64,000 nucleotides of DNA from Candidatus Woesearchaeota archaeon. GTDB lineage: Archaea; Nanobdellota; Nanobdellia; Pacearchaeales; GW2011-AR1. The stretch spans positions 6,975 through 70,974 of the forward strand of contig CAYPRJ010000001.1 of NCBI GenBank assembly GCA_964413095.1. The letters run 5' to 3'. This document shows positions 1 through 64,000 of the stretch, piece by piece. Position 1 is the stretch's first letter. The number at the start of each line of letters is the position of its first letter. The position numbers and the translations under genes were made by a program. The notes under the pieces are model-generated. The model was not told the origin of the DNA. It ran no database searches and saw only the letters and a program-made list of their open reading frames with translations.

Positions 1-987
1 CCATGGACTTTACCCCTTTTTATTAAAAATAAAATGATTAATCCCTTGGCTGCAGGATTAATGAGTTTTTTAGTTGATGGTTCTAGAACACTTTTGGTTG
101 CAGGAACAAGAAGTTCTGGGAAAACTTCTTTGCTCGGAAGTTTAATGTTAGAGATAATCCCAAAATACAGAATTATTGTTGTTGAGGATTCTTTAGAGTT
201 GCCTGTTGAATCTCTTAAAGATCTTAATTATGATATTTTAAGAATGAAAGTTCGTTCTGCTTTACTTAAAACTACAACAGAGGTTTCTGCTGAAGATGGG
301 ATTAGGACTAGTTTAAGATTAGGAGATTCTTGTTTAATTGTAGGAGAGGTTAGAAGTGTTGAAGCCAAGGCTCTTTATGAGGCTATGAGGGTTGGAGCTT
401 TGGCAAATGTGGTAGCAGGAACAATTCATGGTGCTTCTCCTTATGGGGTTTTTGACAGAGTTGTAAATGATTTAGAAGTTCCAGCTACAAGTTTTAAAGC
501 AACAGATTTAATTGCTGTTTGCAATCCAGTGAAAACTCCTGATGGATTGCATTCTTACAGACGTGTCATGCAACTTTCTGAAATAAGAAAACATTGGAAA
601 GAAGATCCTATCAGTGAAAATGGATTTGTTGATTTGTTAAAATATAATGTTAAAAAAGATGAGCTTGAAGCTACTGATGATTTAATGAATGGAGATAGTG
701 AGATTATAAAAGATATTGCTTCTAATGTAAAAGGCTGGGCAGGAAACTGGGATGCTGTTTATGATAATATTTTGCTCAGAGCTAAAATAAAAAAAGAACT
801 TGTAGATATTGCAAAAAAAACTGGCAAAGAAAAAATTTTAGAAGCTAATTTTAATTTACTTTCAAATCATATGTTTCATAAAATTTCTGATAAAGTTAGG
901 GAAGAAGTTGGTCTGCCTTTAAGTGAGAGAGTTTTTCCTGAATGGCAAAAATGGTTGAATGAAGAAATTAAAAAAAGAAAATTTTGA
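1..987 (+). CDS. Type IV pilus/archaellum-type secretion ATPase (FlaI/TadA/GspE family), C-terminal part; gene begins upstream of window
   Basis: Frame 1 is open from nt 1. Walker A-like GTRSSGKTSLLGSLM, Asp box/Walker B IVGEVRSVEA and His box GTIHGASP match FlaI/VirB11-family ATPases. The M at nt 34 is internal, not the start. Confidence 0.75.
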   Translation, partial: PWTLPLFIKNKMINPLAAGLMSFLVDGSRTLLVAGTRSSGKTSLLGSLMLEIIPKYRIIVVEDSLELPVESLKDLNYDILRMKVRSALLKTTTEVSAEDGIRTSLRLGDSCLIVGEVRSVEAKALYEAMRVGALANVVAGTIHGASPYGVFDRVVNDLEVPATSFKATDLIAVCNPVKTPDGLHSYRRVMQLSEIRKHWKEDPISENGFVDLLKYNVKKDELEATDDLMNGDSEIIKDIASNVKGWAGNWDAVYDNILLRAKIKKELVDIAKKTGKEKILEANFNLLSNHMFHKISDKVREEVGLPLSERVFPEWQKWLNEEIKKRKF

Positions 988-1020
988 AAGTTTTATAAAT
1001 AATATTTTCTTAGTCTGTTT

Positions 1021-1533
1021 ATGGTTGCAAGAAAAGAAATTAAGAAAAGAGTTGAGGATTATGAACGCAGAGCCAGAGTTAATGAAGAAAGAGCTGTTTA
1101 TTTGGGAAAAGGTACTAGAGCTCCTCCTCAAGAAAAAATAGATGAATTAATTAAAAAATCAACTTCTTATAGATTAAAAGCAGGGAATTATTGGTATTCA
1201 CTGGGAAATTTTCCAAAAGCAGAAAAAAATTATAACATGGCTGATAAATATTTACAGATGTATAAAAAAGGAAGTAAGGAATTAAGAGAAAAAATAGAAG
1301 GGAAATTAAATTCAGTAAAAAAGAATAAAGGATTATTATCTAAAATTTTTGAAACTAAATTTGTTGCATTTTTATCAATGATAGTATTTGGAGTAGCATT
1401 GGTTTCTATTTCTCTTAAAATGACTGGATTTGCAATAGGCAATTCAGAAAATATTTCTGCTTTTGTTAGTGTGGGTTTTTTTGTTATTGGCTTAGTTCTT
1501 GCATTTATTTATCTTAAGCATAAGGAAAAATAA
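1021..1533 (+). CDS. hypothetical protein with C-terminal transmembrane anchor
   Basis: 170-aa ORF with a charged N-terminal half and two C-terminal hydrophobic helices. It lies between the ATPase and the platform gene. Confidence 0.3.
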   Translation: MVARKEIKKRVEDYERRARVNEERAVYLGKGTRAPPQEKIDELIKKSTSYRLKAGNYWYSLGNFPKAEKNYNMADKYLQMYKKGSKELREKIEGKLNSVKKNKGLLSKIFETKFVAFLSMIVFGVALVSISLKMTGFAIGNSENISAFVSVGFFVIGLVLAFIYLKHKEK

Positions 1534-1582
1534 TTTCAAAACATTTATTAATAAATTTTCTCTTATAAAATAGAGGTGAATA

Positions 1583-1885
1583 ATGGTTGAATGGCTAACT
1601 TATGGATTACAAGTTGAAATTGTTACAATTGGATTGCTGATTTATGGACTGGCTGTTTTTTTAAGAGCTGTAAAACGTATTGATCAAGAATATAGGTTTG
1701 CAATTTTTTTAGTTTTGCTTGCTTTAATAATGGAAGTTATTCAGGGAACTATGGGAAGAATTCTTTTAACAAGCAATATAGGTGTTGAAAGTCCCCTATG
1801 GTTAGTATCACCTTTTGTTGGGGTTGTTGGAGCATATTTTTTAGTTTTAGGAGCAAGAAAATTTCTTTCAGCAAGTGAGAAGTAA
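1583..1885 (+). CDS. small integral membrane protein
   Basis: 100 aa, three hydrophobic segments, inside the pilus locus. Confidence 0.3.
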   Translation: MVEWLTYGLQVEIVTIGLLIYGLAVFLRAVKRIDQEYRFAIFLVLLALIMEVIQGTMGRILLTSNIGVESPLWLVSPFVGVVGAYFLVLGARKFLSASEK

Positions 1886-1930
1886 GTTTAACAATATATT
1901 TATTAATTGGTTTTATTTTTTTAATAAGAG

Positions 1931-4114
1931 GTGAATATGGCAAAATCTCAGAAGAAGCCAAGTGTTGATGATATTCTTAGAAAGTATGGGGCGAAGATAG
2001 AAGGAAAAATTAAGACTTCTGGTGTAAATCGAAAAGTAAAAACAGATTATAGCAGAGAGTATGTTAAATTTAAAAGTGAGATGGCTCCTGAACTTTCAAA
2101 ATTTGAAAAATGGTGTCATAGTCTTGGAAATATTTTAAAATTAAAAATTTCAGAAAAAGACGAGAAAAAAATTAAAAGACAGATTGAAATTGCACATCTC
2201 GACATAGAGCCATGGCAGGCATTGACTTTAAGTGTTGTTGCTTTTGCAAGTGTTTTTATTTTTGGTTTGTTGGCGTCTGTATTAGTAGCTTTAATTAGAG
2301 GAGGTATTTCTGAATTTCCTTTTTTGTTTTTCTTTTTAATGATTATTGTTTCTTTTTTTTCATTTTATATTGTTAATGGAATTCCTGCAAGGCTTGCTAA
2401 CAAGTGGAGACTTAAAGCTTCTTCACAAATGGTGCCAGCAATTTTGTATATTGTTATTTATATGAGGCACACACCCAATCTTGAAAGAGCAATTTCTTTT
2501 GCTTCTGAGCATTTACAATACCCTCTTGCTTTAGATTTTAAAAGAGTTTTTTATGGTGTTTCTGTTGGAAAATTTTCTACAATTAAAGAAAGTTTAGACA
2601 ACTACTTAGAGACATGGAGAGATTATTCTATTGAATTTATTGAAAGTTTTCATTTGATAGAAAGCAGTTTGTTTGAGCCAAATGAAGAGAGGAGAATTGC
2701 TTCTCTTGAAAAAGCTTTACAGGTTGTACTTGACGGAGTTTATGGTAAGATGCTTAAATTTACCCACAAGGTAAGAAGCCCTTTGACTAATGTTTATATG
2801 CTCGGAGTTGTTTTGCCGACTCTTGGTTTAGCTTTGTTGCCATTGGCTTCTGCAATGCTTGGAGGTTTTTTAAAATGGCATCATGTTCTTATTTTGTTTA
2901 ATCTTATACTTCCTTTTTTGGTTTTTTATCTTACAGATAAAATTATGTTTTTGCGTCCTGGTGGCTATGGTGAAACAGACTTATTAGAAAGAAATCCTCT
3001 GTATTCCAAATATAAAGATAACAGCCATTACACAAAAGCTTTTTTGATTTGTCTTCCTTTTTTGCTTATAGGTTTGTTGCCTTTAATTTTTCAATACACC
3101 CCAATTCCAGAAATTCTTGGTTTGCAAAGTGATTATACTTTTTCTAATTTAGGGTTGGGTCTTTTAGGAGATGAATCTATTTTTGGGTTTATAGAAACTA
3201 CTGAAGGTTTTAAGGGACCTTTTGGTGTTGGAGCTTTAGTTTTTAGTATGTTTATTCCATTAGGAATAGCTTTATTTTTTTCAACAGCTTTTAAGTCTAA
3301 GACAAAAGAATTAATTGTAGAAAGGAAAAAAACAAAGCAATTAGAAAAAGAGTTTAATAATTCTCTTTTTCAGTTAGGAAATAGAATAGGTAATGGGACT
3401 CCTCCTGAACTTGCTTTTGGAAAAGTTGCAGAATCTTCTCGCGGTTTGATAACAGAGAATTTTTTTAACAGAGTAAATTATAATATAAGGCAAATGGGTA
3501 TGAGCGTTGAGAAAGCTATTTTTGATCCAAAAATTGGAGCTATGAGATACTATCCTTCTGCATTAATTCTTACAAGTATGAGAATTCTTATAGAATCAGC
3601 AAAAAAAGGTTTAAAGATTGCTGCTAGGAGTCTTATGAGCATTTCAGAGTATGTAAAAAATATACAAAAAATAACTAGCAGACTTAAAGATTTGCTTGCA
3701 GAAATAGTTTCTGATATGAAAAGTAATATGACTTTTTTAGCTCCTTTACTTTCTGGAGTTGTTGTTGGTTTATCTATTATGATTACTTCTATTTTAGGGA
3801 AATTAAATTTAGCAAGTCTATCAGAAACAGATGTTGGAATTGGAAACTTAGATACAATTTTAAATATTTTTAATTTAGGAAACATGATTCCTCCTTATTA
3901 TTTGCAAATAATAATTGGTGTTTATTTAATTGAAATAGTTTTTATTTTAACAAGAACACTTGTGGCAATTGATTCAGGAGAAGATAAATTAGAAAAAACA
4001 AATAAAATAGGAAAAAATCTTATGAAAGGAATTACTCTTTATTTTATTGTAGCTCTTTTAGCAACTTTAGCTTTGTTTGTTTTAAGTTCTGTGGTTCTTG
4101 GAAATTTAGTTTAA
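1931..4114 (+). CDS. FlaJ/TadC-like polytopic membrane platform protein of type IV pilus machinery
   Basis: 727 aa with many TM helices and large cytoplasmic loops, immediately downstream of the FlaI-like ATPase, which is the canonical gene order. This is a family-level call. Confidence 0.5.
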   Translation: MNMAKSQKKPSVDDILRKYGAKIEGKIKTSGVNRKVKTDYSREYVKFKSEMAPELSKFEKWCHSLGNILKLKISEKDEKKIKRQIEIAHLDIEPWQALTLSVVAFASVFIFGLLASVLVALIRGGISEFPFLFFFLMIIVSFFSFYIVNGIPARLANKWRLKASSQMVPAILYIVIYMRHTPNLERAISFASEHLQYPLALDFKRVFYGVSVGKFSTIKESLDNYLETWRDYSIEFIESFHLIESSLFEPNEERRIASLEKALQVVLDGVYGKMLKFTHKVRSPLTNVYMLGVVLPTLGLALLPLASAMLGGFLKWHHVLILFNLILPFLVFYLTDKIMFLRPGGYGETDLLERNPLYSKYKDNSHYTKAFLICLPFLLIGLLPLIFQYTPIPEILGLQSDYTFSNLGLGLLGDESIFGFIETTEGFKGPFGVGALVFSMFIPLGIALFFSTAFKSKTKELIVERKKTKQLEKEFNNSLFQLGNRIGNGTPPELAFGKVAESSRGLITENFFNRVNYNIRQMGMSVEKAIFDPKIGAMRYYPSALILTSMRILIESAKKGLKIAARSLMSISEYVKNIQKITSRLKDLLAEIVSDMKSNMTFLAPLLSGVVVGLSIMITSILGKLNLASLSETDVGIGNLDTILNIFNLGNMIPPYYLQIIIGVYLIEIVFILTRTLVAIDSGEDKLEKTNKIGKNLMKGITLYFIVALLATLALFVLSSVVLGNLV

Positions 4115-4168
4115 GTATATCTTTTTTTATAAGAAAATTTAAAAACCTGAATTTAATTTTGAAAAGTT

Positions 4169-5302
4169 ATGAAAGGATATGATAGAGAAGAACAATTAAG
4201 ACAACAAGCATCTTTTTATGGGTTTAGAAAAAACCAGGAAGAAAAAGAAAGTATAAAGAAGCTTGTTAGAAAGTTATCTTTTGCCGGAGGAATAATATTG
4301 TTTTCTATGGGAGCTTGGCAAGCATCTTCGTCTTTTGTTGAAGAATTTAAGGAAAAAGAAAAAGATATCGCTAGACTTCAAAAATCTTATGATAATAAGA
4401 TTGAAGAATTTAAAAATTTAGAAGACAAAAACAAAAACTTAGAAAAAATTATTGAAGAGATTTTACCAAAATTAGAAAACAGGATAGCTAGTATAGAAGA
4501 ATCAGATCCTGGAATTATGTGGGATGCTGAAAATCTTATTAATAAATTAAGAGGGGGATATAATCAAGAGATTGATTTAAGAGAGTTAGAATCTTTGGTG
4601 ACAATTATTCCCAATAATATTACCAGAGCACAGCATACTTTGCTTGAAAGAAAACATGGAATTAATCTTTACAAACCCACTGAATCTTTTATAAAAAATC
4701 ATTTAGCAAATAATGGACATACTTATGTTACAAGTGAGCAAGGACAGAGAACACATGTTAAATTTAATGTAAATGAGTTAGATATTAGAGATATAGGAGG
4801 TAATTGGTTTTATATTGATGGGGAGCTTGGTTCTTGGAAAAAGGAAACTGTCAAAGGAATGAATGCATTTGTAAGGGATATTTTTCATAATGCAATTGAT
4901 TTATTTAATTCTTATGATAAAAGTATTTTTGTGAGGCATGAAGGGGAGATTGTTCTTTTTGAAGATTTTCATTCTGATGGCATTGAAGACCCTTATAATG
5001 ATCCTCTTGGAAGAAGTTGTATTTATGGGTTTGAGGAAGAAGGAAAAAAATATAGAGTTCAACTTTCTCATTTGAATGATGAATTACCTATAAAATTTAA
5101 ACCAGGAGACAAAGTTTATCCAGGAGATATTTTGGGAATTATTGGGAAAACAGGATTTGCTACAGGCCCACACCTTGATGTTAGATATTTTAAAAAAGAA
5201 AATAATGGGTGGAAAGAACTGATTTTATATTCAAATCGCACTTTTAATCCAGGAGAAAATTTTCTTTATGTTGACTGGATAAATAAGGACTGGAGAGAAT
5301 AA
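4169..5302 (+). CDS. M23 (LytM/lysostaphin)-like metallopeptidase with N-terminal TM and coiled-coil
   Basis: C-terminal GDKVYPGDILGIIGKTGFATGPHLDVRYF resembles the M23 signature G.TG.STGPHLHFE. An upstream HNAID gives an HxxxD motif at about 90 aa spacing. The second His of HxH is replaced by Asp. Confidence 0.55.
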   Translation: MKGYDREEQLRQQASFYGFRKNQEEKESIKKLVRKLSFAGGIILFSMGAWQASSSFVEEFKEKEKDIARLQKSYDNKIEEFKNLEDKNKNLEKIIEEILPKLENRIASIEESDPGIMWDAENLINKLRGGYNQEIDLRELESLVTIIPNNITRAQHTLLERKHGINLYKPTESFIKNHLANNGHTYVTSEQGQRTHVKFNVNELDIRDIGGNWFYIDGELGSWKKETVKGMNAFVRDIFHNAIDLFNSYDKSIFVRHEGEIVLFEDFHSDGIEDPYNDPLGRSCIYGFEEEGKKYRVQLSHLNDELPIKFKPGDKVYPGDILGIIGKTGFATGPHLDVRYFKKENNGWKELILYSNRTFNPGENFLYVDWINKDWRE

Positions 5303-5503
5303 TATCGTCTGCTTTGTTGAAAAAGTTGTTATTTTTTTGACTTATTAAACATTTTTTGACTTATTAAACAGAAAATTAGCTTCTTTGTTCGCAGATTGAT
5401 AAATTATTATTTGTGAGATTTTATTATTAGTTATTAATCGTGAGCTGAAAGCAAAAGCAATATTTTTTAACCAGATTTTAATTATTAAACAGAGTTAATT
5501 TTA

Positions 5504-5524
5504 TCTAAACATTTATTAATATCT
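5504..5524 (+). promoter_or_regulatory. conserved 21-nt promoter motif tctaaacatttattaatatct (BRE/TATA-like) 16 nt upstream of a pilin operon ATG
   Basis: An identical 21-mer occurs at 9312-9332 with identical 16-nt spacing to the ATG at 9349. A variant aaacatttattaataaat is at 1539-1556. Confidence 0.6.
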
Positions 5525-5540
5525 TCTTCTCTTTTTATAT

Positions 5541-5699
5541 ATGAGAAAAATAAAAAAAGGTGTTGTTTCAGAATATCTTCCTTGGTTATTAATAGCAATT
5601 GCAGTTCTTGCTATAGTTATGATTACTCTTTTTTTGCTGAAAGATAGGGGATTTTCTTTGATTGATAAAATAAAAGATTTATTTACAGGGGGCATATAA
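5541..5699 (+). CDS. small pilin-like protein (class III signal peptide candidate)
   Basis: MRKIKKG|VVSEYLPWLLIAIAVLAIV: basic N-terminus, then Gly, then a hydrophobic helix. The stop overlaps the next start. Confidence 0.35.
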   Translation: MRKIKKGVVSEYLPWLLIAIAVLAIVMITLFLLKDRGFSLIDKIKDLFTGGI

Positions 5700-5866
5700 T
5701 GGCAAATTTAACAGTTCCTCAGTTAATTAAAATTATTATTGGAATTGCTGTAGTTGTTGTTGTAATTCTTGGTTTATTTTTATTTTTTAAAGAACAGGTA
5801 ATAGATTTTTTTAATAATTTTATAGGAGAAGAACCTCAAAAGTTTTTTCTTAGTTTTTTAAAATGA
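5699..5866 (+). CDS. small membrane protein
   Basis: 55 aa with one TM. Its ATG overlaps the preceding stop (ATAATGG) and its TGA overlaps the next ATG. Confidence 0.3.
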   Translation: MANLTVPQLIKIIIGIAVVVVVILGLFLFFKEQVIDFFNNFIGEEPQKFFLSFLK

Positions 5867-6378
5867 GAAATAAAAAAGGATTTTTATTAGGAGAAGAAAC
5901 CCTGAAAATAATTTTAGCTTTAGTTGCTATTGGTTTTTTAATTTATTTTTTAGTTTCTTTATATCTAGCAAACAGCAAAAGTAAAGATTTGGAACTTGCT
6001 GAAGCATCTTTAGAGCATTTAATTGAAGAAATAAATTCAAAAAATAGTGAAATTGAAATTTATAATCCTGAAGGTTGGTGGATAATTTCTTGGCCTTATG
6101 AAGGGATTATTCCTAATTCTTGTTCTAATGTTGGCTGGGAAAATTGTGTTTGTATTTATAGAGGGGAATCAGGTATAGGCAAGTTTTTTAAAAATTTAGG
6201 AAGCAGAATGGGTTTAAGCAAAGATGAAAAAGAAAGATTAGCAATTATTGTAGATGATGAGGAAAGAGCTCTTTGTCTAGAAAGTGATTTTTCTTTTGAA
6301 ACAAACCCAACAAAAATACAAAATCCTCCTTTAACATTAAACATAGAATATAATGAGGAAATAATAATAACAAGGTAA
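5863..6378 (+). CDS. pilin-like protein
   Basis: MRNKKGF|LLGEETLKIILALVAIGFLIYFLV class III signal-like N-terminus, 171 aa. Confidence 0.4.
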   Translation: MRNKKGFLLGEETLKIILALVAIGFLIYFLVSLYLANSKSKDLELAEASLEHLIEEINSKNSEIEIYNPEGWWIISWPYEGIIPNSCSNVGWENCVCIYRGESGIGKFFKNLGSRMGLSKDEKERLAIIVDDEERALCLESDFSFETNPTKIQNPPLTLNIEYNEEIIITR

Positions 6379-6379
6379 A

Positions 6380-6484
6380 ATGGATTTAGATGCATTAATA
6401 AAATATTTAATATGGATTGTTTTTTTTGGATTAGCTTTGGCTGGGATGTATTTTATGCTTAAAAGATTTGGAGTAGTAGGATGA
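6380..6484 (+). CDS. small membrane peptide
   Basis: 34 aa (MDLDALIKYLIWIVFFGLALAGMYF...). The stop overlaps the ATG of the next gene. Confidence 0.25.
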   Translation: MDLDALIKYLIWIVFFGLALAGMYFMLKRFGVVG

Positions 6485-7257
6485 AAGTTAATTCAGGTAA
6501 AAAAGGTGAAATTTCAACAAGATATTTAATTATGATAATAATTTTAATTGCAAGTTTTGCTATAATTTTGTTTTTTATTTTTAGATTGAATTTACAAGAA
6601 ACAGGTGATAAAGAAATTTGCCATAATTCTGTTGTTTTAAAATCAAAAGGAAAAGGACTTGTGGGAGATTTGGATTGCAAGACAAATTATGTTTGTATTT
6701 CTGGAGGAAAAGATTGTGAGGGAATAAATCCTACTACTACAATTAAGGTTGATCCTAAAAACAAAGAAGAAATTATGAAGGCAATAGCAGAAGAAATGGC
6801 AGATTGCTGGTGGATGTTTGGGGAAGGAGAATTGGATTATTTAGGTTTAGGAGAAGAAGGACTCTCAAAAACAACTTGCGCAATGTGTTCTATTATTAAG
6901 TTTGATGAAAAGATATTAAAAGAAGATTATAAAATAACTTATACAGAATTTTATGAATATCTTAATACAATTAAAAAAGATGAATCTCAGACTTATTTAA
7001 CTTATTTGTATGATGTTTATAATATTAAAGAACTTCAGGAAAACTTTTTCTTAGATAAGGATATTGAGAAAAATTTTATTTTAACAAAAGATAGATATGC
7101 AATTGTAACAGGAGTAAAAAAAGGAGCTACAATTAAGGTTTTTGGAAAAGATATTAATTTGCCTTGGTTTAAGAGAAATTTAATTCCTTCTTATTATATT
7201 AAATCTGAAAGTTTAAGTGAAGAGTTGGGTTGCGATGAGTATGTTACTAAGGCTTAG
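6481..7257 (+). CDS. pilin-like / Cys-containing secreted protein
   Basis: N-terminal KKGE then a hydrophobic helix. 258 aa with multiple Cys pairs in the mature part. Confidence 0.4.
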   Translation: MKVNSGKKGEISTRYLIMIIILIASFAIILFFIFRLNLQETGDKEICHNSVVLKSKGKGLVGDLDCKTNYVCISGGKDCEGINPTTTIKVDPKNKEEIMKAIAEEMADCWWMFGEGELDYLGLGEEGLSKTTCAMCSIIKFDEKILKEDYKITYTEFYEYLNTIKKDESQTYLTYLYDVYNIKELQENFFLDKDIEKNFILTKDRYAIVTGVKKGATIKVFGKDINLPWFKRNLIPSYYIKSESLSEELGCDEYVTKA

Positions 7258-9253
7258 AAAGATACTCTTTAGAACGTTTTGTTAAGTATAGTAGACCATG
7301 GTAAGTATCTATACCTTCTTCTTTAAAACTCTCAATGAATTTTTTATTTAAATTAGGTAACATAAAGATGAAATTTCTTCCCATTCTTTTTCCAAGTTCT
7401 GAAACTTTTCTTATAGCTTCTTCTTCTGGGATGTTTTTCTTTTCATAACTTTCAACTAATTCTTCAATTGGAGAAATGAAATTTCTTTTAATAAATCCAT
7501 TTAATTCTTCTTTACTCATATTATAAAGAGTCCTTTGAAATTTTGCTGCTTCTCTAAAATATTCTCCAGATTTAGAGATGGGTATATCTAAAATTTTGTA
7601 GGGATCTTCATCATATACTTCGTTGAGATAAAATTCTCCTCCTATTCTTTTTTGGTAATTTATTAAAGAATCAAGATAAGCTCTTTCAGTGTTTATATCC
7701 AGTTCTTCATCTAATATAAATATTGGAACAAAACCCTTTGATATAAAGGCCATACCTACATTTCCGTATCCAGGGAAACCGAATGTCTCTTCTTTACCCA
7801 CCTTATTTAGAAAGTCCCACGCATCTGTATTTTCCTTAAACTGCCAAATTTCTAGTTGTAGCATATTTGGATCAGATGCTTTTAAGGATTGAATGTTTTC
7901 TGTGTTATATAAAGCAGCTCCTAGACCTATAAGGTTTAGTTCATCCAATTCCCAATTTTCTTCTCTCATCTTAGCTATTTCTCTTTTATTAAGGATGTAA
8001 GGAAGTGTTCTTCCTTCAATATCTTGGATAAGTGAGATTCCTTCCAACTCCTCTCCTTGCAAGAAATAATCCTCTAATGTTTGAGGTCCTCTTTCGGCAA
8101 GTTCCTTTTCTTGTTGAAAAAGAATTTTTGAGAAATTAACTAGGTTTGCATAATAATCATCTAAATTTTTGCTGAAAACTTTAGAGTTCATTCCAAGATT
8201 TGCTTCTAATCCTCCCAGCATTTTCCAAGATGATTTTTCAGAATTTATTGCTAAAGAACCTTCTATTTCTGCACTTGGTCCAGCAATGCCGTAAACTAAG
8301 AAGTTTAGTCTTGGTTCAACATATGCATTTAAATTAGAAATCTTAGAAAGTTCAGGAGGAGAGAAATTAAAAGAGTTTGAAAAATCACTATCTTTATCCC
8401 ATTTTTTATCTTTATATGAAACTCCAGCACTTATAGAATTTTCTTCTGTTATAGAAGTTTCTATTGGAGAAATACTTCCCTCTAATCCAATATATAATTG
8501 TAATTCTGGTTTTATTATTATTGGCAGAGGAGTTCCTGGGATTACTCCTGCATTAAAAGGGGGGAAATTATATTGAGCGATTTTTATTTCTTTATTTATA
8601 TCTTCGAGGGATTCAGAAGAATTTATTTCTAATTCATATCCAATATCAGATTTATTTCTAAAAGATAATTCTTTTAAGGAGTTGTTTTGAATGTCACAAT
8701 TTATAAAAAATTTTGAATAAAAATTGAAATTTCCGTTTGCAGTTATTTGGTCTTCTGTAGTAGTTTTGTCTCCATCAGCATCATATAAAACAATTTCTTT
8801 GAAATCGTGATTTATATTAAGAGAACCTGCTTCATGGTGTTTTTTAAATGTTCCTTCTTTAGTTTTAAGAATATATTCTCCTGAAGGAGGGGATACTTCT
8901 AATTCAAAAGATGCATTTTTTACAGCCTCTTCTAAAGTGGCATCTTCTATTTGTATTGTCTTTTTATCTTCAGAAACATTATTTACTTTTTTTAAAAGTC
9001 CATAAGGGGTTGAATCGCTAATTCCTGTAGAGACTATATCTCCTGTAGAAAAAGAAACAGGTTCTGAGAAATCTATTCTGTTTTCTCCCACTGATGAAAT
9101 ATTTTTAATATCCTTTTCTGACAAAACAAGAGTATAAGGAGAAAGTTCATTTTTTGGTCCCAATAATGAAGAGATTTCTTTTTGACATCCTGCAAACAAA
9201 ACAGAAGCTCCTAGCAAAGCTCCAGCGATAATATTTCTAAGGTTTTTCTTCAT
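7247..9253 (-). CDS. secreted lipoprotein of unknown function (possible pilus-associated adhesin)
   Basis: N-terminus MKKNLRNIIAGALLGASVLFAGC has a lipobox Cys after a signal peptide. 668 aa, embedded among pilin genes. Confidence 0.5.
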   Translation of the reverse strand: MKKNLRNIIAGALLGASVLFAGCQKEISSLLGPKNELSPYTLVLSEKDIKNISSVGENRIDFSEPVSFSTGDIVSTGISDSTPYGLLKKVNNVSEDKKTIQIEDATLEEAVKNASFELEVSPPSGEYILKTKEGTFKKHHEAGSLNINHDFKEIVLYDADGDKTTTEDQITANGNFNFYSKFFINCDIQNNSLKELSFRNKSDIGYELEINSSESLEDINKEIKIAQYNFPPFNAGVIPGTPLPIIIKPELQLYIGLEGSISPIETSITEENSISAGVSYKDKKWDKDSDFSNSFNFSPPELSKISNLNAYVEPRLNFLVYGIAGPSAEIEGSLAINSEKSSWKMLGGLEANLGMNSKVFSKNLDDYYANLVNFSKILFQQEKELAERGPQTLEDYFLQGEELEGISLIQDIEGRTLPYILNKREIAKMREENWELDELNLIGLGAALYNTENIQSLKASDPNMLQLEIWQFKENTDAWDFLNKVGKEETFGFPGYGNVGMAFISKGFVPIFILDEELDINTERAYLDSLINYQKRIGGEFYLNEVYDEDPYKILDIPISKSGEYFREAAKFQRTLYNMSKEELNGFIKRNFISPIEELVESYEKKNIPEEEAIRKVSELGKRMGRNFIFMLPNLNKKFIESFKEEGIDTYHGLLYLTKRSKEYLSKP

Positions 9254-9311
9254 TCCACCATATACTATTTTTTATATTTAAATATTATTATAGTCCTTTT
9301 CATTGCTTTTT

Positions 9312-9332
9312 TCTAAACATTTATTAATATCT
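9312..9332 (+). promoter_or_regulatory. second copy of the 21-nt pilin promoter motif
   Basis: Exact match to 5504-5524. The ATG at 9349 is 16 nt downstream. Confidence 0.6.
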
Positions 9333-9348
9333 TTGTGTTTTTTAAAAT

Positions 9349-9747
9349 ATGAAGAATAAAAGAGGTGCAAATATTTTAACAGAGAACCTTATTTTTATTA
9401 TTTTGAATTTGGTTTTTATAAGTATTTTAATTATTTTTTTATTTTCTAAGACAGGAAGTGCTGCTGTTTTAGAGGAGAAATATGCTAAGCAAATAGCTTT
9501 GATAATTGATTCCGCAAAACCACAAATGACAATTAAACTTAATATGAAAGATGCTATTGATAAAGCAAAAAAAGAATGGGATGAATCAAAAATAGATGAA
9601 ATAGTGAAGATTAATGGCAATATTGTCTCAGTAAAACTTAGAGAGAAGGGAGGTTATAGTTATTCATTTTTTAATGATATAGAAGCTAATGTATATCTTG
9701 ATACTACAAATAATGAAGAATATATTATTACAGTAAATGAAAAATAA
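9349..9747 (+). CDS. pilin-like protein
   Basis: MKNKRGA|NILTENLIFIILNLVFISILIIFLF: KRG then a hydrophobic stretch typical of archaeal prepilins. 132 aa. Confidence 0.45.
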   Translation: MKNKRGANILTENLIFIILNLVFISILIIFLFSKTGSAAVLEEKYAKQIALIIDSAKPQMTIKLNMKDAIDKAKKEWDESKIDEIVKINGNIVSVKLREKGGYSYSFFNDIEANVYLDTTNNEEYIITVNEK

Positions 9748-10930
9748 AAAGCTAAGTTGGAAATTGAATAAAAAAGGGGACAAAATAATCTCTGTTTATT
9801 GGTTTGTAATTTTGTTTATTGTAGTTGCAGCTGTTGTTTATATGGCCTATCTTTTTTATGGAACTCCTTATGATGCAAGAGCTGTTGAAGCAAGAGTTTT
9901 AAAAAATAAAATTGCAGATTGTTTATCTGAAGGAGGATATTTAAAAGAAAAAGTTTTAACAGAAAATTTCAAGGATAATTTTTTAGAGAAATGCGATTTA
10001 AACTTAAATGTTGAGGATGCTTATGGTTGGGAAGATGACCAGTATTATATTAAGGTGAGTTTTTATGAATTTGATAATGATTTTTCAGGTAATTTAGGAA
10101 ATTTAATTGAAGAGATAGAAGTTGGAAATATTAATTTAGTTTCTTATGCCATTCAAGAGCAAAAAGAAAAAAGCAAAAAAGATGAGATGGATACAATTGT
10201 GATTCATTATACAGAAGGTTTTTCTGCCAGAGGAGCAATTGAAACAATAAAAGATAATAATTTAAGTGTGCATTATATGATTGATAGAGATGGAACAATT
10301 ATTTCAAAAGAAAATGCTGATAACTTTTTGGAAGGAGGAGAAAAAGCCTTTGTTGGAGAAGATGAGAGAGGAGCTCATGCTGGATGTTATGATATCAGGA
10401 AAGGAGAAGAAAGAAGAAAATGCACTGAAGAAGATTTTGAAAATTTAAATTCAATTAATAATAGTTGTGATTTATTTGATTTAAACGAGGAAGAAAAATG
10501 TTGTATTCCTAGTTTTAACACGCATTCTATTGGAATAGAGCTTGTAAATCTTGGTTCTAAGTGTAATGAAGAAACTGTTTTAACAGAAAATTATTGCGAG
10601 GATAATGAAGTAGAAATTTGTGGAAAAAAATGGGAGAATTTCACTGCAGAACAAATTAGTTCTTTAATGAATTTAGCTTCAGAAATTGCTTCAAGAAATA
10701 AGATTCCTATTGACAGGGAGCACATAATTGGACATGACGAGATTGCTTTTGGGTTTAAATCAGATCCTGGTCCTGCATTTCCCTGGAAAAGCTTTATAGA
10801 AAATTTGAAAATTAGAGAAACACTAACTCCTAATTTAGAAAGAAGTTTTTATGTTTTAGATAAAAATACTAATGAAAAATATGTAATTAAAATTTTGACA
10901 ATTGTAAGAAAAACAGAAAAAAATGCTTAA
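9737..10930 (+). CDS. N-acetylmuramoyl-L-alanine amidase (amidase_2 / AmpD-PGRP family) with N-terminal membrane anchor and Cys-rich insertion
   Basis: IVIHYTEG...SVHYMIDRDGTI, GAHAG, NTHSIGIELVN, and HIIGHDEIAFGFKSDPGPAFPW match the amidase_2 Zn-amidase blocks of T7 lysozyme and AmpD (GH..i..K.DPGP.F). Confidence 0.8.
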   Translation: MKNKKLSWKLNKKGDKIISVYWFVILFIVVAAVVYMAYLFYGTPYDARAVEARVLKNKIADCLSEGGYLKEKVLTENFKDNFLEKCDLNLNVEDAYGWEDDQYYIKVSFYEFDNDFSGNLGNLIEEIEVGNINLVSYAIQEQKEKSKKDEMDTIVIHYTEGFSARGAIETIKDNNLSVHYMIDRDGTIISKENADNFLEGGEKAFVGEDERGAHAGCYDIRKGEERRKCTEEDFENLNSINNSCDLFDLNEEEKCCIPSFNTHSIGIELVNLGSKCNEETVLTENYCEDNEVEICGKKWENFTAEQISSLMNLASEIASRNKIPIDREHIIGHDEIAFGFKSDPGPAFPWKSFIENLKIRETLTPNLERSFYVLDKNTNEKYVIKILTIVRKTEKNA

Positions 10931-11447
10931 TAAGATTTTAATAAGAAAAAAAGCTCAGATTGGGGAAACTATAACATGGGTAGTTGCAACTATCATTATA
11001 ATTGTTATTCTTGCATTTTCAATTTTTGTTACATCATCATTAACAAAAGGAAAAGGAATTTCAGGAGCAGGGAATGGTAAAGAAATTGGAGTGATTAATG
11101 AAAAAGATTTAATTGCTGCAAAATCTTTATCTAGCTATTTATTGACAAAAGATGCTTCTGGAGAAATTGTTTTTGAGCAGATAAAAACCGAAGGAAATTT
11201 AAATGATTTTAATGGAGAATTAGCTGAGGCAATTTTTGAGGGGCTTTATAGTAAAGATTACTCTCATGTTATTTGGTTTGGAGTGGTTAAAAATGTAGGA
11301 TTATTTAATAATGATTATTTTGGTAGTAGGGGAAAGACAGTACAGCGAAAAGGAGGAGATACAGTTCCTGGATATTATTCTTCTGTTGGTGAAAAATTAA
11401 TGTTAGATGAAAATAAATGGTTGGAATTAATCTTAATGGATGATTAA
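10923..11447 (+). CDS. pilin-like protein
   Basis: N-terminal basic stretch then TITWVVATIIIIVILAFSIFV helix. 174 aa. The start overlaps the upstream stop. Confidence 0.35.
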   Translation: MLNKILIRKKAQIGETITWVVATIIIIVILAFSIFVTSSLTKGKGISGAGNGKEIGVINEKDLIAAKSLSSYLLTKDASGEIVFEQIKTEGNLNDFNGELAEAIFEGLYSKDYSHVIWFGVVKNVGLFNNDYFGSRGKTVQRKGGDTVPGYYSSVGEKLMLDENKWLELILMDD

Positions 11448-11793
11448 AATGAGAAAAATCACAAAAAATAAGAAAGCAGATATTCCTGTGACAATTTTAG
11501 TAATTGGTATTGTTGCAGTTTGTGTTTTGGCGATTATAAGTTTTGTAATCTCTGGAAGTTCAAATCAAACAGGAGTCGAAGCTTTTGAAGAAATAGATTC
11601 TTATGTTGAAAAATTTTATTTTTATTTAAATGCTGGTTTTTCAGAAGAGGAAGCTTTGGAAAAAGTTTCTGCAGAAAAAATTTCTGGAAAGAATTTGGAA
11701 ATGAAAATTGAGGAAAATAATTTAATTATAAAAAAATATTATAAAGAAAGAGATGTTGTTTTGGATATTAAATATGCAAAGCCCTTGAAATAA
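11440..11793 (+). CDS. pilin-like protein
   Basis: N-terminal KNKKADIPVTILVIGIVAVCVLAIISFV. 117 aa. The start overlaps the upstream stop. Confidence 0.35.
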   Translation: MIKMRKITKNKKADIPVTILVIGIVAVCVLAIISFVISGSSNQTGVEAFEEIDSYVEKFYFYLNAGFSEEEALEKVSAEKISGKNLEMKIEENNLIIKKYYKERDVVLDIKYAKPLK

Positions 11794-11831
11794 TTGGAAA
11801 GTTTTATAAATAAAATATTCTTCAAATATTT

Positions 11832-12323
11832 ATGTTGAATAAAAGAGGTCAGGGTTTAAGCACTAATGCTATAATATTAATTATTTTGGGTGTTGTTGTT
11901 TTAGTTATTTTAATAATAGGATTTACTCTTGGATGGGGAACCTTGAAAGACAGAATAACTGGTGGAGGAAATAATGTTGATGATGTTGTTCAGGAATGTA
12001 GTTCAGCATGCGCTACTTTAAGCAGATATAGTTATTGTTCTGCAAAAAAGGAATTAAAAACAGAAGATGAAACATTAACTAATGTTACTTGTTATTATTT
12101 AGCTGAAAAGCAACCACAATATGGAATTGAAAAATGTTCTGCTTTGAGTTGTGATTATGTGTTTGTAGATGTAGATGTAAATGAAGGAGAGACAATTGAA
12201 GACAAGTGTAAAGATAATGAAGAAAATGCAATTCAGGCATTAAAAGGAGAGACAATTCAGGCCTTAATAGATAATGAATTAATTAGTCATGATTGTCCTG
12301 CACAATCTGAAACTGCTGAATAA
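11832..12323 (+). CDS. archaeal type IV pilin (class III signal peptide)
   Basis: MLNKRGQ|GLSTNAIILIILGVVVLVILIIGF has the canonical KRGQ prepilin-peptidase site. The mature part is Cys-rich. Confidence 0.55.
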   Translation: MLNKRGQGLSTNAIILIILGVVVLVILIIGFTLGWGTLKDRITGGGNNVDDVVQECSSACATLSRYSYCSAKKELKTEDETLTNVTCYYLAEKQPQYGIEKCSALSCDYVFVDVDVNEGETIEDKCKDNEENAIQALKGETIQALIDNELISHDCPAQSETAE

Positions 12324-12673
12324 ATTAATTTTCTAAAAATATTTAAAGTATTTTTTCTTATTTAAATTATGGATTATAATTCAGGAAGCGACAAGAGGAA
12401 AAAGAGAAAAGATAAGAAAAAAGATAAAAAGAAACACCCTTATAAAAAAGGTGGGAAGAGGAGAACGCAGAAGAAGTAATCTTGTTGAAAATATCTATTA
12501 TCTGCCATTCACTACTCTCCAACCTCCCAATTAGCTGCTCATTATTATTCCAGAAATTTGCTTATTAACTTTAATCAATCAATTTGCGAAGCAGCATTTT
12601 TTCAACTAAAGATTCTGATACACTAATAATTCTAAATACAAAATAATTTAAATAAACCACACATTTTTACTTA

Positions 12674-13522
12674 ATGGAAGAGGTGATTTTTTTAATAATT
12701 TTAGCATTAATCTGGATTATTTTTGCTGTTGTTCAGGATTTAAGAAATAGAGAAATTGCTAATTGGTTAAATTTTTCTTTAATAATTTTTGCCTTGGGGT
12801 TTAGGTTTTTTTATTCTCTGTTTTCTGAAACAGTGAGTTTTTCTTTTTTTTATCAAGGACTTTTAGGTCTGGGAATTTTTTTTGCATTAGGAAACTTGCT
12901 TTATTATAGTAGAATGTTTGCAGGAGGAGATGCAAAACTTATGATTTCTTTAGGGGCTGTGCTTCCTTTTTATAATGTTTTTTTTGACAATCTAAAAAAC
13001 TTTGTATTATTCTTTTTAATCTTTTTAGTTGTTGGTGCTTGTTATGGTTTTATTTCAAGTATTATTGTAACAGTAAAAAACTTTCAACCATTTAAAAAAG
13101 AATTTTCTTCACAAATAAAATCAAGAAAAAAAATATTATATGTTTTGATGGTTTTTGGTTTGGTATTAATGATTTTAGGATTTTTTGAAAATCTTTTTTT
13201 TCTTTTTGGTATTTTTTCTTTTATTTTCCCCTGGTTCTATATCTATGCAAAATCTGTTGATGAAGCATGTATGATTAAAAAAATCGAAGTGAAAAAATTA
13301 AGAGAAGGAGATTGGCTTTATAATAATGTAAAAATTGGGAAGAAGATAATTAAGGCAAAATGGGATGGTTTATCAAAAAAGGAAATCAAGGAGATAAGGA
13401 AGAAAAAGAAAAACGTGAAAATAAGAGAAGGAATTGCTTTTAGTCCTGTTTTTTTAATTAGTTTTATAATTTTGGCTTTATTTTATTTTTTGAAAATAGA
13501 TTTATGGAATTTTATAATTTAA
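12674..13522 (+). CDS. prepilin/preflagellin peptidase (A24 family, PibD/FlaK-like) with Lys-rich C-terminal extension
   Basis: Polytopic membrane protein with VQDLRNREIANW (first Asp motif) and FAGGDAKLMISLGAV (the GxGD-type second catalytic Asp motif of A24 peptidases). Confidence 0.65.
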   Translation: MEEVIFLIILALIWIIFAVVQDLRNREIANWLNFSLIIFALGFRFFYSLFSETVSFSFFYQGLLGLGIFFALGNLLYYSRMFAGGDAKLMISLGAVLPFYNVFFDNLKNFVLFFLIFLVVGACYGFISSIIVTVKNFQPFKKEFSSQIKSRKKILYVLMVFGLVLMILGFFENLFFLFGIFSFIFPWFYIYAKSVDEACMIKKIEVKKLREGDWLYNNVKIGKKIIKAKWDGLSKKEIKEIRKKKKNVKIREGIAFSPVFLISFIILALFYFLKIDLWNFII

Positions 13523-14140
13523 TTAAGGAATTCTCTTTGGCAACCAAATTTTTTCTTTTATTTTTTTAGTTTTAGGTTTTTTTGATTTGTTTTCTCTTTG
13601 TTTGTTTTTTTCTAAATCTTGCTGAAGTTGTTCAAGTTCTTCTGGTTTTGCTTGGTTTCTTTTTGATTCAGGAGTTTCATTGTTATAAATTGGAAGAATA
13701 TTTATTATTTCATGACCAAAAAGATTTGAGGAAAATGTTTTTACTTCTTTTGGTTTAAGTTTTGATTTTATTTTTTTTGTTATTTGTTCTTCTAAGGTTT
13801 TCATTTCTTTTGGTAATTTTTCTGGAGATGAAATATGCTCTTTTGGAACTATAAGTGTATGTCCTTTTGATATTGGATTTATTTCAAGAATTGCTATAGA
13901 CTTTTCATTTTCTTCTATTTTATAGGATTTTGTATCACCAAAAATTATCGAGCAAAAAATACACTGTTGCTGGTTTTGGTTTTTTATCAGGTTATTTTGT
14001 TCTAAGAATTGTTCAAGTTGCTCATTGTTCATTGAATTTACCTGATTTATTGCAGACTCTTTTTTATCTTCAGGAAAAGTAGATTTTATCTGTTGTATTA
14101 TTTCTTCTTTTATTTTAGAAGATTGTTCATCTGATAACAT
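13523..14140 (-). CDS. HIT-like (HINT-fold) protein with Q/N-rich N-terminal region
   Basis: CIFCSIIFGDTKSYKIEENEKSIAILEINPISKGHTLIVPKEH matches the HINT N-terminal block. The histidine triad is degenerate (FGHEIINILP). Confidence 0.5.
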   Translation of the reverse strand: MLSDEQSSKIKEEIIQQIKSTFPEDKKESAINQVNSMNNEQLEQFLEQNNLIKNQNQQQCIFCSIIFGDTKSYKIEENEKSIAILEINPISKGHTLIVPKEHISSPEKLPKEMKTLEEQITKKIKSKLKPKEVKTFSSNLFGHEIINILPIYNNETPESKRNQAKPEELEQLQQDLEKNKQRENKSKKPKTKKIKEKIWLPKRIP

Positions 14141-14170
14141 AGATTTATATTAAAATTATAATTAATAAAT

Positions 14171-14443
14171 TTATCCAAAAGCTCTTCTCATATCAACAAC
14201 TTCAATAGAATTAATATTTTTGATTTCTTTTAATTTTTCTTCAATTGGTTCTATAGGAGTTTCTTCATCAATATCAAAAGAAGTTATAACTGCTTTTAAT
14301 CCGAATGCTATTGGCTCTTCTTCAAATGAGGTTCTTTTTCCGTTGTTTTTTTCAATTATCTCTTTTGCAGATTTTTTAATATCTTCTAAATCCACTTCTG
14401 GAGAAGACGGCATAATTTTTATTTTAACTAATACTATTCCCAT
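14171..14443 (-). CDS. ef1b: translation elongation factor aEF-1 beta
   Basis: 90 aa. MGIVLVKIKIMPSSPEVDLEDIKK...EEEPIAFGLKAV...IEVVDMRRA matches archaeal EF-1beta. Confidence 0.8.
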   Translation of the reverse strand: MGIVLVKIKIMPSSPEVDLEDIKKSAKEIIEKNNGKRTSFEEEPIAFGLKAVITSFDIDEETPIEPIEEKLKEIKNINSIEVVDMRRAFG

Positions 14444-14488
14444 AATTTTAGTGTAATTTAATGTGTTTATAAGTTTTCTGATGTTTAT

Positions 14489-14652
14489 AGTATCTCTGAT
14501 ACTTATAAATGGTATTCTTATTTTTCAATAACTTGGCTCACTTCATTCGCTATTAATAAATATAATTAATGCTAAAACCAACGAGGATTGCAGTTATTTG
14601 TGGATTAATTTGAGCTGATAGGCGAACTATTTTTCATTCAAAAAAACTCATC
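14489..14652. repeat. ~165-bp element, copy A of an inverted repeat pair (partner at 60348-60510, about 95% identical)
   Basis: Direct comparison: the reverse complement of 60348-60510 aligns to 14489-14652 with about 5 mismatches or indels. Confidence 0.85.
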
Positions 14653-14707
14653 GGAGACTAGTTTAGTTTATAATAATACTTAAAAAGATTTAATCTTTTT
14701 TTATTAG

Positions 14708-15655
14708 ATGGCTGATGGAAATTATGAGAGAATTTTGAATAGAATTTCTAAGTCTTCAGGATTAGATAAGGAAGAAGTAGAGAGAAGAGTTGAAGCTAAA
14801 AGAGCAAAACTTTCTGGTCTTATTAGCCACGAAGGAGCTGCGCAGATTATTGCTGCTGAGCTGGGAGTTAATTTTGATAATGAAAGATTGAAGATTAATG
14901 AATTATTACCTGGGATGAAAAAAGTCAATGTTGTTGGAAAAGTTATTAATTTATTTCCTGTAAGAACTTTTGTTAGAAATGGTAAGGAAGGAAAAGTAGC
15001 AAATCTTATTATTGCTGATGAAACTTCAAATATGAAACTTGTTTTATGGGATGTTAATCATATTGAGTTGATTGAAAAAGGAAAAATTGACAAAGGAAGT
15101 GTGATTGAAGCTATTAATGGGGGTGTTAGAGATAATGAAATACATCTGGGTAGTTTTTCTGAATTGAAATTAAGTGATAAGAATTTAGAAGATAAAGATA
15201 TTAAAAAAGAAAAAGTTTACAAAGAAAGAAAAATATTTGATTTCAAAATTTCAAGCAATATCAAAGCAAGAGCTTTTATTGTTCAGGTCTTTGAGCCTAG
15301 ATTTTTTACTGTTTGTCCTGAATGCAAAAGAAAGGTTGTATCAGAAGGAGAAAACTTTGTTTGTTCTGAGCATGGGAAAGTTACTGGAGAAAAAAGAGCA
15401 GTTATGAATGTTATTCTTGATGATGGCAGTGAAACAATTCGTTCAGTTATTTTTCATGATAAATTAAAAGATTTAGGAATTACAGATTTAGAAAATCAAG
15501 AGACATTATCAAAACAAAAACAAGAACTTTTAGGCAAAGAAATGTTTTTTTTCGGAGCTGTTAGGAACAATAATTATTTTAATAATTTGGAATTTATAAT
15601 AGACAAAGCAGAGGAAGTAAATCTTGACGAATTGTTGCAAGAGCTAGAGGGTTAA
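14708..15655 (+). CDS. rpa: replication protein A (RPA/SSB) with OB fold and C-terminal zinc ribbon
   Basis: The N-terminus LISHEGAAQIIAAELGV is typical of archaeal RPA. OB-fold region, and CPECKRKV...CSEHGKV is a Zn ribbon. Confidence 0.6.
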   Translation: MADGNYERILNRISKSSGLDKEEVERRVEAKRAKLSGLISHEGAAQIIAAELGVNFDNERLKINELLPGMKKVNVVGKVINLFPVRTFVRNGKEGKVANLIIADETSNMKLVLWDVNHIELIEKGKIDKGSVIEAINGGVRDNEIHLGSFSELKLSDKNLEDKDIKKEKVYKERKIFDFKISSNIKARAFIVQVFEPRFFTVCPECKRKVVSEGENFVCSEHGKVTGEKRAVMNVILDDGSETIRSVIFHDKLKDLGITDLENQETLSKQKQELLGKEMFFFGAVRNNNYFNNLEFIIDKAEEVNLDELLQELEG

Positions 15656-16105
15656 ATGTTAATAAGAACACATTTGGTTATAACTCTTTTTTTTGTTATT
15701 CTTTTTTTATCTAAAGTAGAGAGCAAATTATCTTTTGTTTTAATTGCAGTTATTGCGACAATTATTCCAGACATTGATTCTCCTTTTTCTAAAATAGGAA
15801 AAAGAAAAACTTTGAAAGTTTTGCAGTTTTTTACTAAACATCGTGGAATGATTCATAGTTTTACTTTTCTTTTTTTAATTGTTCTTTTTTTTGCTTTGTT
15901 TTTTCCAGTGATTGCATTGCCTTTTTTCTTAGGATATAGTTTGCATTTAATTGCAGATAGTTTTACAATTAAAGGAATAAAGCCTTTTTATCCTTTGAAA
16001 AGAAGGATTTTTGGAAAAATTAGAACAGGAGGTAGAGTAGAGACAATTATTTTTGTCATTTTTTTGATTGCTGATTTAGTTTTGATTCTTTTAAGGTTTT
16101 TCTAA
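15656..16105 (+). CDS. membrane-bound metal-dependent hydrolase-like protein (DUF457/YdjM-like)
   Basis: IPDIDSP...HRGMIHS motifs in a 4-TM protein. Confidence 0.4.
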   Translation: MLIRTHLVITLFFVILFLSKVESKLSFVLIAVIATIIPDIDSPFSKIGKRKTLKVLQFFTKHRGMIHSFTFLFLIVLFFALFFPVIALPFFLGYSLHLIADSFTIKGIKPFYPLKRRIFGKIRTGGRVETIIFVIFLIADLVLILLRFF

Positions 16106-16158
16106 CATATCTAAAACATCCAAATAATCTTTATAAATAAGAGAAATTTTAATTATTT

Positions 16159-19100
16159 ATGGCTACTAAAAAAGATGTTGAAGAAATTAAGAATGCTGTT
16201 TCTGGAGAGGAGAAGGAGGAAAAAGAGCCTCAGCTTACAGATTTGCCGGGAATTGGTCCTGCAGTAGCAACAAAGCTTGAATCTGCAGGAATATATGATT
16301 TAATGTCTTTAGCTGTTATGGGTCCTGCTGAGTTAGGGAATATTGCTGGTGTTAGTGCTGGTGTTGCAAGAAAAGCTATTCAAGCAGCGCGTAGTATGTT
16401 GAAACTAGGTTTTACAGATGGCTTTGAATATGCACAGAGAAGAGCTAATGTTAATTATATTACTACTGGAAGTAAAAATATTGATAATCTTCTTGGGGGA
16501 AAAGGTGTAGAAAGCAGAGCAGTTACAGAAGCATTTGGAGCTTATGGTTCTGGAAAGTGTGTAAGTAAAGACACTGCGGTTAGTTATTTTAATGATACAA
16601 GGATGCATGTTGAGCAGATACAGGAAACTTACAATAAATACAACAAAAATAATGAGTTTAAGTTTGAGGAAGGATTTGCTGTCCCTGTTTCAAGCGTAAA
16701 GGTTCTTGCTTGGAATAAGGGAAAATTAAAAGTTGCAAGAGCTTCACATTTATATAAGGAAAAAGTAAAGCAGTTATTCTTAGTAAAAACAAAAAGAGGC
16801 AGGGTTTTAAAAGTTACAGGAAAACACAGGATTTTAAGTTTTGATAATGGGGTTAAATGGAAAAAAACATCGGATTTAAAAAAAGGAGACTTAATTGCTT
16901 CTCCAAGAAAATTAGATTTGGTTACAGAAAATATTTATGATGAAGATGATGCTTATTTTTTGGGGTTGTTTGTAGCAGAAGGAACTTCAAATCCTTTTTC
17001 AATTTCAACTGGCTCTGAAAAAATAAAGAATTGGGTTTGCAATTACATAAAAAATAAATTTAGATATGTTCCTCTGGTGAGATATAATCAAAGAGGTGAA
17101 AAACCAGTTTATACAATTTTATCAAAAAATAAAACCCGCGGAATAATGGCTGGACTTGATAAATGCAACTCCTCTAATAAGTTTATTCCTGAAGCTATTT
17201 TTCTTTCAGATGAAAATGTTGTTTCTTCATTTTTAGGAGGATATCTTGATGGAGATGGAGAGGTTTCTAAAACAGATGTCTCTGCGACTACAAAAAGCTC
17301 TAAACTGGCTACACAATTAAGTTATTTGTTTTTAAGATTGGGAATTAGCGTAAGTATTAAAGAAAGAAAAAATGAAAAATATGGAAACTATAAGGTAGTT
17401 AGGGTAAGTGGTGAAGATAGAAAAAGGCTAAAAAATGTTTCTTTTAAGATAAAAAGATTTTCTCCTGATATAAGAAATAGTGCTTATGGCTATCCTCGAA
17501 AAATAATTTCTTTTCTTCACCAACTTTATAAAGAGTGTCTTGGAGGTAATAGGGGAAGATTAAGAAAAGAAGTAGGCAAAAGAAGTTTGGACAGAACTGT
17601 TTATTCTAATTTAATAAACCAATATCAGGGAAAGGTGGTAAATACAAAAACATTTAGAAGAATAGAAGATGTTTTTGAAAAACAGAAAGACAGATTTGTT
17701 CATATTTTAAAGAAACTCGAAGATGAAGAATTTAGCCAGGAAATTTTAAATGAAATCTATCCTAGTTTGCCTTTTGCTTTTAGTTCATTGGCAGAAGATA
17801 TGGGCCTGAAGAAAAAAAGCATAAGAAATTATTATCATAGAAATATTCCTAATTCAAAAAAAGAGATTTTAAAGAATCTTATTTTTAATGAATTAAAAAC
17901 CAGGGTTGATATGATTTACCTGGCTTTGGAAATTATTTCAGAAATAAAGATGTTTAATTGGGATGTTGTGGAGAGTGTTGAAGTTATTGATTATGATGAT
18001 TATGTTTATGACTTTGTTGTTCCAGAGGGGCATTCTTTTATTGGGGGCAATCTTCCTACAATGATGCATAATACTCAGCTTGGTTTAACTCTTGCTGTTA
18101 ATGTTCAATTGCCTGTTGAAAAAGGTGGTGCAAATGGAAAGTGTGTTTTTATTGATACAGAAGGAACTTTCAGACCAGCGCGTATAAAACAAATTGCTGA
18201 AATTTTAGGAGCCAATCAAGAAAAAGTTTTGAAAAATATTTTAGTTGCAAGAGCTTTTAATTCAGATCATCAAATTTTGCTTTTAGAAAAAATCTCTGAA
18301 ATGGTTAAACAAGGAGAACCAATTAAATTATTAATTGTTGATTCTTTAACTGCACATTTTAGAGCAGAGTTTTCAGGAAGAGGACAATTAGCAGACAGGC
18401 AGCAAAAATTGAATAAATATCTTCATAATTTAATGAGGCTTGCTGAACAGCACAATCTTGCAGTTTATGTTACAAATCAAGTAATGGCAAATCCTGCGCA
18501 GATGTTTGGAGATCCTACAACTGCAATTGGGGGGAATATTGTGGGACACGCTTGTTTAACAGGAGATAGTTTAATTCAATTAGCTGATGGAAGTATAAGG
18601 GAAATTAAAAATATTAGTAAGAATAATGTTATTTCTGGAAATTTAAATAAATTAAGCTTTGAACAAGCAGGCTCTGAAAAAACTTTTATCAATCCAGACA
18701 TCAAAAAAATTTACAATATTAAAACAACAAATCAAATAAAGTGTTCTCCTCTCCATAGATTTTTTTCAATAGAAAATTTTTCTATTATTGAAAAAGAAGC
18801 CAAAGATTTGAGAGAGGGGGATTTTATTGCTCATGCAGGAAGAATTGAGATAGGGGGAGAAGAGCAGGAGTTGCCGACTCTAAATTTAAGAAGAATTGGA
18901 AAAATATCTAAAGATGAGGGAAAATTAATTTCAGAGGAGCTTGGAAAAGGAAATATTTCAAGAAATGAAATATGCAAGAAAGTGGGGATAACTTCAAGGC
19001 AGTTTAGAAGGGTTTTAAATCAGTCATATCCTACAAATATTAAAGTTTTTGATGCTTTAAAAAAGCATTTTGCAAATAATCTTCAGTTACAGGTTGTTCC

Positions 19101-20166
19101 TTTTTATACTTATAAACATCAGAATATTATGATTCCTGAAACTTTAAATCCTCGGTTAGCACAAATTTGTGGCTATTTTATTGGTGATGGAAATTTTGAG
19201 GCAAGAGGTTTAAGATTTAGAGATGAAAGGGAGGGGGTTTTACAATTTTACAATAAACTCTTTTCAGAAACATTTAGGATTCAGGGAAAGATTTCTAAAA
19301 TGAAAAATAAAAATTGTTTTACTTTAAATATTAATTCAAAAGAAATTGCTGATTTTTTTAGACTTATTCTTCCGGATATTTTTGATTATGTTGCTAAATC
19401 CAAGAAAGATGTGGTAGCAGGTTTTATCAAGGGCTTTATTGATGCAGAAGGGCATGTCAATAAAAAAAGACCAAAAATAACAATTGCTCAAAAAGAAAAA
19501 CTAATTTTAAGATATTTGCAATTATTTTTGCTGAGATTTGGAATCAGAAGTTTTTTGAGATTTGATGGTGGTAAGAAAAAAATTTCAAATCTTTCAATAA
19601 GAGATCGGAGCGTTAAGGATTATTTGCAGATTGGTTTTAGTGCTGAAAGTAAACAGAAGCAATTATTAAAATGGATAAAGCATGTTAATAAGACATATCA
19701 AAAAGAAATGATGCCTATTCAAAGAAACGAGATTTTAGAACTTCTTAAAAGTGTTGGGTTAAAACCCTCTTTAATCATTAAGTCTAGACCCTCTTCTTAT
19801 AAATGGATAAATGGGGAGGAGTTAAAAAAAGCACATAATGCTCTCATGAATAGTAGAGTAAATGATAGACAAATAAAACAGAAAATTGAATTTATATTTA
19901 AACTATTAAATTCAGATATAAGATTTGAAAAAATTAGAAAGATATCAGTTTCTGAAAATAAAGGAAAAGAATTATTTTATGATTTTTCTGTTCCTAAAAA
20001 GGAGAATTATATGGCTAATGGTTTTATTGTTCATAACTCCACATACAGAATGTATTTAAGAAGAGGAAAAAAAGATTCACGAGTTGCAAAGTTAATTGAC
20101 TCTCCGAATTTGCCAGATAATGAAACAGTTTTTTATCTTACAGAGTCTGGTGTTAGAGATGAATAA
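16159..20166 (+). CDS. radA: DNA repair and recombination protein RadA containing two inteins
   Basis: The N-terminal HhH domain, Walker A GAYGSGK|..|TQLGLTLAV, Walker B LLIVDSL and C-terminal GGNIVGHA|..|STYRMYLRRGKK...LIDSPNLPD are contiguous RadA sequence once two intein blocks are removed. Confidence 0.9.
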   Translation: MATKKDVEEIKNAVSGEEKEEKEPQLTDLPGIGPAVATKLESAGIYDLMSLAVMGPAELGNIAGVSAGVARKAIQAARSMLKLGFTDGFEYAQRRANVNYITTGSKNIDNLLGGKGVESRAVTEAFGAYGSGKCVSKDTAVSYFNDTRMHVEQIQETYNKYNKNNEFKFEEGFAVPVSSVKVLAWNKGKLKVARASHLYKEKVKQLFLVKTKRGRVLKVTGKHRILSFDNGVKWKKTSDLKKGDLIASPRKLDLVTENIYDEDDAYFLGLFVAEGTSNPFSISTGSEKIKNWVCNYIKNKFRYVPLVRYNQRGEKPVYTILSKNKTRGIMAGLDKCNSSNKFIPEAIFLSDENVVSSFLGGYLDGDGEVSKTDVSATTKSSKLATQLSYLFLRLGISVSIKERKNEKYGNYKVVRVSGEDRKRLKNVSFKIKRFSPDIRNSAYGYPRKIISFLHQLYKECLGGNRGRLRKEVGKRSLDRTVYSNLINQYQGKVVNTKTFRRIEDVFEKQKDRFVHILKKLEDEEFSQEILNEIYPSLPFAFSSLAEDMGLKKKSIRNYYHRNIPNSKKEILKNLIFNELKTRVDMIYLALEIISEIKMFNWDVVESVEVIDYDDYVYDFVVPEGHSFIGGNLPTMMHNTQLGLTLAVNVQLPVEKGGANGKCVFIDTEGTFRPARIKQIAEILGANQEKVLKNILVARAFNSDHQILLLEKISEMVKQGEPIKLLIVDSLTAHFRAEFSGRGQLADRQQKLNKYLHNLMRLAEQHNLAVYVTNQVMANPAQMFGDPTTAIGGNIVGHACLTGDSLIQLADGSIREIKNISKNNVISGNLNKLSFEQAGSEKTFINPDIKKIYNIKTTNQIKCSPLHRFFSIENFSIIEKEAKDLREGDFIAHAGRIEIGGEEQELPTLNLRRIGKISKDEGKLISEELGKGNISRNEICKKVGITSRQFRRVLNQSYPTNIKVFDALKKHFANNLQLQVVPFYTYKHQNIMIPETLNPRLAQICGYFIGDGNFEARGLRFRDEREGVLQFYNKLFSETFRIQGKISKMKNKNCFTLNINSKEIADFFRLILPDIFDYVAKSKKDVVAGFIKGFIDAEGHVNKKRPKITIAQKEKLILRYLQLFLLRFGIRSFLRFDGGKKKISNLSIRDRSVKDYLQIGFSAESKQKQLLKWIKHVNKTYQKEMMPIQRNEILELLKSVGLKPSLIIKSRPSSYKWINGEELKKAHNALMNSRVNDRQIKQKIEFIFKLLNSDIRFEKIRKISVSENKGKELFYDFSVPKKENYMANGFIVHNSTYRMYLRRGKKDSRVAKLIDSPNLPDNETVFYLTESGVRDE
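16558..18072 (+). mobile_element. RadA intein 1 (505 aa) inserted in the P-loop, with LAGLIDADG homing endonuclease domain
   Basis: Starts with Cys right after GSGK, ends ...MMHN before TQL. LAGLIDADG blocks are LGLFVAEGTS and LGGYLDGDGEV. Confidence 0.85.
18553..20037 (+). mobile_element. RadA intein 2 (495 aa) with LAGLIDADG domain
   Basis: Starts CLTGDSLIQLADG, ends GFIVHN|S. LAGLIDADG blocks are ICGYFIGDGNFE and VAGFIKGFIDAEGHV. Confidence 0.85.
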
Positions 20167-20499
20167 TTAGTAAGTTTTTAATTAATTAAACTGGTGAGAA
20201 ATGTTATTAATAAATTTATCTTGTGTAAGTATCTAATAGGATAGTAGAATAATTAAATCTGCCATAAATCAATAATGCAGTTATTGTAAGAGGATAACCT
20301 AATGAGATTAATGTTGGTAAAATTATAAGATCTTTTATTATACCCTCTATAACTAATTTTTTATCTTTTTCATCAGGCCTGTTTTTTATCAGTGTTCCCC
20401 GCGAGGAATCAAACCCGAGTTTGCCGATCACAAGGGTATATTTTTTATTCGTTAAACTAAGGGATTTGCAATTTTTTTTGAGTTTTTGAAACGTAAAAA

Positions 20500-20958
20500 C
20501 TATTCAACTAATTCTTGTTTGTTAAACCAAAGTGTGATTTCTCTTTCTGCACTCTCGACGCTGTTAGAAGCATGAATTACTGTTTCATGGCAATTTGTTA
20601 TGCTGTGAATTCTTCCGTATTTTCCTCTAAGGGAATTTGGAGTTGCTTTGTCAGGATTTGTTTCTCCAACAAGGTTTCTTATTTTTTGAATTGCGTTTTC
20701 TCCTTTATATATAATTGCAATGACATTTTCATTTCCATGTAATTCTCCTGTAATGTGTTTTATTAATTCTTCAAAAAAAGGCTTGTTTTTGTGTTCACTG
20801 TAATGTTGTTCTGCAAGTTCTTTTTGAACATTCACAAGTTTTAAGCCAATCATTTTTAATCCAAGATTATCAATATCATAAATAATATTTCCTGCAAGTT
20901 TTTTTGCCATGGCATCTGGCTTTATTAGGACGAGAGTTCTTTCTTTATTCTTTTCCAT
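20500..20958 (-). CDS. ndk: nucleoside diphosphate kinase
   Basis: ERTLVLIKPDA...NVIHASNSVESAEREI are canonical NDK motifs. 152 aa. Confidence 0.9.
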   Translation of the reverse strand: MEKNKERTLVLIKPDAMAKKLAGNIIYDIDNLGLKMIGLKLVNVQKELAEQHYSEHKNKPFFEELIKHITGELHGNENVIAIIYKGENAIQKIRNLVGETNPDKATPNSLRGKYGRIHSITNCHETVIHASNSVESAEREITLWFNKQELVE

Positions 20959-21057
20959 TGGATTATTTTAGAAAATTAATTTATAAATTTTTGTAATTAA
21001 AAAAAAACATTTATAAAGGATAGTTTTTTATATTAACTATAATTTAATATTAAAGAG

Positions 21058-22335
21058 GTGGAGATGGAGCAAAAAAAATATTCAAAAGAGCTTTTGATAG
21101 GGATTTTTATTTTTGGAATAGCATTAACAATTTTTTTAGGAAGTTTTGTAGTTGCAGATTTTTATAATAAAGTAACAACCACTTATGTTCAAAATGGAAC
21201 TAACATAACAGTTCTTGTTTTTAATATTTCTAACACAACTGCAGCAAATGGAACAGAAAGTCCAACTTTGTTACATAATATAACAATAAATAATACTGGA
21301 ACTAGTGCAGTGGGAAATAATATAACAAGGGTTACTATCACAAATGGTACTTGGATATTTTCTAATGCCTCGCTTAATGGAATTCCATATATTATAGCTA
21401 TAGATAAGAATATAACACATGAGATGAATTTAACAATAAATTTCACAATAAATTCAAGTATGCAAACAGATGGAGCAACAATCCAGGCAAATATTACAGC
21501 TTTGGAAAATAGCTCAGGAGCTCTTAATTATACTGCATTACCTTTCAATTCTTCTACAACCACAATTGATGGAGCAGGACCAACAGTTAGCGCATCGTGT
21601 AATGATGTGAATAAAGGAGATGCATTAGATTGTTCATGTTCAGCAAGTGATAATGTTGGAGGAGTTAATTCAACCTCAACTAAAACTGATTCAGATTCAG
21701 GAACAGGAACACAGGAGCATACTACATCTCTTGGGTTTACATTCACGTGTAAAGCGACAGATTGGTTTGGAAGAACAAATAGTACTACTGCAAAATATAT
21801 TGTAAGTGAAACCTCATCTAATAGAGATAGAGGAACAAGCGGAACTACGGGAACAACATGGTCAACCCACGCAATAACTCAAGAGCAATTTCAAAACGGA
21901 TATACTAGCCAAATTCAAGTAAACAAGAGAATAAGAGTCCAAGTTGAAGGAGAAGATCATCATGTTGGAGTTAAGGAGGTAAGTAGCGAGACAGTAAAAT
22001 TAGAAATTTCTTCTGAGCTTCAAGAAGCAAATCTTGCAATAGGAGATTCAAGAAGATTTGATGTTACAGGAGATGGTTATTATGATATTCTTGTGACATT
22101 AAATGATATTGTTGATGGCAAAGCAGATTTGACAATTAAGTCAATACACGAGGAAATAACAGAAGAAACAGAACAAGAGGAAGCTGAAAAAGAAACTACT
22201 TCTACAGGCGAAGGTGAAGAAGAGCCTATAAGTGAAGAAGAAGATTTAACTTGGTTGTGGATTGTTATTGGTGTAGTTGTTTTAGCTGCTGTAATTGGTG
22301 GTGGAGTTGCGGCTAAAAAAAGAAAGAGACAATAA
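21058..22335 (+). CDS. surface (S-layer-like) glycoprotein candidate with N-terminal signal/TM, dense N-glycosylation sequons and C-terminal TM anchor
   Basis: More than 25 N-x-S/T sequons in the first 200 aa. C-terminal hydrophobic helix followed by KKRKRQ. Confidence 0.45.
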   Translation: MEMEQKKYSKELLIGIFIFGIALTIFLGSFVVADFYNKVTTTYVQNGTNITVLVFNISNTTAANGTESPTLLHNITINNTGTSAVGNNITRVTITNGTWIFSNASLNGIPYIIAIDKNITHEMNLTINFTINSSMQTDGATIQANITALENSSGALNYTALPFNSSTTTIDGAGPTVSASCNDVNKGDALDCSCSASDNVGGVNSTSTKTDSDSGTGTQEHTTSLGFTFTCKATDWFGRTNSTTAKYIVSETSSNRDRGTSGTTGTTWSTHAITQEQFQNGYTSQIQVNKRIRVQVEGEDHHVGVKEVSSETVKLEISSELQEANLAIGDSRRFDVTGDGYYDILVTLNDIVDGKADLTIKSIHEEITEETEQEEAEKETTSTGEGEEEPISEEEDLTWLWIVIGVVVLAAVIGGGVAAKKRKRQ

Positions 22336-22366
22336 TCTTTTTATTTATGTTTATTTTTCTTTTTAG

Positions 22367-24700
22367 ATGGATAATTTAACAAATAAAGATGTAATCTTTT
22401 CTGACTTTCATATACATTCACGATTTTCTAGAGCTTGTAGCAAAAATATTACTTTTGAGAATTTAACTAAGTGGGCGAAAATTAAAGGGCTTAACTTATT
22501 AGGTACTGGAGATTTTACTCATCCAATTTGGTTTAAAGAGATTAAGGATAAATTAATTGATAATGGAAATGGTTTTTACCTTGATTCTGCAACAGGTTTT
22601 CCGTTTATTATTACAGGAGAAATTTCTTTGATGTATTCTCAAGGAGGAAAAGGAAGAAGAGTTCATCTTGTATTGCTTGTTCCTTCAATTGAAATTGCTG
22701 AGAAGATAAATTCTTATTTTGATAAAAGAGGAAGAAGAGATTATGATGGCAGGCCTATTTTTAAAATTTCATGTGAAGATTTTGTTAAAGATATGATGGC
22801 TATCTCTGAAAGCATTGAAATAATCCCTGCTCACATTTGGACTCCCTGGTTTGGTATTTTCGGAAGCCAAACAGGATTTGATAGTTTAAAAGAAGCTTTT
22901 GGAGAACAAGTTGAAAATATTCATGCAATTGAAACCGGGATCTCATGTTATGATTCTAAAACAGAGATTTTAACAGAGAAAGGTTGGAAATTTTTTAAAG
23001 ATGTAAATAAATCTGATAATATTTGTACACTTGATCCAGAAAATTATAATATTGAATTTCAAAAGCCTCTTAATATTTTTAAAAGAAAATATAAAGGTAA
23101 AATGTATAAATTAGAAACTAAGAGAGTAAATCTTTTAGTTACCCCTAATCATAAGCTGTTTTATAGCCACTGTGATTTTAGAAAGAAACCAAATTTTTCT
23201 CTGAAAAAGGCAGAGTTATTATTCAATAAATCAAAAAGGTTTAAGAAGGATGGGAACTGGAGAGGGAAAAATCAAAAATATTTTGTTTTACCAAAAGTGA
23301 GAATTAAGCATGGAAGCAAATATTACTCAGGTGAGAGAAACAAAGAGATTAAGAAATTTCCAATTAAAGAGTGGTTGAGATTTTTTGGTTTTTGGATTGC
23401 CGAAGGATGTACACATCAGGGAAAGAATGGAGATTATGGGGTTTATATTTTTAATGATAAAAAAGATGTTCTTTTGGAAATGAAAAAGATTTTAGAGGGT
23501 TTTGGATACAGACCTTATCTTGATAAAAATATTCTTAGAGTAAGAGATTTTCAATTATTTAAATATCTAGATCAGTTTGGAAAATCTGGAGATAAATATA
23601 TCCCTTTAGAGATTAAATCTCTTTCTAAGGAATTGCTTCAACTTTTTTTTGATTATTATATTAAGGGAGATGGCCATAGATATGGAAGAAATAACAAAGG
23701 TCTTTCTGCAACAACTATCTCTAAAAAATTAAGAGATGATTTACAAGAAGTAGCTTTAAAATTAGGAATGTCTGCATATTATAAATTACATAATAAAAAA
23801 GGAACATCCATAAACTCTCTTCCAGTAGCAAAATCAAAAGGTTATAAACAATCTAAAGATTCTTGGAATGTTTATTTTATTAAAGAAAATCTTCATACAG
23901 TTATTCCCTCTACTATTAAAAAATGGAATTATAAAGAGAAATGGATTCAGTATAATGATTATGTTTATTGTGTTCAAGTTCCAAATCATGTGATTTATAT
24001 TAGAAGAAACGGCATTCCTGTTTGGTGTGGTAATTCAGACCCTGAAATGAATTGGAAAATTAAAGAGCTGACAGAGAATAATATTTCAATTGTTAGTTTT
24101 TCAGATGCTCACTCTCACTGGCCATTTAGATTAGGAAGAGAAACAACTATTTTCAAAAAAACAAATTCATATAAAGAAATTATAAGACAAATTAGAGAAA
24201 ATGATTTTATTGGAACAATTGAAACAGAGCCTGCCTATGGAAAATACCATTGGGATGGACACAGAAATTGTAATTTTTCTTGTTCTCCGAATGAAGCAAA
24301 AGAGCTTAATTATATTTGCCCTATTTGTGGAAATCCTTTGACAAGAGGAGTAGAAAACAGAGTTGAATTCTTAGCAGGAAATCCAGAGAATTTTAAACCA
24401 AAAAGTGCAAAATTTTTTTACAAACTTCTTCCTTTACATGAGCTAATTGTTTTAGTTTATGGAGGAAGTTTACAAAGCAAAAAAAACTGGGAAATTTATG
24501 ATTCTTTGATAAAAGAATTTGGAAATGAGTTCAATGTTTTGCTGAATGTTTCTAAAGAAAAATTATTAAGAATTAATTTAAATGATAAATTAGTTGAGAT
24601 GATTTTGAAAAACAGAGAGGGTAAGATTAAAGTCAAGCCAGGTTATGATGGTGTTTATGGAGAGGCATTGTTAGAAGAGAAACAATCAAAATTATTTTAA
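22367..24700 (+). CDS. endonuclease Q (EndoQ, PHP-fold) containing one intein
   Basis: The N-terminus DFHIHSRFSRACSKNITFENLTKWAKIKGLNLLGTGDFTHP matches the EndoQ PHP domain. C-terminal Zn finger CPICGNP. Intein blocks in between. Confidence 0.6.
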   Translation: MDNLTNKDVIFSDFHIHSRFSRACSKNITFENLTKWAKIKGLNLLGTGDFTHPIWFKEIKDKLIDNGNGFYLDSATGFPFIITGEISLMYSQGGKGRRVHLVLLVPSIEIAEKINSYFDKRGRRDYDGRPIFKISCEDFVKDMMAISESIEIIPAHIWTPWFGIFGSQTGFDSLKEAFGEQVENIHAIETGISCYDSKTEILTEKGWKFFKDVNKSDNICTLDPENYNIEFQKPLNIFKRKYKGKMYKLETKRVNLLVTPNHKLFYSHCDFRKKPNFSLKKAELLFNKSKRFKKDGNWRGKNQKYFVLPKVRIKHGSKYYSGERNKEIKKFPIKEWLRFFGFWIAEGCTHQGKNGDYGVYIFNDKKDVLLEMKKILEGFGYRPYLDKNILRVRDFQLFKYLDQFGKSGDKYIPLEIKSLSKELLQLFFDYYIKGDGHRYGRNNKGLSATTISKKLRDDLQEVALKLGMSAYYKLHNKKGTSINSLPVAKSKGYKQSKDSWNVYFIKENLHTVIPSTIKKWNYKEKWIQYNDYVYCVQVPNHVIYIRRNGIPVWCGNSDPEMNWKIKELTENNISIVSFSDAHSHWPFRLGRETTIFKKTNSYKEIIRQIRENDFIGTIETEPAYGKYHWDGHRNCNFSCSPNEAKELNYICPICGNPLTRGVENRVEFLAGNPENFKPKSAKFFYKLLPLHELIVLVYGGSLQSKKNWEIYDSLIKEFGNEFNVLLNVSKEKLLRINLNDKLVEMILKNREGKIKVKPGYDGVYGEALLEEKQSKLF
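22946..24034 (+). mobile_element. EndoQ intein (~363 aa) with LAGLIDADG domain; C-terminal boundary uncertain by 3 residues
   Basis: Starts CYDSKTEILTEKGWKF (block A), LAGLIDADG block FFGFWIAEGC, block F/G YVYCVQVPNHVIYIRRNGIPVWCGN|S. The terminal motif is atypical, GN rather than HN. Confidence 0.6.
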
Positions 24701-25123
24701 GTTGAGAATGTATTCTTTAAGTTTTGGATGGAATGAAGTTGTAAAATAATTTTCAAGTTCTTCTGGGTTGACCCATTTAAGTTCTTCAAAATCTTCACCT
24801 ACTTTTTCCTCTCCTTTAATTATCTCACATAAAAAATAAATCGCTAATAAATCTCTTTTTTCTGGATAGGTTTTTGCAAATATTACACCAAGACTTTCTG
24901 CATCATAACCAGTTTCTTGTTTTACTTCTCTTTTAATTGATTCTTCTAATTCTTCTCCATGTTCTGGGCGGCCTCCAGGAAATGCCCACGTTAAATTTTC
25001 TATTTCTTCATCTTTTTTTCTTTTTCCAATAAGTATTTTTTTTGTTTCAGGATCAAAAATTATTCCAAGCACAATTGGAAAATATGCTTTTTCTAATGTC
25101 TTTTGATTTTCTTCTTCCATCAT
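24692..25123 (-). CDS. NUDIX hydrolase
   Basis: The Nudix box GGRPEHGEELEESIKREVKQETGY is present. Confidence 0.8.
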   Translation of the reverse strand: MMEEENQKTLEKAYFPIVLGIIFDPETKKILIGKRKKDEEIENLTWAFPGGRPEHGEELEESIKREVKQETGYDAESLGVIFAKTYPEKRDLLAIYFLCEIIKGEEKVGEDFEELKWVNPEELENYFTTSFHPKLKEYILNLK

Positions 25124-25180
25124 GTTCTTAGTTTCAAAAATGTCTATTTAAACCTTTTGTCCTACTTTTTTATAGTAAAT

Positions 25181-25897
25181 TTATTTTTCTTTTACATTCA
25201 GTGAAAGCCCTTTTTGTTTAGATGCTTTTTCAATTTTTGAGGTAGTTTCTTTGATTTTTTTATCTGCGTCTTTAGGGTTGTCTGATTCTGCTTTTATAGA
25301 GTATTTTCCTGCAGAAATATATTTTATTTCAACATCCTTTATGCTTCCTAAAATATTTTTTATTAATTCTAATCCATTTGGTTTTGTGGATGTTAAATAG
25401 ATTTCTCTTTTTATAGAAATTTTTTTTGGTTTTTGTGTTTTTAAAATGTCTAAAACTTTTTTTGCGTCTTCTTTATTGATTAATTTTTCTAATATTTTTG
25501 GATTCTCCTTAACTTCTTCAAAAAAATCAAAGATTTCTTTTTCCTTTTCTATTTTTTTTATTGTTTCTTCTACTTCTTTTCCTAACACACTTTTTAATAT
25601 ACTTATGTAACTTTTTTCTTTTTTCTCTCTTTCTAATGCTTCTTTTTTTTCTTTTTGAGTTACTCTTCGTAAGGATAATTCTATATTTCCCCTGGGAGAA
25701 ATTCTTAAAACTTTGCAGACTATTCTTTTTTTTGGAACAACATAACTTCTTAGATTACGAATTCTTCCTGGAGCTATTTCATTTATCACAATACTTCCTT
25801 CAAGTTCTTTTCCTGCTAAATGCACTTTTACAAAAACCATAGTTCCAACTATTTTTTCAACAGTGCATATAACTATGTCTCCAGATTCTATTTCCAT
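25181..25897 (-). CDS. eif2a: translation initiation factor aIF-2 alpha subunit
   Basis: The N-terminal S1 domain has the eIF2alpha pattern (GDIVICTV...RISPRGNIELSLRRV) and the C-terminal domain has ISAGKYSIKAE (compare YLGAPRYRI). Confidence 0.6.
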   Translation of the reverse strand: MEIESGDIVICTVEKIVGTMVFVKVHLAGKELEGSIVINEIAPGRIRNLRSYVVPKKRIVCKVLRISPRGNIELSLRRVTQKEKKEALEREKKEKSYISILKSVLGKEVEETIKKIEKEKEIFDFFEEVKENPKILEKLINKEDAKKVLDILKTQKPKKISIKREIYLTSTKPNGLELIKNILGSIKDVEIKYISAGKYSIKAESDNPKDADKKIKETTSKIEKASKQKGLSLNVKEK

Positions 25898-25962
25898 AAT
25901 TTATGAAGAAAAATCGCAGTTTTAAAGGTTATGATATTTTTTTCTGGATAAAACTTGCATAA

Positions 25963-27303
25963 TTAAACTTTTACAAGTTCAATTTCTAAATTCTTTTTTA
26001 AGGTTTTTATAAATTCATCTTCTTTTTCTTTGTGAATCATGCATCCTGCAGCATTTTTGTGACCTCCAACTTCTCCTCCAATTTTCTTTACAATACTATT
26101 TAAGATTTCTCTTATGTTTCTTTCATCTTCTCCTACTTTTCTTGCTGAAACTTTTATTTTATCTTCATAATATGCCATGGTTGTTATAATTGTTCCTTCT
26201 GTGTATATTGAAGAATTTGAGAGAATACTTGCTATTGTTCCTATTATTGTGTCTTTTATGTTGTCTTTTGCATTTATTATAATAAATCTATCTCCTGTTA
26301 TTTTCTCTGTTTCTGAGACAAATTTTAATGCAGATATTATTAATTGTTTGTATTTTACATGAATATGCTCTGCTTCTTTTTTTGCTTTTGAAATTTCCAT
26401 GCAGAACTGGAGTGCTAAATCACTTCTTCCTAGTTTTGAACAAGCATTTATTATTGCGCTAAGTTCTCTTGCATCTTCTAATTTATTGAAGATTTTTATT
26501 AAAAAAATATCTCCTATTATTGAATTGTTTTTTGCTTTTGGATTTCTTAGCATTATTGCAGTTACTAATTTTGACATGTCCTCTTTATTGAGTTCTATTA
26601 AACTTTTGCATTTTCCATTAGAACTACTTCCGTTCAGTCCAGCTTCTCTTAGTAGTTCAGTTACTCCTTCTGCATTTCCTGTAACTCCGGGGATATAGGG
26701 TGCAGAGCAATATTCTAAAACTCTGTTCAAAGGTCTGGTTGAAGGATAGATAAGAAGCCCTCTTTTTCTTTGTAAATCTCCGTCATTTAAAATTTCATTA
26801 TTTAATTTTTCAATATTTTTTTCTAAAGAATCCCCTATCATTCCTAAAACTGCAAGTTTGGCAAATTTTCTGTTTTCTTGATTTATCTCTTTACAGAATA
26901 AATAGGTTAATCCAGAACTGCTTATTTTTTCTTTTCCATTAATCATAGGATTTACCATTCTTACATTTTTTGGTATTTCTCTGATTACTTCATGGTGGTC
27001 TATTATAAAAACATTCTCTAAATTTGTCTTTTCAATTTCATCTAAGCTTCCTGATGCTAAATCTAAAAAGAGAGTTAGTTTATCTTTAGAAAGATTTTCA
27101 ATAAAGTTTCCTTCAATTCTTTTGACAATTTTTAAAGAGAATGGTTTATCTAATTTCTTTAATGTTTGAATCATGATGGCAGCAGAAGTAATTCCATCTG
27201 TATCAAAATGACTTATTATTTGAATCTCTTTATTCTTTGATTTTTCTAAAAATTCTTTTGTTATATTCTTGATTCTAAATTCTAAATTTTCCTCTTTTTC
27301 CAT
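25963..27303 (-). CDS. DHH-family phosphoesterase, archaeal RecJ/GAN (Cdc45-like) homolog
   Basis: DHH motif SHFDTDGITSAAI near the N-terminus and DHHA1 motif GGGHKNAAG near the C-terminus. Confidence 0.65.
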   Translation of the reverse strand: MEKEENLEFRIKNITKEFLEKSKNKEIQIISHFDTDGITSAAIMIQTLKKLDKPFSLKIVKRIEGNFIENLSKDKLTLFLDLASGSLDEIEKTNLENVFIIDHHEVIREIPKNVRMVNPMINGKEKISSSGLTYLFCKEINQENRKFAKLAVLGMIGDSLEKNIEKLNNEILNDGDLQRKRGLLIYPSTRPLNRVLEYCSAPYIPGVTGNAEGVTELLREAGLNGSSSNGKCKSLIELNKEDMSKLVTAIMLRNPKAKNNSIIGDIFLIKIFNKLEDARELSAIINACSKLGRSDLALQFCMEISKAKKEAEHIHVKYKQLIISALKFVSETEKITGDRFIIINAKDNIKDTIIGTIASILSNSSIYTEGTIITTMAYYEDKIKVSARKVGEDERNIREILNSIVKKIGGEVGGHKNAAGCMIHKEKEDEFIKTLKKNLEIELVKV

Positions 27304-27319
27304 TTTTAAAAGAAATTAA

Positions 27320-27661
27320 TTATTTTTTAAAATATTTTTTGAGTCTTCTTAGTTTTGCAAAAATTCTGTCTTTTTCTCTTATAGATCTTTTATCTTGTTT
27401 GTTGCTTTTACAATGTTCTTGAATTTTTTCTAATTTGTTTTCAAGATTTTTTATATCTGGATTAACATAATTTCCTTTTTCTTTTAAAATTCTTAATATT
27501 TTTTTATTATATTCTTTTATATGTATCCCTTCTTTTTTTAATGTTTCTCCGATTTTTTCAGCTGTCAATCCTTTATTAGCTAATTCAACTATTTTTTTCT
27601 CTAGTTCTTTTTCTGTTGGTTTTTGTTTTTTTACTTTTTTTGTTGTTTTTTTCTGAACCAT
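27320..27661 (-). CDS. rps15: 30S ribosomal protein uS15 (S15P/S13e)
   Basis: LANKGLTAEKIGETLKKEGIH and the C-terminal KLRRLKKYF match archaeal S15. Confidence 0.75.
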   Translation of the reverse strand: MVQKKTTKKVKKQKPTEKELEKKIVELANKGLTAEKIGETLKKEGIHIKEYNKKILRILKEKGNYVNPDIKNLENKLEKIQEHCKSNKQDKRSIREKDRIFAKLRRLKKYFKK

Positions 27662-27745
27662 CTTTTAGAAAAATATTGTGGGCTTTTAAATTTTGCTATG
27701 TTTGATTAGTGAAAGATATTTAAATTATAATAGTTTTTCTTAGTT

Positions 27746-28537
27746 ATGGGGAAAAGCATAGGTATTATAAGTCTTAAAGGGGGTGTTGGAAAGACATCTA
27801 TTGTTGCTGGATTAGGCGCTTCTATTGCAAATTTTGATAAAAAAGTTTTGTTGGTTGATGGAAATCTTTCTGCTCCTAATTTGGGTTTTCATCTTAATGT
27901 TATAAATCCTAAGATTAGTTTACACCATGTTTTAACAAGAAAAGTTAATCCAAGTGATGCAATTTGTTCATTAAGAAATTTTGATATAATACCTGCTTCT
28001 GTTTTTGATAGTTCGAGAGTTAATAATTTTGCTTTGAAAAATAGAATTAAATTTCTTAAAAATAAATATGATGTTATTTTATTTGATTCTTCTCCTGCCC
28101 TGAATGAAGAAACTCTTGCAGTTATGCTTGCTTCTGATTCTTTGTTTGTTGTAACAACTCCAGATTATCCTTCTTTGAGTACTACAATAAAAGCAATTAA
28201 AGAAGCTAAGCAAAGAGGAACTTCAATACATGGTTTAATTTTAAATAAAGTTAATAATAAAAATTTTGATATTTCTCTTAATGAAATTGAAAAGATTGCA
28301 GAAGTTCCTGTTCTTGCAGTTTTGCCTTATGATATTAATTGTCTTAAAGCTCTGTCTGAATTGGTTCCTTTTGCAGATTATAAACCTAATTCAGAGGGGA
28401 GTAGAGAACTTAGAAAACTGGCAGCTGCTTTAATAGGAGAAAAAGGTAAAGAAAAGGGTTTTAAGAGAATTTTTAGATTTATTCCAAAAAAGCAGGACAT
28501 TAACAGAGAAGTTTTTTATGAGAGTTTTTTTAGTTAG
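27746..28537 (+). CDS. MinD/ParA-family P-loop ATPase
   Basis: Deviant Walker A ISLKGGVGKTS. 263 aa. Confidence 0.8.
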   Translation: MGKSIGIISLKGGVGKTSIVAGLGASIANFDKKVLLVDGNLSAPNLGFHLNVINPKISLHHVLTRKVNPSDAICSLRNFDIIPASVFDSSRVNNFALKNRIKFLKNKYDVILFDSSPALNEETLAVMLASDSLFVVTTPDYPSLSTTIKAIKEAKQRGTSIHGLILNKVNNKNFDISLNEIEKIAEVPVLAVLPYDINCLKALSELVPFADYKPNSEGSRELRKLAAALIGEKGKEKGFKRIFRFIPKKQDINREVFYESFFS

Positions 28538-28784
28538 CTTCAAATTTATCTAATATATTTTCATTATATTTCTTGATGAACTTTCCTGCTTCATCCATCT
28601 CTTCTATTGTTGATGCTATATGCATATTAGCTCTTTCTTCAAGTTTTGCTCTTATTCTAACTGGTGTTTTATCTAATTGTTTATGAAACCAGATTTTATT
28701 GATATTATTATTGCCTTGGACATATATATAATTCCCCTTTATTCTCTTGACTAAGAAATATTCCCAGGCCATATCTGTGAGCAA
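28530..28784 (-). CDS. hypothetical protein
   Basis: 84-aa ORF with no recognised motif. Confidence 0.25.
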   Translation of the reverse strand: MLTDMAWEYFLVKRIKGNYIYVQGNNNINKIWFHKQLDKTPVRIRAKLEERANMHIASTIEEMDEAGKFIKKYNENILDKFEAN

Positions 28785-28813
28785 TAATAAATATATTTAA
28801 TAATTTCTGTCTT

Positions 28814-29074
28814 TTGTTATATATTCCAAAAACTTATAAATTAAAAAATCAGAACTCCTATCAATTTTGTTTTACTAATTATAATAAACATTTACTTAGA
28901 GGTGTTAGAAATTCTCTATTGAGTATTGGTATTAATTGTTCAAAAATTAGTAGTAGGGATATTTATATTACTAAAAAATCTGAATTAAGAAAGTTTTTAA
29001 AACTAATAGGGTTCAATAATGATAGGCATCTTAAAAAAATTAAGATGTGGAAACTTGATAGCCCCATAGTCTAG
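28814..29074 (+). pseudogene. truncated paralog (C-terminal half only) of the LAGLIDADG protein at 40711-41334, abutting a tRNA
   Basis: LLRGVRNSLLSIGINCSKISS aligns to LIKGVSKLCDELNLNCSKIKI of the 207-aa LAGLIDADG protein. No LAGLIDADG motif is retained. The stop lies inside the 5' end of the downstream tRNA. Confidence 0.45.
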
Positions 29075-29202
29075 CGGTCAAATTCTTTTGTGCTGTAAAA
29101 AGTACATAGAAGACTATAGATACAGCCCTTTGGACAGGAGATTTAATAACTAAGTCAAATGATGGAAAGGCTGTGACCTCGGTTCGAATCCGAGTGGGGC
29201 TA
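29060..29202 (+). tRNA. tRNA-Gln(TTG) candidate with two introns (D-loop ~36 nt, anticodon loop ~34 nt)
   Basis: Acceptor AGCCCCA/TGGGGCT, T-arm CTCGG-TTCGAAT-CCGAG, anticodon stem CAGCC/GGCTG with loop CTTTGG..A. Folded by hand, so the anticodon is tentative. Confidence 0.5.
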
Positions 29203-29285
29203 TTTATTTTTTTAATGAGGATAATATTTTCTTATAAATATCAAGATATATAATATTCTTATGGTGCTCTTACTAAACTGATTTT

Positions 29286-29645
29286 TTGTTTGGAAAAATA
29301 TTTATACTACTGTTCTTGATTAAGATTATGAAACCAGCGCAGTTAACTTCTGAAGAAGAATGTTTAGTTAATTGTGAAAAGGAAAAAATTTTATTAGAAA
29401 TTATTAAAGGTATGGATTTAAAAGAAATGAAATCTTTTGATTGTTATCAGCCCCGTGATTTAAAGCATTATAATTCTTTGGAGAAATATTGGTGTGATAC
29501 AGAAAGACATCTTATAAGAGATAAATTGCATAAAGAGCCTAATGATTTGGAGTTAATAGAAGATGCTAAGGTTAATCATAACTTTGAAAGATTTAGAGTT
29601 TGGTATGTTTTGAATTTTCCAGAAAAAGTAAAGAGAAAAGATTAA
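29286..29645 (+). CDS. hypothetical protein (likely starts at internal MKPAQL, nt ~29328)
   Basis: ORF only. The Cys pattern CLVNCEKE...CYQP...WCD is unassigned. Confidence 0.3.
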   Translation: MFGKIFILLFLIKIMKPAQLTSEEECLVNCEKEKILLEIIKGMDLKEMKSFDCYQPRDLKHYNSLEKYWCDTERHLIRDKLHKEPNDLELIEDAKVNHNFERFRVWYVLNFPEKVKRKD

Positions 29646-30376
29646 TGTTTATATCTTCCTCTTTTTTCTACTTTGTTTAATTGATTTAATGTTTTTTTAG
29701 CATCTTTTGATTTTTTATAACCTTTAAGGAATTGTTCATAGAGTGTTTTCCAATTTTTGAAGTGTTTTGATTCAAGTGCTTGACGCAATAAATGGATATC
29801 AACTGCTTTGTCCTCATATTTCCTACTTATAAAACCTAAGCCAAAGTCTATGAAGAAGATTATAGGTTCGCTTCGCTCACTTATTGATTTAGATTTTGTT
29901 AAAGTTTTAGTTTGTTGAGAGTTTTTGTTATTAGCATCTAAATTATCAATCTGCGAGAGTGAGCGAGCAGGAGTCTCAAATGCCGATGGCACGAAAATCA
30001 TATTGCTTGTGGTTAAATCTCCATGAATTATATTTTCATCATGAAGTTTTGCTACTTGATTTCCTATTTGTTCGCAAATTTGTTTTTGTTTTGTTAAAGA
30101 AAAATCATCTAGATGTTCAGAAAGTTTTTTGCCGTCGATAAAAAGCATTTTTATAATTGTCTTATCTTTTGATTCTTGAGGAGTTGGTGAATTTATTATT
30201 TTGCCTGCTTTTGTTAAAAGTTTTTTTTCTGCTTTTGTTCTTCGTTTTCTGATTGTTTCATCAAGTTCTTTTAATCTATAAGATTTTGGAATTCTGTCTT
30301 TGATAATGATATTATTCTTTTTATCTAAAATGATTTTTGCTTCAGCTCCTTGTTGTATTAAGGTTTTTTGTGTCAT
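29642..30376 (-). CDS. bud32: KEOPS complex Bud32-type atypical protein kinase with low-complexity insertion
   Basis: IIHGDLTTSNMI catalytic loop, FIDFGLGF and AVDIHLL match the Bud32/RIO-type kinase. Confidence 0.7.
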   Translation of the reverse strand: MTQKTLIQQGAEAKIILDKKNNIIIKDRIPKSYRLKELDETIRKRRTKAEKKLLTKAGKIINSPTPQESKDKTIIKMLFIDGKKLSEHLDDFSLTKQKQICEQIGNQVAKLHDENIIHGDLTTSNMIFVPSAFETPARSLSQIDNLDANNKNSQQTKTLTKSKSISERSEPIIFFIDFGLGFISRKYEDKAVDIHLLRQALESKHFKNWKTLYEQFLKGYKKSKDAKKTLNQLNKVEKRGRYKH

Positions 30377-30851
30377 GATTATTTTGCAAGATTTTATTTA
30401 TTATATTCGTTGTTGAATATCCTTTTTCAATTGGAAAAGTTATAAATTTCCCGTTCCATAATTTTAATAATTCTTTTTCCTGACTTATTCTTTTCTTTAT
30501 AAAAGTTCCTCCTTTTACATGTATGTCTGGTTTTATTCTTTTTAATATTTCTAAGGGAGTTTCTTGTTCAAAGATTATTATATAATCTATGTATTGAATT
30601 CCTGAGAGTATTATTGCCCTATCTTTTTGATTGAGTATTGGTCTCCCCTCCCCTTTGTTTTTCTTTATTGAGGAATCTGAATTTAATAGAACAATTAATA
30701 TATCTCCTCTTTTCTTTGCTTTTTCAAAAATTCTAATATGTGCAGGATGAATTATATCAAAAGAACCATTTGTGGTTACAATTTTTTTATTTTGCTCTCT
30801 TATTTTCTCTATAATAGGTAATGCTTCTTTTAATGTTTTTAATTTCTTCAT
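30342..30851 (-). CDS. D-glycero-beta-D-manno-heptose 1-phosphate adenylyltransferase (RfaE/HldE domain II, cytidylyltransferase fold)
   Basis: TNGSFDIIHPAHIRIFEKAKKRGD is the GxFDxxHxGH nucleotidyltransferase motif. 169 aa, adjacent to the kinase domain gene. Confidence 0.6.
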   Translation of the reverse strand: MKKLKTLKEALPIIEKIREQNKKIVTTNGSFDIIHPAHIRIFEKAKKRGDILIVLLNSDSSIKKNKGEGRPILNQKDRAIILSGIQYIDYIIIFEQETPLEILKRIKPDIHVKGGTFIKKRISQEKELLKLWNGKFITFPIEKGYSTTNIINKILQNNHDTKNLNTTRS

Positions 30852-30907
30852 TTTATTTATTTAAAATTCAAATTTTTGATTTATATAGCACCAAAGAATA
30901 GTATAAA

Positions 30908-31870
30908 TTATTTTTGGTTATAAATAGAAGATTGAAGTTCTTTAAGAGTTACTTTTGCAGTTCCTGGTTTGGCTATAACTATCCCTGCTGCGTAATTTGC
31001 AATTTCTGCTGATTGATTTAAGTTAGCACTTGAAGCTAAAGATAGAGCAATTGCCGAAATGACTGTATCACCTGCTCCAGTAATATCAAAAATTTTTTTT
31101 GCCTTTGTAGGTATGTCATGAACCCCCTTATTAAAAATACTCATTCCCTCTTTTCCACGAGTAATAATTATATTTGTGTTTAAATCCTCTGTTAATTTTT
31201 TTCCTGCATAATGAATATCTTTTAGTGAGTTATAATCTAAATTTTGAGAAATCATTTGTATAGATTCTTCTTTATTTGGGGTAATTAGGTAAATATCTTT
31301 ATAGCTATTCATATTTTTGGGTTTTGGGTCTGCAATTATTCTTTTTCCTGTAGCACGTAAGTAATTTATTAAAGACGAATTTACTACCCCTTTTGCATAA
31401 TCTGAAATAACTATTAGATCTGAATTTTTTATCATCTCATAATGTTCTTTTAAATTTATTTTTTTAGGAGCTATTTCTTCATCATCTATTCTTGTAATTT
31501 GTTGGCCATTGGATATTATTCTTGTTTTTTGTGTTGTTTTTTTATTATAAAAGGGGATAAAATGAATATTTTCTTTTTTAATTATCTCTTTGAATTTTTC
31601 TCCTGCAAAATTTTTTCCAATACTTCCAAAAAGAGTCACTTTTCCTTCAAGAGAAGAAATATTTGCTGCAACATTTGCAGCTCCCCCTAAAGTATAAATT
31701 TCATTTTCTAATTTTACAACTGGGACTGGTGCTTCTGGACTAATTCTCACAGAATTTCCGTAGATAAAATGGTCAAGAATTAGATCTCCAATAACAATAA
31801 TTTTTTTATCTTTGAAATTTTTTGTTATCTCTAATAAATTTTTTTTGCAAGAAGAATTAAAAAATTTCAT
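30908..31870 (-). CDS. PfkB-family sugar kinase, RfaE/HldE domain I-like (heptose 7-phosphate kinase)
   Basis: The GGAANVAANI and DITGAGDTVISAIALSLA motifs of the ribokinase/HldE kinase family. Confidence 0.6.
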   Translation of the reverse strand: MKFFNSSCKKNLLEITKNFKDKKIIVIGDLILDHFIYGNSVRISPEAPVPVVKLENEIYTLGGAANVAANISSLEGKVTLFGSIGKNFAGEKFKEIIKKENIHFIPFYNKKTTQKTRIISNGQQITRIDDEEIAPKKINLKEHYEMIKNSDLIVISDYAKGVVNSSLINYLRATGKRIIADPKPKNMNSYKDIYLITPNKEESIQMISQNLDYNSLKDIHYAGKKLTEDLNTNIIITRGKEGMSIFNKGVHDIPTKAKKIFDITGAGDTVISAIALSLASSANLNQSAEIANYAAGIVIAKPGTAKVTLKELQSSIYNQK

Positions 31871-31882
31871 TTTGAAATTTCT

Positions 31883-34800
31883 TTATAGCCGAAATTTCCC
31901 TCCTTTCATAAACTTCTTAGCCATTTTCATAAGTTGCTTTTGTGACATGGCTTTTTCTGGGTTCATACCAGACATGCCTTCTTTAATCATTTCATTAAGC
32001 ATTTTGTATTGTTTTAATAAAGAACGAACATCACTTCCATGAACTCCTGCTCCTTTTGCTATTCTGGCAATGCGGGAAGTTTCTTTTTCCAAGAGCTCTG
32101 GATTTTCTTTTTCTTCTGGTGTCATTGATTTAACTATATGCTCCCATTTTGAAATTTTAGCTTCTTGATTTTCTAAGAGATTTTCAGGAACCTTTTTTTC
32201 TATGTTCGCAAAACCAGGAACCATGTTTTTTATTTTATCTAAACCTCCCATAGAGCCCATTGATTTAACTTGTTCTATAACATCTTCAATAGAAAGTTTT
32301 CCTTCCTGAAGCCGCTTTTGCATAGCTTCTTGTTTTTTTCCTCCTGTTGCTGATTTTATTTTTTCAATCAAGGACTGCAAATCACCCATACCAAGAAGTC
32401 TTGAGAGAAAATTTTCTGGATTAAATTCTTCTATGTCATTTGCTTTTTCTCCTGTTCCTATAAAATAAACAGGAGCCTTCACTTCATTACAAGCTGTTAA
32501 AGCTCCTCCTGCCTTGGCAGTTGAGTCCATTCTCGTTATTATAACTCCAGAGATATTTACTGCTTCTTTAAATTGAGAAGCTTGTTGGTGTGCTGCCTGC
32601 CCAATATCTGCAGGCATAACTAGGATGTTTTCAGTTGGTTTTATTGTTTTTTCTAGTTGTTTTATCTCTTTAATTAGCTCTTTGTCTAAAGTGTGTCTAC
32701 CTGCTGTATCAATAAGAATTAAATCATAATCTTTCAGTTCTCTTTCAAACTTTTTCCAGATTTTTATTGGATTTTTTTCTTTGGCATCTATGAAGCAATT
32801 TAAATTATATTTTTCTGCAAGTTGTTTTAATTGTTCTGGAGCTGCTGGTCTATGTGTGTCCAATCCTACAAGAGCAACTTTGTGCCCTCTTTTAGCGTAA
32901 TAATTTCCAATTTTTGCAATTGTTGTTGTATTGTGCACAACTATTCCATCAGCCAAAAAACTGTGATTATCTTCCACTGTTAAATCATAAACAAATTTTT
33001 CATCATTTTTAATATGATTAATCTCTTTTACTGGAGTCCAACAAATATTAGAAGATGAAAGAAGTTCAAAAGATTTTAACAGAGGCTCTAATTTACTTTT
33101 ATGTATAATTTGTAAATATTGCATTCCTCTTTCAGTTAGAGAATTTTTAATTCCTTTTTCTACAAATCCTTCTTGTTTCAAATGTTTTAAAATACCATTA
33201 ACTGCCCTATATGAATATTTATTTGATATGGATATATTATTTGAGATATCATTTAAGATACCCAAAAAAACTCCTTCTTTTTTCATTCTGTAATATAATA
33301 GGAGTTTTTTCAATTGTTCTTTTGAGATCAATCCTTTTTTTTCATATATTCCATAGCTATAAACCGCATTTTCTTGTATTTCTCCTATTGAGAAACCAAG
33401 AGCAAACCTTAATGCTTTTAATGAATTTCCTAAAGGAATCATGTCTTGATTCCCTGCTCCTTGTATCTTTCCAATCTGATTATACTTTTCTGTTATTTTT
33501 TGTTTGTAATTTATCAAATATCCTATTTTTTCAGAATAAATCTCAGCATATTTTCCTTTAATATATAATGTCCAATAAGAAATATTATTAATAATCTTTT
33601 TAGATATAGATGATAATATTCCAAGTCTTCTAAGGAGTAAGGACATTTGTTGTAGATTTATGTAGCTTTCTGATGATACTTCTATATACCTCTTATTTTT
33701 GCTTGGTGAAGAATCACAATCAAAATAAGCTTTTATGAATGACCTAATTACTTCATTATTTGAAAGCATTATCTGCTTTGGGATTTCAAGATTTCTTCCT
33801 TTCTTTCCTACGTTAAATCCAAATTTCTGTAATATTTTAACTAAAGTAACTGAATTTAATCTAATGTAGTAAAGATTTTTACTTCTCTTATCTTTTGTTA
33901 AAGTAGGAGTTAAATTAAAAATAATTTTGGATAGCTCAATAATTCTATTTATTATTTCAATATCCTCGTTTGATATATGTATACTTCTTTCGCTAATATA
34001 ACCATCACCTATGACATATCCTATAAATTCTGACAATTCTTGAGTTAGATGAAGGGGAAAAGATATTATTTTACTACTCTTTACATGTTTTAATCTTAAG
34101 AAATTATATTTTTCTTTTTCTATAAATTCTATTGGTATTCTTCCTTTGTTAATAATTGAGGTAAGGTAACTATAATTTTTTTTATATTTTAAATTACTGT
34201 ATCCCTCCTTTATTGAATTGTATTTTTTTAAGATATTTTGTTTAGCTTCTTTGGGGGTTAAATAAGCTTCTAAATTGAGATTTTTTATATAATCGAATAA
34301 ATTTATTGTTTTCCCTTCTATTTCTATTTTATTGGGAATAGATATGAAATCCTCTTTTGTTAACTCATCAGCCCTTATTTGAGTGATTTGTCCATTTTTT
34401 AGGACAAAAAAGGGATGCTCTGGTGTTACTTTAATTGAAGAGTCATTTCCATTACCAATTTTGACTTCAATCAATTCATCTTTTTTTAATTTCCATAAAT
34501 AAGTCGCTTTTTTATTCTCAATTTTTAAAGTTTTAGGATTAAATGATGGGATCTGTAATCTTTTATCTTGTATGTTGATTATTTTTCCATCCTCTATATT
34601 TTCTTCTAAATCTTTATATCTTTCATATAATTTTTTTGCTTTGATTATCTCTCCATTTCCCAGCTGGATTTTACTTTCTGAATGAACACATTTTCCTGCT
34701 CCATATAAACCAAGGAGTATAATTCTGTTTTGTTCTTTGCTTTGTAAAGCTAATTGTTTATGCTCTCCAAGAATTTCAACTAACTCATCATGTAATAGTT

Positions 34801-35023
34801 TTATTATATGTTCTTTTTTGTCTATTTCTTTTATTTTTTCATCTAATGCAGTTTTTTTTATTTTATCACTTAAATCCTTAACTAAAGACACATTTACATC
34901 TGCTTCAATCATAGCTCTTTGCAAATCTCTGACAACAGAATCAACAAGATTTTTATCTAAGAATATAGCATTAGCTATTTTGTTTGTTGCTTTTCTTAAC
35001 ACTTCTCCTAATTTTTCTAGCAT
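31883..35023 (-). CDS. srp54: signal recognition particle protein SRP54 containing one intein
   Basis: N domain, G domain with GLYGAGK|..|TTTIAKIG, DTAGRH, and an M domain with a Met-rich C-terminus. 1046 aa because of the intein. Confidence 0.9.
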   Translation of the reverse strand: MLEKLGEVLRKATNKIANAIFLDKNLVDSVVRDLQRAMIEADVNVSLVKDLSDKIKKTALDEKIKEIDKKEHIIKLLHDELVEILGEHKQLALQSKEQNRIILLGLYGAGKCVHSESKIQLGNGEIIKAKKLYERYKDLEENIEDGKIINIQDKRLQIPSFNPKTLKIENKKATYLWKLKKDELIEVKIGNGNDSSIKVTPEHPFFVLKNGQITQIRADELTKEDFISIPNKIEIEGKTINLFDYIKNLNLEAYLTPKEAKQNILKKYNSIKEGYSNLKYKKNYSYLTSIINKGRIPIEFIEKEKYNFLRLKHVKSSKIISFPLHLTQELSEFIGYVIGDGYISERSIHISNEDIEIINRIIELSKIIFNLTPTLTKDKRSKNLYYIRLNSVTLVKILQKFGFNVGKKGRNLEIPKQIMLSNNEVIRSFIKAYFDCDSSPSKNKRYIEVSSESYINLQQMSLLLRRLGILSSISKKIINNISYWTLYIKGKYAEIYSEKIGYLINYKQKITEKYNQIGKIQGAGNQDMIPLGNSLKALRFALGFSIGEIQENAVYSYGIYEKKGLISKEQLKKLLLYYRMKKEGVFLGILNDISNNISISNKYSYRAVNGILKHLKQEGFVEKGIKNSLTERGMQYLQIIHKSKLEPLLKSFELLSSSNICWTPVKEINHIKNDEKFVYDLTVEDNHSFLADGIVVHNTTTIAKIGNYYAKRGHKVALVGLDTHRPAAPEQLKQLAEKYNLNCFIDAKEKNPIKIWKKFERELKDYDLILIDTAGRHTLDKELIKEIKQLEKTIKPTENILVMPADIGQAAHQQASQFKEAVNISGVIITRMDSTAKAGGALTACNEVKAPVYFIGTGEKANDIEEFNPENFLSRLLGMGDLQSLIEKIKSATGGKKQEAMQKRLQEGKLSIEDVIEQVKSMGSMGGLDKIKNMVPGFANIEKKVPENLLENQEAKISKWEHIVKSMTPEEKENPELLEKETSRIARIAKGAGVHGSDVRSLLKQYKMLNEMIKEGMSGMNPEKAMSQKQLMKMAKKFMKGGKFRL
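32930..34690 (-). mobile_element. SRP54 intein (587 aa) in the P-loop, with LAGLIDADG domain
   Basis: Begins CVHSESKIQLGNGE after GAGK and ends DGIVVHN|TTT. LAGLIDADG blocks are FIGYVIGDGYIS and the surrounding DOD blocks. Confidence 0.85.
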
Positions 35024-35176
35024 TTTATATTAAATCCTATGAGACGGTAACTTTAAAATTTATTGCTTCTTTAGATTATTATGGAAAGAGATGAAAAATG
35101 TCATTGTGGAGCTAAGGCAACTTGTCCTAATGTTTGGGCTAGACCTATTAACCTAATAGAACTAGTTCATAGAGAA

Positions 35177-35392
35177 TTAATAAAGTTGTGGTTTTGAATT
35201 ATACTGGTTTTTTAAGTTCTTCATGTAAATTGAGGGAATCTTAAGAATTGTTACAATCTCATCAGTTTCCAGATTTTTCCTTTCATAATAAGAGGAGTGC
35301 TTTTTTTGTTGTTGAATCTGCTTTTCTATTTCTTTTATTTCCAGTCCTGTTTGTCTTCCTGCTTGAAATAGGGTTTTTATCAGATTTGTCAT
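35177..35392 (-). CDS. hypothetical small protein
   Basis: 71-aa ORF. Its upstream region contains a duplicated ftsY 3' end. Confidence 0.2.
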   Translation of the reverse strand: MTNLIKTLFQAGRQTGLEIKEIEKQIQQQKKHSSYYERKNLETDEIVTILKIPSIYMKNLKNQYNSKPQLY

Positions 35393-35443
35393 TTTTTAAT
35401 TATAATCCAAGTCTCTTAATAAATTTTTCCTTGTCAAATAAAA

Positions 35444-35575
35444 GAAACCAGCGGGTTTCTTTTTAACTTCCTCTAAATACTGAACGGCGACTCAGGAATT
35501 AAAATTCCTGGAACTTCAACTTTCACAAGATTGAAGTTTTTTAATTTCCTCCAATGAAATCGCAATGACTGCAGA
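35444..35575. repeat. repeated intergenic element, copy 1 (partner 42036-42120), possible small ncRNA
   Basis: Shared blocks aacttcctc.aa..actgaacggc and aatttcctccaatgaa.tcgcaatga. Begins with hairpin gaaaccagcgggtttc. Copy 1 carries an extra ~50-nt insertion with two hairpins. Confidence 0.6.
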
Positions 35576-35584
35576 AAAATTCAT

Positions 35585-36685
35585 TTATAATCCAAGTCTC
35601 TTAACAAATTTCTTTTTATCAAAAGGTTCAATTTTGTCATAAGCCTGTCCTGTGCCGAGGTAGAGAATTGGTTTTTTTGTTATATAGCCAACACTTAATG
35701 CAGTTCCGCCTTTTTCGTCTATGTCTGCTTTTGTTAAAACTATTCCATCTATTCCTATTGCCCAGTCAAAACTTTTTGCTTGTTCAATTGCATCGTTTCC
35801 TGTAATGCTTTCTCCTACAAAAATTTTCAAATCTGGTTTTGCAACTTTTGATATTTTTTCAATTTCTTTAATTAAATTTTTTGCAGTATGCATTCTTCCA
35901 GCAGTGTCTATTAACACACAATCAATGAAATTCTTTTTTGCATATTTTATTGCATCAAAAGCAACTGAAGCAGGATCACTTCCATATTCATTTGCTATTA
36001 CTTTTGTTCCTGTTTTTTCTCCATGCTCTTTTATTTGTTCTATAGAAGCAGCTCTGAATGTATCTGAAGCAGCAATCACACAAGAAACATCTTTCCCTTT
36101 TAACTGCTCTGCAACTTTTGCAATTGTTGTTGTTTTTCCTGAACCATTAATGCCACAAAATAAAATAACATAAGGCTCTTTACTTTGGTCAGAAAGTTTC
36201 TCTTTAATTTTTTCAGATAAATCAAAAGGCTCTATGAGAATTTCATTAATTATTTCTTTAAATGCATCTTTGATTTCTTCTTCTACTTCTTTTTTTAAAA
36301 GTTCTTTTCCAACAATTTTTTCTTTGAGTTGTTTGATAATTTTTTTAGAAACATCTAAAGCAACATTATTTTCTAAAAGGAGCATTTCAAGTTCTTCAGC
36401 ATAAATATTGAATTTTTCTTCAGAAATTTTAATTTTTGAAACTCTTGAAGTTATTTTTTTGAAAAAACCTTTTTCTCCAGGTTTTGGCTCCTCTTTTTCA
36501 ATTTCACTTTCTATTTCTGAAATTTTTTCTAAGTCAGGTTCATATTTATGTCCAGCAACATCGTACTTTTTTGGTATTTCTATTTCTTTCTCAGTTTTTT
36601 CTTTGTTTTTTTTAGAAACTTTTTTTGTCCAGTTTTGTATTTTCTCTTTTAATTTTCCAAACATATTTTTATGAATGTACTGCAA
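35585..36685 (-). CDS. ftsY: signal recognition particle receptor FtsY
   Basis: ILFCGINGSGKTTTIAKVA, DTAGR and the C-terminal G domain. 366 aa. Confidence 0.9.
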   Translation of the reverse strand: MQYIHKNMFGKLKEKIQNWTKKVSKKNKEKTEKEIEIPKKYDVAGHKYEPDLEKISEIESEIEKEEPKPGEKGFFKKITSRVSKIKISEEKFNIYAEELEMLLLENNVALDVSKKIIKQLKEKIVGKELLKKEVEEEIKDAFKEIINEILIEPFDLSEKIKEKLSDQSKEPYVILFCGINGSGKTTTIAKVAEQLKGKDVSCVIAASDTFRAASIEQIKEHGEKTGTKVIANEYGSDPASVAFDAIKYAKKNFIDCVLIDTAGRMHTAKNLIKEIEKISKVAKPDLKIFVGESITGNDAIEQAKSFDWAIGIDGIVLTKADIDEKGGTALSVGYITKKPILYLGTGQAYDKIEPFDKKKFVKRLGL

Positions 36686-36701
36686 TTTATAATGCTTTTT
36701 A

Positions 36702-37979
36702 TTGAGTATAAATTTTTATAAACAAGTGTTTCTCTATTATAATATGAAAGGAATATTAGTTATAATTGATGGGATGGGTGATTTGCCGCATAAGCTTTTG
36801 GAAGGCAAAACTCCTTTAGAAGCTGCAAATACTCCAAATCTTGATTTTTTTGCTACAAGAGGAGAGCTTGGTTTTTTATATCCTGTTAAACCAGGGTTTA
36901 TTCCAGAATCTGATGAAGCAATTGTTTCTATTTTTGGAAATGATTTGATTTCTAGTACAAGAGGGCAGTTAGAAGCAATTGGAGCAGGAATAAAAATGAC
37001 TCGTGGAGATTTAGCTTTAAGAGTTAATTTTGCAACAACTAATGAAGAAGGAGAAATTATTGATAGAAGAGCAGGAAGAACACTTACAAATTCTGAAGCA
37101 GAAAAACTTGCTAAATCAATTAATAAAATAAAAATGCCTGTTGATTTTGTTTTTAAAGCAACTATTCAACATAGAGGGGCACTTGTTTTTCGTGGTGGTT
37201 TTTCAGATAATATTTTACCAAATGATATGACTTATATTCAAGGAAAATCAAGCAGTATTTCTAGAATTAAAAACTGCAAGCCAACTGATGATGATGAAAA
37301 TTCTCAGTATACTGCAAATGTTGTTAATGAATTTTTAGACAAGGTTTATGAAGTTCTTAATAAACATCCAGTAAATGAGGAAAGAAGGAAAAAAGGTTTG
37401 TTGCCTGCTAATTATCTGCTTGTTAGAGGAGCAGGAATTGAATATCCTAAATTAAAAAAATACAAAAAATGGATATCTTTAAGTTATATGCCTCTTGAGA
37501 TAGGATTTTCAGAAGCTAGTGGCATGGATGTAATGAGTTTCAAATATCCTGCTTTAAAAAAATTAGATGCTTATGAAAATCTTTGGGAAGGTTTGAAAAA
37601 AGCATGTAAATTCTGTGCTAAGGAAATAAAGAAAAATCACAAGAAATTTGATTATGCTTATATTCACTTAAAAGAAACTGATTTGCCTGGGCACGATAAC
37701 AAGCCAATTGAAAAAAAAGAAATGATTGAATATATTGATAAAAATTTCTTTAGTTTTTTGAGAAAATTTACTCCTTCAAAAGATATTAAAATTGCTGTAA
37801 CAGCAGACCATTCAACTCCTTGCAAACTTAAAGATCATTCAGCAGACCCGGTTCCTGTTTTATTGTATAATAATTCTCTGCCAAAAGAAAAACACTTTTG
37901 TGAAAAAGAAGCAAGAAAAGGAACTTTAGGTAGAATTGTGGGAAAAGAGTTTTTAGAAAGGATAAGATTTGATAAATAG
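36702..37979 (+). CDS. apgM: 2,3-bisphosphoglycerate-independent phosphoglycerate mutase, archaeal type
   Basis: ILVIIDGMGD...TPNLD and the overall apgM pattern. The likely true start is MKGIL at ~36744. Confidence 0.8.
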   Translation: MSINFYKQVFLYYNMKGILVIIDGMGDLPHKLLEGKTPLEAANTPNLDFFATRGELGFLYPVKPGFIPESDEAIVSIFGNDLISSTRGQLEAIGAGIKMTRGDLALRVNFATTNEEGEIIDRRAGRTLTNSEAEKLAKSINKIKMPVDFVFKATIQHRGALVFRGGFSDNILPNDMTYIQGKSSSISRIKNCKPTDDDENSQYTANVVNEFLDKVYEVLNKHPVNEERRKKGLLPANYLLVRGAGIEYPKLKKYKKWISLSYMPLEIGFSEASGMDVMSFKYPALKKLDAYENLWEGLKKACKFCAKEIKKNHKKFDYAYIHLKETDLPGHDNKPIEKKEMIEYIDKNFFSFLRKFTPSKDIKIAVTADHSTPCKLKDHSADPVPVLLYNNSLPKEKHFCEKEARKGTLGRIVGKEFLERIRFDK

Positions 37980-38036
37980 TTTATTCTAATTATTAAATAT
38001 AGCAATAATTAAAAATCTTGAAGAACTTTTTGAAAT

Positions 38037-38591
38037 ATGATAACATATAATGATATTTATGAGGCTTCCAGAAAGGAAAGATATTCTGAACAGTTGCAAA
38101 AATTGCCTAAGAATTTTATTTCAGATGTTGCAGAATATTTGAGAGATAAAAAGAGTATTTCATCCAAAGAGGAAGGAATTTTTTCTGATGTTGTTACAAA
38201 AACAAAAAAACAACTTGAAAATGCAAGGACTTTATTTAAGGAATTGGTTTTGAGGAGGAGAAAAAAGATTTTAAATTTAGTTTTGATTGCAGGAGAGACA
38301 GGAATTTCAAGACAGGATTTTGAAAATATGATTGATTTTGAGAAACGATTTTTTGAAGAACTTATGAAATGTGTTGAGAATTTTGATAAAGAACTTGATT
38401 ATGCTTTGAATGGAGAAAATGAAGAAAAACAAAAAAATACTCTTGTTATTTTCAAAGAGAATGTTGAAGAATTTGTTGGTATGAATGGGGAGAAAATGGG
38501 GCCTTTTGAAAAAGGACAGATAGCTAATCTTCCTTATGATATTGCTAGTATTCTTATAGAAGACAAGAAAGCTGAAAAAACAGAAGAATAA
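38037..38591 (+). CDS. GINS complex subunit (Gins51/Gins15-like) candidate
   Basis: The N-terminal L..LPKNFISDVAEYL pattern resembles the archaeal Gins51 A domain. 184 aa. Weak. Confidence 0.35.
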   Translation: MITYNDIYEASRKERYSEQLQKLPKNFISDVAEYLRDKKSISSKEEGIFSDVVTKTKKQLENARTLFKELVLRRRKKILNLVLIAGETGISRQDFENMIDFEKRFFEELMKCVENFDKELDYALNGENEEKQKNTLVIFKENVEEFVGMNGEKMGPFEKGQIANLPYDIASILIEDKKAEKTEE

Positions 38592-38703
38592 TTATGAATT
38601 CTTATTCAAAGCAAAAAATTTAAAAAGTATTATGAATATATATTCATAATAGGAATCTTAGGTTCCTGAAAAATTAAAATAAGCTTTATGGCTAGGAGAA
38701 AAA

Positions 38704-38988
38704 ATGCCAAGAGGAGATAAAACAGGACCATTAGGAGAAGGACCAATGACAGGAAGAAGAATGGGTTTATGTGCAGGATTTAATGCTCCAGGTTTTATGA
38801 ATTCAGGATCTGGCAGAGGTCTTGGATTTAGAAGAGGATTTGGCAGAGGATTCAGAAGAGTTTTTATACCTTTTGCACAACCACAAGTAATAACAGAGAA
38901 AGAAGAAAAACAAATGCTTGAAGAAAATTTAAAGTCTTTGAAGCAAGAAATGGAAGAAATACAAAAAAGACTAAAAGAGCTTAAATAA
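38704..38988 (+). CDS. DUF5320-like protein (MPRGD...GPMTGR Gly/Arg-rich N-terminus, coiled-coil C-terminus)
   Basis: MPRGDKTGPLGEGPMTGRRMGLCAGF resembles the DUF5320 N-terminal signature. Confidence 0.4.
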   Translation: MPRGDKTGPLGEGPMTGRRMGLCAGFNAPGFMNSGSGRGLGFRRGFGRGFRRVFIPFAQPQVITEKEEKQMLEENLKSLKQEMEEIQKRLKELK

Positions 38989-39035
38989 GTTTTTTAACTT
39001 CTTTTTCTTTTTTAAGCATAAAATAAAAAATAAAA

Positions 39036-39527
39036 ATGCCAAGACCTATTAGAGCCAGAAGAATTTATTTTGATCCTGAAATAACTTATTTTAAACCTGC
39101 AGGAATTATGTTGAGAGATTTAGAAGAAGTTGTTCTAACAAAAGAAGAATTAGAAGCTATACGATGGATTGATCTTGAAGAAGTTGGACAGGAAAAAGCA
39201 GCTAAAAAAATGAAAGTAAGTCAGCCAACTTTGTCTAGGATTTTGATTTCAGCAAGAAAAAAAATAGCTAAAGCATTAATTAAAGGTTATGCTATAAGAA
39301 TAAAAGGAGGTGATTTTAAGATGGCAATTCCAAGAGGTTTAGGACGTGGAATGAGAAATAGAGTTCCTGTTGGAGGAGGCAGAGGCAGAATGGGTGGTCC
39401 AAAAGCTGCTGGTCCAGGAGGAAATTGTGTCTGTCCAAAATGCGATTATAAAGAACCGCAAGTAAGAGGACAACCCTGCATGAACAAAAAATGTCCTAAA
39501 TGTGGAACAAAAATGAGAAGAGAATAA
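39036..39527 (+). CDS. DUF134/UPF0251-family putative DNA-binding protein with C-terminal Gly/Arg-rich segment and zinc ribbon
   Basis: MPRPIRARRIYFDPEITYFKPAG...L..EE.EAIRWIDLEEVGQEKAAKKMKVSQPTLSRIL (sigma-70 region 4-like HTH), then CPKCD...CPKCG. Confidence 0.55.
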   Translation: MPRPIRARRIYFDPEITYFKPAGIMLRDLEEVVLTKEELEAIRWIDLEEVGQEKAAKKMKVSQPTLSRILISARKKIAKALIKGYAIRIKGGDFKMAIPRGLGRGMRNRVPVGGGRGRMGGPKAAGPGGNCVCPKCDYKEPQVRGQPCMNKKCPKCGTKMRRE

Positions 39528-39528
39528 G

Positions 39529-39948
39529 ATGAATGAAAGTTCAAAACAAGCTGTAATAAAATCAGTTAGAGCTTTAGGAAAGATGTTACCTTTAATTTTT
39601 GGAACAATCTTACTTGTAAGTTTAATTTCTGTTTTGATTCCAAAAACTTTTTATACAAAAATTTTTACAGAGTCTTTTCTTGATCCTTTGTTAGGAAGTT
39701 TAATTGGTAGTATTTCTACTGGTACACCAGTAGTTAGTTATATTATCGGGGGAGAACTTTTGAAACAAGGTGTTGGTTTTTTAGCTGTTACAGCATTTTT
39801 AGTTGCATGGATTACTGTAGGAATGGTCCAGCTTCCTGCAGAAATAGTAATTTTGGGAAAAAAGTTTGCTTTAATTAGAAATTTTAGTGCGTTTCTCTTA
39901 GCTATAATAGTTGCTCTAATTACAATTTTCTTTTTTAATTTAATATGA
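39529..39948 (+). CDS. membrane protein (putative permease subunit)
   Basis: 139 aa, 4 TM helices. The stop overlaps the next ORF. Confidence 0.3.
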   Translation: MNESSKQAVIKSVRALGKMLPLIFGTILLVSLISVLIPKTFYTKIFTESFLDPLLGSLIGSISTGTPVVSYIIGGELLKQGVGFLAVTAFLVAWITVGMVQLPAEIVILGKKFALIRNFSAFLLAIIVALITIFFFNLI

Positions 39949-40445
39949 AAATAAAAAAAATTTCAGGAAAATGGTATTTTTTAATAGCTGTAGCTGCTGT
40001 CTATGTTTTTCTATTATTTTTTAAAACAGAATTATTTATTTCTACTTCAAATTTTTTTCTTGATATTTTGAAAAAGATTATTCCTATTTTTCTTATTGTT
40101 TTTATTTTAATGTCTTTGTCAAATTATTTTTTTACTCCAAAGTTTGTTTCAAAACATCTTAAAAGCAAGGGAATCAAAAAATGGTTTTTTGTTATTATCG
40201 GAGGAGTTTTGTCAACAGGAGCAGTTTATATGTGGTATCCTCTGCTAGCTGATTTAAAATCAAAAGGTTTGTCTTATGGTTTAATTGCTTGTTTTCTTTA
40301 TAATAGAGGGATTAAAATTCCATTAATTCCTTTAATGGTTTATTATTTCTCTTTAAAATATGTTATTATTTTGAGCCTTGTTATGATAGCTGTCTCTGTT
40401 ATTCAGGGAGTAATTATAAACAGAATTATGGAAGTTAGAAAATGA
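39945..40445 (+). CDS. membrane protein (putative permease subunit)
   Basis: 166 aa, about 5 TM helices. Confidence 0.3.
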   Translation: MKIKKISGKWYFLIAVAAVYVFLLFFKTELFISTSNFFLDILKKIIPIFLIVFILMSLSNYFFTPKFVSKHLKSKGIKKWFFVIIGGVLSTGAVYMWYPLLADLKSKGLSYGLIACFLYNRGIKIPLIPLMVYYFSLKYVIILSLVMIAVSVIQGVIINRIMEVRK

Positions 40446-40584
40446 ATTGTATCTAAGTAAGTTTGTTAATTCTTTATTTTGTTTTTTTATGAATGGAAGG
40501 AAGATTATAAGCATTATTTTTTTATGTTAATTGGAATTTGATTAACTTTAGCTTATTAATACAATGCTATCTGTGATAGTATGA

Positions 40585-40720
40585 AGCCTGTGGAGGGATT
40601 CTAACCCCCGGCCTACTGCTGGCTTTCTGAACATGTAGTTGGCTCAGATACAAGGCAGTTGAGCATATCTTAACCTTTTAGAGTCACAGATATTCCGCTC
40701 TAACACTGAGCTACACAGGC
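40585..40720 (-). tRNA. tRNA-Thr(TGT) with two introns (~36 nt after the D-arm, ~28 nt at 37/38)
   Basis: Reverse complement: acceptor GCCTGTG/CACAGGC, D-arm GCTC..GAGC, anticodon stem ACTGC/GCAGT with loop CTTGTA|intron|A, T-arm GGGGG-TTAGAAT-CCCTC. Confidence 0.6.
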
Positions 40721-41334
40721 TTAATATTAGACAGAGTTATATTCTTTAAAAAGTTTTGTCCCTTCAATCTTAATGGAAGTTTATTATCAAATCTTATATA
40801 ATAAAAAGGAATTTTATTTGTATAATTTATTTTTATTTTGGAACAATTTAGATTAAGTTCGTCGCATAATTTACTTACCCCTTTTATTAAATTAAATCTT
40901 TTCTGTTTAAGCTGAATTCTTTTATTATACACAGAACCATCTGTATCAACTAATCCTGCTAGATAATTTAGTGCACAAGTTTTATTTGTTTTAACTATCT
41001 TTGGGATTTTCCCAAATTTCTTCTTTCCAATTTCACTTTCTAATTTTACAAAATAAAAAAATAACCCTGCGTTTTCTATCTTTAAATAATATGAATTTTG
41101 TTTTCTATTATCTTTGTTAATCTTTCCATTAACTGAAAAAAGTTTGTTTAACACGTTTCTAATGTAATCAATATAGATTTCACTCCCTGAATAAACTCTG
41201 AGAAGATAATGATAACCTCCTTTTTTTCTTTTCGTTATACTTAAAGAACCATCACCTTCTATAACTCCTAAAAGATATGCAATATCTTTATTTATTGTGG
41301 GTATGTTTATTTCACTCCTTCTTGTTTTTATCAT
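40711..41334 (-). CDS. free-standing LAGLIDADG homing endonuclease-like protein
   Basis: Two LAGLIDADG motifs, YLLGVIEGDGSL and YLAGLVDTDGSV. 207 aa. The stop codon lies inside the 5' acceptor stem of tRNA-Thr. Confidence 0.8.
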   Translation of the reverse strand: MIKTRRSEINIPTINKDIAYLLGVIEGDGSLSITKRKKGGYHYLLRVYSGSEIYIDYIRNVLNKLFSVNGKINKDNRKQNSYYLKIENAGLFFYFVKLESEIGKKKFGKIPKIVKTNKTCALNYLAGLVDTDGSVYNKRIQLKQKRFNLIKGVSKLCDELNLNCSKIKINYTNKIPFYYIRFDNKLPLRLKGQNFLKNITLSNIKPV

Positions 41335-41474
41335 ATCTCTTTCTACTTTGTGATATATTCCTTTATTGGATAATTCTTTATTCCTTTATTGGATAATTCT
41401 TTAGATATCTTTTTAATCATCTTTTAGAGCGTCTGAACTGCACTTAATAAGAAAGATTTAGTTTAAAAGATTTC

Positions 41475-42023
41475 TTATTGTTTAGATGAATTTTCTTCCT
41501 CAACTTCTAAAACTCTTATATCGCAGAAACTTAATGGATAAATTTTTTTGAGTTCTGAGCTTAATTGTTTTTGCAGTCTGTTTTTTAATATTTCTTCAAA
41601 AAGTTGTTCAGGTGTTTTGTCTTTTGTATATTCTATTAAGAATTTTTTTGCTCTTTCTCTTAAAGTTTTTCTAATAACTCTGGAAACTTTTCTTCTTGTG
41701 ACTAAAAAAGGTTTTATTCTTATTTGCGCGTTTTTGCAGTTTGTTAAGAGAGAATCTTCAACCTGATTAGTTCCTTTTCTTACAACTCTTTTTAAAAAAT
41801 AAGGCATTATTTTTATTTTCTGCGGAATTGAACTAATTTCTTCTCCTTCTGTTTTTACTTTAAATTGTATGATTGCCCCTTTTCCTCTTAAAATTCGTGT
41901 TAAATCAAATCTTATTATTCTGTTGTTTAATTCTTTTGGTTCATATGCTAAAAGTTGTGTTTGATTTTCTATTAAGGGAATTTTAACTTCAAAGAATTTT
42001 TTTCTGCGTTTTGCTCTTGCCAT
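41475..42023 (-). CDS. rps3ae: 30S ribosomal protein eS1 (S3Ae)
   Basis: MARAKRRKKFFEVKIP...KKIYPL...IRVLEVEE is the S3Ae pattern. Confidence 0.8.
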   Translation of the reverse strand: MARAKRRKKFFEVKIPLIENQTQLLAYEPKELNNRIIRFDLTRILRGKGAIIQFKVKTEGEEISSIPQKIKIMPYFLKRVVRKGTNQVEDSLLTNCKNAQIRIKPFLVTRRKVSRVIRKTLRERAKKFLIEYTKDKTPEQLFEEILKNRLQKQLSSELKKIYPLSFCDIRVLEVEEENSSKQ

Positions 42024-42035
42024 TTAAAAAAAACC

Positions 42036-42120
42036 CGCTGGTTTCTTCTGAACTTCCTCGAAGCACTGAACGGCAATTTCTAATTTCCTCCAATGAAGTC
42101 GCAATGAAATTTTTGTACCA
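42036..42120. repeat. repeated intergenic element, copy 2 (partner 35444-35575)
   Basis: See copy 1. On the minus strand it ends in hairpin aaaccagcggguuu plus a T-run, which is terminator-like. Confidence 0.6.
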
Positions 42121-42142
42121 GTTTTGTTTAATTGTTTGAACA

Positions 42143-42457
42143 TCATTCTTGAATTAATTTATTTGTTCTTTTATTTTTTGTTGAAGAACGATATTTTGAT
42201 TTTTTACATTCTTGGCATGTATACATAATATTTGGTTTTTTTGTTGTTTTAGTTTTTCTTTTAAATTTACTTACTGCTGGCTTAGACCATCTTCCAAGAT
42301 TACCTATTCCTCTTGCTCTTCCTCTCAGAGCAGCTCTTTGTTTAGAACCTCTTTTAAGTGAACCTCTTTTTGCTCCAGTTGATACTAATTTAATTTTTTG
42401 TTCTGTTTTTTTCTTACAATGTGGGCAATATCTTTTTGTTGTTTTAGGAATTTTCAT
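42143..42457 (-). CDS. rpl44e: 50S ribosomal protein eL42 (L44e)
   Basis: MKIPKTTKRYCPHCKKKTEQ...GIGN.GRWSK...YTCQECKK is the L44e zinc-ribbon pattern. Confidence 0.65.
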   Translation of the reverse strand: MKIPKTTKRYCPHCKKKTEQKIKLVSTGAKRGSLKRGSKQRAALRGRARGIGNLGRWSKPAVSKFKRKTKTTKKPNIMYTCQECKKSKYRSSTKNKRTNKLIQE

Positions 42458-42610
42458 TTATTTTTTCTCCAAATTCCTGAAACTTAAAAAATTCTTTGAA
42501 ATTTTTTTCAGTCGTAGGAATTTTCATGTTGAGAGAAGAAAAATTTAATTTATAAGGCTTTCCCACCCACTCCACCCATGAAAAAGGAATAATTAGAATT
42601 AAAAATAAAA

Positions 42611-42719
42611 TGGTCCTGCGCGGAATTGAACCGCGGTTTTATCCATTTTGTGAACAGCTTACAGATTTAAGTGAACTGAACTCGTCAAGGACATGTCTTA
42701 GCCACTGGACTACAGGACC
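42611..42719 (-). tRNA. tRNA-Val(GAC) with ~37-nt anticodon-loop intron
   Basis: Reverse complement: acceptor GGTCCTG/CAGGACC, D-arm GTC-AGTGGCTAA-GAC, anticodon stem TGTCC/GGATA with loop TTGACG, T-arm CGCGG-TTCAATT-CCGCG. Confidence 0.6.
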
Positions 42720-42770
42720 CCTTAGTATTATGTTAGAAATATTTAAATAGTTTATTTTTATGTTATTGTT

Positions 42771-42965
42771 ATGAAGAGGATATTTAAAATAATAATTTTT
42801 TTAGTGTATTTGGTTTTTGGAATTTATTTTATAAACTCTTTTTTGAATTTTTTTGAAATTTCAGAATTCTTTGCTAATTTTAGTAAATGGATAAATTTAA
42901 TTGGTGGTATTTTGATTCTTATTGGAGGAATTAATTATTTAAGAGCTGGAAGAGAGCGCTATTAA
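42771..42965 (+). CDS. small membrane protein
   Basis: 64 aa, two hydrophobic helices. Confidence 0.2.
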   Translation: MKRIFKIIIFLVYLVFGIYFINSFLNFFEISEFFANFSKWINLIGGILILIGGINYLRAGRERY

Positions 42966-43123
42966 TTTTTTAAAAATTTTTTCTATTTCTAATTTAATTT
43001 TAATTGCTGGTTTTTTAGGTATTAAAAAAATTATTCTTAATTACTAAGTAAGTTAGTAATTAAGTTATTAAGAAACATTTAAATAAGGAAAATTATTGTA
43101 AATAATAAGAAAAGAAGTTACAA

Positions 43124-43255
43124 ATGAAAAAATATCTGCTTTTAATTGAAGATGAGAAACTTTGGAACAAATTTAAGAATTCTATTAATAAAGATATCAA
43201 TACAGAGATAATTAATTTAATAAAGAAAAAACTCAATATAGAGGTAAAAAAATGA
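43124..43255 (+). CDS. ribbon-helix-helix (CopG-like) small regulator candidate
   Basis: MKKYLLLIEDEKLWNKFKNSINKDINTEIINLIKKKL has a beta-strand then two helices as in RHH proteins. The stop overlaps the ATG of the downstream gene. Confidence 0.4.
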   Translation: MKKYLLLIEDEKLWNKFKNSINKDINTEIINLIKKKLNIEVKK

Positions 43256-45069
43256 GAAATAAAGGACAGGTGACAATTTTTATAATAATTGCAATAATAA
43301 TAGTTAGTGCTGTGATTGGTTTTTTTGTTTTAAGAGATACAATTAGTTTTAAAATGATTCCAAGTAGTGTAGAGCCAGTTTATACTACTTTTCAATCTTG
43401 TTTAGAAGAAGAAGTTTTGATAGGTGTTAATGTTTTGGAAAGTCAAGGAGGTTATATAGAACTTCCTGGATTTAAAGCAGGTTCATATTACTCTCCTTTT
43501 TCTTCTCAGCTTAATTTTCTGGGAAATGAAATTCCCTATTGGTATTACTTATCTGCAAGCAACCTTGAAAAAGAACAAGTTCCTTCAAAAAAAGATATGG
43601 GGGAGCAACTTGAAAAATTTGTTGAAGAAAACATAAGAGAATGCGTATTTGATGAATATTATGAGCAGGGTTTTGAAATTGATATGGGAGAACCAGAAGC
43701 TCAAATTGTGATTTTAGATAAAAAAATAAACTTAAATTTAGATATGGATTTGAGTATTAGTAATGAAAAAGATAAAGTATTAGTTGAGAACCATGATATT
43801 TCTGTTGATTCAAATCTAGGAAATCTGTATGATTCTGCAAAAGAAATTTATGAAGAAGAGCAAGAGAATTTATTTTTAGAAAATTATGCTGTGGATAATT
43901 TAAGATTGTATGCTCCTGTTGATGGAACTGAGTTAAGCTGTTCTCCTGAAATTTGGAATGCAGATAATGTCTTTTCTGATTTGCAAGAAGCAATTGAGTT
44001 TAATACTTTGTCTTTGAAAACACAGGGAAATGAAAACGATTATTTTGTTATTGATACTTCTGTTGATAATACTAGATTTATTAATTCAAAAAATTGGCCA
44101 AGTTATTTTGAAGTTGTTCCTTCTGATGGAAATATGTTAATTGCAGAGCCAATAGGCAATCAAGAAGGACTAGGAATTTTAGGATTTTGTTATGTTCCTT
44201 ATCATTTTGTTTATGATTTAAAATATCCTGTTTTAGTTCAGGTTTATGAAGGAGAAGAAATTTTTCAGTTTCCTTTAGTAGTTTCTATAGAAAAAAATAA
44301 GCCAAGAAAACCATTGAATGCAAGTGCTGGGAATGTCAAGGAATCTGAAGTTTGCAAATATCAAACTACTCCTGTGGAAATTAGAACTTATGACAGAAAC
44401 TTAAATTCTATTGAATCAAAAATAACTTATGAATGTCTTGGTGAAACTTGTTATATTGGAGAAACTTCTTCTGGTGTTTTAGAGAATAATTTTCCTCAAT
44501 GTGTTAATGGTTATATAGTTGTAAAATCAAACGGTTTTAAAGAAACTAAGCATCTTTATTCAACAACTCAGTCAGGAAGTGTAGATATCATATTAGATAA
44601 ATTATATGAAATGGAACTTGAATTGAGTTTAGATGGAGCAAGTTATAATGGTGAAGCAATGGTTACTTTTATTTCTGGAGATGATTCAAAAACAATTATT
44701 TATCCAGAGCAGAATTCAATTGAACTAAGCGAGGGACAGTATGAAATACAAGTTTATATTTATGAAGAATCTTCTTTGAATCTGGAGTCAACTACTTCAG
44801 AACAGTGTGTTGATGTTTCTTCTGGTTTAGGCGGAGTTTTTGGAATAACAGAGGAGAAATGTTTTGAGATGGAAATTCCTTCGCAAATTGTTTCAAGTGC
44901 TTTATCAGGAGGAGGCAAAGAGAATTATTATATTCTAGAAAATGAATTAATAGACTCTAATATTATTAAGATAAACGCAGAAAGTTTACCAAAGCCAAAA
45001 ACAATTGAACAATTGCAAGATAATTATTTATTATTTGAAAATAAAGAGTTGGGAATTGTATTTAGATGA
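43252..45069 (+). CDS. large secreted pilin-like/adhesin protein with class III signal peptide
   Basis: MRNKG|QVTIFIIIAIIIVSAVIGFFVL is a KGQ prepilin-type N-terminus. 605 aa, Cys pairs. Confidence 0.45.
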   Translation: MRNKGQVTIFIIIAIIIVSAVIGFFVLRDTISFKMIPSSVEPVYTTFQSCLEEEVLIGVNVLESQGGYIELPGFKAGSYYSPFSSQLNFLGNEIPYWYYLSASNLEKEQVPSKKDMGEQLEKFVEENIRECVFDEYYEQGFEIDMGEPEAQIVILDKKINLNLDMDLSISNEKDKVLVENHDISVDSNLGNLYDSAKEIYEEEQENLFLENYAVDNLRLYAPVDGTELSCSPEIWNADNVFSDLQEAIEFNTLSLKTQGNENDYFVIDTSVDNTRFINSKNWPSYFEVVPSDGNMLIAEPIGNQEGLGILGFCYVPYHFVYDLKYPVLVQVYEGEEIFQFPLVVSIEKNKPRKPLNASAGNVKESEVCKYQTTPVEIRTYDRNLNSIESKITYECLGETCYIGETSSGVLENNFPQCVNGYIVVKSNGFKETKHLYSTTQSGSVDIILDKLYEMELELSLDGASYNGEAMVTFISGDDSKTIIYPEQNSIELSEGQYEIQVYIYEESSLNLESTTSEQCVDVSSGLGGVFGITEEKCFEMEIPSQIVSSALSGGGKENYYILENELIDSNIIKINAESLPKPKTIEQLQDNYLLFENKELGIVFR

Positions 45070-45362
45070 AAAAAAGAGTAGAAAAAAAACTTTTGAATTT
45101 ATTAAAAATAGCCAGCTTGATATTAGGAGTTATAGCAATTGTGCTTTTAATTATTGCTATTATTAAAAATGTTATATAAAAATGAGATAGTTGACAATAG
45201 AATGGATAATAAATGTAGTGAATTTTCTAATTTATATTTTAATATTTGTCAGAGCCATAGCAGCAGGATATTTCAATACTTTCGATTTGTTTGCTACATT
45301 AATCGGAGTTTTAGCAGGAGTAATGTTTTTGACATTCAAAATACTAAGGAGCAAAGAACAAA

Positions 45363-48300
45363 ATGAATAAGCAAAAAGCAAATAAAATTGAAAGATTTTT
45401 TTTAGCAGGAATTTTGTTAGTTGTTTTAATCTCTTTTGTTTCAGCGTCGTATTCTTTGTCAAATTTTGGTATTGGTGATTCTGATAAATCTTTAAGTTTT
45501 GATGATAAAAGTTGTGAAGCTGGACAGGATTTTCTAATAAAAATTTCTTCTTTTGGATGTACACCAAGTGTTGTTAGAAGTGATTTGCTTGAAGAACAAA
45601 ACGTTCCTGTTTTTTGTCAGCTTTCAGCCACAAAATTAAATCCTTTGATTGATGTTGAAGCTATTGAAAGTATTTCATTTAAAGGAGATTATCCAGATGC
45701 AGTTTCTGGTATTGGTTTTTATCCTGCAAAATCTGCTTTAAGTGCTAAACAAGATATTAATTATCCTGTTTTGAATAATATTGGTTATGTTACTATAGTC
45801 TTGAAAGAGCAAGCCAATGAATCTTCAATGCCAGATGTTGTCAAAGGAAATTTAACTGCTAATATAAAATATGATATAAAAAATGCTTTTGGTGTTGGAA
45901 AAGCTAATTTTTATCTTCCGAGTTTAACAGATGAAGAATGGGAAGAAAGATATTTTCAATATGGTTTTTGGGAGAAAAAAGGATATTTAAGAGCAGAAAA
46001 TATTGAATCAAACAGTGCAACAATTTCTGTTTATAATAAAAATTTGCAAAAAACATCTAGTGTTAATTTAGAAAAAGGAAAAACTTCTAAAGAAATTTAT
46101 ATTCCAGGTTTTGATTATTGTCAGGGAAGTTTACAGTTGAGGTTAGATAGTGTAGAAGCTGCAGATACAAGAGCAAGATTAAGAGTAAATGAAGATATTG
46201 TTGAAGTTGCAAGAAGAGAGAAGTTTTTAGATAATAAATGTACTGTTATTGGTTTAGAAAGAGATGGTTTAGTTCAAAATGTAGAAATTAGATGTGATGA
46301 AGATGAAGGAAGGAAAACCATTACACTAAGAATTGAGCCAAAAATTAAAATTAGTATTGATGGAGAAGAAAGAGAAGTAGGAGTTGGAGATTATTTATAT
46401 GAAGATGAGGAAAAAAATGAATTTGTGTATTTAGGGCATATAGGAGCAAAAAAAGACAGCACCAACATAGAAGATATTTATTTATTTGTTGTTAGATTAC
46501 CTGAGTTTGAAAAAAAATTAAGCCAAGATAAAATTTCTTCTATTGGAAATTTTGTTGATAAACTTGAGTATAAAGATTTAACTGGAAATGTAGTGACAGA
46601 TGTGCTGTTAAATTCTTTGAGATTATTTGGAGCAGGAAGTGAAGCATTATTTAGGCGTATTGTTGAAGGACAAGCTTATAGAATTGTTTCTTATCCTGAA
46701 ATAGAAGAGGTTTTTGGGCAAGAAATTCAAATAATTGATTTTGTTGATGTTCAAGATAAAGAACTTAATGGAGCAGAAGAATATTATCAAAATGCTATAG
46801 GTGATTATAAAAATATAGTTGAGAATTTTGCTGGAGAAAAATATCCAGAAAATAGCAGAGTTAACTTAGGAGAAGAAGCTTTATATCAGCAGATAATTCT
46901 TGCAAGAGATTTAGGACAAGGAAAAACTATGGTTGATTTATGCGAGAACTTTAAAGAAAAATATCCTGATTCTGATATAGACCTTAGTGATTGTGATGAT
47001 AGTTACAAACTTTCTAATTCAGAGATTTCAACAGATTATGTTAAAATTAATGGAAAAACTGAGAAAATTTCTTTTGATGGAATTTATGAACCAGGATTTT
47101 ATGATTATGGAGCAGAAGTTTTAGTTGAGGGGCCTAATGGTGAAAGGTCATTATTGTATCTTTCAAAGGATCAAACTATTAATTTGGATGATTTTAGAGA
47201 TGAAGAAAATCTAAATGAATTTATTCAACTAGTTTCTCTTGATGATGATTCTGCTAGATTAAAGATAAATCTTGCTGAAACTGGTTTGAAAAAATTGATT
47301 TCTTCAGATAATAAAAATCTGAAAAAAGATATTTCTGAAAGTTTTGGAAGTGATTATATTTTTACATTAAAAGATATACATCTTGAAAAATCAGCAAAAG
47401 TTTCTGTGATTCCTAATATTAATAATGTTGGAACAGAGGCGAATTTTAGTTTTCAAATTGGAATAGAAAAAAGATGGAATTTAACTTTAGCTCCTGATAC
47501 AATTGAAAAAAGGATTGATGCTTTGAATGGAACAATTGGCAAATTGCAGAATATTTCTGATACTCTTGGAGACGTAATTAAAGTTGGAAAAACTGCATGT
47601 CTTGGTACAGGAGCTGTTTTAACTATTAAAAATTTCTTAGCTAATCTTGAGGGAACAGGAATTGCAAGGCAAAAAGTTATGAGAGGAGAAAATGGTTGGT
47701 ATGAGAAATGCACTGATTTAGTTGAAAAAGGAGAATATGTTTCTTTAGAACAATGTTTTCTTGAAAACTCTGATAAGATTGATAAAGATGTTGAAGAGGT
47801 AACTGAAATAATAAATAAACAAGATAAAGAAATAAAAAAAATTCAAGAGCAGTTCACCGAGAGTAAATTTTTATCTGAAAAAGTTGTTGATACAGATAAA
47901 TTTATGGAAGAATTCACTGAAAAAGTTCAAGAAGAGATTTCTGTTTTAGGAAATAGTTTTGAAGATCCAAGAGGTAAGGGAGAGAGTATTAATATTGAAG
48001 AAATGAGAAAAACTCTTTCTTATGAAGGATGGAAACAAGGTTATTATAGTACAGAGAAACTTAAAGAAATAGAACTTGCTTTAATGGTTTTGGAATCTGG
48101 TGCTGATGAAGATTTGAAAAATATTTATAGGGAGAGACTTTATTCTGACCTTTCAGAAGTGCAAGCGAACTCAGAAAGTTTTGCAGAAATTTCAAATTTA
48201 GCAAATGACTTGAATGTTCAATCAAGCCAGATTTCATTTTTAGAAGTTGGAGAAAGAGTTAAGGAAATTACTTATGGTGGTTTAACAAATAAAGATACAG

Positions 48301-51300
48301 AAATACAAGAAATTGATGAGAATGTTCCTGTTTCTGTTTTGCAAACTTCTAGGGGAGATAAGCTTATACTTATTTTAGATGATTCTTCAGGAACAGAGAT
48401 TTTACCTATTAAAAGAGATGAAGATGACTCTTTAGTTGTTTATGGTGTGAATGGCAATAGGCTCTCTTCAGAAGAGCTTTCTGGAAGTTTAGTTAAAGAA
48501 TTAGATCAGATTTATTTTAAGAAATATGATAAATCTTCTTATGAGAATTCTTATAAAAACGCAGAATTGAAATATTATGAAACAGAGCCGTACAAAGGTT
48601 TTCCTGCTATTGTGCCTTTTGATTTAGGTAATGGTTGGTATGCAGCAACAAAACAAACAATTTCAACTGGAGCAAGTATTGCAAGTTATGATAAATCTGG
48701 GCAAGTTAATAGTTTTTATTTGTGCAATGTTGGAAAAAATGGAATACAGGAATTTTACTCTTCAGCAGGAGATGATAATTGCAGAGGATTTAATTTAGGA
48801 ACAGGGCAAGCTTATGACCAGTTTGCTGGTTTAAAAGAGAAAGAAACAAAAGATTTAGTGGAGTGTGCAGTTGATGCTATTGAACAAGCTTCTGATGCAT
48901 ATGAATCAGAGGTTAGTAGAGTTAGAATAAGAACTAGTTGTGGAGGAACAGTAACTTTAAAGGTTGGTGAGCCAGCAGCAGATATTCCTGATATTCAGTG
49001 CCAGGATTTTATGTCTCCAAAGGATTGTAATTTGCTTTTTAATGTTTGTGATCCTTTTATTTGCCCTTCAAGTAGGTGTGATTTTGGAGGAGCCTACCCT
49101 GTAAAAGATGTTGTTCAATCAGGAATAATTGGAAGTTTAATTCTTTGTCTTCCAAATGCCCAAGAAGGAATTGCTGTCCCAGTTTGTATAACTGGAATAA
49201 AAGCAGGAACTGATGGCTGGCTTTCTGTTATGGAATCTTATAGAGATTGTTTGCAAGAAAGTTTAGAGACAGGAAAAAATATGGGAATATGTGATGAAAT
49301 GCATAGTGTTTATTTATGTGAGTTTTTCTGGAAGCAAGCACTTCCTTTAGCTGATTTAGCAGTACCAAAAGTATTGGAGGCTTTTTCAGGACAAGGTACT
49401 CAAGGTGGAGGAGAATATCTTTCTGTTCAAAATGCTTGGGAAAATGCAGAAAATTCTTTAGATTATTTTACTCAGTCTTATGCAACTGAATCTTATAAAG
49501 CATTTCAGGCAAGATCTACAGGAGAAGCAGGAACTTTAGTTTGCAAAACATTTGCTTCAGCAGCATATGCTGATACAGGAAGTTTATTTGATGCAATGAC
49601 TGAAGCAGAATCACCAGCACAGTATCATGGGAACTTTGAAGAGATTACTTTTAGCACTGTAACTTCACCTCCAACTTCTCATTATAAGGTGTTTTATCAT
49701 ATTTATGCAGGAGAAAATTCTGGAGCTTATTATAAAGTTTATTTGAAAGGAAGTTCTGAAAGCTTTTATCAGGATGCTTCAAGAACCAGACAAGTAGCTT
49801 CAGGATATGTGGCTGCAGGAGATTATGCTTCTGAGACAGAAGATTTTACTGCTCCTTCTGGCTATACTCAGATGTGTATAAATGTTAATGGAGAAGAAGA
49901 GTGCGGTTTCAAAGAAGTTTCAACTTCTTTTGCTGCTGATTATATTACAGATAGTTATGCGAAAGAGCAGATTGAAAAATCAGATATTACTACAGAGGAG
50001 GAATGTGTTTCAGGAACTGTCAGTGTTTATAGTTTGCTTGATTTGAATCTTCAAAGTTCTGTTGAGGAATTAATTGACCCTGCTATTTATGAAAAAGGAA
50101 TAACAAGAGTTTGTGCTACAGACAATCCTGGAAAAGGAACTGATCCTTATTCAGGAACTGAAGATTCAAGGTGGGTTGAAGTTGGTTATTGTGATTCAGA
50201 GAATATGAAATGCTGGCTTGATACTAAAAGCATTAAAGATGCAATAGAACTTGAAGGTGTAGAAGAAGAAGCATTAGATACAGTTACAAAAAGTTATATG
50301 GATATTTTGAGAGAAGAAGGAGATTATCTTTCTGAAAAGGAGTTTGAAAAGAAACTTGAAGAAATTGAGGAAGAAGAAAATTCAGAAGAAAAAATTAAGT
50401 TAGTTGAAGAAATTCTTGACAGAGTTTTCCTTAATAATAAAAGAGCTTACTTGTTATTGTTAAGAGGAAATGCTTATGGAGATTTGGCTTTAAATGCATT
50501 TAGAGGAGTAATATCTAAAGTAACTGGAGGAGAAGCTGGTGGAAGTGCTGGTGTTGGAGATGAGACTGGTGCTGAGACAGGTGTTGAAGGAGATATGTCA
50601 GATATAGAGAAAACTTATGAAATAGATAGAATTGGTTTTAAAATAGATGATAAAGAAGCTGAGTTTAAAGAAGATGTTAAAAAGCAAGCAGATGAAGATG
50701 TTGAGCTTGTTGTAGAATATGAGTATAATTGTGAATATGCAGAGTATCAAGTTTTTTCTCCTCAAGGTTTCTTTAAGGGTTTAGTTAGTGGTTTTGATTG
50801 GAATAAGCAAGTTTCTGGAAGAATTGATAAAGAAAGAGTGGACTTGCTTTTGAATAAACTTGATGAAGAGACTTATTATGTTAATGGTTATTGTTTTGAT
50901 GAAAAAGGGAATTCAAAGAAAACTAAATCTAATAATTTAATTGTAGCAGAAGTTTCTGGAGAAGAAATTATTGAAACTCCTTCTTTGTTTGATAGGTATG
51001 AAAAAATTGTGGATGAAAATGATGAGAATTTGTTTGATAAATATGCTGAAGAGAATTTGCCAGAAGGATGGAATCCTAATAAATTTAAAGCTTTACTTGT
51101 TGCTATTGCTATAAGACAGAGTAATCTTGGTTATCCTGAAGGAATTTATGATCCAAGATGGATTATGGAATATGGCTGGGAAGTAAGAGAAGACAAATTA
51201 CAAAGAATAGAAAAGTATGTTTGCCAAGAAGGAACTGATGTTAATGGATTATCTTCTGAAGAAGTTTTAAAGTGTGCAGAAGCACAAATTAAAGATGCTT

Positions 51301-51533
51301 CTAAAACTTTGAAGTTTGCTTTGGATAAGAGTGTGAATAAAGAAAGTGATTACTCAAAATGTGATAAAACAATTTATAGGTTAAGAAGTGATTCTTTGAT
51401 AAAATGTGTTTTAAGTGTTTATATGACTGGAGAGAATTCTAAGATTATTGGAGAGAGTGAAGGAGAAAAATATGCTAAAGAAGTAATGGAAATAATGAAA
51501 GAGTGGGAAGATTATTTTTCTAAGAATTCTTAA
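45363..51533 (+). CDS. giant secreted surface protein (2056 aa) with Cys-rich central module
   Basis: N-terminal signal peptide FFLAGILLVVLISFVSASYS, a 6.2-kb uninterrupted ORF, a central dense Cys cluster (CQDFMSPKDCNLLFNVCDPFICPSSRCDF...), and an acidic linker EEEENSEEKIK. Confidence 0.6.
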   Translation: MNKQKANKIERFFLAGILLVVLISFVSASYSLSNFGIGDSDKSLSFDDKSCEAGQDFLIKISSFGCTPSVVRSDLLEEQNVPVFCQLSATKLNPLIDVEAIESISFKGDYPDAVSGIGFYPAKSALSAKQDINYPVLNNIGYVTIVLKEQANESSMPDVVKGNLTANIKYDIKNAFGVGKANFYLPSLTDEEWEERYFQYGFWEKKGYLRAENIESNSATISVYNKNLQKTSSVNLEKGKTSKEIYIPGFDYCQGSLQLRLDSVEAADTRARLRVNEDIVEVARREKFLDNKCTVIGLERDGLVQNVEIRCDEDEGRKTITLRIEPKIKISIDGEEREVGVGDYLYEDEEKNEFVYLGHIGAKKDSTNIEDIYLFVVRLPEFEKKLSQDKISSIGNFVDKLEYKDLTGNVVTDVLLNSLRLFGAGSEALFRRIVEGQAYRIVSYPEIEEVFGQEIQIIDFVDVQDKELNGAEEYYQNAIGDYKNIVENFAGEKYPENSRVNLGEEALYQQIILARDLGQGKTMVDLCENFKEKYPDSDIDLSDCDDSYKLSNSEISTDYVKINGKTEKISFDGIYEPGFYDYGAEVLVEGPNGERSLLYLSKDQTINLDDFRDEENLNEFIQLVSLDDDSARLKINLAETGLKKLISSDNKNLKKDISESFGSDYIFTLKDIHLEKSAKVSVIPNINNVGTEANFSFQIGIEKRWNLTLAPDTIEKRIDALNGTIGKLQNISDTLGDVIKVGKTACLGTGAVLTIKNFLANLEGTGIARQKVMRGENGWYEKCTDLVEKGEYVSLEQCFLENSDKIDKDVEEVTEIINKQDKEIKKIQEQFTESKFLSEKVVDTDKFMEEFTEKVQEEISVLGNSFEDPRGKGESINIEEMRKTLSYEGWKQGYYSTEKLKEIELALMVLESGADEDLKNIYRERLYSDLSEVQANSESFAEISNLANDLNVQSSQISFLEVGERVKEITYGGLTNKDTEIQEIDENVPVSVLQTSRGDKLILILDDSSGTEILPIKRDEDDSLVVYGVNGNRLSSEELSGSLVKELDQIYFKKYDKSSYENSYKNAELKYYETEPYKGFPAIVPFDLGNGWYAATKQTISTGASIASYDKSGQVNSFYLCNVGKNGIQEFYSSAGDDNCRGFNLGTGQAYDQFAGLKEKETKDLVECAVDAIEQASDAYESEVSRVRIRTSCGGTVTLKVGEPAADIPDIQCQDFMSPKDCNLLFNVCDPFICPSSRCDFGGAYPVKDVVQSGIIGSLILCLPNAQEGIAVPVCITGIKAGTDGWLSVMESYRDCLQESLETGKNMGICDEMHSVYLCEFFWKQALPLADLAVPKVLEAFSGQGTQGGGEYLSVQNAWENAENSLDYFTQSYATESYKAFQARSTGEAGTLVCKTFASAAYADTGSLFDAMTEAESPAQYHGNFEEITFSTVTSPPTSHYKVFYHIYAGENSGAYYKVYLKGSSESFYQDASRTRQVASGYVAAGDYASETEDFTAPSGYTQMCINVNGEEECGFKEVSTSFAADYITDSYAKEQIEKSDITTEEECVSGTVSVYSLLDLNLQSSVEELIDPAIYEKGITRVCATDNPGKGTDPYSGTEDSRWVEVGYCDSENMKCWLDTKSIKDAIELEGVEEEALDTVTKSYMDILREEGDYLSEKEFEKKLEEIEEEENSEEKIKLVEEILDRVFLNNKRAYLLLLRGNAYGDLALNAFRGVISKVTGGEAGGSAGVGDETGAETGVEGDMSDIEKTYEIDRIGFKIDDKEAEFKEDVKKQADEDVELVVEYEYNCEYAEYQVFSPQGFFKGLVSGFDWNKQVSGRIDKERVDLLLNKLDEETYYVNGYCFDEKGNSKKTKSNNLIVAEVSGEEIIETPSLFDRYEKIVDENDENLFDKYAEENLPEGWNPNKFKALLVAIAIRQSNLGYPEGIYDPRWIMEYGWEVREDKLQRIEKYVCQEGTDVNGLSSEEVLKCAEAQIKDASKTLKFALDKSVNKESDYSKCDKTIYRLRSDSLIKCVLSVYMTGENSKIIGESEGEKYAKEVMEIMKEWEDYFSKNS

Positions 51534-51720
51534 TAGTTAAATTACGCGGGAGAAAGGATTCGAATGAAAACTTCTGACTCTGAAATCACACTTCCAGCAA
51601 CCTGAATCCTATTTATGCGGGAGAAAGGATTCAAATTCAAAACCTCGCGGTTTTGTATCCAGATGCAACTTCCTCTTTTTGCCTTTGAAGGAAGTTATCA
51701 TATAGTTCGAATCCTATTTA

Positions 51721-51858
51721 TGCGGGAGAAAGGATTCGAACCTTCGCAGGCACTAAGCCAACAGGTTTCTTCGAGTTAGTTTGCGTTATTTGTGAGACAT
51801 AATCTCTCGCAATCTTCTCGCCTAAGCCTGTCCCGTTTGACCACTCCGGCACTCCCGC
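51721..51858 (-). tRNA. tRNA-Leu(TAG), class II with long variable arm, 54-nt intron at 37/38
   Basis: Reverse complement: acceptor GCGGGAG/CTCCCGC, anticodon stem ACAGG/CCTGT with loop CTTAGG|intron|A, variable arm TGGCTTAGTGCCTGC, T-arm GAAGG-TTCGAAT-CCTTT. Confidence 0.7.
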
Positions 51859-52012
51859 ATTCAAGAGGAGTGGGAAAACTCGTTTGACCCGAAAGTTCTC
51901 GTGAACTTCCTGTAGCCCTTAATTTGAGCGAGGGCTTGAGTTCTCCGGCACTCCCGCATAGAATTAAAGAGAATTTTGAATATAAAAAGCTTTTTAGAAT
52001 TAATGGTTGAGA

Positions 52013-53011
52013 TTATTTCTTTTTTAAATCAGCTTCTTTTTGTTTTATTTTTTCTTCAAGTTTTAATTTTTCTATGAGTTCTTTATAACGATTTCTTATT
52101 GTAACTTCTGTTATGCCTGCAATATCTGCAACTTCTCTTTGTGTTTTTTTCTCGTCGTTCATTAAAGCTGCCACATATAAAGCTGCTGCAGCAATTCCTG
52201 CTGGTCCACGTCCTGAAGTTAATTCAACTTTTTCTGCTTGTTTTAAAATTTTTAATGCGTCGTTTTGTGTTTTTGGAGAGAGTTTTAATATTGAGGAAAA
52301 TCTGGAAATATAATCTTTTGGAGAACTTTGTTTTACTTTTATTCCTAACTTTCTAATTATGAATCTGTAAGTTCTTCCTATTTCTTTCCTCTCAACATCT
52401 GAAGCAGTTGCCATCTCGTCTAATGTTCGTGGGATGTTGTAACTTCTGCAAGCAGCATATAAACAAGCTGCAATTACTGATTCCATGCTTCTCCCTCTTA
52501 CTAAACCTCTTTGTAAAACATAATTGTAAATTCTCGCAGCTTCATCTCTTACTACATTTGGCAAATTTAAATAAGAAGCAATAACTCTAAGTTCTGCCAT
52601 TGCTAATCTTAAATTTCTTTCAATAGAAGTTGAAACTCTTTCTTGCCATTTTTTTAGCCGTAAAAATTTCCGAGTTTGTCCTGGTTCTAGTTTGTAGATG
52701 TCTGAAATTTCTCCAACATTTGTTGTTAGACCTTTGTCAAATTTTTGCATACTTATTGGAGCTCCACCACGACCTTTTTTTTCATCTTTGTCAAAACTTC
52801 CAGATAAATCTATTCCTGTATCTGTCATTTTTTCTTCTATGACAAGACCACAATCATTACAAATAATTTCTCCTAAATGAGGATCATAAGTAATATTTAC
52901 ACTTCCACATTCAGGACATTTTTTTATAGAGGTCATTTGAGTTGTTTTTAGCCATTTTAAGACTAAAGAAATTTTGTTACTTAGAGGTTGGTAAAAAGGT
53001 TTATAAACCAA
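52013..53011 (-). CDS. tfb: transcription initiation factor TFB (TFIIB homolog)
   Basis: N-terminal Zn ribbon CPECGS...CNDCG, the B-linker and two cyclin repeats. 332 aa. Confidence 0.9.
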   Translation of the reverse strand: MVYKPFYQPLSNKISLVLKWLKTTQMTSIKKCPECGSVNITYDPHLGEIICNDCGLVIEEKMTDTGIDLSGSFDKDEKKGRGGAPISMQKFDKGLTTNVGEISDIYKLEPGQTRKFLRLKKWQERVSTSIERNLRLAMAELRVIASYLNLPNVVRDEAARIYNYVLQRGLVRGRSMESVIAACLYAACRSYNIPRTLDEMATASDVERKEIGRTYRFIIRKLGIKVKQSSPKDYISRFSSILKLSPKTQNDALKILKQAEKVELTSGRGPAGIAAAALYVAALMNDEKKTQREVADIAGITEVTIRNRYKELIEKLKLEEKIKQKEADLKKK

Positions 53012-53145
53012 CTTTGTACAGCGTTTATAAACTTTTCGTCATTTATAAAGCTTTCGGTTCTGTTTTTTGTGTGATGTCTTAAAATAAGTTTACAAATATT
53101 AAATCCCTAAGAATATTTATAAAAAAGAATTTCTTAAAAGATAAT

Positions 53146-53535
53146 ATGAAAAGGTGGATAATTTATGGATTGATTTTTCTAATATTTCCCTTGTTAGTGG
53201 TTCTCGCAAGTTTGTTAGAAATCAATGTTTTTAGAAACATATTTAACATTCCAGCATTATTTCTAGGGATGTTTCTTCTTGGAGCACTTATAGGAGAATT
53301 TACTGATAGAATTAATGCCATGACTACAAAAAGGAACAAGAAAAGAACATATGTGCTGCTTGGATGTTTATGGGGGCTAACATTTTTTGTGTTAACATTC
53401 ACTTTTTTCTACAGGGCAATCTATTTAACTGGATTAAATGAAGATTTAATTTCTATATTTAGTCTGGGATTGATGGTCGTTCTTACTCTAATTGGAGCAT
53501 ATATAGGATATATATTCTGGAAGAGAAGCAAATAG
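53146..53535 (+). CDS. membrane protein, unknown function
   Basis: 129 aa, 4 TM helices. Confidence 0.3.
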   Translation: MKRWIIYGLIFLIFPLLVVLASLLEINVFRNIFNIPALFLGMFLLGALIGEFTDRINAMTTKRNKKRTYVLLGCLWGLTFFVLTFTFFYRAIYLTGLNEDLISIFSLGLMVVLTLIGAYIGYIFWKRSK

Positions 53536-53600
53536 TATTTAAGGTATTCTTAGACGTTTCTTCAATATAATTAATTTTGTAAGAACAGTTTGGTTTTTGG

Positions 53601-53972
53601 TTAGGCTTTTTCTGATTCGATCAAAATTCCGTTAACAACACTTTCCTGGCTTGGACGGTTTGTTATTTTTACTTTTCCAAGTTCTGTATCTACAATTGTT
53701 CCCTTTGTCAAGATATTTTGCCTTGCAAGAAATCTGTTTGAAGGAGTTTCAAGAACTTTTTTAATTTCAACTTTTTTTGATTTATTATCTTTTAGAACAT
53801 TTACAAATTTTCCTTGAAGCAAAAATGTCTTTTCTTTTCTTCCTCTGACTTTTCTTTTTCTTCTTTTTTCTTCTCCTAATTTTACAATTTTTTTCTGTCC
53901 TGATTTTTCAAATAATTTTCTTTTTGTAGTTTTCTTATATTTTCCACCAGTAATTTTTCTTCCTTTTTTCAT
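53601..53972 (-). CDS. rps8e: 30S ribosomal protein eS8 (S8e)
   Basis: GRKITGGKYKK...TKGTIVDTELGKVKITNRPSQESVVNGILIE matches S8e. Confidence 0.8.
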   Translation of the reverse strand: MKKGRKITGGKYKKTTKRKLFEKSGQKKIVKLGEEKRRKRKVRGRKEKTFLLQGKFVNVLKDNKSKKVEIKKVLETPSNRFLARQNILTKGTIVDTELGKVKITNRPSQESVVNGILIESEKA

Positions 53973-54299
53973 GTTAAAGAAGAATAAAATTGATTTAAAT
54001 ATCTTTTTATTGTAATAATTTATATAAATATAAATTCTATGAAAATTTATGAGATATATAACAGTAAATTATAATCTAGCAAACAATCTTAATCTTAGAT
54101 ATGATACTTTGGAAAAAGTTATTGATGGATATGACTTATTGGTTGTAGCATCTGGCAATATTTCAATAGAAAAGTCTATTAATTTTTCCTTTCAAAGAAA
54201 ACCTTGATTTGGAACTGTTAAAAGCAGAATTATTTTCAATTCAAATAATCTAGTTTTTGTTAACGAAATATTTATAAATAAATTAAACACAGATTAATT

Positions 54300-54548
54300 A
54301 TGAATGGAATAGAAAGACCTTTAGATTTGTTGAATAATTCAAAAGGCAAAGAAGTTTTGGTGCACCTGAAAGGAGACAGGCAATTTGTGGGAACTTTGTT
54401 AGCATTTGATATTCATCTTAATCTCGTCTTGGATAACATAAAAGAAATCCAAAACAGCGAGATAAAAAGAAATTTTGGAATAACTTTTTTAAGAGGAGAT
54501 ACAATAATTTTTATTTCACCTGCTTCTACTGCTATGAAGAAAGAATAG
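54300..54548 (+). CDS. Sm-like archaeal protein (SmAP/LSm)
   Basis: Sm1/Sm2 motifs: VLVHLKGDRQFVGTLLAFDIHLNLVL...RGDTIIFI. Confidence 0.8.
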   Translation: MNGIERPLDLLNNSKGKEVLVHLKGDRQFVGTLLAFDIHLNLVLDNIKEIQNSEIKRNFGITFLRGDTIIFISPASTAMKKE

Positions 54549-54585
54549 TCATAACAAATAAAAACTCTTTTTTCTTTATTGATTT

Positions 54586-55488
54586 ATGTCAGAGAAAATA
54601 AAAATTGTTTTTTTAGGAACTTCTGATGCTGTTCCAACACCCTCTAGAAATCATACTGCTATTTTGTTGAGCTATAAAGGAGAAAATATTTTAATAGATT
54701 GTGGAGAAGGAACGCAGAGGCAATTTCGCAAAGCAAAAATAAACCAGTGTAAGCTAACAAAAATTTTAGTTACTCATTGGCATGCTGATCATATTTTAGG
54801 AATACCTGGCTTGTTGCAAACATTAGCTCTAAATGAATATAATAAGCCACTTGAAATTTATGGACCAAAAGGAACTAAAAAATTTATGAAAAAAATTTTA
54901 GAGACTTTTGTTTTCAGAGGAAAACATCCTTTAAAGATAAAAGAGGTTAAAGGGAAATTTCTTGAAACAAAAGATTTTTTTCTTGGAGCAAAATCTATGA
55001 CTCATGGAACTCCTTGTAATGGTTATACTTTTGCTAAAAAAGGTGAAATAAAAATTGATAAAAAAAAATTAGAGAAAACAAATATAGCTTTTGGAAAATG
55101 GCTTCAAAAATTAAAACAAGGAAAAGATATTGTTTACAAAGGGAAAAAATATAAAGCAGAAGATTTGACATTTAAAGAAGAAGACAAAAAGATTTCTTTT
55201 ATTCTCGATACTTCAATGAACAAAAAAATTGTTTCTTTTGTAAAAAATTCTGATTTGCTTATTTGTGAATCAAGTTTTGGAGAAAATCTTAAAGAAAAAG
55301 CTAAAGAATACAAGCATTTAACTGCAAGTCAAGCAGCTCAAATTGCAAAAAAAGCTAATGTGAAAAAACTTGTTTTAACACATTTAGGACAAAGATATGA
55401 AAAAAATAAAAAAGATATTTTGAAAGAAGCAAAAAAAGTTTTCAAGAATGTTTGTATAGCAGAAGACTTTGATAAGCTTGAAATTTAG
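54586..55488 (+). CDS. rnz: ribonuclease Z (tRNA 3' endonuclease), metallo-beta-lactamase fold
   Basis: FLGTSDAVPT...ILIDCGEGTQRQ...ILVTHWHADHILGIPGLL. Confidence 0.8.
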   Translation: MSEKIKIVFLGTSDAVPTPSRNHTAILLSYKGENILIDCGEGTQRQFRKAKINQCKLTKILVTHWHADHILGIPGLLQTLALNEYNKPLEIYGPKGTKKFMKKILETFVFRGKHPLKIKEVKGKFLETKDFFLGAKSMTHGTPCNGYTFAKKGEIKIDKKKLEKTNIAFGKWLQKLKQGKDIVYKGKKYKAEDLTFKEEDKKISFILDTSMNKKIVSFVKNSDLLICESSFGENLKEKAKEYKHLTASQAAQIAKKANVKKLVLTHLGQRYEKNKKDILKEAKKVFKNVCIAEDFDKLEI

Positions 55489-55504
55489 AAAAGATTAAAA
55501 AGAT

Positions 55505-55738
55505 TTGATTCTTATTTTTAGAATGAGCATGCTTGGAGATTATATGTGTCCTTTTATTGATGGATGTGAACCTTGTATTTCAAAAAATGATTGTCCTTCT
55601 GATCCTGAAAATTGTTCATACTACCAAATGATGATTTTTAAAGCTAAACACGAGATGAGAGATATGTCTAACAAAGAATTAACTGATTACTTTGATACAA
55701 AGGATTTAGCTTTAGAAACATGGGATTTTGGTGATTAA
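55505..55738 (+). CDS. hypothetical small Cys-containing protein
   Basis: 77-aa ORF (CPFIDGCEPCISKNDCPSDPENC). Confidence 0.2.
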   Translation: MILIFRMSMLGDYMCPFIDGCEPCISKNDCPSDPENCSYYQMMIFKAKHEMRDMSNKELTDYFDTKDLALETWDFGD

Positions 55739-55913
55739 TTTTTTGAATTGGTTAATAGAAAGATTTTAAATATTCTATTTTTCTTTGATTAATAGTGAGC
55801 CCCTGTAGCTCACGTAAGAAACCAAGGTTCCTTGACGTTCAACCTCCTTTGTGGCACTGTTGGGTGATTTCAAGTTGCCTTCGGTGAAATCGCGGACGCT
55901 ACAGGAGACAAGC

Positions 55914-56037
55914 CCCTGTAGCTCAGCCTGGATAGAGCGACTGCCTTCTATGCTATTGGCAGTGTCGTACATTGTTGCGATTATTTGTCTTCAGCGGATA
56001 GCAGTAGGCCGCAGGTTCGAATCCTGTCGGGGGCATT
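55914..56037 (+). tRNA. tRNA-Arg(TCT) with 49-nt intron at 37/38
   Basis: Acceptor GCCCCTG/CGGGGGC, D-arm GCTC-AGCCTGGATA-GAGC, anticodon stem ACTGC/GCAGT with loop CTTCTA|intron|A, T-arm GCAGG-TTCGAAT-CCTGT. Confidence 0.65.
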
Positions 56038-56128
56038 TAGGATTCGATAAATTAGTTTAAACGCATTCAAATAGGAAGGTTAAGCGAAGGAAACTTCGTG
56101 TCCTCGCTTCGAATCCTGTCAGGGGCAT

Positions 56129-56986
56129 TTGAAAAAAATGAAAAGCAAAAAAGAGGTGGAATTAAAATTTCCCTTAAGTAAAAAAGAAAAATATGTAGCA
56201 ATGCTTGCTCCTAGTTTTGTTGTTGATTTCTCTTATCCTAAAATAATTCATCAACTTAGGGAATTAGGTTTTGATAAAATTGTTGAATTGACTTTTGGAG
56301 CAAAAATGATTAATAGAGATTATCATAAAAAATTGAAAAAATCTAAAGAATTAGTTATTGCAAGTGTTTGTCCTGGTGTTGTTGAAACAATAAAAAATAA
56401 ATTTCCAAGGTATAAAAAAAATCTTATTAAAGTTGACAGTCCCATGATTGCTACAGCAAAGATTTGTAAAAAAATTTATCCAAATTATAAGATAGTCTTT
56501 ATTTCTCCTTGTGATTATAAAAAAACAGAAGCACAGAAAACAAATTATATTGATTATGTTGTTGACTATGGAAGATTGAAAAAATTACTCAAAAAAATTA
56601 AGATTAAAAAGAAGGGAAAAATTTTGTTTGATAAATTTTATAATGATTACACTAAAATTTATCCTGTTGCAGGAGGGCTCTCAAAAACAGCGAATCTTAA
56701 AGGATCTTTAAAAGAAAATGAGGTTATGATTATTGATGGAATTAATGATGTTATTAAATTTCTTAAAAAACCAAAAAAAGGAATAAGGTTTCTTGATGCT
56801 ACTTTTTGCAAGGGAAGTTGTGTTGGAGGTCCTTGTATAAATTCTAAATTACCTATTAAATTGAGAAAAAAGAAGATTTTGAATTATTTAAAAAAAGCAA
56901 AACAAGAGGATATTCCTGATACTAGAAAAGGAATTATTAAGAGAGCTAAAGGAATTTCTTTTTCTTCTAATTTCCCAAGCAAATAA
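56129..56986 (+). CDS. minimal [FeFe]-hydrogenase H-cluster domain-like protein (HydA/Narf-like, 285 aa)
   Basis: LAPSFVV..LRELGFDKIVELTFGAKM, L1-like IASVCPGVV (TSCCP with the first Cys replaced by Val), L2 ISPCDYKKTEAQ (MPCxxKxxE) and L3 FCKGSCVGGP (CxxGCxxGG). Confidence 0.6.
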   Translation: MKKMKSKKEVELKFPLSKKEKYVAMLAPSFVVDFSYPKIIHQLRELGFDKIVELTFGAKMINRDYHKKLKKSKELVIASVCPGVVETIKNKFPRYKKNLIKVDSPMIATAKICKKIYPNYKIVFISPCDYKKTEAQKTNYIDYVVDYGRLKKLLKKIKIKKKGKILFDKFYNDYTKIYPVAGGLSKTANLKGSLKENEVMIIDGINDVIKFLKKPKKGIRFLDATFCKGSCVGGPCINSKLPIKLRKKKILNYLKKAKQEDIPDTRKGIIKRAKGISFSSNFPSK

Positions 56987-57017
56987 TTTAAATAAGGTTT
57001 TCTTTTATTTTGAATAT

Positions 57018-57090
57018 GCGGAGGTGGCACAGTGGCTACTGCATCTGGTTGCAGCCCAGATTTTCGTGGGTTCGAATCCCACCCTCCGCT
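57018..57090 (+). tRNA. tRNA-Cys(GCA), intronless
   Basis: Acceptor GCGGAGG/CCTCCGC, anticodon arm TCTGG-TTGCAGC-CCAGA, T-arm GTGGG-TTCGAAT-CCCAC. 73 nt. Confidence 0.85.
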
Positions 57091-57260
57091 TAAACAATCT
57101 AAGGATTGTTTAATGGACGTGACTCTTCGAGTCCTAACTCGGTCATTGAAAAGTCGTTATTGATAAATTAAATTTGTCGCTTTCCAATAACCTCGCCCTC
57201 CGCTTATCTGTTACGTATAGGTATAGTGGACATTTAAAAAATAAAAATCAGGATTGTAAA

Positions 57261-57674
57261 ATGAAAACCCATACAAAATATTTGAAAATACATACTAAAG
57301 AAAGAATAGAATTTGTTAATATAACTTCTAAAATTGAAGAAGCTGTTAGAGAATCAGGAATTAAAGAAGGAATTGTTTTGGTAAATCCAATGCACATAAC
57401 AGCCTCGGTTTTTATTAATGATAATGAATCTGGTTTGTTAAATGACTTTAAAGAATGGCTGGAAAAACTCGCTCCAAAAGACTTTCAGTATAAGCACCAT
57501 CAAACAGGAGAAGATAATGCTTACGCACATTTGTGGAGAACAATCATGGGCCGAGAAACTACAATTGCAATCAGCGACGGGGAACTTGACTTTGGTCCTT
57601 GGGAAACTATTTTTTACGGAGAATTTGACGGACAAAGAGAGAAGAGAATTTTGATTAAGGTTTTGGGTGAATAG
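57261..57674 (+). CDS. YjbQ/UPF0047-family protein
   Basis: [14 protein letters not shown]...[34 protein letters not shown] matches the UPF0047 signature. The ORF-table start at 57174 runs over the tRNA trailer, so the true start is probably the M at 57261. Confidence 0.6.
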
Positions 57675-57716
57675 TAACTACATAAAATATTTAAATAAGA
57701 AAATGTAGTTATTAAT

Positions 57717-59390
57717 ATGGCATTCATTGTTAAGCAGAAAATTCATGGAAAAGATTATTATTATCTTAGGAAAAGTTTTAGAAAAGGAGATAAAGTTATA
57801 AGCAAACACATCGCATATCTTGGCAAGACTAAAAAAGAAGCTGAGAAAAAAGCTAAAAAGATTTTGAAAAAAATGGAAGGAAAAAATATAGAGAATAAAG
57901 AAAAAAATAGAATAGAAATCAAAAAAATTTCTATTGATGACATGGCGAAGTTTTGCAAAAGAAAAGGTTTTGTTTATCCTTCTGCTGAAATTTACGGAGG
58001 TTTTTCTGGTTTCTGGGATTTTGGGCATCTTGGAACTGAATTAAAAAATAATATTAAAAAAGAATGGTGGGATTTTTTTGTAAGGCAAAGAGAAGACATT
58101 GTTGGAATTGATGGAGCTGTTATTACAAATCCTAAAGTTTGGGAAGCGTCAGGACATGTTAAAAATTTTATAGATGTTTCTGTTGTTTGTAAAAAATGTG
58201 GAAATAAAACAAAAATTGATAAGTTTGAAATAGGAAAAGTTAAATGTGAAAAGTGCGGTGGAGATTTTGAAGTTAAAGAAGAATTTAATCCAATGTTTAC
58301 AACACGGGTAGGACCAACAAAAGAAAATTCTATAACCTCTTATTTAAGACCAGAGACAGCACAATTAATTTTTACTAATTTTAAGTTTGTTCAAGAAAAT
58401 GCAAGAATGAAATTACCTTTTGGAATTGCTCAGATTGGAAAAGCTTTTAGGAATGAAATAGCTCCAAGAGATTTTTTATTTAGAACAAGAGAATTTGAAC
58501 AAATGGAGATAGAATATTTTATTGAACCAGGAAGTAAATGTCCTTATAAATTAAGCACTGAAAATAAAAAAATTTTAGTTTATTCAGATAAAATGCAGGA
58601 GAAAGGCGAAGAGCCGATAAGAATGAGTTTTAAAGAAGCTTATGAGAAAAAAATAATAAAAACTGATTGGCACGCTTATTGGCTTGAACAAAATTTTCTT
58701 TGGTTTATTAATCTTGGAGCAAATCCTGAAAAGTTTAGAATAAGGCAGCATATTTCAGAAGAAAAATCACACTATGCTTTGGATACTTGGGATTTGGAAT
58801 ATAATTTTCCTTTTGGTTGGAAAGAATTACAAGGAATGGCTAATAGAACTGATTTTGATTTAAGGCAACATCAAAAAAATTCAGGAGTTAAATTAGAAGT
58901 TACTAATGATAAAGGAGAAAAATTTTTACCTCATGTAGTTTGTGAACCAAGTCAAGGAATTGAAAGAGCAATGTTAGTTTTTTTATTTGATTCTTATTTT
59001 TACGACGAGAAAAGAGATAATATCATTTTAAGATTAAATCCAAAACTTTCTCCAATTAAAGTTGCAGTTTTTCCTATAGTTAAAAGAAAAGACATGGAAA
59101 AAATTGCTACAGAAATTTATAATGATTTAAAAAAAGAATTTAATGTTCTTTATGATAAAAGTGGAAGTATAGGTAGAAGATATTCTAGACAAGATGAAAT
59201 AGGAACACCTTTTTGTGTAACTGTCGACGAGGATTCTTTAAAAAATAAAAACGTTACAATTCGTGAAAGAGATACTGGAGAGCAAGTTAAAGTTAAAATA
59301 AAAAATTTAAAGAATGTTTTATCTAAATCAGTTAAAGATGAATCAATTTTAACTTTAGGAAAAAAAATTAATACAAGGAAACAAAATTAA
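57717..59390 (+). CDS. glyS: glycyl-tRNA synthetase (archaeal/eukaryotic type) with ~70-aa N-terminal extension
   Basis: Class II motifs (FRNEIAPRDFLFRTREFEQME, the Zn-ribbon insertion CKKCGN..CEKCGG and the C-terminal anticodon-binding domain). Confidence 0.85.
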   Translation: MAFIVKQKIHGKDYYYLRKSFRKGDKVISKHIAYLGKTKKEAEKKAKKILKKMEGKNIENKEKNRIEIKKISIDDMAKFCKRKGFVYPSAEIYGGFSGFWDFGHLGTELKNNIKKEWWDFFVRQREDIVGIDGAVITNPKVWEASGHVKNFIDVSVVCKKCGNKTKIDKFEIGKVKCEKCGGDFEVKEEFNPMFTTRVGPTKENSITSYLRPETAQLIFTNFKFVQENARMKLPFGIAQIGKAFRNEIAPRDFLFRTREFEQMEIEYFIEPGSKCPYKLSTENKKILVYSDKMQEKGEEPIRMSFKEAYEKKIIKTDWHAYWLEQNFLWFINLGANPEKFRIRQHISEEKSHYALDTWDLEYNFPFGWKELQGMANRTDFDLRQHQKNSGVKLEVTNDKGEKFLPHVVCEPSQGIERAMLVFLFDSYFYDEKRDNIILRLNPKLSPIKVAVFPIVKRKDMEKIATEIYNDLKKEFNVLYDKSGSIGRRYSRQDEIGTPFCVTVDEDSLKNKNVTIRERDTGEQVKVKIKNLKNVLSKSVKDESILTLGKKINTRKQN

Positions 59391-59500
59391 TGAAGTAATT
59401 TGTCGACGGAAAATTGTTTTGAAAATTTTTTGAGATTTTTTTTACAAAAACTTTATAAATAAATGATTCTTAATATAATTAATTAAAAGAGGGGTGAAAA

Positions 59501-59698
59501 ATGGCAAAAGCTAAAACACCAAAGCAGATTGCAGTGAAGATAAAATCTCTTAAGAAACAAGTAACAAAACTTGAACAACAAAAGAAGAAAGCAGCTGCTG
59601 CTAAGAAGAAGACTTCTAAGAAAAAGTCAACCAAGAAGAAATCAACTAAGAAGAAGTCTACAAAAAAGAAGTCTGCTAAGAAGAAAAAAAGAAGATAA
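59501..59698 (+). CDS. small lysine-rich basic protein with tandem (KKKSTK) repeats
   Basis: 65 aa. TSKKKSTKKKSTKKKSTKKKSAKKKKRR is encoded by 15-nt tandem repeats, behind an N-terminal coiled-coil. Confidence 0.4.
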   Translation: MAKAKTPKQIAVKIKSLKKQVTKLEQQKKKAAAAKKKTSKKKSTKKKSTKKKSTKKKSAKKKKRR

Positions 59699-59736
59699 GA
59701 ACAATCTTTTAATTATATTTTTTATTTAATCTATTT

Positions 59737-60114
59737 TTAATTATATTTTTTATTTATGAGAGTATGAATTCCTATTGCAGAAAATATTCCTAATGAATCA
59801 ATAAATATGTCAGTTATACTTGCATCTCTTAAAGGGACAAACATTTGGTGAAATTCATCGAATATTGCATGTATTATGGAAATTGTTAATACTAGAATAA
59901 TTGTTTTTAGAGTAATATCTTTTTTACCTTTTATTAAGATAAATAAGAAGAAAGTAAATAGAAAAAAAGCAGTTAAATGATATGTCCTTGGGATCCAGGG
60001 GTTTCCCCCTATTCCAGTTGAAGATGCTCCAGTAATACTTGAAAAAAGGAATATTTCCAGTGTAATGAGGACTGTTATTATTAATGCAAATAATCTATTT
60101 TTGAAAAGTTCCAT
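59737..60114 (-). CDS. VanZ-like membrane protein
   Basis: 125 aa, 4 TM helices. The family call is weak. Confidence 0.3.
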   Translation of the reverse strand: MELFKNRLFALIITVLITLEIFLFSSITGASSTGIGGNPWIPRTYHLTAFFLFTFFLFILIKGKKDITLKTIILVLTISIIHAIFDEFHQMFVPLRDASITDIFIDSLGIFSAIGIHTLINKKYN

Positions 60115-60153
60115 TTTTGGAGATTGGTTTTTTTGTTTAAAAGAATTACTATG

Positions 60154-60225
60154 ATGTCTCTGGAGGGAGTTTAACCCTCGACTTCTGCCTCATGAGAGCA
60201 GCGCTCTGACGCTGAGCTACAGAGA
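60154..60225 (-). tRNA. tRNA-Met(CAT) (elongator or Ile2-type), intronless
   Basis: Reverse complement: acceptor GTCTCTG/CAGAGAC, D-arm GCTC-AGCGTCA-GAGC, anticodon arm CTGCT-CTCATGA-GGCAG, T-arm GAGGG-TTAAACT-CCCTC. Confidence 0.8.
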
Positions 60226-60347
60226 CAAGATTACTAGAGAAAATTGATTTAAAAGTTTTAGTATTAAAGGCTTTGATAAAACATAAGAATTTCTTAACTT
60301 CCTGCTCATTACTCGCAGGTTTTTTTAGATTTAATAGAACTATCTCA

Positions 60348-60510
60348 GATGAGTTTTTTTGAATGAAAAATAGTTCGCCTATCAGCTCAAATTAATCACA
60401 AATAACTGCAATCCTCGTTGGTTTTAGCATTAATTATATTATCAATAGCGAATGAAGTGAGCCAAATTATTGAAAAATACGAATACCATTTATAAGTATC
60501 AGAGATACTC
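60348..60510. repeat. ~165-bp element, copy B (inverted relative to 14489-14652)
   Basis: See copy A. It lies immediately 5' of tRNA-Met on the minus strand. Confidence 0.85.
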
Positions 60511-61177
60511 ATAGAAGACGAAATTTTAATGAATAAACTAAATAGATTTTAGATTTAATTTTAATAAAGATAGTTAAAAATTTTACATTCTTTAGATTTA
60601 ATAAAGAAACGACTATGTTCAATTTACAATTTAATCTACAACACAATTTTAATTTATAACACAAAAAGAAGTGATAAAAATAAAAAAATAAACAGGAATT
60701 CACCAAAGCTGTATTAAAGAAAAAAGGGAAAAATAAAGAGGATTATTGAAAAAATTATTTTCTATATTTTTTCTTTGTATTCTCTTTCATCCTGTTGCTC
60801 TGCTTGTATCTTGTATGTTGCTTCTTGAGAAGGTTGATTTGATTCTATTATAAGGCAGCCTTCAGGATTTTCAGCCCATATGGCTCTTTTTTCCCACATT
60901 AGTTTCTCTTCTATTGTTCTTAGATTTTCTTCATTACTCATTCTTACCTCCGATATTTAATTTTGCTCTGTAAACCAGGACCAGATTCAAAGTATATAAT
61001 AAATTTATAAGAATCAAAAGCCCAGTAAAATTAATACAGAGCTTTAATCACAGATATACTTTTTGTTTTATTCTTAAAGTACAGCTGTGAATTATTCATT
61101 CTTTTTTTAATATTATAAAGTTTATATATTTTTCCGTAAAAAATAAAAAAAGAAGAAATAGTAATAATTAATTTTAA

Positions 61178-61504
61178 CTAACTATTGTTTTTAACTAAAG
61201 TTATCTCAATTGTAGATACACTAACTTTTTTTCCTTCTTTGTTTTCAAATTCTTCACTGCCTGTTTTTATTTCCTTTATTTCAACTTCTTGGTCTTTTAG
61301 AAATCTCTTTTTGACAACTTCTGCAATGTCAACAGCTCTGCTTATGAATTTTCCTCTTGCTTTTACAATCACTTCGTTTTTTCCCTTGGTTGTGAACTGC
61401 ATAACAACACTTGTCACATAATTCATAAAAGGTTTAGTTCCAACATAAACAACATTTTCATCTTCGGCAGATTTGTTGGGTTTGTTTTCAAGTTCTTCAG
61501 TCAT
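61178..61504 (-). CDS. albA: DNA/RNA-binding protein Alba
   Basis: [21 protein letters not shown]...[24 protein letters not shown]...STIEITL. Confidence 0.85.
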
Positions 61505-61532
61505 TTTTGTTACCTTAGTTTATTTAGTTTAA

Positions 61533-61712
61533 TTAATGTTTTTGTTTTTTTAATTTTGTTATTAATCCTGCTATTTGATTTCTTATTTTTTTGCTAGGTG
61601 CTGTATTTTTAAGAATTTTTTTGTTTTCTTCAAAATTGTTAGTGAAAGGTATATCTTTTTCTAAGAGAGTTTTTGCAGCTTTTTTTATTGATTTTGATTT
61701 TATTTTACCCAT
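61533..61712 (-). CDS. rps17e: 30S ribosomal protein eS17 (S17e)
   Basis: Translates to MGKIKSKSIKKAAKTLLEKDIPFTNNFEENKKILKNTAPSKKIRNQIAGLITKLKKQKH. This 59-aa protein is below the ORF-table cutoff. Confidence 0.7.
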   Translation of the reverse strand: MGKIKSKSIKKAAKTLLEKDIPFTNNFEENKKILKNTAPSKKIRNQIAGLITKLKKQKH

Positions 61713-61753
61713 GTTAATTTGTTCTATTTCAAGTTTTTAAAGTTTATTGAAAT

Positions 61754-62620
61754 TTATTCTTCATTTATTTTTTCTATCTGGTCAAGTTTTTCTATTGCGT
61801 CAATTAATTTCCTTGTTTTTTTCAATGGCTCTCCCATACTTAGAATTTTATAATCCAGGTTACTTTCTAATGCCTTTTTATATGCTTTTACAATATCTTC
61901 TTCATCGATTCTTTTTTTATTGTAAGCCACCAGCAATAAATCCTTTCCAGAATCTTTTATTTTCATTATTAATTCATTTTTGTTAAAAGATTCAATGTCT
62001 AAAATTTCAGTTGACTTTGATATTAAAAATTCTTTTACTTTATTGAAAAATTTTTGATTTTTCTTTGAGCTTTGTTTTTTCTTTTTAGATTTTTTATTTG
62101 TTGTTTTCTTCTTTTTTGGTTCTTTGTCAAAAATCTCTAATTCTTTTTCTTTTTTAACCTGAGGTTCTGATTTGGGTTGTTCAGATTTTTCTTCTTTTGG
62201 GATTTCTTCTTTGGCTGTGAAATATCTCCAGAAAATTTCATCTGAATTTGGTTTTTTGAAAGGTATTGCAAAATCCTGGATATTTCTAAGAGCTACTCTT
62301 ATTGCAGGAACTTGTTCTCTGTCTGATAAAATTTTTTTCTCTTTTAGAATTTGGAATGCATCTTTTTCTCTACTCTTTAAATATTGTGAAAAATTTTCTA
62401 ATTTTGGCTCTTGTCCTGGAAGAAAATATATCGGAGAACTGCCGACTTTCATATTACTTATTTTTATCTTTTTTTCTGATAATAGTTCTGATAAAAAAGC
62501 AGAAGTGAAGAGTATACTTTGTTCTATTTCTCTTGCTATTCTTGCAGGAAGGCTTGGCCCTTTTGCCTTAAGAACAGATATTATTTTCTCTTTTAATGGT
62601 GTTGTATCTTGTGTTGGCAT
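61754..62620 (-). CDS. hypothetical protein with N-terminal winged-helix-like domain and Lys-rich linker
   Basis: ORF only, with no confident family assignment. Confidence 0.3.
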   Translation of the reverse strand: MPTQDTTPLKEKIISVLKAKGPSLPARIAREIEQSILFTSAFLSELLSEKKIKISNMKVGSSPIYFLPGQEPKLENFSQYLKSREKDAFQILKEKKILSDREQVPAIRVALRNIQDFAIPFKKPNSDEIFWRYFTAKEEIPKEEKSEQPKSEPQVKKEKELEIFDKEPKKKKTTNKKSKKKKQSSKKNQKFFNKVKEFLISKSTEILDIESFNKNELIMKIKDSGKDLLLVAYNKKRIDEEDIVKAYKKALESNLDYKILSMGEPLKKTRKLIDAIEKLDQIEKINEE

Positions 62621-62654
62621 AATTGAATTAAATGTAATAGAATTATAAAGTTTA

Positions 62655-63173
62655 TTATGGCCTTATCCATCCCACTTCATAATATGTGACATCTCCTTCT
62701 TCATCAACAATTGCTAGAAGTAAGTTCTTTTTTGTAGAGTGTGCTATTCTTGTTTTTGCTGAAAATTCGTGCCAGGTTAATTTTCCAGATTCATGGTCTG
62801 TGAATACAAGCCATTTTGCATGTTTTTTTCCTGGGCGTGCTCCTTTTTCATAAACTCTAAATTCTGCACCAAATTTCAATGCTGTTTTTACTATATAACC
62901 TCTTTCTCTTAAATCTTTAAACACAGGATATTTTATTTGAATTTTCTTATCTATTCTTCTTAACTTTGATATTAGGTCCTTTTTTGAAATTTTTTTGGTT
63001 TTTGAAAATGCTTCTGCTTTTCCTTTTTCAACTAAGAATAAAACTTCTGATGGGGAGTATTGGATTTTTTCTCCTACAGGCTCACCAAAACAACTTTTTT
63101 TATATAGAGAAAATGCTTCTGCATCATTGCTTGAGATTATTTCTCCTATGATATATATTTTAATTTTTTCCAT
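62655..63173 (-). CDS. endA: tRNA-splicing endonuclease EndA
   Basis: The catalytic C-terminal domain ALKFGAEFRVYEKG...HAKWLVF with the conserved Tyr, His and Lys. 172 aa. Confidence 0.8.
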   Translation of the reverse strand: MEKIKIYIIGEIISSNDAEAFSLYKKSCFGEPVGEKIQYSPSEVLFLVEKGKAEAFSKTKKISKKDLISKLRRIDKKIQIKYPVFKDLRERGYIVKTALKFGAEFRVYEKGARPGKKHAKWLVFTDHESGKLTWHEFSAKTRIAHSTKKNLLLAIVDEEGDVTYYEVGWIRP

Positions 63174-63385
63174 CGTATCTCCTATGTTCGACGAGGTAAT
63201 TTTCGCTTTGCGAAAATAAGACGAACTTTCTTGAATAAATTCAATTATTAATTAAAGAAAATGATAATATTTAAAAATATGGTTTTTTTTATTGAACTTA
63301 TGAAGCTGATACAATTAGTTTTAGTTCTTGTACTTGTGTTAGTGGTGGCTCTTTTATAGAGTCATTAATTAAATTTTTTTATAAA

Positions 63386-63625
63386 ATGGCTCTTGAATTT
63401 ATTTCATCTGAGGGGATTTTTAACGGAAAGAGAATTTCTATACCTGAAGGAGCAAATTGTTATAGGATTAAATCTGAAAAAATTAAATTTTTCAGAAAAG
63501 ATTTAGAAGGAATTGAGAGAGTTAAATTTATTCCAAAAAATCCAAAGCCAAGAAAAATGAGTTTTGAAGGAGTAGAAAAAAATGCACATAATATTGAGTA
63601 CGGAGAACCTGTTTTTTATGAATGA
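63386..63625 (+). CDS. hypothetical protein
   Basis: 79-aa ORF. Confidence 0.25.
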   Translation: MALEFISSEGIFNGKRISIPEGANCYRIKSEKIKFFRKDLEGIERVKFIPKNPKPRKMSFEGVEKNAHNIEYGEPVFYE

Positions 63626-63658
63626 AAATATTTTAAACTACAAAATTAATATAATAAT

Positions 63659-64000
63659 ATGAAAACAAGTTTTAAAACAATAGAAAAAAGGTGGCAGACT
63701 GAGTGGGAAAAGAAAAGAATTTTTGAAATATCTCGAAAGTCAAGCACAAAAAAAGAAAAATATTATATTTTAGAAATGTTTCCTTATCCTTCTGGTTCTG
63801 GATTGCATATGGGACATGCTCTTAATTTCACAATAGGAGATATTTTTGCTAGATACAAAAGAATGAAAGGATTTAATGTTTTACATCCTATGGGTTATGA
63901 TGCTCTTGGTTTGCCAGCAGAAAATGCTGCTATAAAAGTAGGAGAACATCCAAAGAATTATACTAAGAAATCTATAAGGTATTTTACTAAGCAGATGAAA
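63659..64000 (+). CDS. leuS: leucyl-tRNA synthetase, N-terminal part (continues past window end)
   Basis: [54 protein letters not shown] has the class I HIGH region typical of LeuRS. The frame is open to nt 64000. Confidence 0.8.

Follow-up and report, generated by a model that had tools for sequence, protein, structure and literature searches.

A candidate type IV filament locus of a DPANN archaeon with an Amidase_2 domain inside a pilin-like subunit

Background

The bindosome (Bas) of Sulfolobus displays functional, non-structural proteins that carry class III signal peptides, and it needs a TFF-like ATPase and platform together with small pilin-like proteins. Bas exposes sugar-binding proteins for uptake, not enzymes. 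Murein enzymes are carried by other filament or needle devices that act on contact with a wall, including phage tail lysins, the amidase effectors of T6SS, and VirB1 of T4SS.

Bacterial modular type IV pilins, such as PilB and PilC of S. sanguinis and GspK of the T2SS, consist of a small pilin module with a grafted functional module. A peptidase module is found among these architectures, and GspK carries its extra domain within the pilin beta-sheet (PMC8179133). The Saccharibacteria/CPR episymbionts, which are ultrasmall and host-dependent, rely on T4P to recognize their hosts and attach to them (PMC9894109, PMC11623550). Murein hydrolases directed at bacteria have already been proposed for Pacearchaeota and Woesearchaeota. 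PMC8204110 and PMC9723730 describe large extracellular SLT proteins, with bacterial murein as the inferred target, and PMC12352652 reports archaeal PGHs that kill bacteria. M23 domains in four Nanoarchaeia genomes are also noted in this literature.

Results and discussion

The window is the whole stretch of DNA that was analyzed, 64,000 nucleotides in length. In its bases 1-13522, ORF translations and HMM searches reveal a secretion ATPase and an A24 prepilin peptidase, along with a candidate for the platform and eight prepilin-like subunits. On balance, we lean toward reading this block as the core type IV filament (pilus) locus of a DPANN archaeon of the Pacearchaeota/Woesearchaeota type, with an amidase in a minor-pilin-like subunit and an M23 gene. 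The features are as follows.

1..987, plus strand: FlaI/TadA-type secretion ATPase, C-terminal 328 aa, start upstream of the window (Pfam T2SSE, 50.6 bits)
1021..1533, plus strand: 170-aa protein, two predicted C-terminal TM segments, weakly conserved in the locus (ORF, TM prediction)
1583..1885, plus strand: 100-aa protein, three TM segments, conserved in the locus (orthologues at E 1e-17 to 1e-27)
1931..4114, plus strand: 727-aa polytopic membrane protein, platform candidate (FlaJ/TadC/PilC role)
4169..5302, plus strand: 377-aa membrane-anchored protein, coiled-coil stalk, C-terminal M23 metallopeptidase domain (PF01551, 28.2 bits)
4874-5203, plus strand: the M23 domain (residues about 236-345), a rare accessory directly after the platform gene
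5541..5699, plus strand: 52-aa prepilin-like protein (KKG/VVSEYLPW...; motif conserved in 64 orthologues)
5699..5866, plus strand: 55-aa single-TM protein without the K-G leader motif (ORF, motif check)
5863..6378, plus strand: 171-aa prepilin-like protein (leader motif KKG/FLLGEE..., Glu at +5)
6481..7257, plus strand: 258-aa prepilin-like protein, 8 Cys (leader motif KKG/EIST...)
7247..9253, minus strand: 668-aa predicted lipoprotein (lipobox LFAG/C), variable accessory gene
9349..9747, plus strand: 132-aa prepilin-like protein (KRG/ANILTE...); its stop overlaps the start of the amidase-pilin gene
9737..10930, plus strand: 397-aa modular pilin-like protein, pilin module at residues 1-145 and 365-397
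10184-10816, plus strand: Amidase_2 domain of the 397-aa protein, residues about 150-360 (76.4 bits; curated HMM cutoff, 26 bits)
10923..11447, plus strand: 174-aa prepilin-like protein (KKAQIG/ET...), of a family that bears Amidase_2 in other genomes
11440..11793, plus strand: 117-aa prepilin-like protein (leader motif KKA/DIPVTILV...)
11832..12323, plus strand: 163-aa prepilin-like protein, 8 Cys (leader motif KRG/QGLSTNAIIL..., of the archaellin/pilin type)
12674..13522, plus strand: class III signal (prepilin) peptidase, family A24, 282 aa (PF01478, 48.5 bits)

The pilus locus is core to the Pacearchaeota/Woesearchaeota-type lineage. Its synteny holds across more than 50 species and extends to the housekeeping genes on its flanks (HIT, EF-1beta, RPA, and RadA), and archaeal markers (intron-containing tRNAs, aEF-1beta, RPA, and TFIIB) are present. 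With NCBIfam, the window part of the ATPase gives matches to TadA and to FlaI (E about 1e-20), in agreement with the family named in the preliminary description. A full-length orthologue scores 125 bits with TadA and 120 bits with FlaI, both below the equivalog cutoffs, so the assignment holds at the family level only. The A24 peptidase, also correctly recognized at first reading by its GGDAKL motif, matches the NCBIfam FlaK model (E 2e-9) and has D22 in addition to the Asp of that motif. Orthologues of the 170-aa protein occur in several loci (E 1e-7 to 1e-10). Searches of every ORF in the block with Pfam and NCBIfam models for FlaH, FlaG, FlaF, FlaCDE/X, and archaellins gave no match at E<=0.1, and the absence of archaellum-specific proteins reported previously therefore stands.

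The gene content as first read stands, apart from three points. Orthologues of the ATPase are 760-780 aa long; because the window start truncates the gene, the machinery is incomplete within the window and cannot be called complete, as it had been. The block is not wholly co-oriented, since the lipoprotein gene is read from the minus strand and the other listed genes from the plus strand. Finally, the gene described as a FlaJ/TadC-like platform does encode a polytopic protein, but no Pfam or NCBIfam family model matches it, the T2SSF family included.

A [KR][KR][G/A] motif lies 3-9 residues ahead of an N-terminal hydrophobic helix in eight genes, among them the amidase gene. Motif and hydrophobic stretch are kept in all eight gene families, each with 40-65 orthologues. 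Of the approximately 10 class III prepilin genes originally counted, these eight have the motif, and the ORF at 5699-5866 does not. None of the archaeal pilin HMMs in Pfam and NCBIfam matches any pilin-like ORF of the block.

The amidase was originally listed as a gene among the pilin genes. The Amidase_2 domain is real, but it lies inside a pilin-like protein and is not a separate gene. The domain interrupts a conserved pilin-like subunit of 165-180 aa (about 170 aa in most relatives) between its strands beta2 and beta3, in the place of a short Cys-Cys loop. A confident AF2 model of the 397-aa protein has an N-terminal helix and a four-stranded sheet interrupted by the amidase domain, so that the modeled protein corresponds to a modular type IV pilin, in which an alpha1 helix on an antiparallel beta-sheet is combined with an extra functional module. 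The predicted domain has the Amidase_2 (AmpD/T7 lysozyme/PGRP) fold, and its nearest relatives and structural matches are cell-wall amidases of Bacillota and phages. Among 48 aligned sequences, which have diverged to 40-58% identity, the zinc ligands H157, H333, and D343 and the catalytic E268 and Y180 do not vary, and the catalytic K341 is found in at least 90%. This conservation argues for purifying selection on the amidase. The alignment of AmpDh2 to the window amidase spans the HxxxK.DPGP motif, and the domain also contains a Cys-rich insertion, about 65 aa long and specific to the lineage.

Cleavage of the amidase-pilin leader is predicted after Gly14, which would leave an unusual Asp-Lys at +1/+2. 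Because of these residues, the N-terminus might do no more than anchor the protein in the membrane. Perhaps the class III-like N-terminus serves only to hold the enzyme in position, either at the cell surface or within a short assembly of the pseudopilus or bindosome type, and the enzymes scavenge amino acids and sugars from murein debris instead of attacking live cells. We consider this unlikely. Among the eight pilins of the operon, the carrier is one particular, conserved member, and it is translationally coupled to its neighbors, its gene overlapping both flanking pilin genes by 8-11 nt. Moreover, the insertion leaves the pilin module whole, with its C-terminal strands retained, which a mere anchor would not need. 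As in Bas, a functional protein would be displayed at the surface through a prepilin-type leader, with a TFF-like ATPase, a candidate platform, and small pilin-like proteins; however, the window system carries enzymes in place of sugar-binding proteins. Membership in Bas itself was rejected, because the ATPase scores 39-66 bits against a BasE cutoff of 1000.

Muralytic modules occur in related loci in three separate architectures. In the first, Amidase_2 is located in the slot pilin, as in the window, in loci L001-L004, and in about 66 proteins. In the second, an SLT lytic transglycosylase occupies another site of the slot pilin (P0080 and P0081/L005). P0080 matches PF01464 (SLT) with 45.1 bits. 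P0081 alone has no Pfam match; it is homologous to P0080 over its full length (E 2e-49) and has the ES...GVMQVN...YNGWG motifs. In the third, the neighboring p174-type pilin carries a fused Amidase_2 (P0072-78, L010, L087, and L088). Among 64 metagenomic and 52 genomic cases, all complete slot pilins above 215 aa bear a muralytic module, and none bears any other kind. Because the amidase sits inside a conserved pilin-like subunit, and because relatives have two further architectures, a functional coupling of murein hydrolases and pilus is supported at the level of predicted proteins.

The M23-like domain noted previously is borne out at the level of its family, as a candidate endopeptidase. 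The window protein alone falls slightly below the Pfam cutoff for PF01551 (28.2 versus 28.7 bits), yet all 11 of the 11 members of its family match this model (best E 2e-18). In comparisons with PDB, the family profile matches Csd3 (4.7e-12), ShyA (2.7e-11), and also LytM and lysostaphin. In all 11 members, H240, D244, H301, and H335 do not vary. The second His of the HxH motif is Asp in the window protein and three relatives, and His in the other seven. Asp is able to bind zinc, and the window domain is a putative enzyme. Only one other locus (L086) has the M23 gene, in the same position.

SLT enzymes cleave the MurNAc-GlcNAc bond and Amidase_2 enzymes the MurNAc-L-Ala bond, and pseudomurein has neither. 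The target might nonetheless not be a bacterium, if the substrate belongs to an archaeal host (pseudomurein or a different glycopeptide, for example) or is one of the polymers in the organism's own envelope. The cultured DPANN hosts known so far are archaea (PMC11537232), the Cys-rich insertion of the amidase could change its specificity, and the H-to-D change affects a zinc ligand of M23. A substrate other than murein is nevertheless improbable, since three distinct murein-specific families (Amidase_2, SLT, and M23) have been recruited, the bonds cut by two of them are missing from pseudomurein, and the amidase most resembles enzymes that act on bacterial walls.

The locus has hotspots that take up unrelated cargo, including serpin, LamG, and propeller proteins and toxin-antitoxin pairs, and the M23 and lipoprotein genes occupy such hotspots. 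The lipoprotein has no match in Pfam or NCBIfam. A domain at its residues about 360-560 is common to minus-strand secreted proteins of at least nine other loci, and the lipoprotein is one of a variable set of predicted secreted proteins. The hydrolases might likewise be incidental or decaying insertions, that is, bacterial or phage lysin genes in a permissive locus with no function linked to the pilus. This is very improbable for an amidase that is in-frame within a pilin and has kept its catalytic residues despite extensive divergence, and the three fusion architectures involve muralytic domains only.

The hydrolase is absent from 48 of 52 species-level genomic loci and from 57 of 64 complete metagenomic slot pilins. 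Conversely, a muralytic module is present in 4/52 and 7/64 loci, or about 8-11%, and M23 is nearly unique, so pilus function in most lineages needs no hydrolase. The recurrent grafts are independent and their distribution is sporadic, with gains in at least three separate clades of the platform tree. The preliminary description had proposed a host-wall-breaching apparatus; the hydrolases on which it relied are not conserved in most homologous loci. The coupling of hydrolase and pilus is tighter than was claimed, but the apparatus overall is not wall-breaching. To judge from gene content, minority lineages have added murein hydrolases to a pilus that is not in general such a device. Bacterial trans-envelope machines often encode a dedicated muralytic enzyme, such as VirB1, FlgJ, and other machine-associated lysins, but the notion that the hydrolases open the organism's own wall for the pilus is scarcely credible, because murein is not known from any archaeon, about 90% of orthologous loci build the same machinery without a hydrolase, and the modules were gained only sporadically.

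By analogy, we rate the amidase-pilin as a variant of the bacterial modular-pilin principle. It resembles GspK in having the extra domain within the pilin beta-sheet. It differs from the bacterial examples in that the system belongs to an archaeon and has an ATPase like FlaI and a peptidase like FlaK; in that the modules are murein hydrolases (Amidase_2 and SLT); and in that the pilin module is not recognized by pilin HMMs and is a candidate filament subunit. With phage tail lysins, T6SS amidase effectors, and VirB1 of T4SS, it would share the attachment of a murein amidase, transglycosylase, or M23 enzyme to a filament or needle device; however, those machines are unrelated to type IV filaments, whereas here the pilus would have the enzyme as one of its structural subunits. 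The likeness to Saccharibacteria/CPR T4P is ecological only, as those are bacterial and no muralytic pilin is reported for them.

The published archaeal hydrolases come from the same lineages, with bacterial murein as the inferred target and a patchy distribution, but they are secreted proteins that stand alone, or else PGHs equipped with cell-wall-binding domains (PMC8204110, PMC9723730, and PMC12352652), whereas the window amidase is inside a pilin-like protein. The preliminary description knew of no earlier account of this gene combination. The idea of bacteria-directed hydrolases is already in print; term searches of these papers found no hydrolase described within a pilin or pilus locus, and a 2026 survey of archaeal TFF systems does not mention hydrolases.

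Conclusions

The added hydrolases are most likely displayed on the filament, and the predicted proteins suggest that the pilus is able to digest bacterial walls on contact. The A24 peptidase would cut the amidase-pilin leader after Gly14, and the subunit would join the filament through its N-terminal helix. Its bulk would probably place it at or near the tip, like bacterial modular pilins and GspK. The filament would then bring an active zinc amidase to anything the pilus contacts. If the cell is bacterial, the amidase would remove stem peptides from the glycan, and the M23 enzyme would cut cross-links after the cells have met, weakening the murein locally. Such weakening may serve attachment, feeding, or killing.

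A bolder and more doubtful possibility, which we offer tentatively, is that the conserved Pacearchaeota/Woesearchaeota pilus is a cross-domain contact organelle used against bacteria, whose tip subunit has repeatedly been made into a murein cutter (Amidase_2 or SLT), an 'enzymatic harpoon'. If so, it would bind and drill bacterial walls for cell contents or for DNA and nucleotides, much as in the competence-linked fratricide of streptococci. The amidase-pilin would then be the first enzyme-bearing archaeal pilin, and the locus would be direct genomic evidence of uncultured archaea targeting bacteria.

The pilus locus and its gene order

The FlaI/TadA-type secretion ATPase at the start of the locus is supported by a T2SSE match of 50.6 bits and by NCBIfam. 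Only its C-terminal 328 amino acids are present, since the ORF is cut by the window edge; orthologues are 760 to 780 amino acids long. At the other end, the A24 prepilin peptidase (12674-13522; 48.5 bits) is FlaK-like, with D22 and the GGDAKL motif. The candidate FlaJ/TadC-like platform, a polytopic membrane protein of 727 amino acids (1931-4114, plus strand), is a conserved member of the locus, but its proposed family identity could not be established: no match was found in Pfam, NCBIfam or a PDB profile search. An hhalign comparison found no significant sign of the internal duplication that a T2SSF protein should have (P 0.18), and the AlphaFold2 model of the platform is of low confidence.

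Relatives of the platform were found in 357 species in a scan of genome collections, and the best 80 of these 357 were fetched; locus contexts were also looked up from amidase homologues. In both sets, gene order is kept: ATPase, one or two small membrane proteins, platform, p52, p55, p171, p258, p132, a conserved pilin-like subunit that we call the slot pilin, p174, p117, p163 and the A24 peptidase (p-numbers give protein length in amino acids). The 3' flank is also conserved, with HIT, EF-1beta, RPA and RadA genes. The pilus locus is a core, vertically inherited locus that is standard for the lineage, and not a special island.

About ten small proteins had been described as having class III prepilin-type N-termini. 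A [KR][KR][G/A] motif just upstream of an N-terminal hydrophobic helix is found in eight ORFs and is kept in 40 to 65 orthologues per family, and the small ORF at 5699-5866 lacks it. None of these pilin-like proteins matches a pilin HMM in Pfam or NCBIfam. A Glu at +5 is a hallmark of bacterial, not archaeal, type IV pilins. The product of 5863-6378 has Glu at +5 from the putative cleavage Gly (KKG followed by FLLGE), and that of 9349-9747 (KRG followed by ANILTE) has it at +6 in the window protein and at +5 in the consensus.

An amidase domain within a pilin-like subunit

In most loci, the slot gene encodes 165 to 180 amino acids. The N-terminus of the slot pilin is strongly conserved (KKG-DKIISVYWFxILFIVAGAVVYM...), and further features are a Cys-x-Cys loop and, at the C-terminus, the motif ERSFYVLD...QYxIKILSIVRKTEKN. 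At this position in the window lies a 397-amino-acid protein, the amidase-pilin (9737-10930, plus strand), which shares the N-terminal 145 and C-terminal 30 residues of the slot pilin, with the Cys loop swapped for an Amidase_2 domain of about 210 residues (76.4 bits). The preliminary description correctly reported the domain, but treated it as a separate enzyme and missed that it is part of a pilin.

A confident AlphaFold2 model of the amidase-pilin (48 homologues as input; pLDDT 87.8) has a long N-terminal helix (12-41 and 48-63), strands at 103-112 and 120-130, the amidase domain, and strands at 368-374 and 381-390. As modelled, the protein is a pilin-like "lollipop" in which the domain is inserted between beta2 and beta3, and the last two strands complete the sheet. 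GspK likewise has an additional domain set into its pilin sheet (PMC8179133). From its sequence, we class the amidase-pilin as a putative modular pilin, a known kind of protein, now in an archaeal TFF system.

The amidase domain (residues ~205-300) has lineage-specific, Cys-rich insertions without counterpart in the Pfam model (197 residues versus a 131-position profile). C217, C229, C255 and C256 hardly vary, and the whole protein contains 10 Cys residues.

Other muralytic domains on pilins

Sequence comparisons indicate that muralytic domains have been grafted independently onto pilins of this locus, in three architectures. In two homologues, P0080 and P0081 (the latter in the related locus L005), the slot pilin module carries an insertion of ~190 residues at a different site, just past the helix. 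The insertion in P0080 matches Pfam SLT (45 bits); P0081 shares full-length homology with P0080 (E 2e-49) and has the motifs ES...GVMQVN...YNGWG. In proteins P0072-P0078 and loci L010, L087 and L088, Amidase_2 instead follows the leader and helix of p174-family pilins, and the amidase-bearing p174-type gene occupies the next slot, downstream of a plain slot pilin.

Such modules are the exception among pilus loci. Among species-level loci with a readable slot in the unbiased genome scan, 48 of 52 are plain, two have an amidase insertion, one has an SLT insertion and one has an adjacent amidase-pilin. When only the pilin module was used as seed, a metagenome scan yielded 57 plain slot pilins and 7 with an amidase among complete, distinct sequences, and none with another kind of module. 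Every slot pilin longer than 215 amino acids in the genomic loci carries Amidase_2 or SLT. On a rough neighbour-joining tree built from platform proteins, loci with an amidase are scattered over at least three separate clades, interspersed with plain loci. That murein-specific domains, and no others, have repeatedly been recruited onto the pilins of one locus is the strongest reason to think that the enzyme acts together with the pilus.

The M23 protein

The M23 domain in the ORF at 4169-5302 scores 28.2 bits, just under the cutoff of 28.7. A word-indexed search found one homologue, and an exhaustive search revealed a small family, in which H240, D244, H301 and H335 never vary; the window protein has Asp for the second His of the HxH motif. 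PF01551 is matched by 11 of 11 family members, and a profile built from the family picks up Csd3, ShyA, LytM and lysostaphin (E as low as 5e-12). This family and profile evidence indicates that the domain is genuine, in agreement with the preliminary description. Because the catalytic residues are retained and EnvC-type activators pair with Amidase_3, not Amidase_2, a degenerate EnvC/NlpD-like activator (coiled coil plus LytM) was rejected as the primary reading. The gene recurs only in locus L086, at the same place between the platform gene and p52; neither the other 80 genomic loci nor ~29 metagenomic loci covering that position have it.

Antisense genes and insertion hotspots

The block had been described as fully co-oriented, which is incorrect: the gene for the 668-amino-acid lipoprotein is on the minus strand. 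Residues 360-560 of this lipoprotein comprise a ~190-amino-acid domain common to minus-strand secreted proteins of at least nine other loci. The secreted protein/lipoprotein gene family recurs antisense within the pilus locus.

Antisense secreted protein/lipoprotein genes with the ~190-amino-acid domain
Window, 7247-9253, minus strand
L001, 8632-9504, minus strand
L007, 12163-13632, minus strand
L026, 12164-13582, minus strand
L027, 12163-12948, minus strand
L031, 13614-14363, minus strand
L057, 7496-8938, minus strand
L059, 14152-15633, minus strand
L060, 12174-12947, minus strand
L085, 12178-14217, minus strand

Elsewhere, the position of the lipoprotein is filled by unrelated cargo such as serpin, LamG, DUF4215 and propeller proteins. 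When 30 variable inserts from related loci were searched for further murein hydrolases, only one Amidase_2 was found, and the rest were of these same four kinds. In L005, hotspots at 1888-2879 and 5084-5724 are occupied by a pair of nucleotidyltransferases and a toxin-antitoxin pair of the RHH/PIN type. A hotspot just downstream of the platform gene in other loci holds serpin, LamG, DUF4215 and beta-propeller proteins.

Genomic setting

The GC content of the window is ~28%. Presumably intron-containing tRNA genes, together with aEF-1beta, an RPA-type OB-fold protein, TFIIB and intein-containing RadA and SRP54 genes, mark it as archaeal. Rfam detects four tRNA genes of 109-138 nucleotides that ARAGORN misses; ARAGORN gives only two intronless tRNAs. 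Three intein-bearing genes lie inside 20 kb.

Further features of the window
16159-20166, plus strand: RadA/Rad51, 1335 amino acids, with intein splicing and LAGLIDADG domains
22367-24700, plus strand: 777-amino-acid protein with intein and LAGLIDADG, host protein without Pfam assignment
31883-35023, minus strand: SRP54, 1046 amino acids, with intein
40585-40720, 42611-42719, 51721-51858 and 55912-56035: tRNA genes, presumably intron-containing (Rfam)
45363-51533, plus strand: 2056-amino-acid ORF, located in the sole stretch of raised GC (0.34 versus ~0.28)
56129-56986, plus strand: 285-amino-acid protein with a [FeFe]-hydrogenase large subunit C-terminal domain (132 bits), in an otherwise minimal genome region

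More than 3400 homologues of the platform share 66-78% identity with it, and the named sources are all Pacearchaeota, Woesearchaeota or Nanoarchaeota MAGs. These similarities place the source organism among the DPANN archaea of this group. The source records of P0068 and P0194, homologues in NCBI of proteins from the archaeal locus, read "Patescibacteria group bacterium" or "Candidatus Paceibacterota bacterium"; such bacterial labels probably reflect mis-binning or mislabelling of MAGs from ultrasmall cells.

The 2056-amino-acid ORF may be a giant surface protein of the type typical for these archaea. It has no Pfam match even at E<=0.1, and no SLT domain was detectable in it when the large ORFs of the window were checked for the known giant SLT proteins. 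The 285-amino-acid protein could be a Nar1-like or sensory remnant.

Possible functions and relation to known systems

The best-supported reading is that the core pilus of this genome is equipped with a muralytic modular pilin and with a membrane-anchored M23 endopeptidase on a coiled-coil stalk. The leader of the amidase-pilin would be cleaved and the protein incorporated into the filament, where, by analogy with bacterial modular pilins and GspK, so bulky a subunit would be located at or near the tip. There, the predicted zinc amidase would meet the wall of a bacterial target, and the M23 enzyme would cut cross-links once the cells are apposed. Points that count against a muralytic pilin include the D-K after the putative cleavage site, which is unusual, and the use of the same pilus with no hydrolase at all by roughly 90% of lineages. 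The preliminary description was largely right in its observations and partly right in its interpretation of a wall-breaching apparatus, which does not apply to the pilus in general.

The main rival explanation is a bindosome-like surface display that scavenges murein debris. Three further rivals, in which the enzymes act on a substrate other than murein, remodel the wall of their own cell or were inserted incidentally, are judged less likely.

Murein hydrolases of Pacearchaeota and Woesearchaeota, and inferred bacterial partners or prey, are already published. Large extracellular SLT proteins were reported in these groups (Castelle et al. 2021, PMC8204110), "vampiristic" Woesearchaeota were proposed (Vigneron et al. 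2022, PMC9723730), and archaeal peptidoglycan hydrolases include M23 domains in Nanoarchaeia (Strock et al. 2025, PMC12352652). Term searches of all three turned up neither pili nor pilins, and hydrolases are not mentioned in a 2026 survey of archaeal TFF systems. No relevant paper came up in full-text searches that combined DPANN with type IV pili, peptidoglycan and amidase. Within the literature covered, a pilin-embedded muralytic domain appears to be undescribed.

Pacearchaeota and Woesearchaeota are among the most abundant uncultured archaea of sediments and groundwater. A predicted murein amidase or lytic transglycosylase in a core-pilus subunit would tie an archaeal surface filament to bacterial walls at the molecular level, in a concrete and testable way, and would bring archaea, and muralytic enzymes as cargo, under the modular-pilin principle. 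The amidase domain, M23 domain, A24 peptidase and pilin leader are defined proteins for assay, which could show whether bacteria are attacked and which wall chemotypes are affected, and the enzymes could serve as probes or baits to find partner organisms.

Follow-up and report, generated by a model that had tools for sequence, protein, structure and literature searches.

The DNA analyzed here (64,000 nt, below referred to as the window) contains an open reading frame whose product resembles M23 peptidases, with Asp in the column of one of the zinc-ligand His residues. This raises the question of whether the protein is a hydrolase with an alternative metal ligand or a degenerate domain, and what it could act upon. 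The window contains four intron-bearing tRNAs, RadA, RPA, pilins with class III-like N-termini, and FlaI- and FlaK-like proteins, and the host is an archaeon, probably of the Nanoarchaeia lineage (DPANN). The gene and the segments of its product are as follows.

4169..5302, + strand: gene encoding the M23-like protein, 377 aa (ORF with an ATG start; PF01551; M23 fold by AF2 and Foldseek)
4274..4333, + strand: probable single transmembrane (TM) anchor, residues ~36-55 (Kyte-Doolittle maximum 1.24 at residues 32-50)
4334..4504, + strand: helical, coiled-coil-like stalk, residues 56-112 (AF2 helix; weak Pfam coiled-coil matches)
4505..4720, + strand: family-specific helical linker domain, residues 113-184 (AF2 helices 118-128, 137-146 and 151-163)
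4721..5278, + strand: M23/LytM catalytic-type domain, residues 185-370 (AF2 strands and pLDDT, Foldseek, profile alignment to M23 chains from PDB)
4886..4900, + strand: H240-N-A-I-D244, the HxxxD motif with two metal ligands (motif scan; aligned with HSGLD of PDB 2hsi)
5069..5071, + strand: H301, equivalent of the catalytic His, within SHL 300-302 (motif scan; role from PMC9662197)
5171..5179, + strand: H335-L-D337 (motif scan, family-profile alignment)
5183..5185, + strand: R339 in the +2 position, usually Glu in canonical M23 enzymes (HLHFE); the window protein and its relative P0001 both have HLDVR

The product of this ORF is a real M23/LytM-fold protein, with a resemblance well beyond chance. 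PF01551, against which the preliminary description had proposed to align it, matches residues 240-344 with E=2.2e-6, though the score of 28.2 bits is 0.5 bit short of the curated cut-off (28.7); among the relatives, P0001, P0002 and P0006 have PF01551 in precomputed Pfam assignments. All significant matches in the PDB sequence search are M23 peptidases, and a profile built from ten family sequences identifies Csd3 in PDB with E=4.7e-10, its HxxxD and HxH columns being placed without gaps, the latter onto HLH of the solved enzymes. The AF2 model has a mean pLDDT of 77, with about 80-95 in the M23 core and poor values, near 50, in one loop at residues 271-280 (266-280 in the domain layout). Foldseek with this model yields 50 PDB matches at E<=1e-3, nearly all of them M23/LytM domains with probability 1.0 and including EnpA, lysostaphin, LytM and ShyA (TM-score ~0.6 for targets consisting of the catalytic domain only). 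The earlier assignment to M23-like peptidases is borne out by these sequence, profile and structure matches. As the second His of HxH is replaced by Asp, the protein is classified as an M23 variant by descent and not as a canonical catalytic member.

The N-terminal half had been described as a TM anchor with a long coiled coil, and this outline holds: the anchor is preceded by a basic, putatively cytoplasmic segment KKLVRK, and residues 6-112 form one unbroken helix in the AF2 model. The hydrophobicity of the TM segment is only moderate on the Kyte-Doolittle scale, which counts against the explanation preferred below; equivalent hydrophobic segments are present in other family members. The topology is likely N-in/C-out. 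The helical linker domain is kept across the family and might be a regulatory or occluding module, while the M23 domain itself holds a 28-residue beta insertion (residues ~199-226).

The Zn ligands of M23 enzymes are the His and Asp of HxxxD together with the second His of HxH (PMC9662197). In the window protein H-x3-D is present 95 residues ahead of H335 (counted from H240), in agreement with the ~90 aa between HNAID and the C-terminal block given earlier. The G-x-T-G-x-x-T-G-P-H block is also present, and H301 precedes H335 by 34 residues, corresponding to the extra catalytic His that M23 enzymes have ~30 residues ahead of HxH. H335 occupies the column of the catalytic first His of HxH, and D337 that of the Zn-ligand His, so the first His is retained, the second one is Asp, and a complete HxH is absent. 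The motif HLD lies within GKTGFATGPHLDVRYF, with D337 encoded by GAT (window positions 5177-5179). That Asp replaces the Zn-ligand His, as proposed in the preliminary description, agrees with the motif scan, the profile alignment and the ligand assignment in PMC9662197. The family-profile alignment, which is ungapped, was preferred to a single-sequence phmmer alignment with a two-residue gap (PHL--DVRYF against PHLhyEVRF). EnpA 'A109H' (PDB 6smk) was rejected as a natural HxH variant, being a reverted form of an engineered H109A construct, and a literature search for HxD variants of M23 returned nothing relevant.

The family is very small, with ~15 full-length members found by an exhaustive HMMER search among 1.84 billion representatives. 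When the protein and the family alignment were used as queries in word-indexed searches for homologues, almost nothing besides P0001 and P0011 was returned, and the sole true relative in the metagenome scan was the already known P0001 contig. Residues H240, D244, H301 and H335 are invariant in 15/15 full-length members. Position 337 is occupied by His in nine of them, Asp in four, Cys in one and Glu in one, the latter two (P0055, with HLC, and P0056) hinging on a two-residue insertion in the alignment; all four residues are capable of binding a metal. In a simple NJ tree of 13 sequences, HLD sequences split into three clades, and each of these has an HxH sequence as its sister (bootstrap 97, 100 and 81), and a single HLD clade is formed in 0/100 bootstrap replicates. 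This topology indicates that the His-to-Asp change arose in the family at least three times independently, each time by one CAT-to-GAT substitution. As Asp is only one of the seven single-nucleotide neighbours of the His codon, three independent hits on it point to selection for a ligand. Outside the family HxD occurs at 0/78 M23 loci, the HxH column having been sampled, roughly without bias, at 79 generic M23 loci from the metagenome scan.

The orthologue P0001, which comes from another sample, is 66% identical to the window protein and also has HLD with GAT; the identity is 73% over residues 112-377, and the N-terminal stretch is visibly more divergent in the BLAST alignment. Relatives in Spirochaetales MAGs have the canonical HLH and non-pilus surroundings (related-locus search, 4-sequence alignment). 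P0002 and P0006 adjoin archaeal marker genes and are found outside pilus operons, hence the family is not inherently tied to pili.

The window gene, by contrast, is surrounded by pilus genes. These are listed below together with the support from related operons at loci L001, L090 and L091.

1..987, + strand: 3' part of the gene for a FlaI/TadA-type pilus ATPase (PF00437 T2SSE, E=1.8e-13; NCBIfam FlaI, TadA)
1931..4114, + strand: 727-aa polytopic membrane protein, presumed pilus platform (operon position)
5541..7257, + strand: four pilin-like ORFs at 5541-5699, 5699-5866, 5863-6378 and 6481-7257 ([KR][KR]G and hydrophobic N-termini)
9349..9747, + strand: pilin-like ORF, 132 aa (N-terminus MKNKRGANILTENLIFIIL; orthologues in L001, L090 and L091)
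9737..10930, + strand: Amidase_2 of the N-acetylmuramoyl-L-alanine amidase type with a pilin-like N-terminus (PF01510, E=3.3e-21; AmpD match)
10923..12323, + strand: three pilin-like ORFs at 10923-11447, 11440-11793 and 11832-12323 (N-termini; orthologues in L090 and L091)
12674..13522, + strand: prepilin/preflagellin peptidase, A24, FlaK-like (NCBIfam FlaK_Arch, E=2.4e-9; orthologues with PF01478)

By its gene content this is an archaeal type IV pilus operon, with a FlaI/TadA-type ATPase, a class III signal peptidase and several pilins, the latter assigned by sequence inspection (at least eight ORFs have [KR][KR][GA] and a hydrophobic, class III-like N-terminus). The ATPase gene extends beyond the window start, as positions 1-33 contain no stop codon and the orthologues in L090 and L091 have 762 aa. 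The platform candidate matches no Pfam or NCBIfam family, including the PilC/TadC/FlaJ type (PF00482), and in both L090 and L091 an orthologue 65-72% identical to it occupies the corresponding place. The first four pilin-like ORFs are syntenic in L001, L090 and L091, and the arrangement of M23 with pilins is observed in L001 as well. The Amidase_2 keeps the AmpD-like residues H...H-x9-D; it has ~75 full-length homologues, the closest named one from Candidatus Nanoarchaeia, and its gene is syntenic in the related operons. In L090 and L091 every neighbour is present and the M23 gene is absent, with 33 bp in L090 at the site of the window's 1.4 kb. The M23 gene is a lineage-specific 1.4-kb insertion, shared by the window and P0001, into a conserved archaeal pilus operon, and it is accessory, since the operons of related genomes work without it. 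A search for insertion scars or repeats flanking the insert gave only AT-rich chance matches. The 238-bp AT-rich spacer downstream of the M23 gene counts against assuming co-transcription.

It is highly improbable that the Asp codon or the gene itself is an artefact, that is, a one-codon sequencing error or an assembly error that placed a bacterial fragment in an archaeal contig. His and Asp are indeed one base apart and the family does include bacterial members, but four HLD members originating from different samples carry GAT, the G+C content of the gene (0.27) matches that of the window, and archaeal pilus genes lie on both its flanks in two different assemblies. In particular, the identical protein in a Logan assembly and the 66%-identical HLD/GAT orthologue show that D337 is not a sequencing error.

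The preliminary description offered two interpretations of the Asp, an alternative ligand or a degenerate, binding-only domain. The comparative data favour the ligand and disfavour degeneration, since no variation is seen in the four other catalytic residues, position 337 accommodates only H, D, C or E, and the change recurs independently. The predicted metal site would comprise His240, Asp244 and Asp337, the Asp carboxylate taking over the role of His, with the enzyme remaining a hydrolase; on this comparison the protein is probably active as an endopeptidase. EnvC and NlpD activate autoinhibited amidases of the Amidase_3 type, and a similar role, in which a degenerate LytM domain like those of EnvC, NlpD or ActS binds peptidoglycan without cleaving it, or binds and activates the amidase of the operon, seems unlikely here. 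In its favour, one canonical Zn ligand is absent, the amidase gene is located in the same operon 4.4 kb downstream, the helical stalk followed by LytM recalls EnvC (Foldseek aligns 293 columns to full-length EnvC, 8tzl), and amidase-activating degenerate LytM domains are well established (PMC9662197). However, EnvC, NlpD, ActS and DipM have lost most catalytic residues, several ligands being gone in EnvC-type domains, and activate Amidase_3 in bacterial division, whereas the window family keeps four of the five residues invariant with the fifth always H, D, C or E, the amidase of the operon is Amidase_2 (PF01510) and not the autoinhibited Amidase_3, and the host should lack a murein sacculus in need of division. 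Moreover, this amidase does not need M23, as the L090 and L091 operons contain it without any M23 gene. The earlier likening to EnvC and to cell-wall-associated proteins is thus misleading, given the archaeal host, the insertion into a pilus operon and the retained catalytic residues.

A related possibility, rather unlikely in itself, refines the alternative-ligand reading rather than excluding it: the swap may shift the metal preference (e.g. to harder metals like Mn, Fe or Co) or the pH optimum, or loosen Zn binding, as an adaptation to Zn-poor anoxic conditions. A carboxylate is a harder ligand than an imidazole, and the swap recurs in a tiny family while being rare in M23 at large (0/78 non-family loci). 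The +2 position is also relevant here, as the Glu of canonical enzymes is replaced there by Arg in three independent HLD lineages, and HLDFR is found in M23 proteins outside the family (P0025, P0049 and P0051); R339 may be a second-shell partner of D337. No HxH sequence in the homologue and metagenome M23 sets compared, a query-biased sample, has Arg at +2. On the other hand, the HLD sequences P0006 and P0007 lack this Arg and several HLD sequences retain Glu, which would weaken the link, and the Asp-Arg association is biased, as HLD matches were retrieved with a profile containing HLDVR.

To our knowledge, archaea have no murein, and bacterial peptidoglycan is therefore the most likely target of an active enzyme. 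Our preferred explanation, with a probability of roughly 0.55, is that the protein is a horizontally acquired, membrane-anchored, stalk-mounted M23 endopeptidase with a His/Asp/Asp metal site, acting together with the amidase on bacterial peptidoglycan. The M23/LytM gene, probably acquired horizontally, is an insertion that separates the gene for the platform protein from that for the first pilin in an operon conserved in Nanoarchaeia. The anchor, the external stalk of ~60 residues and the linker would hold the M23 domain some nanometres above the archaeal membrane, D337 would coordinate the metal through its carboxylate instead of His, with the catalytic H301 and H335 intact, and the domain would cleave peptide cross-links in the peptidoglycan of bacterial cells with which the pilus makes contact. 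There the amidase would remove the stem peptides from the glycan. The combination of M23 with a second cell-wall enzyme in a pilus operon suggests a tool for attacking bacteria. More tentatively, a pilus of Nanoarchaeia (DPANN) could be armed against bacterial walls by the Amidase_2 with its pilin-like N-terminus, possibly part of the filament or delivered by it, and the lineage-added, stalked His/Asp/Asp M23 as a contact-dependent antibacterial or parasitic apparatus, with the H/D/C/E toggling defining a functional M23 subclass whose metal site is non-canonical.

The bacterial target has to be weighed against the fact that the hosts of known DPANN archaea are mostly archaea. An active peptidase with a non-murein substrate, either the wall of an archaeal host (pseudomurein, S-layer) or the producer's own surface or pilus proteins, would fit both an archaeal producer and the archaeal hosts of cultivated DPANN. 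Some M23 enzymes, e.g. LasA, cut Gly-Gly bonds outside peptidoglycan, and the altered ligand and two family-specific insertions could accompany a changed substrate groove. Nevertheless, we regard such a substrate as improbable, because the operon is shared with an Amidase_2 whose AmpD-like residues are intact and whose family is MurNAc-L-Ala-specific, and because Spirochaetales members of the M23 family presumably act on murein. Besides, the N-terminal module of the amidase is elsewhere (P0156) fused to a lytic transglycosylase domain (PF01464), which makes the gene set look murein-directed.

Compared with catalytic M23B enzymes (LytM, lysostaphin, EnpA, ShyA and Csd3), the window protein has the same fold, HxxxD, catalytic His, G-x-T-G-x-x-T-G-P-H and first His of HxH, but differs in Asp for the Zn-ligand His, Arg for the +2 Glu, two domain insertions, and an archaeal host. 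Its N-terminus consists of TM, stalk and helical linker, while theirs is a signal peptide with a LysM, SH3b or occluding domain. In Enterococcus, the type IV secretion protein PrgK, which has a LytM domain (PDB 8s0u) among the Foldseek matches, is likewise a membrane-anchored hydrolase encoded in the operon of an envelope-spanning machine; hydrolases of this type breach the wall of the producing cell so that the machine can be assembled, whereas the window protein, made by a cell expected to lack murein, would target a foreign wall. Bacteria-killing peptidoglycan hydrolases of archaea have been described as horizontally acquired, M23 domains included, and 10 archaeal genomes, five of them from Halobacteriales and four from Nanoarchaeia, have been reported to show homology to the M23 domain of zoocin A (Strock et al. 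2025, PMC12352652). Those hydrolases are modular and secreted, with a catalytic and a cell-wall-binding domain and canonical motifs, while the window protein has no wall-binding domain, is membrane-anchored, carries HxD and is encoded in a pilus operon. Asp as the third ligand of catalytic Zn in active enzymes has a precedent in Asp-zincins (HEXXHXXGXXD) as compared with metzincins (HEXXHXXGXXH) (PMC3890501); this is no more than an analogy, as they share neither fold nor catalytic machinery with the window protein.

The defining motifs of M23 peptidases are HxxxD and HxH, and these peptidases are under development as antibacterial enzymes. If the window protein is active, the repeated swap of His to Asp, and possibly to Cys or Glu, would mean that the M23 triad tolerates more variation than the textbook motif suggests, and motif filters scoring such proteins as degenerate would mislabel working enzymes. 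The natural swap also lends itself to examining the influence of the ligand on activity and on the choice of metal, and a predicted murein endopeptidase with an amidase in an archaeal pilus operon is a testable candidate for attachment-coupled wall degradation in DPANN-bacteria contact. As a separate observation bearing on whether variant ligands are confined to archaea, the gene surroundings of P0056, P0011 and P0007 are uninformative, and the HLC sequence P0055 is located on a phage-like contig.

The product of the open reading frame at 4169-5302 carries three motifs located by a regular-expression scan, HNAID (residues 240-244), SHL (300-302) and HLD (335-337, inside GKTGFATGPHLDVRYF), and a single moderately hydrophobic segment at residues ~36-55 (Kyte-Doolittle maximum 1.24). 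The preliminary description, which had reported HNAID, HLD in place of HxH and a membrane anchor, was accurate in these respects, and the M23-like peptidase domain it proposed is borne out by the profile matches to PDB and the predicted fold. PF01551 matches residues 240-344 (E=2.2e-6) with 28.2 bits, 0.5 bit below the curated cut-off. All meaningful PDB sequence matches of the protein are M23 peptidases, and a profile of ten family members (relatives of this protein) has Csd3 (4rny) at the top with E=4.7e-10, followed by 2hsi, Csd1/TagE, LytU, ShyA, StM23, lysostaphin, LytM and others. In this profile alignment the family HxxxD pairs with HSGLD of 2hsi, and the HxH column is aligned, gap-free, with HLH of the solved enzymes. 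AlphaFold2, given the family alignment, produces a model whose mean pLDDT is 77 (by block ~80-95 across the M23 core, except for the poorly modelled loop 271-280). Compared with PDB by Foldseek, it yields 50 matches at E<=1e-3, M23/LytM domains almost throughout (among them EnpA, lysostaphin, LytM, ShyA, Pgp3-type, PrgK-LytM, DipM and EnvC), with TM ~0.6 when normalised on targets consisting of the catalytic domain alone; the predicted structure is thus M23/LytM and not an unrelated fold.

The zinc ligands of M23 peptidases are the His and the Asp in H(x)nD together with the second histidine in HxH, while catalysis involves the first His of HxH and another His ~30 residues upstream (PMC9662197). 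As this scheme maps onto the alignment, D337 occupies the zinc-ligand column, and H301 and H335 correspond to the two catalytic histidines. The last His of LAS enzymes coordinates zinc via N-delta-1, which is separated from C-alpha by the same number of bonds as a carboxylate oxygen of Asp, and therefore Asp337 could reach the metal with little change of the backbone. The Asp-zincins (HEXXHXXGXXD) provide a precedent for Asp as the third ligand of catalytic zinc (PMC3890501). Two ligand histidines of EnpA form hydrogen bonds, the first through its N-delta with a backbone carbonyl and the last with Glu two residues downstream (PMC8269130). This +2 position, canonically Glu, is occupied by Arg in the window protein and its 66%-identical orthologue P0001 (HLDVR), as well as in three HLD M23 sequences outside the family (P0025, P0049, P0051; HLDFR). 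No Arg was seen at this position among the HxH sequences inspected (profile hits and metagenome M23 loci), which hints at a compensating second-shell change alongside Asp. Against this, Arg is absent from the HLD members P0006 and P0007, and the sample is biased by the query profile.

A profile of the window protein and P0001, run with HMMER exhaustively against 1.84 billion cluster representatives, matched 64 proteins at E<=1e-3, of which only about a dozen align at full length, and a GTDB scan added three members from Spirochaetales MAGs; hence the family is rare. Its members are built alike, from a hydrophobic segment at the N-terminus through a helical stretch and a conserved helical linker to the M23 domain. 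In the alignment, H240, D244, H301 and H335 are invariant (15/15 full-length members), while position 337 varies.

Residues in the position 337 column of full-length family members
His, nine members: P0002, P0003, P0004, P0008, P0011, P0022, L003, L004, L005
Asp, four members: window protein, P0001, P0006, P0007
Cys, one member: P0055 (less certain, two-residue insertion just before the motif)
Glu, one member: P0056 (less certain, two-residue insertion just before the motif)

The apparent ligand-position motifs of the last two are HLC (P0055, L093 3687-4550) and HLE (P0056, L092 6001-7197); the contig of P0055 is phage-like, carrying numerous small ORFs and a Bro-N domain.

The family tree was built by neighbor joining, a simple method (310 trimmed columns, 100 bootstrap replicates). 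The window protein and P0001 group with P0002, an HVH sequence (bootstrap 97), P0006 (HLD) with P0011 (HLH; 100), and P0007 (HLD) with P0008 (HLH; 81), while a clade uniting all HLD sequences occurs in 0/100 replicates. Since HLD is scattered over three clades and all outgroup M23s have His, the His-to-Asp replacement arose at least three times in the family, each time by one CAT-to-GAT substitution (GAT at 5177-5179, forward strand, in the window gene). Seven amino acids are one base change away from a His codon, and Asp alone among them is a classical metal ligand; its repeated appearance, with the other residues kept, is what the need to keep a ligand would produce, and not what a decaying pseudo-enzyme would show, whose other catalytic residues would drift too.

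Among metagenome loci selected by the peptide pattern [IM]G[KEN]TG[FYN][AT]TG, ending just before the motif, HxH was observed in 78 of 79, the lone HLD being P0001's own contig; this estimate of rarity is rough, as many of the loci are closely related. Outside the family, HLD with intact HxxxD occurs sporadically (P0025/P0051, P0049, P0060), and with NxxxD in P0035 and the giant protein P0010, but these matches came from an HLD-containing profile and show existence, not frequency. No description of an HxD variant of M23 was found in the literature searched. P0010 (3192 aa) has two tandem M23 domains at residues ~380-700, in both of which the first ligand His is replaced by Asn (NVGVD, NSGVD) and the last by Asp (HLD), with the two catalytic His retained. 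The N...D combination, also present in P0035, may represent a second, different variant metal site.

The M23 gene lies in an operon, predicted from the gene order, of pilus genes and an amidase:

1-987, FlaI/TadA-type ATPase, first gene
two small membrane proteins, between the ATPase and the 727-aa protein
1931-4114, 727-aa polytopic protein (presumed platform), directly before the M23 gene
4169-5302, forward strand, M23 gene (377 aa)
four pilin-like ORFs (N-terminal sequence read by eye), next after the M23 gene
7247-9253, reverse strand, 668-aa ORF with lipoprotein-like N-terminus (...LFAGC), opposite in mid-operon
single pilin-like ORF (N-terminal sequence), between the 668-aa ORF and Amidase_2
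9737-10930, forward strand, Amidase_2 (PF01510), eighth in operon order
three pilin-like ORFs (N-terminal sequence), between Amidase_2 and the A24 peptidase
12674-13522, A24 peptidase (FlaK-like), last, at ~13.5 kb

The same operon, followed by the same genes (HIT, EF-1-beta, RPA, RadA, NDK), is present in two Nanoarchaeia-type contigs, L090 and L091, with 65-72% identity of the presumed platform protein, 44-47% of the amidase and 56-61% of the A24 peptidase. No M23 gene was found in either by tblastn. The platform and first pilin genes are 33 bp apart in L090 and 1.4 kb apart in the window, where the M23 gene fills the interval. On the contig of P0001, the M23 gene likewise precedes these pilin genes, after which comes the start of the amidase. 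The M23 gene was therefore inserted, specifically in this lineage, into a conserved operon of pilus and amidase genes, and no insertion scars were found around the window insert. The 668-aa ORF is absent from the P0001 contig; in L091 the corresponding position holds a 290-aa gene that it matches only weakly (29% over 172 aa).

The window is AT-rich (G+C 0.27-0.35). Among its genes are those for RadA, NDK, an RPA-like protein and neighbours of eIF2-alpha type, and its pilus genes include the FlaI/TadA-type ATPase and FlaK-like prepilin peptidase. Judged by these genes, the long tRNA genes listed below and the one amidase homologue that bears a Nanoarchaeia name, the window is archaeal, probably of DPANN (Nanoarchaeia) origin. 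Of the six tRNA genes, four reach 109-138 nt, a length that fits archaeal introns, and these four were found by Rfam, not by ARAGORN:

40585-40720, long tRNA gene
42611-42719, long tRNA gene
51721-51858, long tRNA gene
55912-56035, long tRNA gene

P0002 and P0006 adjoin a universal archaeal PUA protein and diphthine synthase (both over curated cut-offs), and P0006 also an archaeal-type D-aminoacyl-tRNA deacylase scoring under its cut-offs. The P0003-like clade, with HLH, comes from Spirochaetales MAGs (G+C 0.47-0.52), its genes being surrounded by ordinary bacterial metabolic genes. Since M23 proteins occur overwhelmingly in bacteria and phages, it is more economical to assume that archaea acquired the gene by transfer. 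Next to P0006, at 2962-3552 of its contig, lies a GGDEF diguanylate cyclase (TIGR00254, 167.8 bits, cut-off 37.4), unusual in archaea; the other marker genes of that contig, for diphthine synthase and an archaeal-type D-aminoacyl-tRNA deacylase, are archaeal.

The window Amidase_2 retains the AmpD-type H...H-x9-D residues (IVIHYTEG; GHDEIAFGFKSD), and its N-terminus (MKNKKLSWKLNKKG-DKIISVYWFVILF; KKG-DKIISVYWFVILF) is similar to the class III-like signal peptides that the pilin-like ORFs around it carry. The protein might be a murein amidase fused to a pilin. It has ~75 full-length homologues, at least one named 'Candidatus Nanoarchaeia archaeon', lying within the same pilus operon in every case checked. 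Its N-terminal 17% shares 48-49% identity with the N-termini of P0156 and P0157, the former a protein with a lytic transglycosylase domain (PF01464), the latter a hypothetical protein labelled 'archaeon'; it looks as if one N-terminal module is joined to different wall-degrading domains. Murein-degrading genes in Woesearchaeota (within Nanoarchaeia per GTDB) have been taken to indicate that these archaea attack bacteria (PMC9723730). Bacteria-killing archaeal peptidoglycan hydrolases have been demonstrated for Halobacteriales (PMC12352652), though these are modular secreted enzymes, in contrast to the pilus-operon genes here.

Most likely, the window protein is a surface-exposed, membrane-tethered M23 endopeptidase with a predicted His/Asp/Asp metal site, and it is probably active; it would have been recruited as a partner of the pilus-associated amidase, the two acting on peptidoglycan of foreign (bacterial) origin. 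The preliminary description had left the choice between an alternative ligand and a degenerate, binding-only domain; the kept catalytic residues and repeated His-to-Asp replacement favour the former. A non-catalytic, EnvC-like regulator is the weaker reading, as the catalytic residues of the family are conserved, the operon amidase belongs to the wrong family for such a partner, and the sister operons manage without M23. Action of the endopeptidase on a non-murein substrate is less likely, and an altered metal preference caused by Asp337 is possible.

Among the other genes of the window, the RadA-containing ORF (16159-20166, forward strand) encodes 1335 aa, compared with 324-337 aa in the syntenic L090 and L091, and shows LAGLIDADG-type motifs in two separate regions (FLGLFVAEG / GYLDGDG; GYFIGDGNF / GFIDAEG), hence it probably carries two inteins. 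The next protein (777 aa, 22367-24700, forward strand) also looks intein-bearing (FWIAEG... / YYIKGDGH). Very large ORFs are found at 45363-51533 (forward strand, 2056 aa) and 31883-35023 (reverse strand, 1046 aa).

Follow-up and report, generated by a model that had tools for sequence, protein, structure and literature searches.

The window (by which we mean the whole stretch of DNA that was analysed, 64,000 nt in length) belongs to a Pacearchaeota-type DPANN archaeon of 28% GC, and it can be recognised as archaeal because it encodes a TFB (TFIIB homologue), an RPA-like OB-fold protein and intron-bearing tRNAs. Its first 13.5 kb are a type IV filament locus, the features of which are given here together with the distant TFB gene:

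34–987, + strand: T2SSE-type secretion ATPase, C-terminal part (PF00437, E 1.8e-13)
1583–4114, + strand: membrane protein of 100 aa and multi-pass putative platform protein of 725 aa (the latter at 1937–4114)
4169–5302: M23 peptidase (domain match)
5541–7257, + strand: operon 1, five tightly packed genes of 52, 55, 171, 34 and 258 aa
9349–11793, + strand: operon 2, genes of 132, 397 (Amidase_2), 174 and 117 aa, all with pilin-like N-termini
11832–12323, + strand: last pilin-like gene
12674–13522, + strand: class III signal (prepilin) peptidase, Peptidase_A24 (PF01478, E 1.3e-12)
52013–52936, − strand: TFB (TFIIB repeats, E 4.9e-49; zinc ribbon)

Full-length orthologues of the ATPase measure 760–777 aa in related loci. 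The family of the platform candidate numbers more than 2,900 proteins (E ≤ 1e-20), and its named members are ‘Candidatus Pacearchaeota’ or ‘Nanoarchaeota’ MAG proteins, sometimes called TadB by JGI; the candidate has no significant Pfam, NCBIfam or PDB profile match, and T2SSF appears at E 0.16 in only three of 18 members. Several operon-1 products start with a short basic N-terminus that ends in K/R-G ahead of a hydrophobic stretch, an arrangement resembling a class III signal peptide. By eye, N-termini of this type are MRKIKKG/VVSEYLPWLLIAIAV, MKNKRG/ANILTENLIFIIL and MLNKRGQG/LSTNAIILIIL. No significant Pfam, NCBIfam or PDB profile match was obtained for the pilin-like proteins, Pfam N_methyl staying below threshold at E 0.26. 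The pilin and platform labels are thus to be read as putative; they rest on N-terminal or multi-pass features together with the context of the locus. As for the TFB gene, the initial annotation had correctly reported its presence and had given its extent as 52013–53011, which is the maximal, TTG-started ORF; the gene itself occupies 52013–52936.

The gene order of operon 1 is retained in L015, L016, L019 and L021–L028 (related loci from other genomes). What appears to be a gap in this operon is occupied by a 34-aa ORF at 6380–6484 (MDLDALIKYLIWIVFFGLALAGMYFMLKRFGVVG), which an ORF cut-off of 40 aa overlooks. Counterparts of 33–34 aa are called in the same place in L022, L023, L024 and L028, and the ORF therefore encodes a small conserved membrane protein.

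Peptidoglycan-hydrolase domains (M23 and Amidase_2, with SLT in L018) are encoded inside these archaeal pilus operons:

Window: 4169–5302 and 9737–10930
L015: 1972–3090
L019: 15388–16602
L028: 14736–15953
L018: 16659–17504

The Amidase_2 protein at 9737–10930 has a pilin-like N-terminus of its own (basic, K-G, then a hydrophobic stretch), and this hints that the filament machine may export or display a wall-cutting enzyme against bacterial cells.

Upstream of operons 1 and 2 the window contains an exact repeat of 22 nt, TCTAAACATTTATTAATATCT(T), at 5504–5525 and 9312–9333, the two copies being direct repeats 3,808 nt apart. The initial annotation had described 21 of these bases at 5504–5524 and 9312–9332, exactly 16 nt upstream of the first ATG of a pilin-like gene run in both cases, and we find the same, apart from the one additional base: 16 nt lie between the end of the 21-mer and the ATGs at 5541 and 9349. 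A degenerate copy that had been placed at 1539–1556 does exist, but its extent is 1536–1556, with three mismatches, and it lies 5’ of the 100-aa membrane gene at 1583. The predicted promoters of the locus that bear on the 21-mer are as follows:

5504–5524, + strand: core promoter of operon 1, consisting of TCTAAACA (5504–5511), TATA box TTTATTAAT (5512–5520) and then ATCT
9312–9332, + strand: core promoter of operon 2, same sequence as that of operon 1, with the TATA box at 9320–9328
1536–1556, + strand: promoter of the 100-aa membrane gene, TCAAAACATTTATTAATAAAT, with TATA at −39 and GAGGTG at −11 to −6
1891–1911, + strand: promoter of the 725-aa platform gene, with TATA box TTTATTAAT (1899–1907) at −38 and a GAGGTG leader
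11797–11813, + strand: consensus-type promoter GAAAGTTTTATAAATAA of the last pilin-like gene, differing in class from the 21-mer

The identity of the two copies in the window ends after 22 nt, and their flanks are unrelated. A 668-aa gene (7247–9253, − strand) has a divergent promoter, the BRE of which is 22 nt away from the operon-2 copy. The only dyad or direct-repeat structure within the motif is the palindrome TATTAATA inside the TATA box, and the outer TCT...TCT of the 21-mer is not retained in other versions of the promoter.

With about 28% GC (27–34%), the window holds many chance repeats of 16–19 nt, and these, like the direct orientation of the copies 3,808 nt apart, would be in keeping with an AT-rich chance repeat, a promoter of the sigma-70 type, or recombination or phase-variation repeats flanking a 3.8-kb segment. 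We regard all of this as extremely improbable. Chance is contradicted by two statistics. The 21-mer at ≤3 mismatches was observed three times, against a mean of 0.04 in 100 dinucleotide-preserving shuffles, none of which reached three (0/100). A stricter expectation for promoters was drawn from the column frequencies of 37 aligned window promoters (666 pairs, 21 columns): here an identical 21-mer has P = 7e-7 per pair, with 5e-4 identical pairs expected among the 666. Real pairwise identities between these promoters centre on 11/21 and reach a maximum of 17/21, bar the motif pair (21) and one pair at 19/21; the 21/21 identity thus exceeds what two promoters of one genome would share. As to sigma-70, the organism is archaeal, and a search for bacterial sites of this type showed no enrichment, with 22 found and 23 expected. 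Recombination finds no counterpart in a recombinase, none having been found in the locus, and between genomes the distance and the intervening genes vary while the motif stays at promoters.

The place of the motif relative to the start codon becomes clear from the general promoter of this genome. When the start positions of TTTAWWWW were recorded in the 60 nt upstream of 69 listed ORFs, the element began exactly at −29 from the ATG in 14 window genes, against 0–4 at any other offset, and alignment of the window promoters on the TATA box gave the consensus aaAAAnA-TTTAtAAA-ta. The motif core TTTATTAA occupies −29 to −22 from both ATGs (centre about −25.5), which matches the genome-wide peak, and the A-rich flank sits where the BRE-like consensus does: TCTAAACA has A at −5, −4, −3 and −1, positions at which 58–85% of the other window promoters have A. 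The TATA-like core and A-rich, BRE-like 5’ flank that the initial annotation had proposed are therefore well placed. Its argument that an exact repeat with the same spacing is improbable by chance, in turn, stands for the identity only: because a TATA box at −29 is the default of the genome, the equal spacing of the two copies carries no extra weight.

The same genes tell apart two modes of initiation. A TATA box at −31 to −27 without a Shine-Dalgarno sequence was seen in 30 cases, a Shine-Dalgarno sequence without such a box in eight, and both together in one; this near-exclusion suggests leaderless transcription from BRE/TATA promoters, and the earlier proposal that the spacing fits leaderless transcripts agrees with it. 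The 16-nt spacers behind the two copies are T-rich and contain no GGAGG/GAGGT-type motif, and each ATG has a pyrimidine at −1 and a purine at +1 (T5540/A5541 and T9348/A9349), a pyrimidine preceding the ATG in all seven sites that carry the 21-mer (exact or 20/21). We predict the operon-1 transcript to start at or adjoining A5541 and the operon-2 transcript to start at A9349. Upstream of the membrane and platform genes the degenerate copy is likewise found in a promoter position, as had been noted, but the arrangement is unlike that of the −29 sites, with the TATA box at −39 or −38 and a GAGGTG leader; leaders of about 10 nt with a Shine-Dalgarno sequence are predicted for these two genes. The BRE part of the platform-gene promoter has diverged in the window and is identical to TCTAAACA in L016, L018, L019 and L026. 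To judge by these sequences, the promoter model for the genome would be a TATA box at −29 with most first genes leaderless, and a minority led by a Shine-Dalgarno sequence with the TATA box at about −38.

To our knowledge there is no experimental knowledge of transcription in Pacearchaeota, which are uncultivated. In other archaea, leaderless genes have a promoter box at a distance of about 26 nt from their starts (PMC6028130), and an A-rich BRE is found beside a TATA box of 7–8 bp, a T(A/G) initiator overlapping the start codon in leaderless mRNAs (PMC7289017). Compared with the BRE/TATA leaderless promoters of Sulfolobus, Haloferax and Halobacterium (GeneMarkS-2 ‘group D’; PMC6028130, PMC7289017), the motif has in common an A-rich BRE adjoining a T/A box of 8–9 nt, a fixed distance to the start codon, the lack of a Shine-Dalgarno sequence and a pyrimidine/purine step at the start, which is predicted here. 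In kind, it is a standard archaeal BRE/TATA promoter for leaderless genes. It differs from these promoters in that its exact version of 17–21 nt is common to several operons and kept across distant lineages, and in its TATA variant, TTTATTAAT as against the local consensus TTTATAAAT/TTTAAATA.

Among 185,579 species-representative genomes the 21-mer gave four matches only, all by chance and in unrelated bacteria, and viral contigs yielded one chance match and no relatives of the platform protein. A metagenome collection contained 12 sites, five of which were followed by 16 nt and an ATG; the remaining seven, with neither an ATG at +16 nor a pilus context, were set aside as chance occurrences in AT-rich DNA. 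L015 (Ga0209541_10000530, 36.7% GC) carries the exact 21-mer twice, before the orthologues of the genes at 5541 and 9349, and L016 (Ga0222637_1004192, 31% GC) carries it before the 5541 orthologue. L012 has it at the operon-2 position, where it starts 4 nt past the stop codon of the gene orthologous to that of 258 aa, and L019 has a 20/21 match at its operon-2 promoter. Eleven further pilus loci were retrieved via homologues of the platform protein, and the ATPase-to-RPA gene order was retained in all pilus loci compared.

The lineages that share the motif are distant from one another. Platform proteins of nine genomes are 69–78% identical in a star-like pattern (89% in one closer pair). Those lineages that have the exact 21-mer do not cluster closely, their platform proteins being 69–72% identical. 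The platform gene is 67–73% identical at the DNA level and 44–54% at third codon positions. Against this background, mean pairwise identity over seven sites in five lineages is 99% for the motif, 30% for the 21 nt upstream of it, 59% for the 16-nt spacer and 45% for the first 21 coding nt. This marks the motif as an island under purifying selection, not as something left over from a recent duplication. In L015 and L012 it lies within intergenic gaps of 42–53 nt or less, and since it fills such short gaps it is self-contained and independent of an upstream site.

These comparisons bear on a second reading, in which the copies would be a neutral, functionless remnant of a recent duplication or gene conversion between the operons. 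We consider it very improbable. The identity in the window ends at 22 nt with unrelated flanks, and the same 21-mer is found at orthologous sites in lineages whose synonymous sites are saturated. What speaks for such a process is that the L015 copies are identical far past the 21-mer, and some intragenomic homogenisation may occur: the two pilin promoters of that genome, at 3824–3861 and 6505–6542 (− strand), share 36 of the 37 nt that run from the motif to the ATG, which suggests homogenisation between both of them.

The motif belongs to a wider class of promoters. We compared 40 promoters of the platform/membrane genes, operon 1 and operon 2 from 13 genomes, and searched about 299 kb, made up of 64 kb of this genome and ±10 kb around the platform gene in 12 genomes. 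The 9-mer TTTATTAAT is 93–100% conserved per position in the 40 promoters, and the T at the sixth TATA position is present in 93% of them vs 9% of 33 other window promoters. The flank is more variable: about half of the 40 have TCTAAACA or a one-base variant of it, and the remainder mostly have TAGATAAT or TAGTTAAT. Rather than being frequent and without positional bias, an outcome that the initial annotation had said would speak against it, the 17-nt core TCTAAACATTTATTAAT occurs 17 times in the approximately 299 kb at ≤1 mismatch, and always at pilus-locus promoters. The promoter of the prepilin peptidase also belongs to the class in L026 and L028.

The class has its limits. TTTATTAAT at −29/−30 is also found before the non-pilus genes HIT (four genomes), DUF2238 (two) and IMPDH (one), and the last pilin-like gene (11832 and its orthologues) consistently has a promoter of the consensus type, TTTATAAA/TTTTTAAA. 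Across all genomes, the operon-1 and operon-2 promoters average 14.5 and 13.2 of 21. Promoters of other genes are similarly faithful: that of RPA keeps AATACTTAAAAA across genomes (mean 15.0/21), that of the ATPase keeps TAYAAAATATTTTAAAC (19/21 between L018 and L019), and that of A24 reaches up to 20/21 between genomes. Strong gene-specific BRE/TATA conservation is thus a general trait of the clade; particular to the pilus locus is that several operons of one machine share one promoter version.

Two candidate groupings among these promoters were rejected. The sites at 986–1002, preceding a 170-aa gene at 1021, and at 11797–11813, preceding the last pilin-like gene at 11832, form another nearly identical pair of promoters (GAAAGTTTTATAAATAA; 19/21 within the promoter frame, 24/26 overall). 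Their likeness is explained by the nearness of both to the general consensus; other genomes do not keep the pair, and it was not retained as a special class. Likewise, reading TAGATAAT...TTAGT/A as the TCTAA...TATCT flanks inverted around the TATA box fits three of six promoters and needs a 1-nt change of spacing.

The conservation of the class raises the question of whether something other than the basal factors reads it. The 21-mer might combine a core promoter with the operator of a pilus-specific factor, either a repressor that occludes TBP/TFB or an activator that stabilises them, such that one factor would switch all pilus operons jointly; such an operator would be compatible with a core promoter at the same site. 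In its favour, four to five lineages keep all 21 positions, even those that fall outside the general consensus; within the roughly 299 kb the motif is found at the pilus locus only, and the near-identity of the two L015 promoters extends up to the ATG. We nevertheless hold an operator to be rather unlikely. The RPA, ATPase and A24 promoters are similarly conserved with nothing to suggest a special factor, and there is no half-site symmetry beyond TATTAATA. The locus proteins that were scanned, several small ones of which have no assignment, showed no DNA-binding domain. Roughly half of the pilus promoters have a different flank, for instance TAGATAAT, and the conserved island is, by our estimate, about the size of a TBP/TFB footprint. 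Because housekeeping promoters are conserved almost as faithfully, a dedicated regulator is possible and not required.

Dedicated regulators of type IV filaments are known from other archaea, namely EarA at the Methanococcus fla promoter and ArnR/ArnR1 at the Sulfolobus archaellin promoter. Like their sites, the motif is a short conserved sequence at the promoter of a type IV filament operon that would coordinate expression of a machine. However, the EarA and ArnR sites are found farther upstream than the BRE, and the factors that bind them have been identified, whereas the conserved block here coincides with the BRE and TATA box, and some of the genomes compared leave no room for an upstream site.

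A further reading concerns the basal factors themselves. In haloarchaea, promoter classes have been attributed to alternative TBP/TFB pairs, and by the same token the TTTATTAAT/TCTAAACA version might be read by an alternative TBP or TFB paralogue. The class does differ from the bulk of promoters, having C at −7, C at −2 and T at the sixth TATA position, and it resembles the haloarchaeal classes in being a subset of promoters marked by specific BRE/TATA bases and tied to one gene set. Unlike in haloarchaea, no second TFB or TBP was found in the approximately 299 kb from 13 genomes: there is a single TFB gene, and none near any pilus locus. DPANN genomes are, moreover, small. We judge a paralogue improbable, and as the basal factor for the BRE part of the motif we expect the TFB at 52013–52936. 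Alternative TBP/TFB promoter classes of haloarchaea are mentioned in PMC7289017.

The reading that we prefer, with a probability of roughly 0.8, is that the motif represents a class of BRE/TATA core promoters through which the pilus operons are co-expressed, their mRNAs being leaderless. The shared promoter that the initial annotation had proposed finds support in the position of the TATA box, the BRE-like flank, the near-exclusion of TATA and Shine-Dalgarno sequences and the restriction to pilus loci. By position and by analogy with better-known archaea, TFB would read the A-rich flank (C)TAAACA and probably touch a few bases downstream of the TATA box too, and TBP would bind the TATA box TTTATTAA(T), which begins 29 nt before the ATG. 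RNA polymerase would open the T-rich spacer and initiate at or within one or two bases of the A of the ATG, and the mRNAs of the two pilin-like operons would be translated without a leader. The 21-mer would then be one sequence version of the general promoter, held by purifying selection across Pacearchaeota, and this version would precede the platform/membrane genes, operon 1, operon 2 and sometimes the prepilin peptidase. Since parts of the machine share one promoter class, we infer that they are expressed together, at a level set by the BRE/TATA version; with a version in common, they would be equal in basal strength and would respond alike to whatever acts on it. At the same time, all 21 positions are invariant, including TCT at −37 to −35 and ATCT at −20 to −17, which lie beyond the consensus, and a further reader of the site is conceivable on that account.

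Promoters are not analysed in a 2026 survey of archaeal TFF loci, and in the full-text literature searches no description of a promoter motif from DPANN archaea or Pacearchaeota came up. As far as we have searched, neither this particular box nor its link to Pacearchaeota type IV filament operons has been described. Current concepts of archaeal transcription are unchanged by the finding. Its use is more practical: the promoter model improves start-codon calls and operon maps for Pacearchaeota genomes, and TTTATTAAT, often as part of TCTAAACATTTATTAAT, is a short tag for type IV filament operons by which further members of the expression group can be found.

The promoters of RPA, the ATPase, EF1B and A24 (in the window and L018–L028) offer a parallel observation. 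Gene-specific versions are kept between orthologues although synonymous sites are saturated, and this suggests that basal promoter strength is finely adjusted in the clade, the genomes of which have few regulators.

One could go further and take the TCTAAACA-TTTATTAAT box as the cis-code of a lineage-wide Pacearchaeota pilus regulon, served by a dedicated regulator or a specialised TBP/TFB. This is a tentative proposal, to which we give perhaps one chance in several. If it were true, the whole surface-filament apparatus, including the embedded peptidoglycan hydrolases, would be switched jointly, presumably for contact with a host, and gene-specific BRE/TATA versions would carry much of the regulatory information in these regulator-poor genomes.

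Several other features of the window deserve mention. Between the M23 gene and the operon-1 promoter, TTTTTTGACTTATTAAACA is present in tandem at 5333–5370 and ATTATTAAACAG recurs at 5481–5492. The T runs could be archaeal termination signals for the upstream gene. In addition, AAACATTTTTTGA resembles a decayed copy of the promoter core.

A non-coding stretch of about 168 nt occurs twice in inverted orientation with about 97% identity, at 14489–14656 (+ strand) and 60344–60509 (− strand), one copy lying in the EF1B-RPA spacer and the other adjoining tRNA-Met. As the EF1B-RPA spacer is only about 90 nt in other Pacearchaeota loci, the stretch seems to have been inserted. Rfam gave no match to it, and neither strand is predicted to fold stably (z 0.2 and −0.3).

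Four tRNA genes of 109–138 nt (40585–40720, 42611–42719, 51721–51858 and 55912–56035) match the Rfam tRNA model and were missed by ARAGORN, and they are therefore probably intron-bearing. Segments of the GCGGGAGAAAGGATTCGAA type occur three times at 51546–51740, adjoining one of these tRNA genes. Finally, TATTCCTTTATTGGATAATTCTTTA (25 nt) is present twice at 41356–41403, with an offset of 23 nt and hence an overlap of 2 nt, just upstream of a minus-strand gene that ends at 41334.
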